From positions 356,748,001 to 356,812,000 of the forward strand of contig OZ024740.1 of the NCBI GenBank assembly GCA_964016885.1: a stretch of 64,000 nucleotides of DNA, written 5' to 3'. The DNA is from Eledone cirrhosa. Lineage: Eukaryota. The stretch's first letter is position 1; each line of letters begins with the position of its first letter. The notes under the pieces are model-generated. The model was not told the DNA's origin. It made no database searches and saw only the letters and a list, made by a program, of their open reading frames with translations. The translations under genes were made by a program, and so were the position numbers. This document shows, one piece after another, positions 1 to 64,000 of the stretch.

Positions 1-590
1 CCTTTCATAAGAACTCTCTAGTAGAACTCTAATCCAGACAAATTACATTCCAAGATGTTGGACTGACGAGCTGCAGAAATAAACCCCCAGCGAAACGTTG
101 CGTAGTTTACCTAACTTTCTATATACACCGCCATTGAATGCATAAACTTACACTCACGAATACATACATACATACATCACTCAAATTAAGTCTACACCAT
201 CGATACATACATGAATATATCACACATATTTTCCCTATTATCATATACATATTCGCGCACGCCTTTCGCTATGTAAACTTACACTCATGCGCACACATAC
301 ATACATCTACCACTAAGCACATTTACATTCACGCACACACATGCATATGCCATACACTTTTTTCCACACATCTAACAACGCGCACGCTCGAAATTTATAC
401 GTCTTTTCATTACAGTTAACTTAACAACTCATCTCTGATCGATCATTTAAGACCTTCACAGAGATACTCCCTTGAGAATGGGTTTATAAACCCGAAAATA
501 TTTGGGATTATTAAATTTGGTAAGGTAAAATTCTATTGTTATCTTGGCACCTTTAATTTTCTATTACATTGTATGGCTTTTATAAATATC
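1..590 (+). mobile_element. 3' end (pseudo-LTR) remnant of a Penelope-like element
   Basis: (CA/TA)-rich UTR, then a hammerhead-like motif at 468-507, then an AT-rich tail running into a microsatellite; same layout as the PLE 3' ends elsewhere in the window. Confidence 0.5.
468..507 (+). ncRNA. minimal type I hammerhead ribozyme, U3-A8 variant
   Basis: TCCC TTGAGAA T GGGTT-TATA-AACCC GAAA ATAT TT GGGA: stem I TCCC/GGGA, stem II hairpin, palindromic stem III; the C3-G8 pair is replaced by U3-A8. Confidence 0.6.
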
Positions 591-614
591 TATCTATCTA
601 TCTATCTATCTCTC

Positions 615-763
<149 letters not shown>

Positions 764-814
764 TAATATATATATATATATTTATTTATATATATATATT
801 TATTTATATATATA

Positions 815-1125
815 TACAAAATCAAGATGGCGTAGAACAGGCCAAAGGAGAGGCACAAAACAAAGAAAAGAATCCCCAGTCACTGAAGAGGTCACAGAAT
901 GTGTGACGAAAGAACTTTGACAATATATGAACAACCGTCCGGTTGTGGAACCAACCAGCCAACCGGATATTTATAAATTTTTTAAATTTATAAATTTAAT
1001 TTATAATAAATTGGAGTGAAAGCAACTGGTGCGTGTGTTTCTTATTGGCAACATGACCCTCCCAAAGTATGACAACACACGTTTTTAGATAAAGAATCTT
1101 GCTAAACATATTCAGAAACGAAATA
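815..1125 (+). mobile_element. solo 3' pseudo-LTR of PLE family A (diverged copy)
   Basis: aligns by eye with 6535-6860 (ATGGCGTAG...CCCCAGTCACTGAAGAGG...ATGACCCTCCCAAAGTAT...CAGAAACGA); flanked by (TA)n. Confidence 0.85.
878..922 (+). ncRNA. type I hammerhead ribozyme (PLE family A)
   Basis: AGTCA CTGAAGAG GTCACA-GAATG-TGTGAC GAAA GAAC TT TGAC. Confidence 0.65.
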
Positions 1126-2252
1126 TATATATATATAGATATAGGAAAACATCAATAAATGAACGTGCTTCCAGTAAGTTAAATCCACACGATCGGAAAC
1201 ATTCCTTTCTTTCTTCAGTTATTGTTTACTTCTAACTCAGACAGAATCCACTATATCTATGACCAAAAAACTTCAGAGCTACTAGGGTCATGTCTTTTTT
1301 CAATGGTGTGACTTAGTTTTGCTTTTGGTTTTGTGTTAGTGTAGGATATGGTTTCAAAAATCTGTTATTTTGATCAACGCAGTAAATTCGTAGATACTTT
1401 CAGTGTAATGAAATGTTATTTTACCGAAGAGAAAGGGTTGCTTTCTTCTGGTAATTTCAATGACTATAAACTGATTATCTGCAGACGGTCATAAAATAAA
1501 TTTATGCCGCCTTTAGAAATTGCAATATGATTAAGAATTCATATGTTGCTTAGTTGTTTATCCTTTCTGCCGAAGGTTAGTTGATTCAAAAAGCATTGTT
1601 AAAATGCTACGTGAATAGATTTATATCTACAAATAATAATATGCAGCTTTCTAAAGCGACTAAATCAATGATTATAGATGTAATAGGATCTGTTACAATA
1701 AATTATGTGCGGTGAATTGACTGAGTTGTTCGGGGGTTCAATAAAATGCATTGCAGTATTCATTCCTGCTTGTTGTATTCTGAGTGTATATACCAGCGTA
1801 ATCAACTTTGCCTTTCATCTCTGGTCAATAAAGTTCAAGTCCGTCATTTTTGTCTTTCTTCGTCTCTCTCAATTTCTTTCCTCTTTTAATCATATTCTGT
1901 CTGGAGGAAATGGTGTTTGATCAAATCTAGACAAGGACGGTCTCCGCATACAACATCATATCAAGAGATGAATGTAAGAAAGCCACCAGCTTGTATTCAA
2001 TTAATTTGTATTGTATTCAACCTTTATTTTAATTCCCAATAAGAAATACTTTCTTTTGCGTATAAATAGTAAACATGCTTCCCCTTGGCACAATCCTATG
2101 ACTGAGTAATAACAACCACATTTTCTATTTCATTGTTAGAATGGCATATTTTATATAAGAGTCAGTATATAAGGGCAGACAAAACCGTCTATAGGAGAAG
2201 ATCGCTTCACAACCATGCTTATTCAGGTTGAATCTTACTCATTGGAATATAT

Positions 2253-2298
<46 letters not shown>

Positions 2299-4025
2299 AT
2301 GTGTGTGTGTGTGTGTATGTCTGTGTGTGTGTGTTTGCGTGTGTGTGCTTGCGTGTGTGTGCTTGTGTGTGTTTGTGTGTGTTTGTGTGTGTTTGTATAA
2401 ATCAGTGTGTTGAGTCACGTCACTTTCCTCGAAAGTGGGAACTCGTAGCCATTCGATAAGTTAAGAACGATAAGATTAGTACGTGACTGGAAACAGTGAA
2501 ACATATAAAACTAAATCAATAGCTTTTTTGTTTATTAAAATTCACAAACAGTTTTATCGTTTACTGGCTCTGTCTGTTATATTGTTTTTCTTTTTACTAA
2601 TGTTTCATTTATAAACATACATCGTGATTTAAACATGACTCTAGAATATTTTAAATGACATTCAGCAGTCTTATTTCCTTAAGTATTTTTCTGCATTCTA
2701 GTAGAATTGTACATGTTAAGTTGGGAATTATATCATCTCACATTGCCTCCGGATAAATGTAACAGATAAATAATAAATGTAACAGAAAAATAACAGATAA
2801 ATATAAGAAGCGTTCTTGAAATTTTAGAATCAATCCTAAATTATGTATCCTCGACTAATGTCCTTTCTTGATTTAATGAGAAGAAAGAAAGAATATCAAT
2901 TTCTATATATTCTGGTGTTTATCCATCTAGAAGTGTTAATAACCGAGCTAGCTGCTACCGTTATGACAACATTGTATAGCTTCCTTTCAACATATCTCTT
3001 TGGTTTTCTAATAGATCATTTGAAATCCATAATATTAAGAGACAAAACTACCTGAAACATAAGATGAAAATACTTCATTCACTTGAAAGTGTCATTTGAA
3101 TAGTTCTTATAATGCCTCATTTACTTACAAGTGGTACTTGAATAGTTTTTATACAACTACAAATTGGTTATAATGTTTTAATGAGTGAACAGAAATAGTT
3201 AGAATGATGACTTTTAAGAAGAAATGATGCCTCAGGTTATTAGGAAGACGTTGATCGGCATAGCTATCTTTTGCCTAGTGACGCAGCAAGTTGGCGTTAA
3301 GAGGCAGAAATATATAACAGATTAAATAAAGACAAGAAAGATGAAAGTTAAAATAATTATCAAGACTTCCATTTCGAGACAGTTTTTCATCTTCCCTTTC
3401 TATTTTAACATTTTAAAGACAAATGATGTTGACCGTCGTGCACCCATCGCACGAGGATGGGCGATCCCTCTTCATTTTACTTTATACATCTTTAATGTCA
3501 AACAAGTTATATATATATACAAACAGAGGTAGAAAAAGTCTTATTAGTTTCACAGTTTATATTGGAAACAGGGTAGAAATTTCGACATGTCAGCCTAGCC
3601 CTCCTTCAGGAGTAAAAAATAAATACAGGATTGCAATGGAGAAACAGAAAAAATATATATATTCTTACCTGCACATCTACACATGCATCTCACATTCCGA
3701 TGTGAATTGCGTGAAGGGAAAGCATATCTCCGGATATTTAAAATCAGTAATTTTACAAGAAATATATATAATGGCTCCCACGACGACAGATTGATAGGTG
3801 AAGATTGCTGAAAAGCTTTCTAATGAAAAATAGCGAAAAGAAATGAATACTACTTCCATGGTTCGACGGGAGAGTGGTGTACGTATCTTCTTTGATAACC
3901 GGGGTCCGAATCATAAGTATGGCGAAACAGAATGAGGGACTGTCTGAGTTTAGCCAGCTTTCGGGGAATCTATAGGCTGTGAACGCAATTATCGAAGACA
4001 GGAAAATGCTGTCAAATACTTGTTT

Positions 4026-4100
<75 letters not shown>

Positions 4101-4134
4101 TGAGTGTGTGTGTGTGTGTATATATATATATGTG

Positions 4135-4177
<43 letters not shown>

Positions 4178-4192
4178 GTGTGTGTGTGTGTA

Positions 4193-4255
<63 letters not shown>

Positions 4256-4413
4256 ATACTTTGGGAGGGTCATGTTGCCAATAAGAAACACACGCACCAG
4301 TTGCTTTCACTTCAATTTATTATATATTTATAAATTTATAAATTTACAAATTTACAAACTTATAAATTTCTGGTTGGTTGGTTGGTTCCACAACCAGATA
4401 GTTGTTTATATAT

Positions 4414-4458
4414 AGTCATAGTCCTTTCGTCACACACTCTGTGACCTCTTCAGTGACT
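4414..4458 (-). ncRNA. type I hammerhead ribozyme in 3' pseudo-LTR
   Basis: reverse complement reads AGTCA CTGAAGAG GTCACA-GAGTG-TGTGAC GAAA GGAC TA TGACT. Confidence 0.75.
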
Positions 4459-4688
4459 GGGGATTCCTTTCTTTGTTTCTGTGCCTTTCCTTTCTTCTAT
4501 CCTACGCCATTTTGTTTCTGTGTGTGTGTTGTGTGCTCAGTTTGCGCATGCGCCACATCCGGGTGTCTGTGTGTGTTTGTGTTCATTTATCTATTTGTTT
4601 ATTTATTTATTTATTTATTGTTGGTTGGTTGTTTGTTCTATGTGTGTGTGTGTTTTCATTTTGTCCTGTGTGTGTTTTCATTTTGTCC

Positions 4689-6357
4689 TTAATTGTAAGT
4701 TGTGATGTTGCTGTTCCACTCATATTTTCTATTTAATTTTGGTTTTAATTCTTTTATGCTTACTGCCTCTGTAATTTGCCTAAACATTGCGTCTTTTCTG
4801 TGTGTGGATTCTATTTTTATTTCTATGTTCTCTAATCTACCCCTGTGTTCTATCTTAGCATGTTGGTAGAGCACAGATGATTCTTTATTATCTTGGAGGT
4901 CTCGCCAGTGTTCATTTATTCGTTCCCCTATACTACGAGCTGTCTCACCTATGTACACTATATTTTTGTTTCTACATTGTCCTTCAGTACATCTTATGCT
5001 ATACACTACATTTCTAGTTTTACAGTTAATATGGGGGCTTATTTTACAGGTTATACATTTCTTATCTATACATGAGGGTCTTTGGAACGGGTATGTCTTG
5101 CTAATAAGTGTTTTTACGGAGGTACCTGGTCTTTCTACTATCTTAATATTGAGATTATGTTTATTTAGGGCCCTTCTAAATTTGTAGGCTAGTTCGCCTC
5201 TAGGGGTTGTATTGATGAACATTACACTCTGGTATTTATTGCTATCATACCATGAGTTTATTCTATTGGCCTTGTTCCTAGTTCTTTCTATTCTATTCCA
5301 AAATTTGCTCCTATACAAGGGGCAGGTCCCATTTATGTCATTATTTACCATTTTTTCCCATTTGGTTCTGGCTCCTTTATACACTCTGATTCTATCTCTC
5401 TGATTGTAACCAGAGAACTGCATACGGTGGATGAAGTGTTGTATGTGTCTCTCTAGTTCTTCGGGGTTGCACATGCGGGACACATTTCTCATCACCCGTA
5501 CCAAATCCGCAATCAGTATGTTGATTTTGGTATGGTCCGAAATGGCCGAGTTTCGGTGGATCAGATGTTTGGAAGTCATGGGTTTGGCATAATGGGAATG
5601 GAGGATTTGTTTTTGGTTGTTAATGGTATCTAACCAGAGCTCTGTGTCTAGTACAGGTAATCGATGGTTGGGGTGTCTACTTGGGTAGTCTATAGTAACT
5701 CTAATGCTCTGGTGGATGGAGTTTGCTATTTGCTGGATGCTTTCCATTGTGTTTTTCTCTAGTTCCTGACTGTTCTTTAGTGGGGGTGTCTTAACTACGA
5801 TGTTTATATCATCTACGTAGCGGGAGTACATTATCAGGGTTAAGCTGTCTTCTAATTGTTCTTTAAGTTTTTGTTTAAGTCTACTGTCCCACCATACCAT
5901 GAATAAGTTAGCTATGTCGCCTGCAATGCTAACACCAATGGCTGCTCCTTCCTCTTGGGCATATGTTTTACCATTAAATTTGAACAGATGTTCCTTAAGG
6001 GTTAATTTTATGCTGGCCCCTACCGCATGTGCAATCATTTTCTTCAGTTCATCGTGGTTTTCGGGTGTCCGTATGGCTCTGGTCCACCCGTTCCATCTAT
6101 CTGTGTGGGTTTTCTTGGCCATTGAGGTAATGGTAGGTGGTCTGCCTCTTGCTGGTCTTGTAGGGCACAGGTTGCTAAGGTCATAAGTGTCTAGGTAACT
6201 ATTACTATGGGTAAGCTTAAGTAGAAGTCCCAGCTCACTGGTATCAATCCCACGGAACTCAACCTTGCTCTCGCTGATCATTTCTACGCATTTCTCCACA
6301 GCAAAATCCACGTCAATAGATGGATACAGGGACACAACATCCATACTGCCTATTATG
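4689..6357 (-). CDS. PLE reverse transcriptase + C-terminal GIY-YIG endonuclease (N-terminally truncated, open frame)
   Basis: MDVVSLYPS, QEEGAAIG, YSRYVDD, LPVLDTELW; Cys-rich linker; NVVY...YIGETARS...ER..EH and RQITEA...LN. The first ~72 aa of the predicted 627-aa ORF are read-through of the inverted repeat. Confidence 0.9.
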
Positions 6358-6594
6358 CAATTAAGGACAATATGAAAACACACACAGGACAAAATGAAAA
6401 CACACACACATATAGAACAAACAACCAACCAACAATAAATAAATAAATAAATAAACAAATAGATAAATGAACACAAACACACACAGACACCCGGATGTGG
6501 CGCATGCGCAAACTGAGCACACAACACACACACAGAAACAAAATGGCGTAGGATAGAAGAAAGGAAAGGCACAGAAACAAAGAAAGGAATCCCC

Positions 6595-6639
6595 AGTCAC
6601 TGAAGAGGTCACAGAGTGTGTGACGAAAGGACTATGACT
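6595..6639 (+). ncRNA. type I hammerhead ribozyme in inverted pseudo-LTR
   Basis: AGTCA CTGAAGAG GTCACA-GAGTG-TGTGAC GAAA GGAC TA TGACT; stem I AGTCA/TGACT, 6-bp stem II, minimal stem III. Confidence 0.75.
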
Positions 6640-6857
6640 ATATATAAACAACTATCTGGTTGTGGAACCAACCAACCAACCAGAAATTTATAAGTTTGTA
6701 AATTTGTAAATTTATAAATTTATAAATATATAATAAATTGAAGTGAAAGCAACTGGTGCGTGTGTTTCTTATTGGCAACATGACCCTCCCAAAGTATAAC
6801 AATATCGGTTTCAACACACGATTTCAGATAAAGAATCTTGCTAAACAAATTCAGAAA

Positions 6858-6916
<59 letters not shown>

Positions 6917-7199
6917 CCTTTGTACAGTGTAATATATAAGACTATATGTCAGATGATGACATATGCTAAATCTATATGAATAGCTAAACTGAAAACCAGG
7001 TATCAGTTTAATGACCATTAGAATGTGAAAAACTCGATCACAATGCCTGTAAAATACTTTATCATGTGATGTTAGCCTACACATTTCTTCTTTACATAAA
7101 ACAAAGAAAGTTCACTAAATTTTACAAACTAAACAACTTCTCAGTGTTATTTGATTATTTTAATTAATTTGTGAATGTTGTATTCCTGTTTCTTCTACA

Positions 7200-7420
7200 A
7201 CAACTACAACGGTACGCGATGGGGCCCACCCACAGCCCCGGCGGACAGAATGGAGAAGACGTTTCCCCGGAGGACGGAGAGGCGCGCTGGAAGAGTACTC
7301 CAACTCGCGGGGCTCACACATGCGGCTGGCCAGCTCAGCGCCTATGGTGGTGAGTAAGAAGGTAGCCCTGGGGTCGAAGACACCAGAAGTCTCCACTGCA
7401 AGGGGTACGACCGCATAATC
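7200..7420 (-). mobile_element. 3' fragment of CRE-type non-LTR retrotransposon
   Basis: encodes VVPLAVETSGVFDPRATFLLTTIGAELASR, nearly identical to the translation of 16300-16508. Confidence 0.85.
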
Positions 7421-7540
7421 ATTAGATACCAACTATCTGAAAAGTCATTCTTATAATTTTACATTTATATATGTAAAATTATAAGAATATAACTATATAT
7501 ATATCTGTGTGTGTGTGTGCGCGCACGTGTGTGCATGTAG

Positions 7541-7574
<34 letters not shown>

Positions 7575-7577
<3 letters not shown>

Positions 7578-8326
7578 CTTATAGATATCATGTACTTGTC
7601 TCTTCCTATCTTTCCGTTTGTTTACATGTCTCGCTCGCTTCCCGCTATTTTACTTGTCCCAATAACTTTATTTAGTTATTGCTCGCACCAACCAGAGGTA
7701 TATGATTTTTAAAGCGATGAAATACCAATGAAGGTTGGAAGACCACTGATTAAGGACTAATTTTATTCATATGTAACCCATGTGCAACCACGCAGCACTC
7801 CATTTTTCTTATATTTATATTTTTTCCTCAGCTGCGATTGTCTGTTTCTTTCTTACTGCTTCCCCTCCTTCTGTATCTCTCACCTTCTTTTTACCCCCCT
7901 CTGCCAGTCACACTCTCTCTCAGCTGGCCTCTTCCTCACACTTCCACTCACTCACTCTCTGCTTCTCCCCTCTCTCACCTCCTCTCGTTTGACCTATGTG
8001 AAATCCTTTTCTCGCTCACATCTCACACATGTTGGATGGTCTGTATCTGTCGTCCATGATTTCACCAAGCTTAAGCTTATAGATATCATGTACTTGTCTC
8101 TTCCTATCTTTCCGTTGCAATACCATCTTTGTTTGTTTACATGTCCCGCTCGCTTCACGCTATTTTACTTGTCCCAATAACTTTATTTAGTTATTGCTCC
8201 CACCAACAAGAGGTATATGATTTTTAAAGCGATGAAATACCAATGAAGGTTGGAAGTTCACTGATGAAGGACTAATTTTATTCATATGTAACCCATGTGC
8301 AACCACGCAGCACTCCATTTTTCTTA

Positions 8327-8335
<9 letters not shown>
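7575..8335 (+). repeat. non-coding element with ~250-bp terminal direct repeats (PLE-like non-autonomous)
   Basis: AAGCTTATAGATATCATG...GCAGCACTCCATTTTTCTTATATTTATAT at 7575-7820 and 8074-8335; (TA)n flanks. Confidence 0.6.
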
Positions 8336-8371
<36 letters not shown>

Positions 8372-8377
<6 letters not shown>

Positions 8378-9282
8378 CATAAGGATATATGTATATATTT
8401 AGACATAGTCACAGATACATATATGAGTGTGGCCACCTTTCACGGTGTGGCTCAATGAAAAAATTTAATTAAGCAAATAATTATTAATCAGAGCTATATA
8501 TAAAATTGCATGTTTGAAGAATTATTAAATAAAATATATCCAGTCTTTTTTCACCCTAGTCCGTAGAAATCAACCACATAAATAATCATTTAAACGGAGA
8601 TATAAGTTTAAAATGTAACTATGAAGGAATAATAGACAAATAATACAGACTATTTTCCGCGAGGAACAGTCAGATAAAATTTATCTCGTCATTCCTCTTA
8701 GCCCGTAGAAATTAACTAGACAAATAATCAATTAAACGGAGCTAGGTCTAAAATATAAGTTAGAAGAAAAAATGCATATAAACTTTACCAAAATTCCTCT
8801 AGTCCCGACTGTCGACAGTTTCGCTCGTTCTTTGTGGTTTATCCAATCCTGGAATTATCCATGATGCTTCGAGCTTATCAAGGGACACCTCAAGTTTGGA
8901 CTAAAATTTCTACAGTAATCACCGCCAGAAATGATTTAAAAAATGATTAAGAATCATCACGTGGCTAGTAGTCAAGTTAGAAGGTTGTGAATGATGGCCA
9001 GGCGGCGAGTATGCTGACTGCTAGAAAGCGCAGCCAGATACTGCCTATAATGTTACTCTACCGTACGGGAGTATATATTAAATTCATAGGGATATATGTA
9101 TATATTTAGACATATATTTAGACATAGTCATAGATACATATATGAGTGTGGCCACCTTTCACGGTGTGGCTCAATGAAAATATTTAATTAAGCAAATAAT
9201 TATTAATCAGAGCTATATATAAAATTGCAAGTTTGAAGAATTATTAGATAAAATATACACATTCTTCAAACTTGCAATTTTA
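8372..9282. repeat. non-coding element with ~170-bp direct repeats and a short terminal inversion
   Basis: AAATTCATA..GGATATATG...AAAATTGCA at ~8372-8540 and ~9080-9257; AAAATTGCAAGTTTGAAGAAT inverted at ~9261-9281; (TA)n flanks. Confidence 0.55.
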
Positions 9283-9924
9283 TATATATATATATATATA
9301 TATGAAAATGAATACATTTCCTACGTATATATTTAAGAACAGGTAAATTACTATTTTATTCAATTCTACTGAATTAATAATGTGTTTCCTAGAGCATGTA
9401 AATATAAATTAAAATACACCACAGAAGTGAATAGCATTTAAAAACAGTCTGAAGGATAATTATCTCATGTGCTATAATATTTCTTTATAGAAATAAGTTT
9501 TCCACGTAATTTACCTTCTTTATGGTTTCTAATCTAGGCACCAGACAGCCTTTTTATTTTGGGGAGAGGAGTTGATTATATGCAGGGGTTAGTCCCGATG
9601 TTGGTCAGTCCGCTTTCTCCTAGTCTCGTAACAAGTTGATTGTTTTTCTAGGTGAGATTTTGGCTCTCCACAGAATAGTCGGATGAGGGGGGGTACCCAT
9701 CTTGGTGGCGAGCCGACACGCCGCAGGTCACCGTTAGTTTGAAACCTCCCCAAGAGACCGGCCCACCTAGGGTGGCCCTACAAGGAGCAAAGCTCCAGAC
9801 GGTAATGCTCTTTCGGATTTACAGAACACACAAGCCCCCTCGCTCGATCCTTTGGGATCGTTGGCTTAGGATGATCCCGGCCTCATTAAGCAAGAACAAG
9901 AAGAAGAAGGAGATGAAGTTAATT

Positions 9925-10005
9925 ATATCAACATCAGTGCCCCACTGGTACTTTAGTTTACCGACCCCAAAAGGATAAAAAGCAAAGTTGATCTCGTCCC
10001 TGAAC
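9925..10005 (-). mobile_element. SINE fragment (Nin/OK-like)
   Basis: CTGGTACTTTAGTTTACCGACCCCAAAAGGATAAAAAGCAAAGTTGA is the reverse of the SINE core seen at 39480-39540. Confidence 0.6.
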
Positions 10006-10470
10006 ATAAAGAGCCCACACATTAATTGCAAATGCTTTTATCTCACTCTGTAATGATTCTGCCAATGCATTCACTTTGTGACTCAGAAAGTATTGGGAAG
10101 AGAAATAACTGCACCGACTGTGTGAATGTATAGATTATAACAGAATGAGTCAACATTATCATATTACCAGCTTAAGTTGAGACACCGAAGAGACATTTAC
10201 GTGACTACTCAACATGAATGACTCAAGAAATTATTTGTCTTGGCTGCAGTATATCTAAAAAAATGTGGATGATAATGGCTGGAGCGCCTTGGTAACCTAG
10301 AACTAAGAAGTATGAAATAAATTATTGTAATCAATATAGTCAGCTATTCTATACTTCCACCTAGTATTTCGTTGAGAGGAAGGGAAATAGTATTTACTTT
10401 ATTCAATTTCAAAGTATTCTATCTATCTATTTACCTCTCTCTCTCTGTCTCACTCTCACTCTCTCTCTCT

Positions 10471-10515
<45 letters not shown>

Positions 10516-10518
<3 letters not shown>

Positions 10519-11155
10519 GGAAAAAGTGAAACGAAATTTCATTTCCCACTGTTAGTACGGCTGTTACTTAAATATAAGTATGTATACGTACATACATATA
10601 TGTATACAGACGTACAGTAGTATGTATATATATATACATACATGCACACATATATATATGCACGTATGGATTCACCGAGCATTTATTATAATGCTCGGTG
10701 TGTGTGTTTGTAAACAAACATCCCGTATTAAGCCGTAGTGTCTAGCAACCGCCGTTGCTCGTTTGTTCAACACTGACACAGGAACGCTGTACTAGTTTCA
10801 AGCTTGTTTGCTATCGTCAGCAACGTATACCTTCCTGCCAGATAGTTGAACGTCCGAAAGTATATACTTTCCTTATGCATATTAACGGCTGAGTAGCCCA
10901 ATTTGCATATCGAGTGGGTTAATCGGCCGGGTGCAGCGAAAACGATAAACGGAAAAAATGAAACGAAATCTCATTTCCCACTCTTAGTACGGCTGTTACT
11001 TAAATATAAGTATGTATACGTAAATACATATATGTATACAGACGTACAATAGTATGTATATATATATACATACATGCGGGATGTTTGTTTACAAACACAC
11101 CGAGCATTATAATAAATGTTTGGTGAATCCATACGTACATATATATATGTGTGCA
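10516..11155 (-). mobile_element. retrozyme-like tandem repeat (family R1, ~430-bp unit) with hammerhead and terminal inversion
   Basis: unit restarts at ~10516 and ~10948; hammerhead at 10784-10826; ATTTGCAT at 10901-10908; 11077-11140 is the reverse complement of 10660-10725. Confidence 0.8.
10784..10826 (-). ncRNA. type I hammerhead ribozyme
   Basis: ACGTTG CTGACGA TAGC-AAACAA-GCTT GAAA CTAG TA CAGCGT; canonical core, palindromic stem III, GUA site. Confidence 0.85.
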
Positions 11156-11220
11156 TGGCTATGACCTCATCAGGCAGTTAGTCAGTTCTTAGATATGTCA
11201 GCTGTGTGTTTATAGTGTTG

Positions 11221-11272
<52 letters not shown>

Positions 11273-11285
11273 ATATATATATGTA

Positions 11286-11464
<179 letters not shown>

Positions 11465-13549
11465 AATTAAGTTAAAAATGTACATCTACATATGCATACT
11501 GAAATACTAGTATGCATATGAATACACACACGTATACATATGTAGATGTACCAAGTCTTTCACTGGTTACTTTACTGTGAGTAACCCAGCTATTCTGTAT
11601 GTAAACACACAGACAAACCGGTTTTTAGAGTCATACTGGTTTTCGAGGAAACGCCTTTCCTCTATTCTCCAGAAAGCCAGACAAGGAATATTGAACTAGT
11701 TTCGTTGTTGTTACAACTCATCAGCAATATTTACCTATCTACCGGCCTTTCTGGAGAATCGTAAAAGCACATATCGTTATATGCTTTTTCTATGAAAATT
11801 AGTAGGGCAATGTAAGATACATTCTCAGAGTATGCACATAGTTATTAGCTTCAATAAAACGGGTGCCTATAATAGTTCCCGGATTCGAGTTTCGGCCGCA
11901 CTTAATGCCGCAGTAAGGTGCACTGCACCATCCGTCAGCATATATTTTGCAACAATGCACAATCGGCTTATGCGGCTTCACCAGCGGGTATCGCCTAATC
12001 AATAACCAATCGATCGACAGATTCCAAACCCTAGCCCATGCCGGTCATGACTGTTTGTGACAACCGACACGGTAAAGCGACTATCAACTGGAACCCGATA
12101 CAACTCTGTCCCTCGACTAGCAACCGATTTACAAATTTTATGTTGTGGGAGAATAGAAAACCAATCTGTTCGTTCCCGTCAAAATGCGCTCAGCCAACGT
12201 GTCTCACACACAAATTAATAAGAGGTGAAAGTATGGTTATTAGAAATAGCAGTCCACATCGATGTATAATAGAATGGTAGCATTCGGCTCATGTCTCCAT
12301 GTCCCATGGGAAGAGGAAAGCGATAGTAACTATGGTAGTGCCAAGAACATTTAACGAACTTTAAATGCGATTATCCATTATAGAGCGATATAGTAGCGGG
12401 CTGGAATGTGTCAGCCGCGTGCGTAAAAAACAGTCTATTTCACAACTTAAAAGAGTATCGTTTAGTCACGAGTGCAGTAAGATTACATTTTGTGTGAAAT
12501 ACTATGTGTTTACGTAGTAAATGATAGTTAAAAGACTACCTATTACAAATGCTTCTCAAACATAAGGTCATACATAAGAATATCAAACATAAGGTCATAG
12601 CACTTGTCTCAAAGATTTGGGCAATTCTAAAATTTTTTTTTAAATCTGAAATGCACGCTTAAAATTTTCTACAGAAATAATATGCTGCTACAAAAGGAAC
12701 TTCAAACATCACTGGTGACAACTCACTACATTATACTAAAAGAAGAGAAATAAATAAAGAAATCTATAGAAATATATTTTTGTAAATAAGACAATAGAAC
12801 CGTGTGGAAATGGAAGCACCAATTGAAACATAAGTTTTAAATCTCCGAAGCCGTTTATGAAAGTATTGAAGAAGACAAGAAAACACACTTCGATCTTCTG
12901 ACGTGGAAGAGGCTCCTATCAGAAGAAACCGTCACCGAATCATCATTTTTCTTACCTGTTGTACAAATCTGGCTGGACACAGAACACTGCACAAACATTC
13001 TAAAAGTTCTATAGAGTTATGAAATAATACATATGAATAAGCCATAGATGACGAACATCATTAAGTAATGTCAGTTTCATGGGGAGATAAAACGCCTCTA
13101 TCCTTTTGAAGGAAAAAAAATAAAAATAAATGAGTATAAATCCTGGAAAACTGTAAGTCCGGTATTAAAAAAAAAAAAAAAAAATCACAAGGGATTGACA
13201 CTCCAAATTCACTATTCTCCTTTTATTTTGTCCACTTTTCAAATTAAATGACACGACGGTTCAGTTATATTCAAATATTGTAAGCGCGTCCATTGAGAAT
13301 ATCGTTACGTTGTTTGCGAAAATGTAAAACAAATCTTTATATCCCAGACAGAAATGTTGACTTTTATTACTAGATATTTGTCTGCTCGTGGATTTTGTAT
13401 TTCGCTCTATGTCTTCACCATTAACAAGAGGAAGGCAACGACGACAACAGTGTCATTAACAACAACAACTCTACCTTTAACAAGAGGAAGCCAACCCCAG
13501 CATCAGTTACTCAGCATCAGTGACTCACTGATGCTGGGGTTGGCTTCCA

Positions 13550-16508
13550 CCCCTCCAAATCGACACCTGCAGCACTTGCGGCACCACTAACAAACGGAAG
13601 AGGGACTGGAACTGTTTGGGGTGCGGCTGCTTCCACCACCCCGCCTGCGTTGGCTTGACTCGTCGAGCTTCCAATGCTCTCGCAGCGTGGGGATGCAGGA
13701 GCTGCCTCTTCCCCACGTCTTCCCAGCCACGGCCGTCTGGCACACCACCAGATGGGACATCGAGCTTGCCTGACGCCCGAGCCTCGCTGTCAACATCGCT
13801 CGGCTCAGGCGGCTCCGGAAGATGCCACTCAGAATCCCGAGTGCGGCACGGGTGCCGGTAGCCGATGCACCTCACTTCCTCGATTGAGAGAGCCCTGGAC
13901 TCCAATCGAGCCAGTGACTGGGGGCGGCTGTTCTGTTTCGTCCCACTCGCCCTCGGCCTCCCCAGCTCTGGCGCTGACCGGGGCGGCCGGCCAACAGCAG
14001 CCTTCGTCAAGGCCAATGTCTCGTCATTTGGGCGAGCGGCCATTCCAAGCGTGCCCAGGGACGCCACACACCCCACCCTCAGGTACCGCCTATCCTCCAC
14101 CCCCGAGGCCAGCGCCAAGCGTTTGCATGACCAGGTAAACGCAAAGCTTATCATGGGTGATGTCTCGGCCGCAGTCAGAGTTGTTGCCTCAGAGAACACT
14201 GTCCTCCAACCCACCGAGGAGGTCCTGGCTGCTCTGCGGCTCAAACACCCTGAGCCATCCACTGATCTCAGACCCATACCCCAACCCGACCCCACCTGCT
14301 CCTTGTGGCTACTGATGCAGATATCATGTCCGCCATCAGGTCCTTCCCAGCTAGCAGCTGCGGAAATGTTGATGGTCTCCGACCAGGCCACCTCACGGGG
14401 TTGACATCCCCCCTCTCCGCTGAGGCCGGGTGCCGCCTTCTGAGTGCAATTGTGGCGCTCACCACTAGGCTCATTCATGGTGCCCTCGACCCTTACGCCC
14501 GAGGCCTCTTTTTTTCGGCCAGCCTCACCGCTCTCAGGAAGAAAGAGGGTGGCATACGCCTCATTGCTGTGGGCAATGTCTTCCGTAGGCTGGCTGCCAA
14601 GGTGATCACATGAACTGGGTGAGGAGTTTAGTCCGGTGCAACTGGGTGTCGGCGTGTCCGGTGGCTGTGAGGGAGCCGCTCATGCAATCAGGCTGTTCTT
14701 CAGCAGCTGCCCATCGGTACTGGTATCCAGGGACTTCAGGCACCTCATAGTCAAGCTTGACATGAGGAATGCCTTTAATTCTTTACGCCGGGATCATCTG
14801 CTCGAGGCCTGCCTCTCCCGAGCCCCCTCTGCCTACCCGCTGGCCTACCTGTCATATGGAGCCCCGAACATGCTCCTAGCTGCTGATACGGTCATACCCT
14901 CGGCTACTGGGGTCCAGCAGGGAGACCCTTTGGGACCCCACCTGTTCGCCCTTGGTATTGACCACATCGCCCGGAGTATCACGGCCCCTCTCTACGTTTG
15001 GTATCTGGATGATGCTACGTGGGCGGACCCGTACGGACGGTCTGCCAAGACCTCCAATCAGTGATTCCTGCCCTGGCGGGAATCGGCCTCCAGGTCAACT
15101 CGGCCAAGTCGGAGGTGGTGAACGTCAGCCTCGATGCTGCGAGCTTTGCAGCCTCCGTCTTGGACGTGCGGTCCATTCTCCGCCAAGTTCAGGTGACTCC
15201 CAAAGAGGATGTCCTCATCCTCAGGTCACTGATCCACCCGTCGGCCATCCGATCCACCATCAGGTCTAGGCTTTCAACAGCTCCAGACTCTCACGAGCCG
15301 ACTGGGCTTGATTGACGGCCACCCAGCTCTCTTTCTGCTGAGGAACTGCTTCGCCATGCTAAAGCTCCTCTATACACTCCGCAGCGCTCCATGCTACGCT
15401 CAGACATCTCTCCTCGCTGACCTCGATACTTGTATCCGAGCAGCAGCCGAGGGGATATGCAACGTCAAGTTTGACGACATAGGGTGGCAACAGGCCACTT
15501 TACCTGTCAGGTATGGCGGCCTTAGCCTCCGGTCCCCGATCTCACTAGCTTTGCCGGCGTATCTTTCGTCGGTAACCTCGTGCAGCGTCCTCGTCAGCAG
15601 GGTCTTCAAAACAGAACCCTCTGTGTTCAGAGAACGTGAGGCCGCCTGTGAGACGTGAGACCGACTGGGACTTAGCCCAGTAGACGTCCCTCCTCCTTCT
15701 CTCCCTGTTGACGTCAAGTCCCCCAACGCACTTGGGATGCCATCCAGTGCGGCCTGGCCTCAGACAGGCTCACGCGCCAGCACGACCAGCACCGCCTTGC
15801 TTGTTTTCGTGCGGCCTCCAAACCCCACAGTGGTGCCTGGCTCCATGCCCTGCCCTCCTTCTCCACTGGCACGCAGCTAGACAACCATAGCCTGCGAATC
15901 GGCGTTTCCCTGAGGCTCGACCTCCGAATCTGCCAGCCACACCAATGTCGCTGCGGTTCCACCGTGGACTCTTTCGGCCTCTACCCGCTTTCCTATCGCC
16001 ACAGTGCCGGCCGCATTCCACGCCATGCTGCCCTCAACGAGGTCATTAATCATAGCTTGGACGCTGCAGGCTTCCCTTCCCAGCTCGAGCCGGTGGGGCT
16101 AGATCGAGGGGACGGCAAAAGGCCAGATGGCATGACCATCTTCCCGTTCCGCGGAGGCAAACCCCTCGTCTAGGATGCCACTTGCACCGACACTTTCTGC
16201 AGCCGCAACCTGGTGCAGTCTGCCACTGACCCAGGTTCTGCTGTACGTCGGGCTGAGGGGGCCAAACTCCTCAAATACCGGTCGCTCTCTGACAGGTTTG
16301 CGGTCGTTTCCCTGGCAGTGGAGACTTCTGGTGTCCTCGGCCCCAGGGCTACCTCCTTACTCACCACCATAGGCGCTGAGCTGGCCAGCCGCAGGTATGA
16401 GCTCCGCGAGTTGGAGTGGATTTTCCAGCGCGTCTCCCTTGCTGTCCTCCGGGGAAACGCCTTCTCCATCCTGTCCGCTGGGGCTGTGGGTGAGCCCCAT
16501 CTCGTACC
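13550..16508 (+). mobile_element. CRE-clade non-LTR retrotransposon (RT + restriction-like endonuclease), decayed
   Basis: GC-rich; GGIRLIAVG, QLGVG, KLDMRNAFNS, GVQQGDPLGP, YLDD, ATLPVRYGGL, SGAWLHALP, RHAALN, RPDG, KY, AVETSG spread over several frames with stops and frameshifts. Confidence 0.85.
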
Positions 16509-17029
16509 AATACATTATTTAAATACCATTCTTCCATCGGATAGCAGGAAAATAGAGCGCATAACAAAACAAAAACACAATAAAAAAGTGAAAATTTGTT
16601 TAACTTACTCTCAATAGTCCGCTAGTTGGGAGATAATAATAATAATAATGAGTTGACGGACCCAGCATATTTATCAATGCAGGACCGGTTGTATCGCAGT
16701 GTACTCTATGGGCAATGTAAGATACATTCCCAGACACATATATATATTTGGGGAGGGGGTACGAGGGGGTATGTTCCTGGGTTTGGGTAAAAGAAAATAC
16801 AAGAGGATCAGTTAATTATGTTTTTATTCAACGTATTCCCTTCTCAGATTCACCCACACTTATTGCAGCGGTTCTACACTTTTTCTAAGTCCTGTAAAAA
16901 GAACTCTCATGGTTGGGTCTCCAATCAGGCCTCTGTGATACCTTTAAAGCCAAAAACTTTTCAACACCCCCTTGTGTGTATACTGAATAAATGCATATAC
17001 TTACATACACATGATGGTTGCAAACTCTG

Positions 17030-17820
17030 CTAAGAGTATTGCAATCGCTTGTCAGCTCCAGATGTGTGACGCTCGGATATGGCTTATCTAGCTTCCTTCG
17101 CACATTGATGACAGCTATGGATCTCCCTGGCCTTAGATCTTGCATCAGGTTGCCTGTAAACTTTCACAATACCGTGGATAACATTGTTCACTGGTTCCCT
17201 TTGAACATGGTTGCGACTGTGGCTCCTGAGACCAGATTTGCTCAAGCAAATCTTTCCACACTCAGGGCACACCAATTCAATGGAGACACCAATTATTTCG
17301 AGTGAGACACCAAGGCATTGCTTACGCACATCCCGTTTGATCTTTTCGTGTTCTATGCGTCTGTCCTCAAAATTATGGACCCCATGATTCACTATTCCAC
17401 GCCAAGTTTCTCTTTCAAGAGCTTCTATCTTCCAGTCACCCACAATCAAGCCAGTCATTTTCAATGAGTCCTTTACATAATCCTTGAATCATAGCTTTGG
17501 TTTGTGAGGTGGTTTCGTACCTTTACAAACTCGCCATACAAAGGTTGTTTCGGGATTCGATCGTCATCCATTCTGAAGAGGCATCCGGTCCCTCGCAAAC
17601 GCCGTTGGTGGATGATACTCTCAATGCTCCGACACTCACTGCTCTCAAGAACCTCAACATCACTCACATGCAACTACCACTTGAGATAGAGCATCTTTCT
17701 GAGAAACTGCTGCTGAAATAGTTCCAGTCTTTTGATATGCCGTTAGCAGGCAACCCAGTACACATGCGGCATACATTTTCACCTTGGTCTTCATTGTGAT
17801 TCCTCGCCTGCACCAAAGAC
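17030..17820 (-). mobile_element. older 5'-truncated RTE LINE (different subfamily)
   Basis: TKVKMYAACVL, HVSDVEVL, RMDDDRIPKQPLYGE, CPECGKICLSKSGLRSHSRNH; frameshifted. Confidence 0.8.
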
Positions 17821-17859
17821 ATACACATACATATAAGCACAAATACATGCATACATACA

Positions 17860-18451
17860 TGGTGGTGGCTGCCAATTCGTTTTCGAATACGGCCACTACT
17901 TTATATCCATGTAGGAGAACTCCTACCGATGCGCTGAACGAGTGTGACTTTTTAGTCCAGCCAGCGACTTGAAAACTCTGGTACAAACACTACACCTGTG
18001 ACAATTATTGACACATAGTGCTGGACCCATGGTACCATGTGACGACAAGTGCAGAACAGATCTCCAGATATAAAGCAATGCCTCTGTCGTGAAGCTTTTA
18101 TAGTGAGCAAAGGCACTGCACAAAGTCAGTCCCACTCTCTTAACCAAGATGATATTTACCAAAAAGAAGAACAAGTCAACATCATTGGATACCATCGGGG
18201 TTGCAGGTGTTATATCCTCCTAGAATTCTGCCTTGACAAAGGCTAAGAGGTCATCTCTCCCGGTGATTTTGGATGGCCATGGACTCTTAAGAGCTTCTTT
18301 GCCCTTTGACAGGTTTTGTTTTTAGTCCTGCAGGATATCCAAAGTCACCCTCCTCACCAAGAAACCTTGGTGGGGTTGGTCGCCAATGACCCGACCATGA
18401 GACAGGTTATACTGGGATACATGTACCAGTAGCACCAACTGGTGACCTGAC
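17860..18451 (-). mobile_element. bipartite non-autonomous RTE derivative (~600 bp), copy 1
   Basis: 5' part resembles the RTE 5'UTR (22540-22760); 3' part encodes CSVCTRVFKSLAGLKSHTRSAHR* and the RTE-like 3' end; (ATGT)n tail. Confidence 0.85.
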
Positions 18452-18544
18452 AAACATACATACATACATACATACATACATACATACATACATACATACA
18501 TACATACATACATACATACATACATACATACATACATACATACA

Positions 18545-18608
18545 TGATGGCTGCCCCCTCGTTATCAAGTATGGCCATTGCACGAGGAAAAAAAAACAAA
18601 AAAAAAAC

Positions 18609-18644
<36 letters not shown>

Positions 18645-18681
18645 AATGAAAAGAAAATAAAAAAAAGAAAAAAAAAGAGAA

Positions 18682-18712
<31 letters not shown>

Positions 18713-21700
18713 TATACATATACACACACATACACACACACACACACATACATTAATAACAATAATAATAATAATAATAACAACAACAATAATAATAACG
18801 ACAACAACAATAATAATATACATATACATATATATATATACACACACACGCACACACACAAGCATATCTACACACACACACACACACGATAGCAACTAAC
18901 AGCGCTGCGATCGAATGTGGCTTTTTAGCCCAGCCAATGATCTAAAATGTCTTGCACAGAGTCGGCAACCAAAACATTCACTGGGAATAGTCGGCTGTGG
19001 TTGGAGTTCGTGTACTTTTGCATGTCGCTTGAGCCCTCCTGCTGATTTACATTCTCTACCACATGTTTGGCAAGCATGATGAGTAGAATCTCGAACAGCA
19101 GCCTGGTAGTCAACCACTGGTCTTTCTTTATGACTGCGAAGATGACTTTCGAGTCCAGCTTTGCTTAGGCAGAGTCTCGCACATACGCTGCATGACAGCA
19201 CCATAGGAGGACCCTCGCCGTCTGGAAGTGCAACAGCAATGCCCTTCCTCACATCCCGCTTTACTTTCTCGTATGCGATACGAGATGCCTCAAAGGCAAC
19301 TTTTCCCTCATATACAGTCTTTCTCCATTTATTACGATCAGCAGCAATATTCTCCCATGTATCACCAGAGATGTTAGCGTCTTTCAGAGAGGCTTTCAAG
19401 GAATCCTTATACCTCTTTTTTGGTTTATATGGCGGTCGTTTTCCTTTAACCAACTCTCCATAAAAGAGTTGTTTTGGTATTCTAGAATCCTTCATCCTGG
19501 CAAGGTGACCACTCCAACGGTGTCGTTGCTTAAGCACAAGAGCTTCTATACTGTCACACATAGAGCTTTCCAAAATCTCGACATCACTGATGTGGTCCCT
19601 CCAGTGAACGCCATGGATCCGTCTGAAACACATCTGATGGAAACGCTCCAATTGCTTAAGGTGGTGTCGATATGTGACGCAGGTCTCGCAGGCATAAAGA
19701 AGACAAGAGAGCACACATGCCCTGTACACCTTTACCTTTGTCCTCCTGCATATGTCTCGCCGACCCCAGAGTCGCTTTTCTAGCTTTCCGAAAGCATCAC
19801 TTGCTTTCCTAATCCTAAGTGAGATTTCACTGTCAAGGTTGCTGTATCGATTGACAGTGCTTCCCAGGTAGACAAACTGATCAACCACTCCAAGTCGTTT
19901 GCCATACACATAGATGTTTGGTTCAGTGTACTGCTTGCCAGGGGCAGGTTGGTACATGACGACGGTTTTCTTGAGATTGACAGTCAGACCTAGGGCAGTG
20001 CAAGCGTCAGAAAATGCATTCAAAATGTGCTGCATATCACTCTCTGTGTGCGCTACAAGATCGCAATCATCTGCATACAAGAGGTCTCTTATGATTGATG
20101 TAAACACTTTTGTCTTCGCAGCAAAGCGCCTGATGTTAAATATGCTGCCTGAGGTTCGATATCGGATGTAAACACCATGCTCGCAATTCCTGAATGCAAT
20201 ACAGAAAACCATTGCAAAGTATATGGCAAACAGGGTCGGTGCTGGAATATCCCCCTGCTTCACTCCATTTTTACTGAGATAGGCTCCGACATGTTACCCC
20301 CGACATTAACCCAAGCCTTCATGTCGTCATGGAAAGACCTAACTAAAGCAAGGAACTTATCAGGGCAACCAAGTTTCTGGAGAACCTTCCATAATGCATC
20401 TCTGTTAACAGTATCGAAAGCTTTTGTCAGATCGACAAAAACCTGATACAGATCCAAGCCTTGTTCCATGCACTTCTCCTGGAGCTGTCTAGCTGAGAAG
20501 ATTATATCAGTAGTGCCGCGTCCAGCACGAAAACCAGATTGACTTTCAGGAAGAACACAATCTGCAATGTGTGTCAGCAGACGGTCCAGAAGCACCCTAC
20601 ATAAAACTTTCCCTACGACAGAAAGCAATGATATACCTCTGTAGTTCCCACAATCGTTCCTGTTACACTTTCCCTTGTACAAGACCACCATTACTGCATC
20701 TCTCCAGTCCTCAGGCACGGATTCATTAGCCCATATCCTGCCAAACAAAGAGTGAAGATGTTGCAGGAGTCTCTCACCACCATATTGTAGGAGCTCAGCA
20801 TGTATGCTAATCAATACCTGGAGATCTTCCACTGTTCAGCTTCGAAATAGCCACTGCAACCTCCACAAGCGTCGGGGGTTCTGCGAGAGCTACTTTCACA
20901 GGACTTTCTGGAATGAGATTGAGGAAATCTTCACTGACGACAGACGGCTGATTCAAAAGATCATGAAAGTGCTCTCGCCACCTTCGTAGAATTCCTTGTG
21001 AGTCACTAAGAAGTTCTTTGCCATCCTTGCTGCGAAGCGGTGTCACCAGAGAAGAAGACGGTCCATAAACCTCACGCAAGAGACTGAACAACAGCTTTGT
21101 GTTATTGGAATCAGACGCAATTTGTATCTCACCAGCCTTCTCACTCCACCACTGATCCTTCATCTGAGAAAGACTCCGCCTAACACGTGATTTTACATCC
21201 CTGAGTTCCTCATGCAACGTATTCCTCTCCTGTGGTTTTGCCGTCAAGTAGCGTGACAGAGCACGCCTCTTATCAGCCAAAAAGTCTTCTATATGTACAT
21301 CATTCTCATCAAACCAGTCCTGATGTTTCCTCTGCGCCAATCCCAGGACACGCCTGCCTACATCATAAACCGACTTTTTAAGGGTCGGCCAATCCTCACC
21401 AAGATCTGCAGCCTGCATCTCTTCTTCCAATGTCCTCTTCACATTTTTATCCTTAAGACGAGCAGCATTCAATCTTTTGGGCAGGGCAACACCAGGAGTC
21501 CGGATTTTACGTTTAGTGATTAGTTTCACTTTTGCGCGTACCAGGCGGTGGTCCGTCCAGCACTCAGCTCCACGAAGAACACGAACACACTGCACATCCT
21601 GTCTGTCACGCATCCTGACTAGGACGTAGTCCAAAAGATGCCATTCCTTAGATGCAGGATGCATCCATGTGGTCTTGAATTTGTTCTTTTGTTGGAACAT

Positions 21701-22800
21701 GGTGTTGGTAACACATAGATCCAGCTCCTCACACATCTGCAGCAGGAGCATACCATTGCTGTTACACTTTCCCACCGCATGCCTTCCGATTACATTCCAT
21801 GTGTTAAAATCTCTACCCACTCTAGCATTAAAGTCACCAAGCACGATGACTTTGTCTGCCTGAGGGATATTTCTTAAAACACCTTTCAAGGCATGGTAAA
21901 AGGACATCTTTTCCTCATCGACAGAACTCATAGTTGGAGCATACACACTCACCAGGGTAGCATATCTTCCCTTGTCCAGCGGAACTCTCATGGACATAAG
22001 ACGCTCACTAATACCTACTGGGAATTCTTCTAATTTGTTCACAAGCACAGTATTAACGGCAAATCCTACCCCAGCCTCTCTTCTGGTTCCTTCATCTCTT
22101 CCTTTCCAGAAGAATGTATATTCTCCACAAAATTCCGTAAGATTACCATCTCCAGCTAGCCTCGTCTCAGATAAAGCCACGATGTCAAGATCGTAACGTC
22201 GAAGCTCCTTTGCAACAAGAGCGGTCCTTCGTTCAGGACGCCCCAAGGAATCCCTGTCAAGCAGCGTCCGTACGTTCCAGCAGCCAAGACTAAATGCCTT
22301 GTTTGGCTCTATTACAATGGCACGATGACGAGCGGGCCCAGGCTGTGATAACCTGGGGCCCCTGCCCTTATTGCCAATGATATGTTTTGTTCCAGAACCT
22401 AAATTGCCAATTATCTCTTTTATATTGTTCTGGAACATCATTGAATTGGAAAAAAAAGAAAAAAAAAAAAAGTAATAATAATGGTAATAATAATAATAAT
22501 AATAGTACACTATTAATAATTATTAATGCACTCGTGCAATGCCTGTGCGTGACGAATATTTTTAAAGTGAGGAAAGACTGTGCACTGAGCCAATCCCACT
22601 CTCTGAGCGACAGTAGCTATAACCCGAAAAGAAGAAAAGATCAACATCATCGGTAACTACTGAGCCGCAGGTTTTATATCGGAGTTAACCCAGTTTCCTG
22701 AGATGCCTTCTCCTAGAAGAATGCCCTGACAAGGGCTAGGGGTTCTTCACTCCCAGTGGTTTAACTGCGCGATCGGGCATCCAGCCCGATTATTTCTATG
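18545..22800 (-). mobile_element. near full-length RTE LINE, copy 1
   Basis: 5'UTR, APE, RT, three zinc fingers, 3'UTR ending GGCAGCCATC(ATGT)n; two frameshifts near 20810 and 20265. Confidence 0.95.
18896..22440 (-). pseudogene. RTE ORF: apurinic endonuclease, reverse transcriptase, C-terminal zinc fingers (frameshifted)
   Basis: WNVRTL, ALSETR, VYAPT, GDFNAR, WTDH; NYRGISLL, QSGFR, FVDLTKAFD, KQGD, LYADD, YLGS; CxxC...HxxxH fingers. Confidence 0.92.
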
Positions 22801-23074
22801 TCCCCGCGCAAAAAAAAAAAAAAGAAATCACTTATTGACATTTATACGTACGACATACACACACACGCATACATATGCGCGCACACAGCAACACTCATAC
22901 ATACAAACAAACACACACACACGCTACTCTACTCACACGCACACACACACATATATATATATATATATTACCGTCATTACTGATACAAGATTACAAGATT
23001 ATGTCAACTGTTGACTTTCAAGAGTTTGTATAGTTGAAGCCGATCGTACTACAGTCCAGTATTATTATAATTGC

Positions 23075-23225
23075 TTTACAGCATAGAGTCACGGCCCTCC
23101 ACGCTCTGAGCTCAAATCCCGCCGAGGTCAACCTTGCCTTTCATCCCCACGGAGTCAACAAAAGAGAGTACCAGTGATGCGCTGGGCCAGTCGCTGGATC
23201 TGTGCCAAAAGCAGAAAAATTATTA
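23075..23225 (+). mobile_element. SINE (Nin/OK-like)
   Basis: GAGCTCAAATCC B-box-like motif followed by GAGGTCAACCTTGCCTTTCATCCC...GTACCAGT core. Confidence 0.7.
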
Positions 23226-23549
23226 TTAAAATTGTTTTCTTAAGGCCCGGTCGCTGGTGATGGTGATGGCGGCGGAGGTAGTGGTGGTGGTGGCAATTTA
23301 TGTTGTTGTTGTGTTGTGTGCGTGTGTGTGTGTGTGTTTTGTTATTTTGAGGTTTTGGGGGGGTTTTTTCTCTTCTTTTTCTTTTTTTTTTAAATCTTTT
23401 GATGCCGCTGTTGTTGTTGTTGTAAATGTTCATTTCAGTTCATTCTGAAGCTGTTGTTGCTGTAAACATTAGTGCCGGTGTGGTTGTTGTAGATGTTGGG
23501 GTTGAAATCTGGTCGTTTGACTGAGTGATGTATATACACACATATACAA

Positions 23550-23593
<44 letters not shown>

Positions 23594-24060
23594 TCAACAG
23601 AGAGTAGAGAGTTTGACAACAGGTCGATGACTTTAGTCTAGATAGGGTAATGACATGTGATGGTGGGGAGAGAGTGTAGAAGTTATTGTGGTGGCGGGGG
23701 TACAGTGCGATGTATCTAGTTCATTTGACCGTTTTCTTCTCTTTGAAAAATTTGAATTTTAGCCATGTTATATTGAGATGTAAGTAAATGTAAAATGTAA
23801 AATATAAATAAGGATTGCTCTGCTAAAATATACTAAAAATTTGTGTAACTTCCACAAACTTCTGTCGTGACATTCCCGAGTCCAGTGACCAACATATTGT
23901 TGTATTTTGATGTTTCAGAATACAAAAATTAATTAAAAACTTACTCCACGAAAAGACAGCGTGTGTTGTCCTATCTATAAGCCACCTCATACATACATAC
24001 ATACATACATACATACATACATACATACATACATACATACATACATACATACATACATAC

Positions 24061-24662
24061 ATGGTGGCTGCCAACTCGTTTTCGAGTACGGCCACTACTT
24101 TATATCCATGTAGGAGAACCCCTACCGATGTGCTGAACAAGTGTGACTTTTTAGTCCAGCCAGCGACTTGAAAACTCTGGTACAAACACTACACTTGTGA
24201 TAATTATTGACACATAGTGCTGGGACCATGGTACCATGTGACGACAAGTGCAGAGAGATCTCCTGATTTAAAGTAATGCCTGTGCCGTGAAGCTTTTATA
24301 GTGAGCTGCACAAAGCCAGTCCCACTCTCTTAACCAAGATGATATTTACCAAAAAGAAGAACAAGTCAATATCATTGGATACCATCAGAGTTGCAGGTGT
24401 TATATCAGAGTTTTCCACCTCCTAAAATTCTGCCTTGACAAAGGATAAGGGGTCATCTCTCCCGGTGATTTTGGATGGCCATTGACTCTTAAGAGCTCCT
24501 TTGCCCTTTGACAGGTTTTGTTTTTAGTCCTGCAGGATGTCCAAAGTCACCCTCCTCACCAAGAAACCTTGGTGGGGTTGCCAGTTTAGTAGCCAATGAC
24601 CCGACCATGAGACAGGTTGTACTGGGATACATGTTACCAGTAGCACCAACTGGTGACCTGAC
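24061..24662 (-). mobile_element. bipartite non-autonomous RTE derivative, copy 2
   Basis: highly similar to 17860-18451; (ATAC)n on both sides. Confidence 0.88.
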
Positions 24663-24726
24663 ATACATACATACATACAAACATACATACATACATACAT
24701 ACATACATACATACATACATACATAC

Positions 24727-24809
24727 ATGATGGCTGCCCCCTCGTTATCGAGTATGGCCATTGCACAAGAAAAAAAAAAAAATAAATAAATAAAATTAAA
24801 AAAAAAAAA

Positions 24810-24844
<35 letters not shown>

Positions 24845-24868
24845 TAAAAGAAAAAAAAAAAAAAAGAA

Positions 24869-24917
<49 letters not shown>

Positions 24918-24985
24918 CATACATATATACATACACTCATACATACACATACACTCACACATATATACACACATACATTAATAAC

Positions 24986-25022
<37 letters not shown>

Positions 25023-25101
25023 GCAATAATAATAATAACGACAACAACAATAATAATATACATATTGATATATATATACACACACACGCACGCACATAAG
25101 C

Positions 25102-25147
<46 letters not shown>

Positions 25148-28100
25148 TAGCAACTAACAGTGCTGCGATCGAATGTCGCTTTTTAGCCCAGCCAATGATC
25201 TAAAATGTCTTGCACAGAGTCGGCAACCAAAACATTCACTGGGAATAGTCGGCTGTGGTTGGAGTTCGTGTACTTTTGCATGTCGCTTGAGCCCTCCTGC
25301 TGATTTACATTCTCTACCACATGTTTGGCAAGCATGATGAGTAGCATCTCCAACAGCAGCCTGGTAGTCAACCACTGGTCTTACTTTATGACTGCGAAGA
25401 TGACTTTCGAGTCCAGCTTTGCTTAGGCAGAGTCTCGCACAGACGCTGCATGTCAGAACCATAGGAGGACCCTCGCCGTCTGGAAGTGCAACAGCAATGC
25501 CCTTCCTCACGTCCCGCTTTACTTTCTCGTGTGCGATTCGAGATGCCTCAAAGGCAACTTTTCCCTCATATACAGTCTTTCTCCATTTATTACGATCAGC
25601 AGCAATATTCTCCCATGTATCACCAGAGATGTTAGCGTCTTTCAGAGAGGCTTTCAAGGAATCCTTATACCTCTTTTTTGGTTTATGTGGCGGTCGTTTT
25701 CCTTTGACCAACTCTCCATAGAAGAGTTGTTTTGGTATTCTAGAATCCTTCATCCTGGCAAGGTGACCACTCCAACGGAGTCGTTGCTTAAGCACAAGAG
25801 CTTCTATACTGTCACACATAGAGCTTTCCAAAATCTCGACATCACTGATGTGGTCCCTCCAGTGAACGCCATGGATCCGTCTGAGACACATCTGATGGAA
25901 ACGCTCCAATTGCTTAAGGTGGCGTCGATATGTGACCCAGGTCTCGCAGGCATAAAGAAGACAAGAGAGTACACATGCCCTGTACACCTTTACCTTTGTC
26001 CTCCTGCATATGACTCGCCGACCCCAGAGTCGCCTTTCTAGCTTTCCGAAAGCATCACTTGCTTTCCTAATCCTAAGTGAGATTTCACTGTCAAGGTTGC
26101 CATATCGATTGACAGTGCTTCCCAGGTAGACAAACTGATCAACCACTCCAAGTCGTTTGCCATACACATAGATGTTTGGTTCAGTGTACTGCTTACTAGG
26201 GACAGGTTGGTACATGACGACAGTTTTCTTGAGACTGACAGTCAAACCCAGGGCAGTGCAAGCGTCAGAAAATACATTCAAAATGTGCTGCATATCACTC
26301 TCTGTGTGCGCTACAAGATCGCAATCATCTGCATACAAGAGGTCTCTTATGACTGATGTAAACACTTTTGTCTTCGCAGCAAAGCGCCTGATGTTAAATA
26401 TGCTGCCTGAGGTTCGATATCGGATGTAAACACCATGCTCGCAATTCCTGAATGCAATACAGAAAACCATTGCAAAGTATATGGCAAACAGGGTCGGTGC
26501 TGGAATATCCCCCTGTTTCACTCCATTTTTTACTGAGATAGGCTCCGACATGTTACCTCGACATTAACCCAAGCCTTTCATGTCGTCATGGAAAGACCTA
26601 ACTAAAGCAAGGAACTTATCAGGGCAACCAAGTTTCTGGAGAACCTTCCATAATGCATCTCTGTTAACAGTATCGAAAGCTTTTGTCAGATCGACAAAAA
26701 CCTGATACAGATCCAAGCTCTGTTCAATGCACTTCTCCTGGAGCTGTCTAGCTGAGAAGATCATATCAGTAGTGCCGCGTCCAGCACGAAAACCAGATTG
26801 ACTTTCAGGAAGGACACAATCTGCAATGTGTGTCAGCAGACGGTCCAGAAGCACCCTACATAGAACTTTCCCTACGACAGAAAGCAATGATATACCTCTG
26901 TAGTTCCCACAATCATTCCTGTTACCCTTTCCCTTGTACAAGACCACCATTACTGCATCTCTTCAGTCCTCAGGCACGGATTCATTAGCCCATATCCTTC
27001 CAAACAGAGAGTGAAGATGTTGCAGGAGTCTCTCACCACCATATTGTAGGAGCTCAGCATGTATGCCATCCATACCTGGAGATCTTCCACTGTTCAGCTT
27101 CGAAATAGCCACTGCAACCTCCACAAGCGTCGGAGGTTCTGCGAGAGCTACTTTCACAGGACTTTCCGGAATGAGATTGAGGAAATCTTCACTGACGACA
27201 GATGGCTGATTCAAAAGATCATCAAAGTGCTCTCGCCACCTTCGTAGAATTCCCTGTGAGTCACGAAGAAGTTCTTTACCATCCTTGCTGCGAATCGGTG
27301 TCACCAGAGAAGAAGACGGTCCATAAACCTCACGCAAGAGACTGTACAACAGCTTTGTGTTATTGCAATCAGACGCAGTTTGTATCTCACCAGCCTTCTC
27401 ACTCCACCACTGATCCTTCATCTGAGAAAGACTCCGCCTAACACGTGATTTTACATCCCTGAGCTCCTCATGCAACGTATTCCTCTCCTGTGGTTTTGCC
27501 GTCAAGTAGCGTGACAGAGCACGCCTCTTATCAGCCAACAAGTCTTCTATATGTACATCATACTCATTAAACCAGTCCTGATGTTTTCTCTGCAGCAATC
27601 CCAGAACACGTCTGCCTACATCATAAACCGACTTTTTAAGGGTCGGCCAATCCTCACCAAGATCTGCAGCCTGCATCTCTTCTTCCAATGTCCTCTTCAC
27701 ATTTTTATCCTTAAGACGAGCAGCATTCAATCTTTTGGGCAGGGTAACACCAGGAGCCCAGATTTTACGTTTGGTGATTAGATTCACTTTTGCGCGTACC
27801 AGGCGGTGGTCCGTCCAGCACTCAGCTCCACGAAGAACACGAACACACTGCACATCCTGTCTGTCACGCATCCTGACTAGGACGTAGTCCAAAAGATGCC
27901 ATTCCTTAGATGCAGGATGCATCCATGTGGTCTTGAATTTGTTCTTTTGTTGGAACATGGTGTTGGTAACACACAGATCCAGCTCCTCACACACCTGCAG
28001 CAAGAGCATACCATTGCTGTTACACCTTCCCACCCCATGCCTTCCGATTACATTCCATGTGTTAAAATACCTACCCACTCTAGCATTAAAGTCACCAAGC

Positions 28101-28755
28101 ACGATGACTTTGTCTGCCTGAGGGATATTTCTTAGAACACCTTTCAAGGCATGGTAAAAGGACAGTTTTTCTTCATCGACAGAATTCATAGTTGGAGCAT
28201 ACACACTCACCAGGGTAGCATATCTTCCCTTGTCCAGCGGAACTCTCATGGACATAAGACGCTCACTAATCCCTACTGGGAATTCTTCTAGTTTATTCAC
28301 CAGTACAGTCTTAACAGCAAATCCTACCCCAGCCTCTCTTCTGGTTCCTTCATCTCTTCCTTTCCAGAAGAATGTATATTCTCCACAAAATTCCGTAAGA
28401 TGACCATCCCCAGCTAACCTCGTCTCAGATAAAGCCACGATGTCAAGATCGTAACGTCGAAGTTCCTTTGCAACAAGAGCGGTCCTTCGTTTAGGACGCT
28501 CCAAAGAATCCCTGTCAAGCAGCGTCCGTATGTTCCAGCAGCCAAGACTAAATGCCCTGTTTGGTTCTATTACAATGGCACGATGACGGGCGGGCCCAGG
28601 TTGTGATAACTTGGGGCCCCTGCCCTTATTGACAATGATCTTTTTTGTTCCAGAACCCAAATTGGCAATTATCTCGTTTACATTGTTCTGGAATATCATT
28701 GAAGTGGGAAAAAAAAAAAAAAAAAAAAAAAGTAATAATAATAGTAATAATAATA
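24727..28755 (-). mobile_element. RTE LINE, copy 2 (5'UTR missing)
   Basis: closely similar to copy 1; TGG>TGA stop at ~26963 and indels at ~26555-26577. Confidence 0.95.
25154..28700 (-). pseudogene. RTE ORF (APE-RT-zinc fingers), disrupted
   Basis: same motifs as copy 1 across ORFs 26963..28837, 26564..26950 and 25154..26551. Confidence 0.92.
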
Positions 28756-28812
28756 CATACATACATACATACATACATACATACATACATACATACATAC
28801 ATACATACATAC

Positions 28813-29422
28813 ATGGTGGCTGCCAACTCATTTTCAAGTACGGCCACTACTTTATATCCATGTAGGAGAACCCCTACCGATGCGCTGAACAAGTCTGACA
28901 TTTTAGTCCAGCCAGCGACTTGAAAACTCTGGTACAAACACTACCCTTGTGATAATTATTGACACATAGTGCTGGGACCATGGTACCATGTGACGACAAG
29001 TGCAGAGAGATCTCCAGATATAAAGTAATGCCTGTGCCGTGAAGCTTTTATAGTGAGCAAAGGCACTGCACAAAGCCAGTCCCACTCTCTTAACCAAGAT
29101 GATATTTACCAAAAAGAAGAACAAGTCAACATCATTGGATACCATCAGAGTTGCAGGTGTTATATCAGAGTTTTCCTTCTCCTAGAATTCTGCCTTGACA
29201 AAGGCTAAGGTGTCATCTCTCCCGGTGATTTTGGATGGCCATTGACTCTTAAGAGCTCCTTTGCCCTTTGACAGGTTTTGTTTTTAGTCCTGCAGGATAT
29301 CCAAAGTCACCCTCCTCACCAAGAAACCTTGGTGGGGTTGCCAGTTTAGTCGCCAATGACCCGACCATGAGACAGGTTGTACTGGGATACATGTTACCAG
29401 TAGCACCAACTGGTGACCTGAC
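28813..29422 (-). mobile_element. bipartite non-autonomous RTE derivative, copy 3
   Basis: same ~610-bp unit between (ATAC)n tracts. Confidence 0.88.
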
Positions 29423-29515
29423 ATACATACATACATACATACATACATACATACATACATACATACATACATACATACATACATACATACATACATACAT
29501 ACGTACGTACGTACT

Positions 29516-30124
29516 TGGTGGCTGCCAACTCGTTTTCGAGTACGGCCACTACTTTATATCCATGTAGGAGAACCCCTACCGATGCGCTGAACGAGTGTGA
29601 CTTTTTAGTCCAGCCAGCGACTTGAAAACTCTGGTACAAACACTACACTTGTGACAATTATCGACACATAGTGCTTTGCCTTTGGTACCATGTGACGACA
29701 AGTGCAGAGAGATCTCCAGATATAAAGCAATGCCTGTGCCGTGAAGCTTTTATAGTGAGCAAAGGCACTGCACAAAGCCAGTCCCACTCTCTTAACCAAG
29801 ATGTTATTTACCAAAAAGAAGAACAAGTCAACATCATTGGATACCATCAGGGTTGCAGGTGTTATATCAGAGTTTTCCTTCTCCTAGAATTCTGCCTTGA
29901 CAAAGGCTAAGGGGTCATCTCTCCCAGTGATTTTGGATGGCCATTGACTCTTAAGAGCTCCTTTGCCCTTTGACAGGTTTTGTTTTTAGTCCTGCAGGAT
30001 GTCCAAAGTCACCCTCCTCACCAAGAAACCTTGGTGGGGTTGCCAGTTTAGTCGCCAACGACCCGACCATGAGACAGGTTGTACTGGGATACATGTTACC
30101 AGTAGCACCAAGTGGTGACCTGAC
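29516..30124 (-). mobile_element. bipartite non-autonomous RTE derivative, copy 4
   Basis: same unit, head-to-tail with copy 3. Confidence 0.88.
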
Positions 30125-31534
30125 ATAGGTAGTACATAGGTACGTACATACATACATATTCTGAATGCAATTGTAAATATGGCTTCTTTTCCTAAAGTTT
30201 ATTAACTGGTTGACCCCTTGTCGTTCTACGTTCGTTGTCACCAAAGATACAATATTTACTGACATATATTTATTATTTCCTCATTTCGTTTTAACCACCA
30301 ATAACATTTAATTAGTGATCCCAGAGAATTTAATATATGACTAAGGGCAGGTTGTGTAAGTAAAGCCCTATCGTATTAAATGTTTCACGCTGTATTATAT
30401 TAATTGTCATTGGATAAGTTAATCTTACAAGAAACTTAGTTCTTTGCCAGAAATCGGTTAATTGCACTAAAGTGCATGCATTATATTACTGATGATCAAA
30501 AGAATATACATGTTAATTTAAAAAGTAAATTACAGTTTTCGATATCATCCACCTCACTACAAAACTCCCCGTCACCAGCTGTTGTTTTTATTATATCACA
30601 TGTGTATGCACTTTATTATATCAGTAACATACTGTAAGTAAATTGCCTTCCCTTTCTTATATCTCATAGCGTTATTCCTACCCCTGTCACACAAGTAAAT
30701 GACTTGCCACTTCTTTTGGCTCACACAGTTACTAACTCGCTTCTTTCAACATTCTTCTTTTTCTCTCCCTTTCTTGTTCCTCGCCCCGTTACTATTATCT
30801 TCCCATCGAAGCTGACTATGATAATTATATCGATCCTGTCTGATATTTGGTGCTTTTACTAACATTAATGTTGTTTGCTGATTTGTATACAGAATTTACA
30901 AATGATCTCGTTCGCTAGTATAAGTATTAGAGTTGTCTAATATTGACAAAGGCAGTACAATTGTTTAAATAATAATTCTAATGTGAAACCATTAGGAAAT
31001 AATAACATTGATAAAGAAATGAAAGAAATCTCGTATTTCAAATATTCAGATACTATTCAAATATCAAACGACACCTAGTTGTTGATCCCGAGGCCATTTC
31101 CGATCGAGCTGATATATATAAAAGAACTATCAGTGATCATCCTGTATTTTTGTCAGATATAATGTTTCTAGATTTACGTTATCCAATGTGTCCTTCCTTT
31201 TACAGGACGGTGCGGTGTGAATTTGAATTTTGCTGATAATTCAATCAAAACTCTCACAGCGCTTGTGGGAAAATTAAATCTAAACCCTTGATAAAATTTA
31301 CAAAGAAGGCTATGAAACGTAGATCAAATAGAGATTTTCAGATAGAAATCTCTAAATGACTCGTCTGTAAACGAATAATTTTAAACAATGAATTGCTAAA
31401 CAATGCGATAAACATAGCGATAAACAATGAATTGCAGTGTCCAATTTATGAATAAACGATGAATGCTGTAAGTTCAGAACGGTTTACAAAACAATCAAAT
31501 CATAAACTTTGGATAAGAAAAATGTTTAAGATTA

Positions 31535-31805
31535 GAGACTCTTTCGGACTCCACCCGCTTACCTGTCACCACAGTGCCGGCTGCATTCCACGCCATGCTG
31601 CCCTCAACGAGGTCATTAAGCATGGCTTGGACTAGCAGGCTTCCCTTCCCAGCACGAGCTGGCGGGGCTGGATCGAGGCGACGGCAAAAGGCCAGATGGC
31701 ATGACCATCTTCCCGTTCCGCGGAGGCAAACCCCTCGTCTAGGATGCCACTTGCACCGACACTTTCTGCAGCCGCAACCTGGTGCAGTCTGCGACTGACC
31801 CAGTT
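31535..31805 (+). mobile_element. internal fragment of the CRE-type element
   Basis: matches 15965-16235 (CACGCCATGCTGCCCTCAACGAGG...GGTGCAGTCTGC) and shares the same GTC TAG GAT stop. Confidence 0.85.
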
Positions 31806-31899
31806 CATATGTATGTATATATATATAAGTATATATGTATGTGTGTGTGTAAGTGTTTTTGTATGTGGTTGTGAGTATGTAAATATATTTTATTCTTTC

Positions 31900-32391
31900 C
31901 ATCCTACTAAAACACTCTGGCCACCTGTGGCTTGTATGTTAACTTGACCACTCACCCCAGTCTGTGCCATGATTCGGTCTTGTTAAATGTTTAATTTCTA
32001 TTACCAACCCACCTAAAAAATTTCCCTACTATATATCTGTTGAATTACTATTCTTGGGGTTTTTATTTACTTATTTTTTATTTATTTCTTTATTTATTTT
32101 ATTTATTTATTCATTTATCTATTTATTTATTCATTTATTTATTTATTTACTTATTTATTTATTTCAAAAAAGCACTCTGGCTAATTGACCACTCCCCATA
32201 GAAAAAAACGGCCTGTGCCATGAAGTGTTCCTGTGTATCTAAATACCCTCCCCCCCCATCCACCACCCCTCCCTTGCCACTACCTAAATGTATAAATACC
32301 AGAACTTAATATGACACCCAGCTTCCTGAAGATTCCATCTGAATGAAACAGTACTAGTCCTGTAGAAGCTCCTTCTATAAAATAAAATAAA

Positions 32392-32395
<4 letters not shown>
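31900..32395 (+). mobile_element. PLE-like 3' end with hammerhead
   Basis: TATAAATA at 32291, hammerhead at 32320-32370, AATAAA repeats, then (TA)n. Confidence 0.55.
32320..32370 (+). ncRNA. type I hammerhead ribozyme
   Basis: AGCTTC CTGAAGA TTCCATCTGAAT GAAA CAG-TACTAGTC-CTG TA GAAGCT; perfect 6-bp stem I, paired stem III, GUA site, weak stem II. Confidence 0.8.
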
Positions 32396-32445
<50 letters not shown>

Positions 32446-32452
<7 letters not shown>

Positions 32453-34150
32453 ATACTTTGGGAGGGTCATAGCTAACTTATTCATGGTATGGTGGGACAG
32501 TAGACTTAAACTTAAAGAACAATTAGAAGACCCCTTAACCCTGATAATGTACTCCCGCTACGTAGATGATAAAAACATCGTAGTTAAGACACCCCCACTA
32601 GAGAACAGTCAGGAACTAGAGAAAAACACAATGGAAAGCATCCAGCAAATAGCAAACTCCATCCACCAGAGCATTAGAGTTACTATAGACTATCCAAGTA
32701 AACACCCCAACCATCGATTACCTGTACTAGACACAGAGCTCTGGTTAGATACCATTAACAACAAAAAACAAATCCTCCATTCCCATTATGCCAAACCCAT
32801 GACTTTCAAACATCTGATCCACCGAAACTCGGCCATTTCGGACCATACCAAAATCAACATACTGATTGCGAATTTGGTACGGGTGATGAGAAATGTGTCC
32901 CGCGTGTGCAACCCCGAAGAACTAGAGAGACACATACAACACTTCATCCACCGTATGCAGTTCTCTGGCTACAGTCAGAGAGATAAAATCAGAGTGTATA
33001 AAGGAGCCAGAACCAAATGGGAAAAAATGGTAAATAATGACATAAATGAGACCTGCCCCTTGTATAGGAGCAAATTTTGGAATAGAATAGAAAGAACTAG
33101 GAACAAGGCTAATAGAATAAACTCATGGTATGATAGCAATAAATACCAGAGTGTAATGTTCATCGATACAACCCCTAGAGGTGAATTAGCTTACAAATTT
33201 AGAAGGGCCCTAAATAAACATAAACTCAATATTAAGATAGTAGAAAGACCAGGTACCTCCATAAAAACACTTATTAGCAAGACATACCCTTTTCAAAGAC
33301 CCTCATGTATAGATAAGAAATGTATAACCTGTAAAATAAGCCGCCATATTAACTGTAAAACTAGAAATGTAGTGTATAGCATAAGATGTACTGAAGGATA
33401 ATGTAGAGACAAAAATATAGTGTACATAGGTGAGACAGCTCGTAGTGTAGGGGAACTGATAAATGAACACTGGCGAGATCTTCAAGATAATAAAGAATCA
33501 TCTGTACTCTACCAACATGCAAAAATAGAACACAAGGGTAAATTAGAGAACATAGAAATAAAAATAGAATCTACACACAGAAAAGACGCAATGTTTAGAC
33601 AAATTACAGAGGCAATAAACATAAAAGAATTACAACCAAAATTAAATAGAAAATATGAGTGGAACAGCAACATCACAACTTACAATTAAGGACAAAATGA
33701 AAACACACACAGATATAGAACAAACAACCAACCAGTAACATGTAAATAAACAAATAAATAAATAAATGAACATAAACACACACAGACACCCGGATGTGGT
33801 GCATGCGCAGACTGAGCACACAACACACACACAGAAACAAAATGGCGTAGGACAGAACAAAGGAGAGGCACAGAAACAAAGAAAGGAATCCCCAGTCACT
33901 GAAGAGGTCACAGAGTGTGTGACGAAAGAACTATGACTATATATAAACAACTATCTGGTTGTGAAACCAACCAACCAACCAGAAATTTATAAATTTATAA
34001 ACTTATAAATTTATAAATATATAATAAATTGAAGTGAAAGCAACTGGTGCGTGTGTTTCTTATTGGCAACATGACCCTCCCAAAGTATAACAATATCGGT
34101 TTCAACACACGATTTCAGATAAAGAATCTTGCTAAACAAATTCAGAAACG

Positions 34151-34152
<2 letters not shown>
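32446..34152 (+). mobile_element. PLE family A, second 5'-truncated copy
   Basis: RT C-half plus GIY-YIG nearly identical to 4689-5910; CAA>TAA stop at 33399; 25-bp inverted terminal piece at 32446-32470; 3' pLTR 33690-34152; (TA)n flanks. Confidence 0.93.
33894..33938 (+). ncRNA. type I hammerhead ribozyme (PLE family A)
   Basis: AGTCA CTGAAGAG GTCACA-GAGTG-TGTGAC GAAA GAAC TA TGACT. Confidence 0.75.
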
Positions 34153-34225
<73 letters not shown>

Positions 34226-34275
34226 AGTATGTATGTATACGTACATACATATATGTATACAGACGTACAGTAGCA

Positions 34276-34337
<62 letters not shown>

Positions 34338-34488
34338 CAGGTACACATACATATATGTACGTATCAGTTTAGCGGACGCTTATTATAACGCCCGCTTTGT
34401 TCGTTTGTAAACAAACTGAACAGCCTGAAGCTATGCCGTACGGTGTTAAGGCAACCACGTCACCTTTTTGTTCAACACTGACACAGGA

Positions 34489-34531
34489 ACGATGTACTAG
34501 TTTCAAGCTTGTTAGCTATCATCAGCACCGT
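34489..34531 (-). ncRNA. type I hammerhead ribozyme
   Basis: ACGGTG CTGATGA TAGC-TAACAA-GCTT GAAA CTAG TA CATCGT. Confidence 0.87.
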
Positions 34532-34767
34532 ATACCCTTCTGCCAGATGGTTGAACGTTCGAAAGTATATACTTTCCTTATGAAAATTAACGTCTGAGCA
34601 GCCTAATTTGCATATAGAGTGAGTTAAATCGGTCAGGCGTACCGAAAACGATAAGTTGTAATAAAATGAAAACGAAATTTCATTTCTCACTCTTAGTACG
34701 GCACTTACTTAAATGTAAGTATGTATGTATACGTACATACATATATGTATACAGACGTACACTAGCA

Positions 34768-34809
<42 letters not shown>

Positions 34810-35245
34810 TACAGGTACACATACATATATGTACGTATCAGTTTAGCGGACGCTTATTATAACGCCCGCTTTGTTCGTTTGTAAACAAACTGAACAGCTT
34901 GAATTTATGCCGTACGGTGTTAAGGCAATCACGTCACCTTTTTGTTCAACACTGACACAGGAACGATGTTCTAGTTTCAAGCTTGTTAGCTATCATCAGC
35001 ACCGTATACCCTTCTGCCAGATGGTTGAACGTTCGAAAGTATATACTTTCCTTATGAAAATTAACGGCTACTGTACGTCTGTATACATATATGCTACTGT
35101 ACGTCTGTATACATATATGTATGTACGTATACATACATACTTACATTTAAGTAAGTGCCGTACTAAGAGTGAGAAATGAAATTTCGTTTTCATTTTATTA
35201 CAACTTATCGTTTTCGGTACGCCTGACCGATTTAACTCACTCGAT

Positions 35246-35296
35246 ATGCAAATTAGGCTGCTCAGCCGTTAATTTTCATAAGGAAAGTATATACTT
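35246..35296 (+). promoter_or_regulatory. putative snRNA-type promoter (octamer, PSE-like box, TATA)
   Basis: ATGCAAAT at 35246, TCAGCCGTTAATTTTCATAAG, TATATA at 35288; octamer is 88 nt upstream of the hammerhead core in the R1 units that retain it. Confidence 0.5.
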
Positions 35297-35327
35297 TCGA
35301 ACGTTCAACCATCTGGCAGAAGGGTAT

Positions 35328-35370
35328 ACGGTGCTGATGATAGCTAACAAGCTTGAAACTAGTACATCGT
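35328..35370 (+). ncRNA. type I hammerhead ribozyme
   Basis: ACGGTG CTGATGA TAGC-TAACAA-GCTT GAAA CTAG TA CATCGT. Confidence 0.87.
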
Positions 35371-35521
35371 TCCTGTGTCAGTGTTGAACAAAAAGGTGAC
35401 GTGATTGCCTTAACACCGTACGGCATAAATTCAGGCTGTTCAGTTTGTTTACAAACGAACAAAGCGGGCGTTATAATAAGCGTCCGCTAAACTGATACGT
35501 ACATATATGTATGTGTACCTG

Positions 35522-35581
<60 letters not shown>

Positions 35582-35693
35582 TGCTACTGTACGTCTGTAT
35601 ACATATATGTATGTACGTATACATACATACTTACATTTAAGTAAGTGCCGTACTAAGAGTGAGAAATGAAATTTCGTTTTCATTTTATTACAA

Positions 35694-35809
<116 letters not shown>

Positions 35810-38747
35810 GTCTTCAGTATTAGAATGACAATCAAATCAAGATCTGCAAATATTTATATCTGACCAGAAAGAGATTTGCAGGCGCGCTCATAAAAGTCAA
35901 TAATTAGAAAAGAATTATACTATGTATACAAATAACAAATAAGGATTCAGACAATGAAAAAAGAATGATATAAATTTGAATGACTAAATATGCAAGTTTA
36001 CAATTTAACATAAACTAGGAAAACAAATACATCCGAATTGGAAATGAATGAAGTCGATTATACGAAGTCAATAACACTTTTCAAATGCTCTTTTACAAAT
36101 TACTCATCCACAATATATGACAAGTTCCGTGACCTAATCGTCAAAATTCACGAGATATTTTTGGGTGCATTAAAAAACAAAATATCTTTAATTGGTCACC
36201 TCAATAGATGTTTAACTAATGTTGCAAGATAACACATACGTAGATATTTTCATCAAGCTAGGCTGAGCCATTATATAGCTAAAGTTATTAACATTTAACT
36301 GTCTAACACGATACTCTAACAGTGACAAACTATAAACTCTATACTCGGAGAACATATCCAGTCGACCATCTCCAGGTTTTTATCCATATATATTGAATAT
36401 ATGGAACCAATAAAACAAATTAATGTTTTTTTTAAATTATTTTATGAGTGTTATACATCCGTCGCATCCGACTACAAATGTTCCAACTGATTTGTGGATT
36501 TAATGTGCAAATGGCTACGAATTCCACAGACTTGTGTACCATTAACTTAATTCTTTAAACGATTCTACGTGACACAGGATGTGGCAACGCTGGCCCATTG
36601 GATTAAGTACACTTCAGACTTGCCAGCTGAGCAGATTTGAGTAACGTGAAATAAAGTGTTACCGCTGGTAACCGAACGCAAGACCTCACTATTATGAGAC
36701 TAACACGATAAAAATCTAAGCGAGGCGCTGTTATGTTTGGAAATATGATAACCATAAATGTAAATCTTTCTTCATCATACTAATAATCGTTTGAATGTCT
36801 TGACGTAAATACAATGTTTGGATACTAAGACGCCTATATAATCGATTGGGATTTGGCATGGTGTTGTGGGATTATCCCAAAGTTGTAAGCAGAAGGAAGC
36901 CTATAAAATCGATATGGATGAGCATGTTTAAATCATTGAATAGAAGGAAAATTCGATAGTATTTTTTCACTCTTCATTTACTGGTTTCAGTTATCTGACT
37001 GCGTTCATGCTTGGTAGACTTCAATGATTACAGTTGAGTATATCATACTATCGTTCTCTTCAGATACAAAATGCAAAACAGATATTGGTGGTAGGAAACA
37101 TTTCCAGTCGACGACGAATAATAGAGGGCTTATCAGTTAGAATAATTCGGACTTGCCCCAAATTCCACCACAATGTTTTCGACAATGCCAGGTTAACGAC
37201 AAGGGAGGAAGATGCGTATTGTGCAGAGAGAACAAACTTGAAACTATGCGGTTGTGAAACAAACTTATTAACCACGTTTTTATGATTGCGCCTATGAATG
37301 TTGTGAATAAAACATAGTATGTTTTCTCTTTGCAACATATATTAACATAATTCAAAGATTTCTAGCTGCATTATACCTATAAACTATAGCCTATGCAAAA
37401 GGTGTTAACAAAAAAGATAACATGAATAATATTGACTACCCAATGAATATCCTTTCATGCGAATCGATTTCTTATAACTTCCACACATCAATTTTATATG
37501 ATGTTTTTTTATCTCTTTTGACTATGAATAAATATCTCTTCTAAAGCGATTATTGAAGAAATGTTAACATACAAATTTACAAAATAGATAAACATATCGC
37601 AGTATTCTTAAGGAAATGTTGAATTTTGTGGACTATAGGAAACAAACTTAATAGTTACTGTAGATCTACTTGTTGTTTCTTTTACTCTTATGTATTCATG
37701 AACTGATTTGCGTAAAATTCTGCCAGTAAAGGGATTAAACAAGCATCACCTAATTACATTAAGTAAACTTCTATTTCTGAATATTTTCAAGGAATGGAAA
37801 TGTATTACAATGAAAGTTTCAAAAAGAAAACAGTTTTGCAAAAGAAACATTATTGGCGAGTGTTATCTGGGATCCTGAGCAGGTGATTTTCAGAAAAATA
37901 ATTTTTTAAATAATAATTTTAAAATTTTAATAGCCGTACGTTCGTTTGAAATATGCAATTTGATTTTAAAATCGTTTCAAGAATAAATTTATGAGAACAG
38001 AAATATGAGCTGAATTTTTATATCAAAATACAAATAAATATTAACCAAAATACAAATAAATATTAACCATAAATATTAACCAAAATAAAGTACGATAAAT
38101 TTACTACCATAACACTAGATATATTTCCCTTCCTTGCGTATGTCTTTCTCCCCCCATCTCTCTATTTCACTCTCTTCCTATTTACCTCTTTTCGCTCGTA
38201 TTCGGTTTTATAATTTCCCCACCAAGTAGTTTTATACGCTCTATACGACTATCCTTTATTTTCTTTTTTATTCTGTTAAATTCCACGAATGAAACTGCAC
38301 AAACCTTATCAAATACAAATTTAACTGATATGTTATTAAATACATTACTTTCAGAATTCAAATAATATTTATTAAAATATAATTTCAAAATGCTATTTAT
38401 TTCGTTTCGTTTAAGCTTTTCTGATACCTGTATTTATTTTTACTTTTTTATAAATGCTATCGAAATGTTATGTATGAATGACCAAAAAGAGAAAAACAAT
38501 AAAATAAAATTATAATTGAAATAATATGACTCTTAAATACAGATTTTGGGAAGAATTACGTTACGTTTCCGTGATGGAGAAAATAATTCGCTAAAAATAT
38601 ATAGTATCTGACTTTAAATCGTTTTAAAATCTAATTTATACTATTAATGTGTGAATGCGTGTCTGCTCTCTTTCAATTGTTTGAATTATTCAGATAAAGA
38701 ACAGATTGGTTTCTACTAAAGAAAAACTGTTCTATCATTGCAAGTTA

Positions 38748-38751
38748 GACG

Positions 38752-38836
<85 letters not shown>

Positions 38837-38900
38837 CGGCGGCGGTGGCGGCGGCGACGGCGGCGGCGGCGGCGAATAATAATAATAAGAAGAAGAAGAT
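38748..38900. repeat. compound (GAC)n(GGC)n(AAT)n(GAA)n microsatellite
   Basis: seen directly. Confidence 0.95.
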
Positions 38901-39004
38901 AGTTACATGTTAAAAATTAGAAAAACTTTTAATTTTCAGTTTCTCGTATAGATTAAGTTTAGAAAAACGCTAACAATTCTATTCTATTATTCAAGAATAA
39001 TTCC

Positions 39005-39105
39005 ATTCTAACTTTGCCTTTCATCCTTACGGGGTCGATAAAATAAAGTACCAGTAATGCACTGGGTAATTGCTGGCCATGTGCCAAATGTAGAAACAAT
39101 TATTT
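39005..39105 (+). mobile_element. SINE 3' half
   Basis: AACTTTGCCTTTCATCCTTACGGGGTCGATAAAATAAAGTACCAGT...GCTGGCC.TGTGCCAAA. Confidence 0.8.
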
Positions 39106-39397
39106 AAGAATATTTTATCATAACCAAGTGTTGCAATGATTACAGGTACAAAAGTACGTTTATAATATATGTAGAAAAGTTTTCGTATTCATACATAGAA
39201 GTATTTGAAACTACATGGCCTGTTTTTTAGCGTGAATGAAATGTTCCAGTATATTACTCCATGCTTTGTTTTTAATCGATCACAAACAACGCTGTCGTGC
39301 CCATTGTTTAAATGAAATCTCTAATGAACAGTTTTAACCAATATTGTATCAAAACCGATGAACATCAGAAATAATTTCAATATTTGTCCCAAGACAA

Positions 39398-39605
39398 GGA
39401 GCGGTGGATTAGCAGTTTCGGTGGAGCGCTCGGACAACATACTTTACGCCCATTTGCGATCTGAGTTCAAATCCTGCCGAGGTTAACTTTGCTTTTATCC
39501 TTACGAGGTCGATAAAATATAGTACAAGTAATGCACTGGAATCGATTTAATCGACTTTCCCCTCCCCCAAAATTGTTGGCGTTGAGCTTAAATCAGACAC
39601 CAATA
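39398..39605 (+). mobile_element. tRNA-derived SINE (Nin/OK-like)
   Basis: GGTGGATTAGCAG head, GAGTTCAAATCC B box, central GAGGTTAACTTTGC...GTCGATAAAAT core. Confidence 0.8.
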
Positions 39606-40109
39606 TTTGTCCTAAGACAGTCTTTACTACTGACAACAGTGGATATTGTTTCAATGAGAATGTTCTGAATGCGAAGGTGTGATATTTTGGGCTATTTGCC
39701 ACGAACAATACATTCGACATATATTGACTCATTTTTAGTAATTATGAGCTACACTACCTTTGCTTCAACAATTTTTTTAGAGTTTCAGTCAAATTCGATC
39801 TGACAGCGTGGCATCATGTGTAAATGTAATTTACCATAACCTCGGCACAACCTATGCCTTGTGAGTAAAATTCGATAGACGGAAACTGTTTGGGACTCTG
39901 TCGGATAGAATGTACTTATAATTCAAAGGACCAGCCTTGACATACGTTTAATTACCCCGAGAATTACGTTAAGTGTACATGTGGCTGTGTTCGGTAGATC
40001 GAACAACTAGAACATTCGTCGTCGAAACCGACGGAGGTGCAGCATCATATACACGTTCCGAAAGGCTTGAAAAGTTTTTGGTTTAGCCTATTTCCCAAAA
40101 CTTTATATA

Positions 40110-40459
40110 TATAGAAGATATATTAGTTTAACGCTTGATATGAAAAGAGTGTTTGTATTTCGGACACTAGTCCATCGTCAGAATATAGAATGAGAATTAA
40201 AAGATGAAATAGGATAGAGAGTGAGAAGAGAAATCAACGGAAAACAAGTTTTGAGAAAAAACACGTGTGTGTTCAGTCAGCCATTTTATATAATTTCCTA
40301 TTACCTTATTACCAGTAAGAGAAATAGCTCAAGGTATGAACATCAGTTGTTTTACAGAGCAGGAAAATAAATTTACTATACAATTATCAAAGTTGAGAGT
40401 TTGGAAGAAACGTTTGTCAGCTATTAAATGATTTGAACACAACTTTGATAATTGTATAG

Positions 40460-40470
<11 letters not shown>
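40110..40470 (-). mobile_element. PLE-like non-coding remnant with degenerate hammerhead and short inversion
   Basis: minus strand 40150-40185 reads TATT CTGACGAT GGAC-TAGT-GTCC GAAA; ACTATACAATTATCAAAGTTG is inverted at ~40375 and ~40440. Confidence 0.5.
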
Positions 40471-40509
<39 letters not shown>

Positions 40510-40511
<2 letters not shown>

Positions 40512-40720
40512 TTTATAGGAAAATGTATGACACCGACGGCAGAGCTCAAGCCGTTTCGACGGCTATTTCAGTCCATAAATAGCCGTCGAAACGGCTTGAG
40601 CTCTGCCGTCGGGGTCATACAATTTCCTATTACGCACTCTACTACCCTAAGTATTGAGTACTCTGGTGCGTTATGGTTCATCTGGTTCCTTACCACAACT
40701 CCTTCGTTATTAATGTATAT
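40510..40720 (+). repeat. fold-back element in (TA)n (54-bp arms plus one-sided extension)
   Basis: arms 40515-40568 and 40577-40630, 8-nt loop. Confidence 0.8.
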
Positions 40721-40825
40721 ATATATATATATATATACTAATTAAAGATGAATTAGTCTCTAATACTTCAGCATCTCAATGCATGGCTTGTGTTCCCAAA
40801 AACAGAGTTTCTTCTATCAATAATA

Positions 40826-41412
40826 TCAATAATAATTGCTTCTACTTTTGGCACGAGTCCAGCAATTTCCCCCAGTGTATTACTGGTAATTTATTTTATC
40901 GAACCCGAAAGGATGAAAGGCAAATCTAACCTCGAGAGGATTTGAAGTAAAACTGTAAAGGGCCATAGCTCTATGCTGCAAAGTATGGTGTATAACGCTC
41001 TACCGATACTGCCAACCACCGCCCTATCAATAATAATTGTTTCTACTTTTGGCACAAGGCCAGCAATTATCCCAGTACATTACTGGTACTTTATTTTATC
41101 GACCCCGTAAGGATGAAAGGCAAAGTTAATCTCGGCGGGATTTGAACTCAGACCATAAAGTGGCGTAACTCTATGCTGCAAAGCATGGCGCCCGACCTTC
41201 TACCGATACTGCCAACTATCAATAATAATTGTTTCTATTTTAGGCACAAGGCCAGCAATTACCCACTACATTACTGGTACTTTATTTTATCGACCCCGTA
41301 AGGATGAAAGGTAAAGTTAACCTCGGCGGGATTTGAACTCAGATCATAAAGGGACGTAACTCTATGCTTCAAAGCATGGTGTCTGACTCTCTACCGATAC
41401 TGCTAATCCACC
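40826..41412 (-). mobile_element. head-to-tail trimer of SINEs (~195-bp units)
   Basis: TCAATAATAATTG.TTCTA...CTGGTACTTTATTTTATCGACCCC...GGATTTGAACTC repeated three times. Confidence 0.85.
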
Positions 41413-41858
41413 ATACCATAATCAAACAATATCGGCCGATTATCAAAAGCGATTATTCAGCCATTCAAAAATGCCGATTGCCAGCCCATTAATTAATGCA
41501 ACCCTAATATACAATTACGCACAGACATATTAGATTCACACTTTTGTGATGTAGCCTTTATTTTTTGTTTGTGTGTTTGTTTCTGTGTGTGTGTGTGCAG
41601 TTTATCTTGTTCGTGGTGGGATGTGTCTGGGCGTACAATCAGTGTGTGTGTGTGTGTATGGCTTGGTCTATGAGTGTGTTTCTTATTATTACCAATGGCA
41701 TTGTGTGAGTGACAGAGATGTTTTGTGTGAAGTCTATATGTTATTTGTGGGTATTGTTATGTATGCGACCAAGTGTATATGTGTGTGTGTGTGTGGTGTG
41801 TGCGTGCGAAGTGGTGAAGAGAGATATCCAAAAGCTGTATGCTGATGTTTCATTGTAT

Positions 41859-42064
41859 GAAAGAAGAAGAAGAAGAAGAAGAAGAAGAAGAAGAAGAAGA
41901 AGAAGAAGAAGAAGAAGAAGAAGAAGAAGAAGAAGAAGAAGAAGAAGAAGAAGAAGATGAAGAAGAAGAAGAAGAAGAAGAAGAAGAAGAAGAAGAAGAA
42001 GAAGAAGAAGAAGAAGAAGAAGAAGAAGAAGAAGAAGAAGAAGAAGAAGAAGAAGAAGAAGAAG

Positions 42065-42093
<29 letters not shown>
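41859..42093. repeat. long (GAA)n microsatellite
   Basis: ~235 bp with a single GAT interruption. Confidence 0.97.
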
Positions 42094-42095
<2 letters not shown>

Positions 42096-45000
42096 CAACA
42101 TAAATATAAATTAATTAAAAGAAGTCTGTACAAAGATGTATTTGTTATAATTTTATAGACAGTTTTACCAGGCCCTCACCGTATTCATGCATTGTAAATA
42201 TGCCACTGATCCAATGACTGTCAAAGGAATTATAATAAATATTAGATAACTTTTCATGCTGTCGTTATTCATTCAATACACACACATACATGTATATATG
42301 TACGTATATGTGTGGGTGTGGTATTATGCAAATGCTACTTTGTCACATCTACAGGTCTCAATTGGAAGGAACAGTAGGCGGCGGATGTTATATTATATGA
42401 CAAGATGCAACACAATATTGTTACTGTGGTTGACAGAATTATTAATTATAATGTCGACGTGATTAAAACATTGACAGCATTGATACGTTCATTTGTAATA
42501 AAATGAACGCTGATTAGACAGTAAAAACTTGTAAGGGCGTTTGACGTCAGAGGATAATCAATACATCCGACACATTTTCTTCATTAATTATATATACTAG
42601 AAGCATGTCTGAAATGAAATATTCACTACTTTATTTGCTTTGATGTATAATTATAACAAAAATAGCAATTTCCTTGGATTTCAATCACTCTGGATCGTAT
42701 GAGCCACTTTGAAGGCCATAATATAATCTTCACAATTTTGTAATTTTGCCTCTTTCGTTCGACATTTATTCATCATTGTTAAAATGGACGCCGATACTGT
42801 GTTAGATATCAATCACCATTGATGTGATCAAGCGATATCTAACACAGCATCTAATATCGGTAACAATATATTGAAGGTGTACCGAGAAGACAATAGGACG
42901 CCGGACTATCGACAGAGAAGTTGGTTGATATTTTGTAAACTGTTACTCGGTACTGCGCCACAATATTCCTTGCACCTAAATTTAATTGCTCCGGTTCATA
43001 TTGTTCTATACGGCTACCATATTTTAATGCCAGTCTTTATCGAGAAAGAAAGGAGAAATAGAGATAGATAGAGAACGCATATCATTGACATACAATAATT
43101 AGAAGTATATAGTTGGAAATGGATAGTACTGAGTTCCTCTACATGGTGCGCTAAAGGATTTACACTGCAAATCAGAAATAACATCATTTATGAAATGGAA
43201 AGAAACGTTGGGTAATATATCGGATAGATACTGGTGAGTATCTTTTATTGTACGTGTTCTGTATCAAGGCTGGCTTATGTCTCTAAACTCAGCAGCTGCA
43301 ATATTCATATCTACATCGTCGAAACTTAGACAGAAAGTCACTCACTATAAGTTTCAAACCTCTTGAGAATCATCATTAGAATCATCATTATGATCATTAA
43401 CATCGTTATTAACATCATTGTCTTCATCATCGTCATCATCACGGTGATGTAATCAAAGGAAATTCGATTGTTAATAATAAACAAATGATTAATTCCTTTC
43501 CTATACATTAGCAATATAAAACATATTACAAGAAATAGAAAGGTATAATTGTTATTACCGTATCGAGTGTAATGCCAATTTATCTTTGCTGAAACTCAAA
43601 TCATGTTTCATTAAGGTCCCTGGTCGTTTCGTGGTCTGGTAAATAAGAATTTAAAAACAACAAACAGCTAAACAGCAAGAGTCCTTCAAATGTGTTACAG
43701 GCTGACAGTTATTTATTTCATCTGTGGAAGAAAATCAATGCCTGCCATAAGCTTAGTAAAGAAATCAAGAGTAGATGTGAGGAAATCGATAAGTGCATAT
43801 ATAGTGGAAATATTTCTGGTTAAGTATTAAAAGAAATACATCAACAAAATATGATGTAGAACCCAAACTAAGGACACGATTAAAGTAGGAGAAAATCATT
43901 TTGAAAATGAAAGAAATCTCATATATTTAGATAAGGGAAAATCAAACACTGGTTTCTTTTTTCTATTCATGAAAGAGTATATCAATTTTCGTAATGCCAC
44001 GTAGTTCTCTTTTCTTTTTCATTAAATAAAACCAACAAACGAAATAAATATATCTATTATAACTTTTTATAAAGCTTTGGGTCTTAAATATCGATCTTTT
44101 GAACACGAAAAATGAATATCACTTCATTGTGTATAAAATCAATTATACAAAGAAATCTTTGATGCCAAGAATTATAAAACAAAATATATCACCATTATGT
44201 TTGCAATGACAATAGAATCATTTCTGACAGCAAATAAACGATAAAAATAATAAACAAATCTAAATAAATCAAATGATAATAAAACAATTTTTCTCTCGAA
44301 AATATATATGACATCAACAAACGTAATTTATTGTGCACAATAGCGATTTAATTACAGTATATACGTGAATACATTCCGATCCAAATATCAGCCCTCATCC
44401 CCTATTTCATGTCTGAGAAATAGGCAAAGTTAAGACAAGGCAGCTAATCAAACCATTATTTTTAAATTGTGTGATTTTGAAAATATACACATCGAATTAA
44501 ATGTGTTCTTTAAAATACTTGGAAACGATTTAACGTCGTACAAGTATTAAAGCTTGGAAAGAATTTAACATTAATCCTTTTTTAATAATCGTAATGTGAG
44601 ATGTGGACTTGGTTGCTGAGTGATTACGTTGAGGCTTCTTTATGGTATATCATATATAAATGAATGGTAAGTGTCATAGAATAGTAGGTGAATTCACCTG
44701 CGCGTCTACATGCACTTTAAAAAGAAGTAAAATCTCATTCCCCTTTCTTCTCATTTAAAGTAAATGTATTTATCATCCGTTAATGTTTACATCGGATCCT
44801 GAAAGTTTAGACAGTCAATTCTATCACATAAATGTAAAATGTATATAAACATGTATCCTCTTCTCTTTTTTATTCTAGAATATAACAACTAGCAGAGAAT
44901 TTCCTTAACAACATTCTGGTTTGTGTAGAGAAGAGCAATAGTCCTGTACCTGGAATGTTTTAGGTTATTCCAAGTGCTGCATTCTTTTATGTATCCAGAC

Positions 45001-45199
45001 AAATGAGGAGACGTGAGATTTTTGCAAGACAAATAAATCAAAGCAACATAAATACAATATGAGCACAAACAATAAACAGAACAAATGCAACAGTTAATAG
45101 CAAATAGATGCGACGAATTACGATCAATATATATTTGACAAAATGACATATTACGCTTACTAGCATATAATTTACTGATTTTATGCTTAATGCATAGAA

Positions 45200-47000
45200 C
45201 ATTAATAACATAAGAAAAACAATGATAGTCAATACCTGAAATCATTTTCACTTTCTCATCAACAAAAGCAGATAATTCCGGAGAGGTTTCGGTTATATAC
45301 ATTTACTTACAGAGCCATTTATCATTAGTTTGGTCAAACTACGGGTATCTATAATTTCCATTAGTTTCTTTTTTCAAAGGGTATTACAATATATAACTTT
45401 ATGGATGCAATGGAATATTCTATGACGAAAGTTAGTACTACATATATTTCCACATATGAATATTAACCAATGAACATAAATCAGTTATGTTTATTATTCA
45501 ATTTCTGAAATAGCTTATCATATCGCCCTTTGAAAACATTGTTTTCTTGGTCCAATTTGATGAGTTACACCACACTCGGTTAGTGAATGAGGTTTGGGAT
45601 CTTGTCGATTTTGTCGATCATAAACAAAAGAAGATAATCTAGGTAAGTTTTGCATATATCAATCTCTGGGTTAGAGTATTCCTTATGTGGTTTTGTTTGC
45701 GATATGTTAGACAATACTATCTACAAATTAGTTCAAACTGCTTTCAGAATATGTGTTTATCTTACAGTTTTCCTGATACAATAATATACGATTAAGCATT
45801 CAATGTTTGTTAATGTTAAATATATTTCTTTAAATATAAGTAGGGTAACGATAATGCCGTCTGGAAAACCTTCAGATAAAAGGAGCAAACTTTCTTTCTA
45901 TATATCCTTTGAGGTCGTCTATACTTCCAGTAGATGCATCAGAAACTTAAGCTACCCATTCAACTGCTAGTGTAGCCATTATTTGAATAGACACTTTGGT
46001 GAGCGGCTCAAAGCTAACCTTAAAGATCAATAAGCCGAGTCCCCAGCCTAAGTTTGATTGACGGTTGAATTGGATTCCCTTCAATTACATTTGTGTATGC
46101 GTGTTGCATATTCTCGTTCCAGTTCTCTGTAAATGTGTGATTGCATCTAAATAAGAACTACTTATTTACATGTATTTTTATTATTGTTGTAACTTCTTAA
46201 AGCTTCTTAATAGATTTTCAGATTTTATATGATAAATGTATAAATCAATCTTACAAGATTTGTTCTCCAGAATGAATGGATACTGCTTTCTTAATAATCT
46301 TTTCTTTTTTACTTGTATTATCGAGTACGCCCACCTTGAGGCATATCTCTCAGAATGCAAGGTCCTCATATATTGGAATATACAATGATTCTTTACAGTC
46401 TAAGATGCTTGAAATCATCACTATGCCTGAGGAGCAGGGTGTAATGGCGAGGGCTGTAAGCCCTGGATAACTGGTTATTTCTTTGAAGTCTTCTATCCCG
46501 GCTTCGGAGCACAATATTAATGTTTCCATCAGTTGTTCTTGGGATGATCACTTCCCCATCTGATGCCACGGGCAAATTGTATGTTCTACGGTGGGCATCA
46601 TATTGTTTACGTCTCTAACGGTATGAAAGACAATATTTATGCTTTGAGCATCAGCCATCTCAATGGCTACATTAAACACATTGATGCACGAGTTGTACTT
46701 AAGTAGTAATTGTTGCAGATTCTGAAGTATCTTGTGAATTATATTGCCCACCTATCTCAGCGTATGCCATAAAAGAATAGCTAGGTGAAATGTGGTGTCG
46801 GCAAGTTCCTCATGGTCACCGTAACTTAAAAGCTGGATTATATAAAGTATTCGTGATTTCTTTACACACAACATCAGCCAGAATAAGAGTATTATTGTAG
46901 CATCAGATATTTTCCAAGTACTAGTGTCCTGATGGTGTGATTTCAAATTAATTACTAATGGTTGGCGTTGGGCAAGTTTTGTGTCATTTCATGCAGCGGA
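45200..47000 (-). mobile_element. highly decayed Helitron Rep-region remnant
   Basis: RTYNLPVASDGEVII...NIVLRSRDRRLQRNNQLSRAYSPRHYTLL resembles the Helitron RRYNxP...DIVL...LQRI...YxPLxYPLL motif; many stops. Confidence 0.55.
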
Positions 47001-48304
47001 ACATTGATATAAGCTCATGCTTTCAGCGATATCTAAAGATAATTTGAACGGTACAACTGATCGAATCTCAAGAAACCGGCACCTGTTTTTTTGTATTTTT
47101 TTTTATTGACGATATCGAAGAACATACATCGGTGGCTGATAAAATAACTGCAATCACAAATTGTAAGTAAATATTACAAGTTCGAAATTATTATATAATG
47201 TAATTAAAATAATTCTTCTCTAAAACTTGACATTTGAATTTCAATTCTAGTTCCATATTAAAATAAAAAGGTTTTCCTTTTAATCCAGCAGGTGTTGTAG
47301 TCTTGAAGCTGCCGAAGGGTTTTTAATTGTATCTGAAACTTAACATTTAAATTCCAATTCCTCTGGTTCAATAGTTTTTAAAAGGGTAGTATTTGCCTAA
47401 ATAGTTTCTGCTGCGTTAAACTTGCTACATTTAAAACTGATTATTACGCATAACAGTTTTGCTTTTACCAACACAATTTTTTTTCTTAGTTAAAATGTTG
47501 CTTGTATTTATTCAATCATAGAAGACAAAGCTTCTCTATTAACAACATATATACGTACTCCCACGTACCTATTCTTTGCTAAAAAAAAATTCTGAGAATG
47601 TTACAAATGAAAAAGAATATAACTTTCACAAAATATTCAGAAATATTGAAATAAATAACAAGATAGATAACTTCGATCATGTTACTTATGTGACCTTTAC
47701 TATATTTTGTGAGTTGGAGGCAAGTATGTTAACAGCGATCAACAAAAATAGCTGCGAAAAAGATAAAAGAAATAAAACCTACAAATATTAAAAGGAAACG
47801 AAGACAGTGAAATAATATCAAAATAAATAGATAGTAATTCAACTTACTGGAAGGGAAACAAATAATTTAGAAACATTGGAAATGACAATTTCTTTCATTT
47901 GTTCTCTAAAATATCAACTGCCGTAAGCTATAGACAAACTGATAAAGATAGACATAGTCATATTGTGCTTAACTGACAGAAGGGTTCACACATGGTAAAA
48001 CTACCTTAAAGCGCTAAATAACCCAGTATCTAGCTCAATTGAATGAAGGACACTGAAAGTTAGAGTGTCACTCGACAGTGAAAAAGAAGGGGTTCTAGAA
48101 TTTAAGATTGGGAGATCAAGTAAGACAGGAGTGATTGGAATGAATGGGAGTGCAGAGATTGACGCGTGGGTTTTGATCAATGGTATGGTGTGGAAAATAG
48201 ACAATAAAGTAACATCTTCATTAAAATATATTAAATTGGAATTTAGTGCGACTATTGTTTTATATTACTCTAAAACATTATTTAGAGGTTTGAGAATTGG
48301 CAAT

Positions 48305-48480
48305 ATCAGTAGAAGGTCGGACGCCATGCTTTGCAACATAGAGTTACGCCCCTTTATGGTCTGAGTTCAAATCCAGCCGAGGTTCACTTTGCCTTTCATC
48401 CTTACAGGGCCGATAAAATAAAGTACCAGTAATGTACTAGGGTAATTGCTGGCCTTGTGCCAATAGTAGAAACAATTATT
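48305..48480 (+). mobile_element. SINE (same family as 40826-41412)
   Basis: GAGTTCAAATCC...CTTTGCCTTTCATCCTTACAGGGCCGATAAAATAAAGTACCAGT. Confidence 0.85.
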
Positions 48481-48761
48481 TAGAGGTTTGGTTACATATA
48501 TAGATATACTTGAATTATCTTCAGTTTATTTACTCGGCATGCTTAATTTGTTTGGTTATTGCTGTCTCTTGGTTTATTTGTATAAATAGGTCTCATTTAA
48601 ATTCTGGTTAAATTTTGTCTAGTATATTTTCACACACACGCGCGCGTGCGCATATATTTATATATATGCGTGTATCCATTCCATATACTGTAGCGATTGT
48701 GTTGTTATTTCTGTTTACCCTTTATATATATATAAAAAATATATATATATATATATATATA

Positions 48762-49170
48762 TATTAGTAAAAAGGAAAAGAAAATGCTGACAAATTTTTC
48801 TCAATGAAAAATAGTTTAATTAGGAATAAGTATAAATTAGTAATATGTATTAGTTAGTATTCAGTTTTAGTTTTAAGTTTTTACCGGTTGCGCATTTCTT
48901 ATGCTTTTCAAAAATAATTTTGAGATAGAGTGCTCGTGATTTTTGCAGCAAAAATCACGAGCACTCTATCTCAAAATTATTTTTGAAAAGCATAAGAAAT
49001 GCGCAACCGGTAAAAACTTAAAACTAAAACTGAATACTAACTAATACATATTACTAATTTATACTTATTCCTAATTAAACTATTTTTCATTGAGAAAAAT
49101 TTGTCAGCATTTTCTTTTCCTTTTTACTAATATATCACAACTTGTGTGTCACACCTCTATTTTTTAAATA
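48762..49170. repeat. perfect ~370-bp palindrome (fold-back PLE-like end) with variant hammerhead
   Basis: ~185-bp arms centred on 48947, ~35-bp one-sided extension, (TA)n flanks; TTGAAAA GCAT-AAGAA-ATGC GCAA CCGG TA at 48983-49012. Confidence 0.85.
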
Positions 49171-49897
49171 TATATATATATATATATATAAGGCGACAGT
49201 GACTTTGAAGTTCCAATAACACTGGTTTCCCAAACTTTATTTGGATAATTGAAATAAGATATATAAATACATGTATACAGTATTGAGGTTGGAGAGAGTT
49301 ATAAGTGGTAAAGTGGAATAATAACACAAAACAATGTGATTAGAACGCAAAAACTGGAAATGGTTTTACATGGTAAAAGGAAGGAATAAAAAAAATTAAA
49401 ACTAACTATGGGGTTTGTGCATAACGGCGTTTGTGTGTATAAATGTGAGCTTCCGGGGGGTAATTGGTGATTAATATTAATATTATATGAATCACTTTTT
49501 GAAAACCACGAAGATGAATTTTGCACTAGACATAATTATATGGAGAGAAAAAAGGCATTACAAAATTAATGTTGAACGATATTATCTCAGTGTCTACAAA
49601 GAATGTTTGTATGAAGATGAGACAGCATAAAAAGTTTAAAATAACATTTTGAAGAACATTAATAAATTGAACAGCAGTGTTATATTTGAAAATTAATTAA
49701 TATGCTATATCTTAAAATATTTAATATGAATAAAAGTAAATTATCAGTGTAATAAATAAATATATTATTAATTTATAACCCTATTAAAAGAAATGTCCGT
49801 TCAATTTAAGATAATATAAAAACATCAAGATCCTATCATTTAGAAATTACTAATTTAGGTAATGAAAAATGTATCATATCACATTATCATATATATA

Positions 49898-49959
<62 letters not shown>

Positions 49960-49964
<5 letters not shown>

Positions 49965-50345
49965 GTAATAAACAACATAAGATAATTATTTCATTTACCA
50001 GTGGTTTCTTGAAAGCAAAAGAAATTTGCTTTCAGTCATCAGAATGAAAAGATCCTGGTGTATTTATTGACAGTAGATTTTAAAAAAGTTTTTTTTTTAA
50101 ATCCACTGTCAATAAATACACCAGGATTTTTTCATTCTGATGACTGAAAGCAAATTTCTTTTGCTTTCTAAAATCCACTGACAATAAATACACCAGGAAT
50201 TTTTCATTCTGATGACAAACCAAATTTCTTTTGCTTTCAAGAAACCACTGATAAATGAAATAATTATCTTATGTTGTTTATTACATAACTATTAAGCTCT
50301 GTAACCTACATAGAGCACTCTTTTTTCCTGGACTTTTCCGACTTC

Positions 50346-50350
<5 letters not shown>
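49960..50350. mobile_element. fold-back PLE-like end with hammerheads
   Basis: inverted arms about ~50088 with an internal duplication and a ~60-bp one-sided extension; (TA)n flanks. Confidence 0.8.
49989..50049 (-). ncRNA. type I hammerhead ribozyme
   Basis: TTTCATT CTGATGA C TGAAAGCAAA-TTTCT-TTTGCTTTCA A GAAA CCA-C-TGG TA AATGAAA; damaged plus-strand copy at 50202-50260. Confidence 0.8.
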
Positions 50351-50433
<83 letters not shown>

Positions 50434-50434
<1 letters not shown>

Positions 50435-50911
50435 GTTTTTCGAATATTAATAATATTCGGTTCGCTTGCAATTATGCAAACAGCCTTTTTAAACCCTATC
50501 AGTAGAATGACACCATCATTCTTGCTCTTGTGTTGGCATATAAACAAAACGGCTGACACTAATATTTCTGGGTGAATATCCTTCATCAGTACCGTATACT
50601 GTTTACCTGCCAACTGTCAGAGCGAGTGAAATTATATATTTTCTGAAATATACAGTGACTGATCGGCCTGATTTGCATATTAGCAGACGTCTGATCAGTC
50701 AGATATGCATATTAGAAGACCCACGGATCAGCCAGATTTGCATATCAGCAGATAGGCCACTCAGATTTGCCATATTTAAATAAGAAACAAATAGTTTTAT
50801 CGCTCTGCATGCCTGAATACAATAAATGTAATCTGAGTTTTCGAATATTAATAATGATATTCGATTCGTTTGCAATTATGCAAACAGCCTCTTGAAGCCA
50901 TGTCAGTAGAA
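50434..50911 (-). mobile_element. retrozyme-like repeat, family R2 (~400-bp unit)
   Basis: direct repeat restarts at 50434 and 50836; hammerhead core at 50550-50595 (ACGGTA CTGATGA...GAAA TAT TA); octamers at 50671 and 50736. Confidence 0.65.
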
Positions 50912-51229
50912 AAAGATATTGTTTATCGGGATTTGTGAGTTGACGGGTATATATATAAGCATCAACCTTATTACTTTGTGTATATGGGTGTCTGTGTCTG
51001 CATGTGTCCATTCATATGTGTTTGCGTGTGCGTCTGTCCGTGTGTTGGTATGTGAGTTGGACATTCAATGTTTAGTTTTTGTGTATTGCTGGATGGTAAA
51101 CAGGAAGTGAAAGAATGACCGTTTAGCATGTCACGCTGCGATGATGACCCATTATAAGGTCATCACATCAGTAGTGATGATTCTCACTAGGGAGACTAGT
51201 GTCACCAAGTAAATAAAACTAAATAAATT

Positions 51230-52000
51230 AATTTTTTTATGTGCATAATATGCATTGACATTTCGGGAAAATCGGCTAGACGTACGGCCTAAAAAAAAAG
51301 CCCTAAAAAGCTGAAAGAAGGAAGTTTTTCACCTAATGCGGGCCCTAGGGCATAAAATGAATTATTTTTATGTGCCTAATATGCCTTGAAATTTCAGGAA
51401 AATCGGCTAGACATAACGCCTAAGAAAAGTCATAAAAAGCTGAAAAAAATGAAGTGTTTCACCTAATGCGGGCCCTAGGCCATAAAAAAGTTGGATTTTC
51501 TATACTCACGGTATGAAGAAGAGACTGACTAATACATAGTTACAATTTCAAGGAAATCAGTCTGACATAACGCCTCAAAATACCGCTAAATAGCTGAAAA
51601 AAGCAGTTTTTCCCTAGGGGGTCAAAAAGGTTGAATTTTTTATGTGCATAACACTCCCTGAAACATAACGCGGGCCGCCAACATACCTAATCGTGGAAAA
51701 ACTGCATGCCTGGACAATATGTAAAGAAAATAAATCGAATCAGACAGCCAGACATACAGACAGATATTATAAGGGCTCGACGTTATATGTATGTATCTAT
51801 CTAAAAAGAGAAAGACTAAGAATTATAGAGAGAGATCGCTAAATCGTCTAATGCATTGAAAATTTGATATTTCTTTGCTCAGGACACTCCCTAAAACATA
51901 AGTATTACATGTGTAAAGTTTGAAAACAGTCGGTTGGCTGCTTCTCGAGTTTTCGGGATTCAAACTCACACAGACAGTCATCCTCAGTTTTATATATATA
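51230..52000. repeat. element with ~130-bp internal tandem subrepeats (possibly non-autonomous Helitron-like)
   Basis: GGAAAATCGGCTAGAC...AAAAGCTGAAA...TTCACCTAATGCGGGCCCTAGG recurs about three times; ends CACACAGACAG...TTTTATATATATAG. Confidence 0.45.
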
Positions 52001-52089
52001 TAGATACACACACAAATACAAATATGCACACACACACGCATATATATATATATATATGTTTGTGTGTGTGTATGTGTGTGTGTGCGTGC

Positions 52090-52226
<137 letters not shown>

Positions 52227-52429
52227 TGTGTGTGTGTGTGTAGTGTATTATGCCTTTAGTTTATTGTCTGATAATCGACCCCTTTACATTGAGACACTAC
52301 GCAGAGGGAACTTTAGTGAGACATTAGGTTTTTGCAGGATTACTTAACGTCCCTTCGATCTTTAAATCCAATTATGATGGGGAAATTAACCTTGATCAAT
52401 TGTCTGTTCAATATACATATCTCCACAAA

Positions 52430-52800
52430 TATAGTTATCAAATTCCTAGATTTAATTAGTACCAATAACATTTTATTTCCCATTATATGAAGGTTAGCTA
52501 CAACTATTTAGAAAATAATACCACCAACATCGCACGCTACTACAGAAAGGAAAAACGCGCATGCATATACTCGCACAAGCCTGCATCTACTGAAAGCCCA
52601 CAAATTGTCCAGTAAGACATGTTGCCAACATAGTTTATTGTCTATGAATCCACCTTCACACCACTAGATGGTATCCCACTGAACTATACGGACCTAACAG
52701 CAATGGAATGGCCTTAGGGGAAGATGCACTGCTTCAGGTGCAGGGACAATGAAAACTATACCCTCCTGTCCCATTTCATCTGGAGACTCCGGGGTCATAT
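52430..52800 (+). pseudogene. decayed Naiad-type PLE endonuclease fragment
   Basis: frameshifted remnants PTNCP, IVYESTF, NYTDLT, HCFR...YTLLSHFIWRL parallel the C-terminus of the 57121-59442 ORF. Confidence 0.55.
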
Positions 52801-55155
52801 ATGGTAATAGTGGGATAATGATTTAACACGGATTTTCAATAAGTATATAGTGTAAGAAGGTGTTTCTTAAATAAACATGCTATGTTTATATTTAGTTAAG
52901 ACAGTTTCAAGATTATCAATTTCTGTTGTTTAGTTTTATGGAGATATAAATACAAATTACATCATTACTCATATGACAGATACACGGTCATGTCACTATG
53001 GTCTATGTCACTATGGTTATATGATCGAGGAATACAATTCCAAAATATATCAAGAGAGAAGAAAGCAATAATATGACGTGATGTGTGTATAAAACAGAAA
53101 TAAATTAAAGTGTTTTAGAGTAAAGGCTATATTAACCCATGTACAATATGTTTAAGTACAATAAATATATATCTAATCCCGCTTTGAGTATTTAAGCTGC
53201 AAATATTTAGCAGCTAGCTCAAAAACTTGAGGAAGTGTGGTGGATGCATTTCACTGTGTTTACAGCTCTTCAGTGTGTACTGAGATTTGCCTTCTGAGAT
53301 CTACTGTTTCGGTTTCGAAATATTTGTGTTAACTATATCGTCGTATTGTGTTTGTTTTCTTTTTTGTTGTTTTTTTTTTTCTTTTGCTATTGGCTTCTTT
53401 TGTTTTGTTTAGGGAGGCAGCAGTTAAACATACACAAATCAGATAACTCAAATTGGTGCTTACTGTGGAACCATATATTAGTTGATACAATATTTTAAAT
53501 ACTGAATTTTTTCAGTAACACGATTTTGTGTAAATATAGTGATCACTTAATGTATATTTTCCATTGTTTCGTTCTTATTTCTCCAATTTTATTATATAGT
53601 ACTTTCTTCATTTTTGGTTATATTATCGCTATTGATGACAATTCCTGAGTCATTATTTTCAGATACGAATATATTATTACTTGCTTACATTTGATTTCTA
53701 TGTCGTTCTATTTTTCATCAACTGTTCATGTTTCTATTCTAGTTCACTTCTCGTATATTCTATTTTGTTGAATAGCTTAGAGTTATCTTCTTTCTTATAA
53801 TCATTGTTTTCCTTGTTCTTATATATTTTTGTGTTCTAGCATTTGTTCATATACTTTGTTCTTATTTTACGGTAACTACATAGGTCCTTTTTTTTTCCTT
53901 TTTTTTTGTTTTTTCTTCTTTTCTTCTTTTCATATTTATTTGCAATATGTTTATAACTTTATATTTTCGGTTAATGCCTTGGTTGTTCGGCTTCGTTGAA
54001 AGCTATTCGTCCTCTATCTATGGATATATTCTTAGGTTATCGCATTTGGTTACATTTTTGGTTATTCATCTGTGGTTTTATACGTGTTCCTTGCTTATTT
54101 GTGATATTGTTTGTTCTTTATCTTTGGTATTTCAGAGCACATGTTTACGTATAATTTTTCCTCGTCAGAGTTTACCGTTCTTTGAATTAAATTCTTCTTC
54201 TTTTACGCCTTTGGTTTTTAGTTTTCTTCGTCTTTTGTCATCATTTTCTTTCTCATATTTTTTATCCATTGTGCTTTCCAAGTTGCTTCCACTACATATT
54301 CCTTCTTTGATCTTACTTTGGTTATGCCGCCCTTTGCTTCTTGGGATTCCAATTTTGATACTTGCTTTTTAATATATTTTTGGTTCTTCACAATTTTATT
54401 ATATGCATGCTTCCTCAATTTTTGTTATATTTTTGGTTATCCATTTTGGATTATATACTTTGTTTGTTTTTCCTAGTTATATAATTCGCTGTGCATCTTA
54501 GGTTTTATTCTTGTTTCTTCATGTGCTGTTACATTCTACGCTATTCATATTCGTTGCATTTCTTATATTCTGGACTGTTCATTCTATATTTTATATTGTT
54601 GTTTCCTTACCATTGATTTCATAATTGTTGCTTCATTAATGACTGATTTATTTAGTTAATTCTTGGTTATTCATTTTAATCTTAATAATAATATTTTATT
54701 AATTCCTCATCTTAAGTTATATAATTAGCTTTAATATGGGCTCTTCCTTTGTAGTTATATGTGTGTGCTTTGATGTTTATCATCCTTTGAAGTAATTTGT
54801 TTATTATTTAATCGTTATATCATTTGCATACTCCTTCGATTTTCTTGTGTATCTGTTTTCATATTTGGACATATTTTGTTTCATCATATGTTGCCTTCCT
54901 TTGTGTTTACTCCTTATTCATGTTTGTTATACCGTTGGTTCTGTATATGCTTCTTTCTTATCTACTTTGATCATATTTTGGTACTATGTTTTTTGTTATA
55001 GTGTTTGTTCTTCACTAAAGCATGTGGCATAATCACTATGAGGCTGGGTTTAGATCTTAATAATGTAGTGGGCTCCAATTCTAAACCAAGCAGCATATTA
55101 CTTGTGTTTTTTATCGATCTGTCACGCAATACAGATGGATAATTCACCGGGGTAT

Positions 55156-55520
55156 TTAGTCATCTCTCAAGTCGTAACAAAGATCTAAGACAGATAATTC
55201 TTTCCTCAAAATCTGCGCAATACAAAGCAAGCCTGAATTCCATATGACACTAACCTTGCATCGAATTCCCAACCGTTTTAAGAAGTCTTGGAGTTTTAAT
55301 GGGATTGAACCTAATGCCCAGATCACAACTGGTATCACTTTCACATTACCCTCTCGCATTCCAAACACTCTTGCCATCTCTACTTTCAATTCAGAATACA
55401 TGGTGATTTTTTCGAACACTTGCAATATTCATGTCATTTGGCATGGCTACGTCTATGACCTAACCGTATTTGTTTTTCTTGTTCAATACGAGAATGTTCG
55501 ATTAGCGTTGCTCAATTACT
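55156..55520 (-). mobile_element. 3' fragment of an RLE-type (R4/Dong-like) non-LTR element
   Basis: EKITMYSELKVEM...VKVIPVVIWALGSIP matches the EKxxKY...VIPVVIGALG motif. Confidence 0.7.
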
Positions 55521-55799
55521 CTATCAGTTTGAAAATCCTAAGCCTAGAATATCGTTGCATTCCTGCATTACTTTACAAGGCAGATGCTCATCCCTATTAC
55601 TTCATTTTGGTATTTAAGACATAACAGGCAATGAAGGTACAACTGACTTTATTATTTTATTATGGGGATGCTTGTATTCTATTTTCACAAGTATTCTTGG
55701 TTTTTTATCTATATTTATAAGTTTCGTTCGTTAGCTTCAATCCTTTTGTCAACTCGTCGTCTTGAGCTTTGTATATTGTACTCCACATTCACTAATATC

Positions 55800-56220
55800 T
55801 TCTTTTTCTTCTTCTTCGCCCGCTTATTCCTGAGAGGGTCGTAGGGACAGAGTCCTCAAACACACGTTCCAGCGAGTCCTGTCAGAAGCAACCGTCTCAA
55901 ACTGATCCGGCTGAATCTCCAAGCTAGACGAGCCGAGCTCATGGATGTAATCCAACCATCTTGCTTGGGGTATATCCTTGGTTCTCCTGTCGATTGGATT
56001 TGCTCTTGAATATGTCCAGCAATTTTTTCCTGACACATTCTAGCCACATACCCATGTGGCGGCTCTAACGGGATTGATTATCTGATCTACGAGTTATGCA
56101 TTCTAACATTACTCCAAAAGCTCTTCGACCCCTTTTATTGCTTTTATTGGCGATCGTATTTTGTCGGTCATTACCCAAGTTTCATGACCTTCGCCAATAT
56201 TATTGGTTTTTCAACTATAA
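55800..56220 (-). mobile_element. RTE LINE 3' fragment (another family)
   Basis: ARWLDYI...VASDRTRW...RPSQE* followed by a (GAA)n-like tail. Confidence 0.65.
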
Positions 56221-56577
56221 TTATATTCCTGGTTGTTCACTTTGTTATTCAGAATTAACCTTTCTCTGAAATAAATTGTTCTTATCACGTAACTTCATTG
56301 TCTGTCATTAATTATAGTCCTACTATTAGTCACATTCACCTATTGTTATCCTGTCTTTGTTTCCGTTTTTAGTCCTCGTTTGTTGCCTCCCTATCTGACC
56401 AATTTTCGTTTTGCCTATCGTTTGCTTGTATTTCCAATTATTTCCAATAATTTCTTTTGATCTTTTTAGTACAAATATTTAGTTATATTATTGTTTATTC
56501 ATATTTTGTATTATTCTTGGTTCTTTATCTCTGGCTTTGTTATATATATATATATATATATATACATATGTATATAT

Positions 56578-56783
56578 ATTTCGTTTCTGAATTTGTTTAG
56601 CAAGATTCTTTATCTGAAAACGTGTGTTGAAACCGATATTGTTATACTTTGGGAGGGTCATGTTGCCAATAAGAAACACAGGCACCAGTTGCTTTCACTC
56701 CAATTTATTATAATAAATTGAAGTGAAAGCAACTGGTGCGTGTGTTTCTTATTGGCACATGACCCTCCCAAAGTATAACAATA
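56578..56783. mobile_element. fold-back mini-copy of the PLE family A terminus
   Basis: two head-to-head copies of the pLTR end centred at ~56710; only the left arm carries the extension. Confidence 0.85.
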
Positions 56784-56805
56784 TATATATATATATATAT
56801 ATATA

Positions 56806-60778
<3,973 letters not shown>

Positions 60779-60800
60779 ATATATATATATATATATATGT

Positions 60801-60833
<33 letters not shown>

Positions 60834-60913
60834 CCCCACTTTCAAGCGTGAAACTAAAAACCATATCATTTGTACTGCCTCACTGATTTTTGTTCTCTGT
60901 TCATTTTTTAAAT

Positions 60914-60986
<73 letters not shown>

Positions 60987-61023
60987 AGAGAGAGAGATAG
61001 AGATAGAGAGAGAGAGAGAGGGA

Positions 61024-61059
<36 letters not shown>

Positions 61060-62162
61060 CGCTTTTATGTGAGTATATTGGAAAGTGGAAAGCTTGGCGA
61101 CATTTTATAAGGAAGAAAACGCAACACATAAATAGTATACGTCTAGTTGAAAAGAATTGAAGATACAGTTACACATAGTGATGGAACTGCTTCACATATG
61201 TTAACAATGAACAGATTGTGAGAATTGTAGAATATGCAGTTTTATTTATTAATTTTATATGAAAGAAATGCTGAAAAGGATACATATTAAAATATTGTTG
61301 ATTCATGTTTTTCATGTCATGGTCTCTAGAAAAATTCCTATTCTGAATGCAAAAGTGATATATGTCGTACGGTTTGCTTTTATTGATCTTTGCTAATGAA
61401 GACAATATGTCTGATATTTCAGTCAAACTACATTTGTTTCTTTGTTTTCTTATTTTAAAATTCTCAGTTTTTTAGAAGTTAGAATTATGCATTTTCCAAA
61501 AATCTGCTTTGTTTATGATTTCTTTCTGTCTCTTTTGATTTCATATTTCTAGCATTACATCACCAACCAAAATGCACCTCGGAAACAGACTGCTTATGAC
61601 ATTAATGTGTAAGTGACTGAGCATTACATAGACACGTAATAAACTTAACGTAATTCTTTATGAGATTCAATGTGACAATGTGTGACAAAGCTGTCCTTTT
61701 GAATTACAGGTATAGTCAATCTGACGAGCTTCCAGACTGTTTCTGTCTAGCCAATTTCGCTGATAATATCATAAAAGATACTTGGCCTAGAGGCCAGACA
61801 ATGGGATCAAACCCAGCACCTAATGATTGCGAAGCGAACACCTTAACCATTTGACCGTGATGTGTTCATAAGCATAAACAAACATAAATGCAGCTGGACT
61901 GAAATATCAGACATGTTAACAGCTCGTTTAATTAGACTGATAAATCACATACATACGTACATGCCATTACTTTTAAGCTAATGCTTTTTCTTTCTCAGTT
62001 TCTCTCCGATCATTTCTCTCTCACAGTGTAATATGAAAGTGTTCTCAAATCCTTTATCGTGATGTCTTAGTGGTTTCGCAATTGTCGCTTACATTGCGAA
62101 ACTCGTACTGAGACACAGATTATTTTAATATAAACATATGTTTATTTATATATATATATGTA

Positions 62163-62300
<138 letters not shown>

Positions 62301-62341
62301 GGTATGTATATGCATATGTATATGCATATATATATATATAT

Positions 62342-62370
62342 ATATTGTTATACTTTGGGAGGGCCATGTT
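62342..62370 (-). mobile_element. tiny terminal fragment of PLE family A
   Basis: TATTGTTATACTTTGGGAGGGCCATGTTG directly after (TA)n. Confidence 0.75.
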
Positions 62371-62504
62371 GTAGTGGTGTGGTGTAATGTAGTGTACTAT
62401 AGTGTAGTGGTGTGACATAGTGTACTATAGTGTAGTGGTGTGGTGTGATATAGTGTAGTGGTGTAGTGTAGTGGTGTGGTGAGGTATAGTGATGCTATGT
62501 AGTG

Positions 62505-62597
62505 GTCTTCTCCGAGTTTAAATCCCGCTGAGGTTAACTTTGCCTTTCATTCATTCAAGGTCGATAAAAAAGTACCAGTCTAATACTGGGGTCAATG
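62505..62597 (+). mobile_element. SINE fragment
   Basis: GAGTTTAAATCCCGCTGAGGTTAACTTTGCCTTTCAT...GTCGATAAAAAAGTACCAGT. Confidence 0.75.
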
Positions 62598-64000
62598 TTT
62601 CCTATATATCTCTTTCTCACTTCCATATATATATATGTGTGATTTGTGTTTGTGTGTTAATCCGTTCCTGTTGTATCTGTAGATACATTTTCAAGCTGTT
62701 TACAAGCTGTTTACATTTATTGCTACACATGTTTACGTATAATTATGTGTATGTGTGTGTTTGTGCGTGTATGAGTATGATTTGTATGTGTATGTATCTA
62801 TCTGCTCGTCTGTGCGTGGGGAAGAGTGCGTGTGTTTGTATATATCTGTTTGTGTATTATGTGTGTGAATGTATGTATCTATCTGCCTGTTTATATTGGG
62901 ATAAGTGTATATATGTCTTCGATTTTTATGTGGGAGGAAAGAAATATCATACCTAGATTGTCATTCATATCTGGTATTCTTTTCATGTCAGTAATTTTTT
63001 GCTGATGCCAGTTCAATCAAGTTCCAGAAATTTATAAAGTAATTCAGAATAAAGGTCATTGATATAAAAGTCAGCTTATTTTTTCTGAACTTTATCACAG
63101 GAAAACATTCATTTTTATTAACCTAACGTGTAAGATGTTTCTGGTATAACATAGGAGTTGGCAAAAATATTTTCTTTTAATATCATAGTTCAAGTTCTTG
63201 ACGCATCCACGGAAGAAAAACCCTGGACAGAGAATCAATCTTGTGTCATGGAGTTAGTTGGTATTTTGAGTTAACATCATTCACCCTCATCCAGATGACT
63301 CAACAGGTGTTGATCAATCTTTAGTCTGTGCTCAAATGGCATGTATACTACTGACTCCAGCGGTCAATTCTTTTCGGCCATAACCATCTAGATGCCCTTT
63401 TTGCTGCTTCTACGTTATTCCTGGTGGCTCTCCTCCAGCTTGCACTCGTAATACTCAGATTTTCGTCGAGATCAAGCTGCAAATCCTAGGCGTTGAAAAT
63501 TCTGATCCTCTACCTGACTCTGTGGTATTTCCCCACCAACTCCTTTTAACATAGATTATTCTTCTTTTCTCTCGTGTCGATTTGGCATGCGGATTTTGAG
63601 ATTGTATTCAATCATATCATATTTAAAAACAGTTACTTGTTTTCGCAATCTCTGGGTGTAGCGTGAAAACGTCCCTGATACTTAAAGAGCGAATGTGTTT
63701 GCATTAGCAATCGAGAGTTCGCACAAAGTTCAGATGCATAATATTACTGATGAATATTTCCTTAGTTTACGATGCTGAAATCAAATCCACTTCAACATAT
63801 TTTTTTCCAGCATGCAAGTAAAGCTGCAAAATCGAAAACAATAACTAGCAACTGCTCACATATCCATGCATGTACGCACCAACACAAACATAGCCCATTA
63901 CATAATATTTACAGAAAACTATACACAAGCACACACTTACAAGGAAGCACACACGTACAAGCACACACATGCATACACACACATACACACCACATACTCG

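What the first reader, a model, noticed from the sequence alone, without database searches (positions are those of the whole stretch)
50434..50911. Second divergent family (R2) preserves the octamer-PSE-TATA-hammerhead spacing
Seen on the minus strand: ATGCAAAT...TCACTGTATATTTCAGAAAA TATATA...TGGCAG...GTATACGGTA CTGATGA. The octamer-to-core distance is 89 nt (R1: 88) and TATA-to-core is 49 nt (R1: 46), although the rest of the ~400-bp unit is not alignable to R1 by eye. Additional octamer or octamer-like copies lie upstream (50703, 50736). Inference: conservation of motifs and spacing across otherwise diverged families implies a functional promoter-ribozyme module, so this is a class of elements rather than one repeat. 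Stems I and II in this copy look degenerate.
Basis: partly seen in the sequence, partly recalled or inferred. Interest (0 to 1): 0.78.

Follow-up and report, generated by a model that had tools for sequence, protein, structure and literature searches.

The report
Retrozymes with built-in snRNA-type promoter
This is an old, damaged copy of a mobile repeat with a hammerhead (self-cutting RNA) motif, and it and four related families carry, just in front of that motif, DNA words that match the host's own small-nuclear-RNA promoters, so these repeats likely switch on their own transcription, probably with RNA polymerase II.

Summary
The motifs and distances are as described. R2 is a dispersed 438-bp non-coding repeat (at least 1,220 copies) whose family folds as a type I hammerhead with compensatory changes; the window copy is decayed. 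Its ends look Penelope-like. Calibrated on the host's own genes, the module is a hybrid: the octamer word is that of host Pol III genes (U6, U6atac, MRP), while ATCAGT and its distance to the TATA-like run are those of host Pol II genes (U1, U2, U4, U5). The predicted start lies inside hammerhead stem I. Three further families (R3-R5) keep the layout, two of them with spacers unalignable to R2. Corrections: R1 and R2 are homologous; the 89-nt spacing (9 of 60 copies) and a TATAWA box (11 of 60) are minority states; R1's Pol II word is weak. Pol II is favoured because every family has T runs that would stop Pol III within one unit. Transcription and cleavage are untested; no RNA holder was listed. 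A snRNA-type promoter in a hammerhead repeat is reported for newt satellite 2. This scan found the same idea earlier on other DNA of this genome.

The parts
50434..50911 (-). R2 insertion: one unit plus about 74 nt of a second unit; decayed copy, 91% identical to the majority sequence of 30 copies
50658..50752 (-). 33-bp repeat, 2.9 copies, each an octamer-like word followed 15 nt later by an ATCAG-like word (likely a multiplied enhancer/PSE block)
50736..50743 (-). distal octamer, exact
50703..50710 (-). middle octamer-like word, one mismatch
50671..50678 (-). proximal octamer; with its flanks it matches the upstream element of host U6, U6atac and MRP genes (16.1 bits; host 15.8-18.9)
50658..50663 (-). 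ATCAGT, core of the word found at -55 to -59 of host U1, U2, U4, U5 genes (likely PSE)
50628..50643 (-). A/T-rich near-palindrome centred on TATATA (50638-50633); most R2 copies read CATATA here
50608..50608 (-). predicted transcription start (A, 30 nt after TATA, 55 nt after ATCAGT), inside the 5' arm of stem I
   Evidence: inferred from host spacings
50533..50613 (-). type I hammerhead: extended stem I with internal loop, core 50589-50583, stem II, GAAA 50568-50565, short stem III, predicted cut after 50555; three stems damaged in this copy
50434..50507 (-). start of the second unit (direct repeat of about 50911-50838) with two hairpins at 50481-50465 and 50459-50441; ends just before the family's commonest 3' end
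50349..50434 (.). (TA)n microsatellite abutting the 3' end, the usual flank of R2 copies
34317..35698 (.). R1 cluster (homologous family): copies at 34784-34317 (-), 35069-34791 (-), 35082-35542 (+), partial 35565-35698 (+)
10513..11157 (-). R1 copy of a second subfamily (11075-10607) with partial tandem and short inverted piece

Best explanation
R2 is a non-coding repeat family with a type I hammerhead fold and Penelope-like insertion ends (a non-LTR retrozyme), and each unit carries words matching the host's snRNA promoters that likely form an internal promoter, probably read by RNA polymerase II. Shown: family, fold, end pattern, motif match and spacing. Inferred steps: (1) SNAPc and a POU factor would bind the ATCAGT and octamer words and start Pol II at an A inside stem I, 19 nt before the core. 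(2) With no strong 3' box, transcription would run through the next unit. (3) The hammerheads would cut about 54 nt after the start and again one unit later, releasing a 438-nt monomer that contains the whole promoter and could circularise. (4) A Penelope-like reverse transcriptase/endonuclease would start at an internal site 130-190 nt after the cut, copy one unit or more and insert it at (TA)n. Each new copy would thus be self-transcribing. The window copy is probably dead.
For: Hammerhead: 94.6% of 1,396 cells pair, 24 cells change on both sides (shuffles 9.0 +- 3.8, 0 of 500); two subfamily-level swaps in stem I. Host calibration: 14 of 14 Pol II promoters have ATCAGT (11 exact) at -55 to -59; 0 of 5 Pol III promoters have it. 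A model trained without each class finds the right site in 13 of 13 host genes. The window copy scores 17.1 bits without the most similar U2 promoter and 15.5 without any U2; 1 and 3 of 119,168 background positions reach that. ATCAGT-to-A distances of 55, 57, 58, 59 in R1 and R2 subfamilies fall in the host range. Three more families found with a pattern holding neither PSE nor TATA have TCA/CCA at +15 to +18 and TATATA at +43 in their majority sequences; the R2-R4 and R2-R5 spacers do not align (66 and 92 of 200 shuffles as good). All 7 subfamily sequences hold T runs of 4-7 on the sense strand. No significant 3' box in R1 or R2. Ends: 47 of 60 3' ends at unit positions 130-188, none at the cut site; 29 of 60 with an inverted 5' partner.
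Against: No transcript or cleavage data. The R2 majority sequence scores only 11.4-12.4 bits in the leave-out models (19-21 of 119,168 background positions), and in 12 of 30 copies the best site is in the first 33-bp repeat rather than the proximal one. R1 scores 7.6 bits, rank 4 of 560 positions, background 191 of 119,168. The octamer word is the Pol III type; the upstream word of host Pol II genes is AATTA at about -88, and none of the 12 host RNA-gene kinds examined has the hybrid layout. TATAWA is missing in 49 of 60 R2 copies. The TATA run sits in a palindrome that could be kept as an RNA hairpin. The families are related, so shared words are not independent. Positions 10.1 and 11.1 of the R2 hammerhead are A and A, not a pair. 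No autonomous partner was found.
Confidence: 0.62

Rival explanations
1. The module is a U6-like (type 3) Pol III promoter, as the first reader's octamer-PSE-TATA label suggests; it would make a short RNA ending at a T run.
For: The octamer with flanks scores as high as host Pol III genes (R2 16.1, R1 18.6; host 15.8-18.9; 0 of 119,488 background positions reach 14). TATATA is clean in R1, R3, R4, R5. In humans a TATA box after the PSE selects Pol III (PMC6004067, passages).
Against: Octamer to TATA is 40-43 nt against 46-48 in 5 of 5 host Pol III genes, and the TATA score at 46-48 nt is negative in R1 and R2. Host Pol II snRNA genes also carry a TATA-like run near -30, so TATA does not mark Pol III here. 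T runs would stop Pol III before the next hammerhead, yet 15 of 30 module-selected copies are longer than one unit.
Confidence: 0.2
2. The words are not a working promoter. They persist by common descent or as RNA structure or protein sites, and the RNA comes from read-through of neighbouring host transcription.
For: R1, R2 and R3 are clearly homologous. The TATA run lies in a palindrome, and the circular fold of the R2 unit pairs it as a hairpin. Other hammerhead repeats in the window have no octamer. The Pol II word is short and weak in R1.
Against: Three words keep their spacing across families whose spacers and hammerhead stems have lost similarity, and two match host promoter words at background rates of about 1e-4 or less. 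R2 triplicated exactly the octamer plus ATCAG block.
Confidence: 0.12
3. R2 is only the detached pseudo-LTR of an unrecognised autonomous Penelope-like element rather than an independently propagating retrozyme.
For: End geometry is Penelope-like. A preprint argues that vertebrate retrozymes derive from pLTRs (10.64898/2026.07.22.740005, part 1 of 5).
Against: In 30 GIY-YIG loci (30 of 150 scored, 1.5-kb flanks) R2 and R1 each appear once, on the opposite strand about 1.2-1.5 kb away. The Penelope-like elements in the window share no meaningful stretch with R1-R5 and have no octamer. At least 7 of 60 R2 loci hold two cores one unit apart with nothing coding between.
Confidence: 0.06

Closest known systems
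Metazoan non-LTR retrozymes (Cervera and de la Pena 2020, PMC7229834; passages and Discussion read, supplement unreadable)
   Same: Type I hammerhead in a non-coding, low-GC repeat unit of a few hundred bp; Penelope-like elements proposed as mobiliser.
   Different: R2 is mostly 1-1.6 units, not long arrays. The main text reports no internal promoter ('promoter' occurs twice, both T7 constructs). Circular RNA is shown there and untested here.
Newt satellite 2 (Coats, Zhang and Epstein 1994; paper not held, title and one-line description seen in PMC2220036; Pol II statement in PMC6765202)
   Same: Hammerhead repeat with an internal snRNA-type promoter read by Pol II. That it uses an octamer and a PSE is recalled, not read here.
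   Different: Here five related families with a TATA-like run and an octamer of the host's Pol III type; the PSE word is this host's own. No sequence comparison with the newt repeat was possible.
Schistosoma Sm-alpha hammerhead repeats (described in PMC6765202, passages)
   Same: Promoter followed by a hammerhead in each unit; monomers cut from multimers.
   Different: Reported as Pol III; R2 has an snRNA-type layout. ARAGORN or A/B-box tests were not run on R2.
Penelope-like elements (PMC8557442 passages; PMC11167929 part 1 of 4)
   Same: Partial tandems, inverted 5'-truncated partner, (TA)n targets, internal start of reverse transcription.
   Different: R2 encodes no protein (longest stop-free stretch 74 aa) and shares no sequence with the elements checked.

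Membership tests
Non-LTR retrozyme | Type I hammerhead in the unit | tested here: met
   Core and three stems with compensatory pairs in 52 distinct copies. Rfam gave no match at gathering score in the window, so the call rests on manual folding.
Non-LTR retrozyme | Short non-coding low-GC repeat unit, many genomic copies | tested here: met
   438 bp, GC 38.6%, longest stop-free stretch 74 aa, at least 1,220 copies.
Non-LTR retrozyme | [quoted passage not shown] | tested here: inconclusive
   Not met by the window copy (one core); met by at least 7 of 60 R2 loci and by R1 arrays.
Non-LTR retrozyme | Self-cleavage and circular RNA in vivo | not testable with these tools
   No RNA holder listed; only contigs could be laid.
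Host Pol II snRNA-type promoter | ATCAGT-type word 55-59 nt before an A start | tested here: met
   R2 at 55-59 from the predicted A, 11.4-17.1 bits in leave-out models. Weak for R1.
Host Pol II snRNA-type promoter | TATA-like run 23-30 nt after the word | tested here: inconclusive
   Position fits (25-28 nt); TATAWA in 11 of 60 R2 copies, a CATATA-type variant in most others.
Host Pol II snRNA-type promoter | AATTA word at about -88 | tested here: not met
   Read by eye: R2 has an octamer at -70 to -74 instead.
Host Pol II snRNA-type promoter | Downstream 3' box | tested here: not met
   Best R2 sites 7.0 and 5.9 bits, background 6e-4 to 1e-3 per position; host self scores 9.7-19.8.
Host Pol III type 3 promoter (U6, U6atac, MRP) | Octamer-type word | tested here: met
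   16.1 bits for R2, 18.6 for R1.
Host Pol III type 3 promoter (U6, U6atac, MRP) | TATA 46-48 nt after the octamer | tested here: not met
   40-43 nt in all five families.
Penelope-mobilised element | Clustered internal 3' ends, variable 5' ends, inverted partner, (TA)n flank | tested here: met
   47 of 60 ends at 130-188 (22 of 30 in the set chosen by the module only); 29 of 60 inverted partners.
Penelope-mobilised element | Sequence shared with an autonomous partner | tested here: inconclusive
   None found in 30 GIY-YIG loci or in the window's elements; the sample is small.

The most novel reading that the evidence does not exclude
An internal snRNA-type promoter that tracks the host's own PSE is a general, ancient part of animal retrozymes, not a newt oddity. 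Here it is a hybrid not found in the host genes examined (Pol III-type upstream word, Pol II-type PSE and spacing), kept through at least five family radiations, with the start placed inside the ribozyme so that each cut monomer or circle carries its whole promoter. This would explain why retrozyme RNA is abundant in all tissues and show Pol II snRNA machinery driving a mobile element.
Probability: 0.35. Interest if true: 0.78.

Novelty: new variant of a known kind. Interest (0 to 1): 0.58.

Why it matters
Retrozyme RNAs are reported as abundant in all tissues examined, but the retrozyme papers read here do not say what transcribes them. This genome gives a precise, testable answer: a start base, three promoter words, a polymerase, and young R1 copies (up to 99% alike) to test it on. 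It also defines this animal's snRNA promoter grammar, in which both polymerase classes have a TATA-like run, unlike the human rule; that is useful for building U6-type expression tools.

Tried and rejected
Rfam scan of the window: no family at gathering score. RNA evidence: no RNA holder listed. Laying 4 of 22 runs gave only short A/T-rich chance matches for X1, X2 and X14, and many family copies in X20, of unrecorded kind; nothing on expression. A 3' box in R2 looked plausible by eye but was not significant and was dropped. L117 first looked like a chance hit and proved to be family R5. Autonomous partner: not found. Rows dropped before counting host promoters: U6 loci L044, L045 and the group of 6 represented by L037 (no octamer within 100 nt), 5 of 6 U6atac loci without promoter words (probable retrocopies), the U6 tandem array collapsed to one, Pol II promoters over 75% alike collapsed (45 loci to 14, then 13; 12 for the 3' box); U4atac was unclear. 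The hammerhead alignment used 54 of 60 loci: 3 missed by the pattern and 3 with indels left out. R3-R5 copies: 32 of the 100 listed places were picked by eye for family likeness, plus 14 of 20 delivered loci. The first 30 R2 copies were chosen by likeness to the window copy and the second 30 by a pattern fixing the octamer and core, so neither set measures motif conservation without bias. Newt primary papers were not held. Literature searches listed no paper describing this promoter in an invertebrate retrozyme; only listings were seen for most hits, subscription papers and Repbase are not covered, and the supplement of PMC7229834 was unreadable and may hold mussel sequences that bear on generality. 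Other animal genomes could not be searched. Sequence and word look-ups of earlier notes returned nothing.

Full report
Observation. The motifs are at the stated places on the minus strand: octamer 50678-50671, ATCAGT 50663-50658, TATATA from 50638, hammerhead core 50589-50583, giving 89 and 49 nt. The two upstream octamer-like words belong to a 33-bp repeat of 2.9 copies. The window lies in a 3.0-Gb assembly that I take to be animal from its snRNA set and repeats; earlier scan notes call it a cephalopod, which I did not test.

The repeat family. A DNA search gave 3,575 candidates, of which 40 were scored, at 79-89% identity for the main matches. An R2-specific pattern has 1,220 exact matches against 0 for the control. 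The unit is 438 bp, 38.6% GC and non-coding. Thirty copies are 85% alike on average and the closest pair 92%, so the R2 copies sampled are old, whereas some R1 copies are 99% identical to their majority sequence.

The ribozyme. Rfam found nothing at gathering score, but the family folds as a type I hammerhead with an extended stem I. In 52 distinct copies 94.6% of cells pair and 24 cells change on both sides, against 9.0 in shuffles (0 of 500); slid controls pair at 28-47%. The tool warns that relatedness inflates such counts, and pairs with a two-sided change (7) were matched by 30 of 500 shuffles; the informative cases are two subfamily swaps in stem I. The window copy has lesions in all three stems, though the region still folds stably (z -4.5). 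It is probably inactive.

Calibration on host genes. I fetched the genome's own snRNA genes. After collapsing near-identical copies, 14 of 14 U1, U2, U4 and U5 promoters have ATCAGT (11 exact) at -55 to -59 and 13 of 14 a TATA-like run near -30; by eye most also have AATTA near -88. Five of five U6, U6atac and MRP promoters have an octamer-type word at -76 to -78, TATA at -30 and no ATCAG. The Pol II set has a clear 3' box (best site at the expected place in 11 of 12). U11, U12, U3 and RNase P have, by eye, variants of the Pol II word and no octamer.

The R2 module against these models. A PSE plus TATA model finds the right site in 13 of 13 host genes when their class is left out, and scores at most 4.4 bits in that slot of Pol III genes. 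The window copy scores 20.2 bits, 17.1 without the most similar U2 promoter and 15.5 without any U2, with 0, 1 and 3 of 119,168 background positions as high. The majority sequence is weaker (11.4-13.9), and R1 is weak (7.6). The octamer scores as a Pol III word (16.1; host 15.8-18.9), but TATA lies 40-43 nt after it, not 46-48. The module is therefore a hybrid. Host spacing puts the start on an A inside stem I, 55-59 nt after the PSE-like word in all R1 and R2 subfamilies.

Is it a class? R1 and R2 align over the module and about 130 nt downstream, not upstream, so they share an ancestor. The 89-nt spacing is in 9 of 60 copies, 92-93 nt in 39, and TATAWA in 11 of 60. A pattern holding only an octamer variant and the hammerhead core gave 647 matches against 0, among them three more families. 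Their majority sequences have TCA or CCA at +15 to +18 and TATATA at +43, neither of which was searched for. An A lies 30 nt after TATA in R1, the window's R2 subfamily, R3 and R4, at 31 in another R2 subfamily, and not at 30 in R5. R3 is intermediate between R1 and R2. The spacers of R4 and R5 do not align with R2's (66 and 92 of 200 shuffles as good), although other pairs show weak links, so all five are probably one old lineage in which the words outlasted the sequence around them. Other hammerhead repeats in the window lack the octamer, so the module is not universal.

Which polymerase? In humans TATA selects Pol III (PMC6004067, passages), but here both classes have a TATA-like run. The PSE-like word and its distance to TATA are Pol II type. 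Every family has sense-strand T runs of 4-7 within the unit. By established knowledge these end Pol III transcripts, which could then not carry a full unit, yet 15 of 30 module-selected copies exceed one unit. A single T4, as in the window's subfamily, can be leaky. No strong 3' box would stop Pol II. I put a real promoter at about 0.85 and Pol II at about 0.62.

Mobilisation. The 3' ends cluster at unit positions 130-143 (30 of 60) and 156-188 (17 of 60), counted from the cut site, with some blur where alignments run into (TA)n. None lies at the cut site, 5' ends vary, and 29 of 60 have an inverted 5' partner. Partial tandems, inverted partners and (TA)n targets are described for Penelope-like elements (PMC8557442, passages), as is an internal start of reverse transcription (PMC11167929, part 1 of 4). 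GIY-YIG matches are abundant (10,596 candidates, 150 scored) and one RT plus GIY-YIG frame is in the window, both domains below Pfam's cut-off. No partner sharing sequence with R2 was found. Copies longer than one unit that cross the cut site fit a circular or an uncut multimeric template; I cannot tell which.

Relation to what is known. The element fits non-LTR retrozymes (PMC7229834, passages and Discussion). A 2026 preprint on their origin does not contain the word promoter. A newt satellite with an snRNA promoter read by Pol II is cited in PMC2220036, and the primary paper was not held. So the design has a precedent; what is added is a host-calibrated, hybrid, multi-family case with a predicted start base. 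Earlier notes of this scan reached a similar reading on other pieces of this genome, two of them stressing the U6 likeness. My reading was recorded before I saw them, and they are not independent support.

Verdict. Real feature, new variant of a known kind, interest 0.58. The copy itself is a fossil; the value lies in the testable promoter model.

Noticed in passing
window 49957-50350: Another hammerhead repeat directly beside R2 (core 50042-50036, minus strand) with an inverted partner and a 72-bp internal repeat; no octamer upstream. Relatives in L014 and L205.
   Followed up: partly
window 11460-11900 (-), core 11724-11718: A further type I hammerhead repeat, weakly similar to R1 in the ribozyme and TATA region, without a recognisable octamer; possibly a decayed sixth family.
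   Followed up: partly
window 4240-6920, 32391-34160, 57085-59442: Penelope-like elements. The first has RT and GIY-YIG matches below Pfam cut-off, an inverted terminal repeat and a hammerhead-like motif in it; the other two frames had no Pfam match and were judged by eye.
   Followed up: partly
L009, L012, L020, L023, L028, L135, L145, L152, L158, L160; window 40824-41412 and 48290-48480: A 190-bp SINE-like repeat sits in about 10 of 60 R2 loci, and where the far junction was read R2 resumes at about unit position 104, in the A/T hairpin, with duplications of varying length: a recurrent target site or template switching.
   Followed up: partly
L254 1390-1500: The RNase P RNA gene has the Pol II-type word (ATCAGT) and no octamer, unlike MRP; it may be transcribed by Pol II in this animal.
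   Followed up: no
L031-L095, L126, L132, L213, L246-L253: Host snRNA promoter grammar: both classes carry a TATA-like run near -30; they differ in the upstream words and their distance.
   Followed up: yes
R1-R5, TATA region (window 50628-50643, 35282-35297): The TATA run is the centre of a palindrome in R1-R4, with matching changes on both sides between R1 and R2; unexplained by the promoter model.
   Followed up: no
window 17802-30067: Several copies of a LINE with endonuclease- and RT-like frames and zinc-finger-like tails (read by eye).
   Followed up: no
L130 1380-1500: A U6atac-like copy abuts an R2 fragment in opposite orientation.
   Followed up: no
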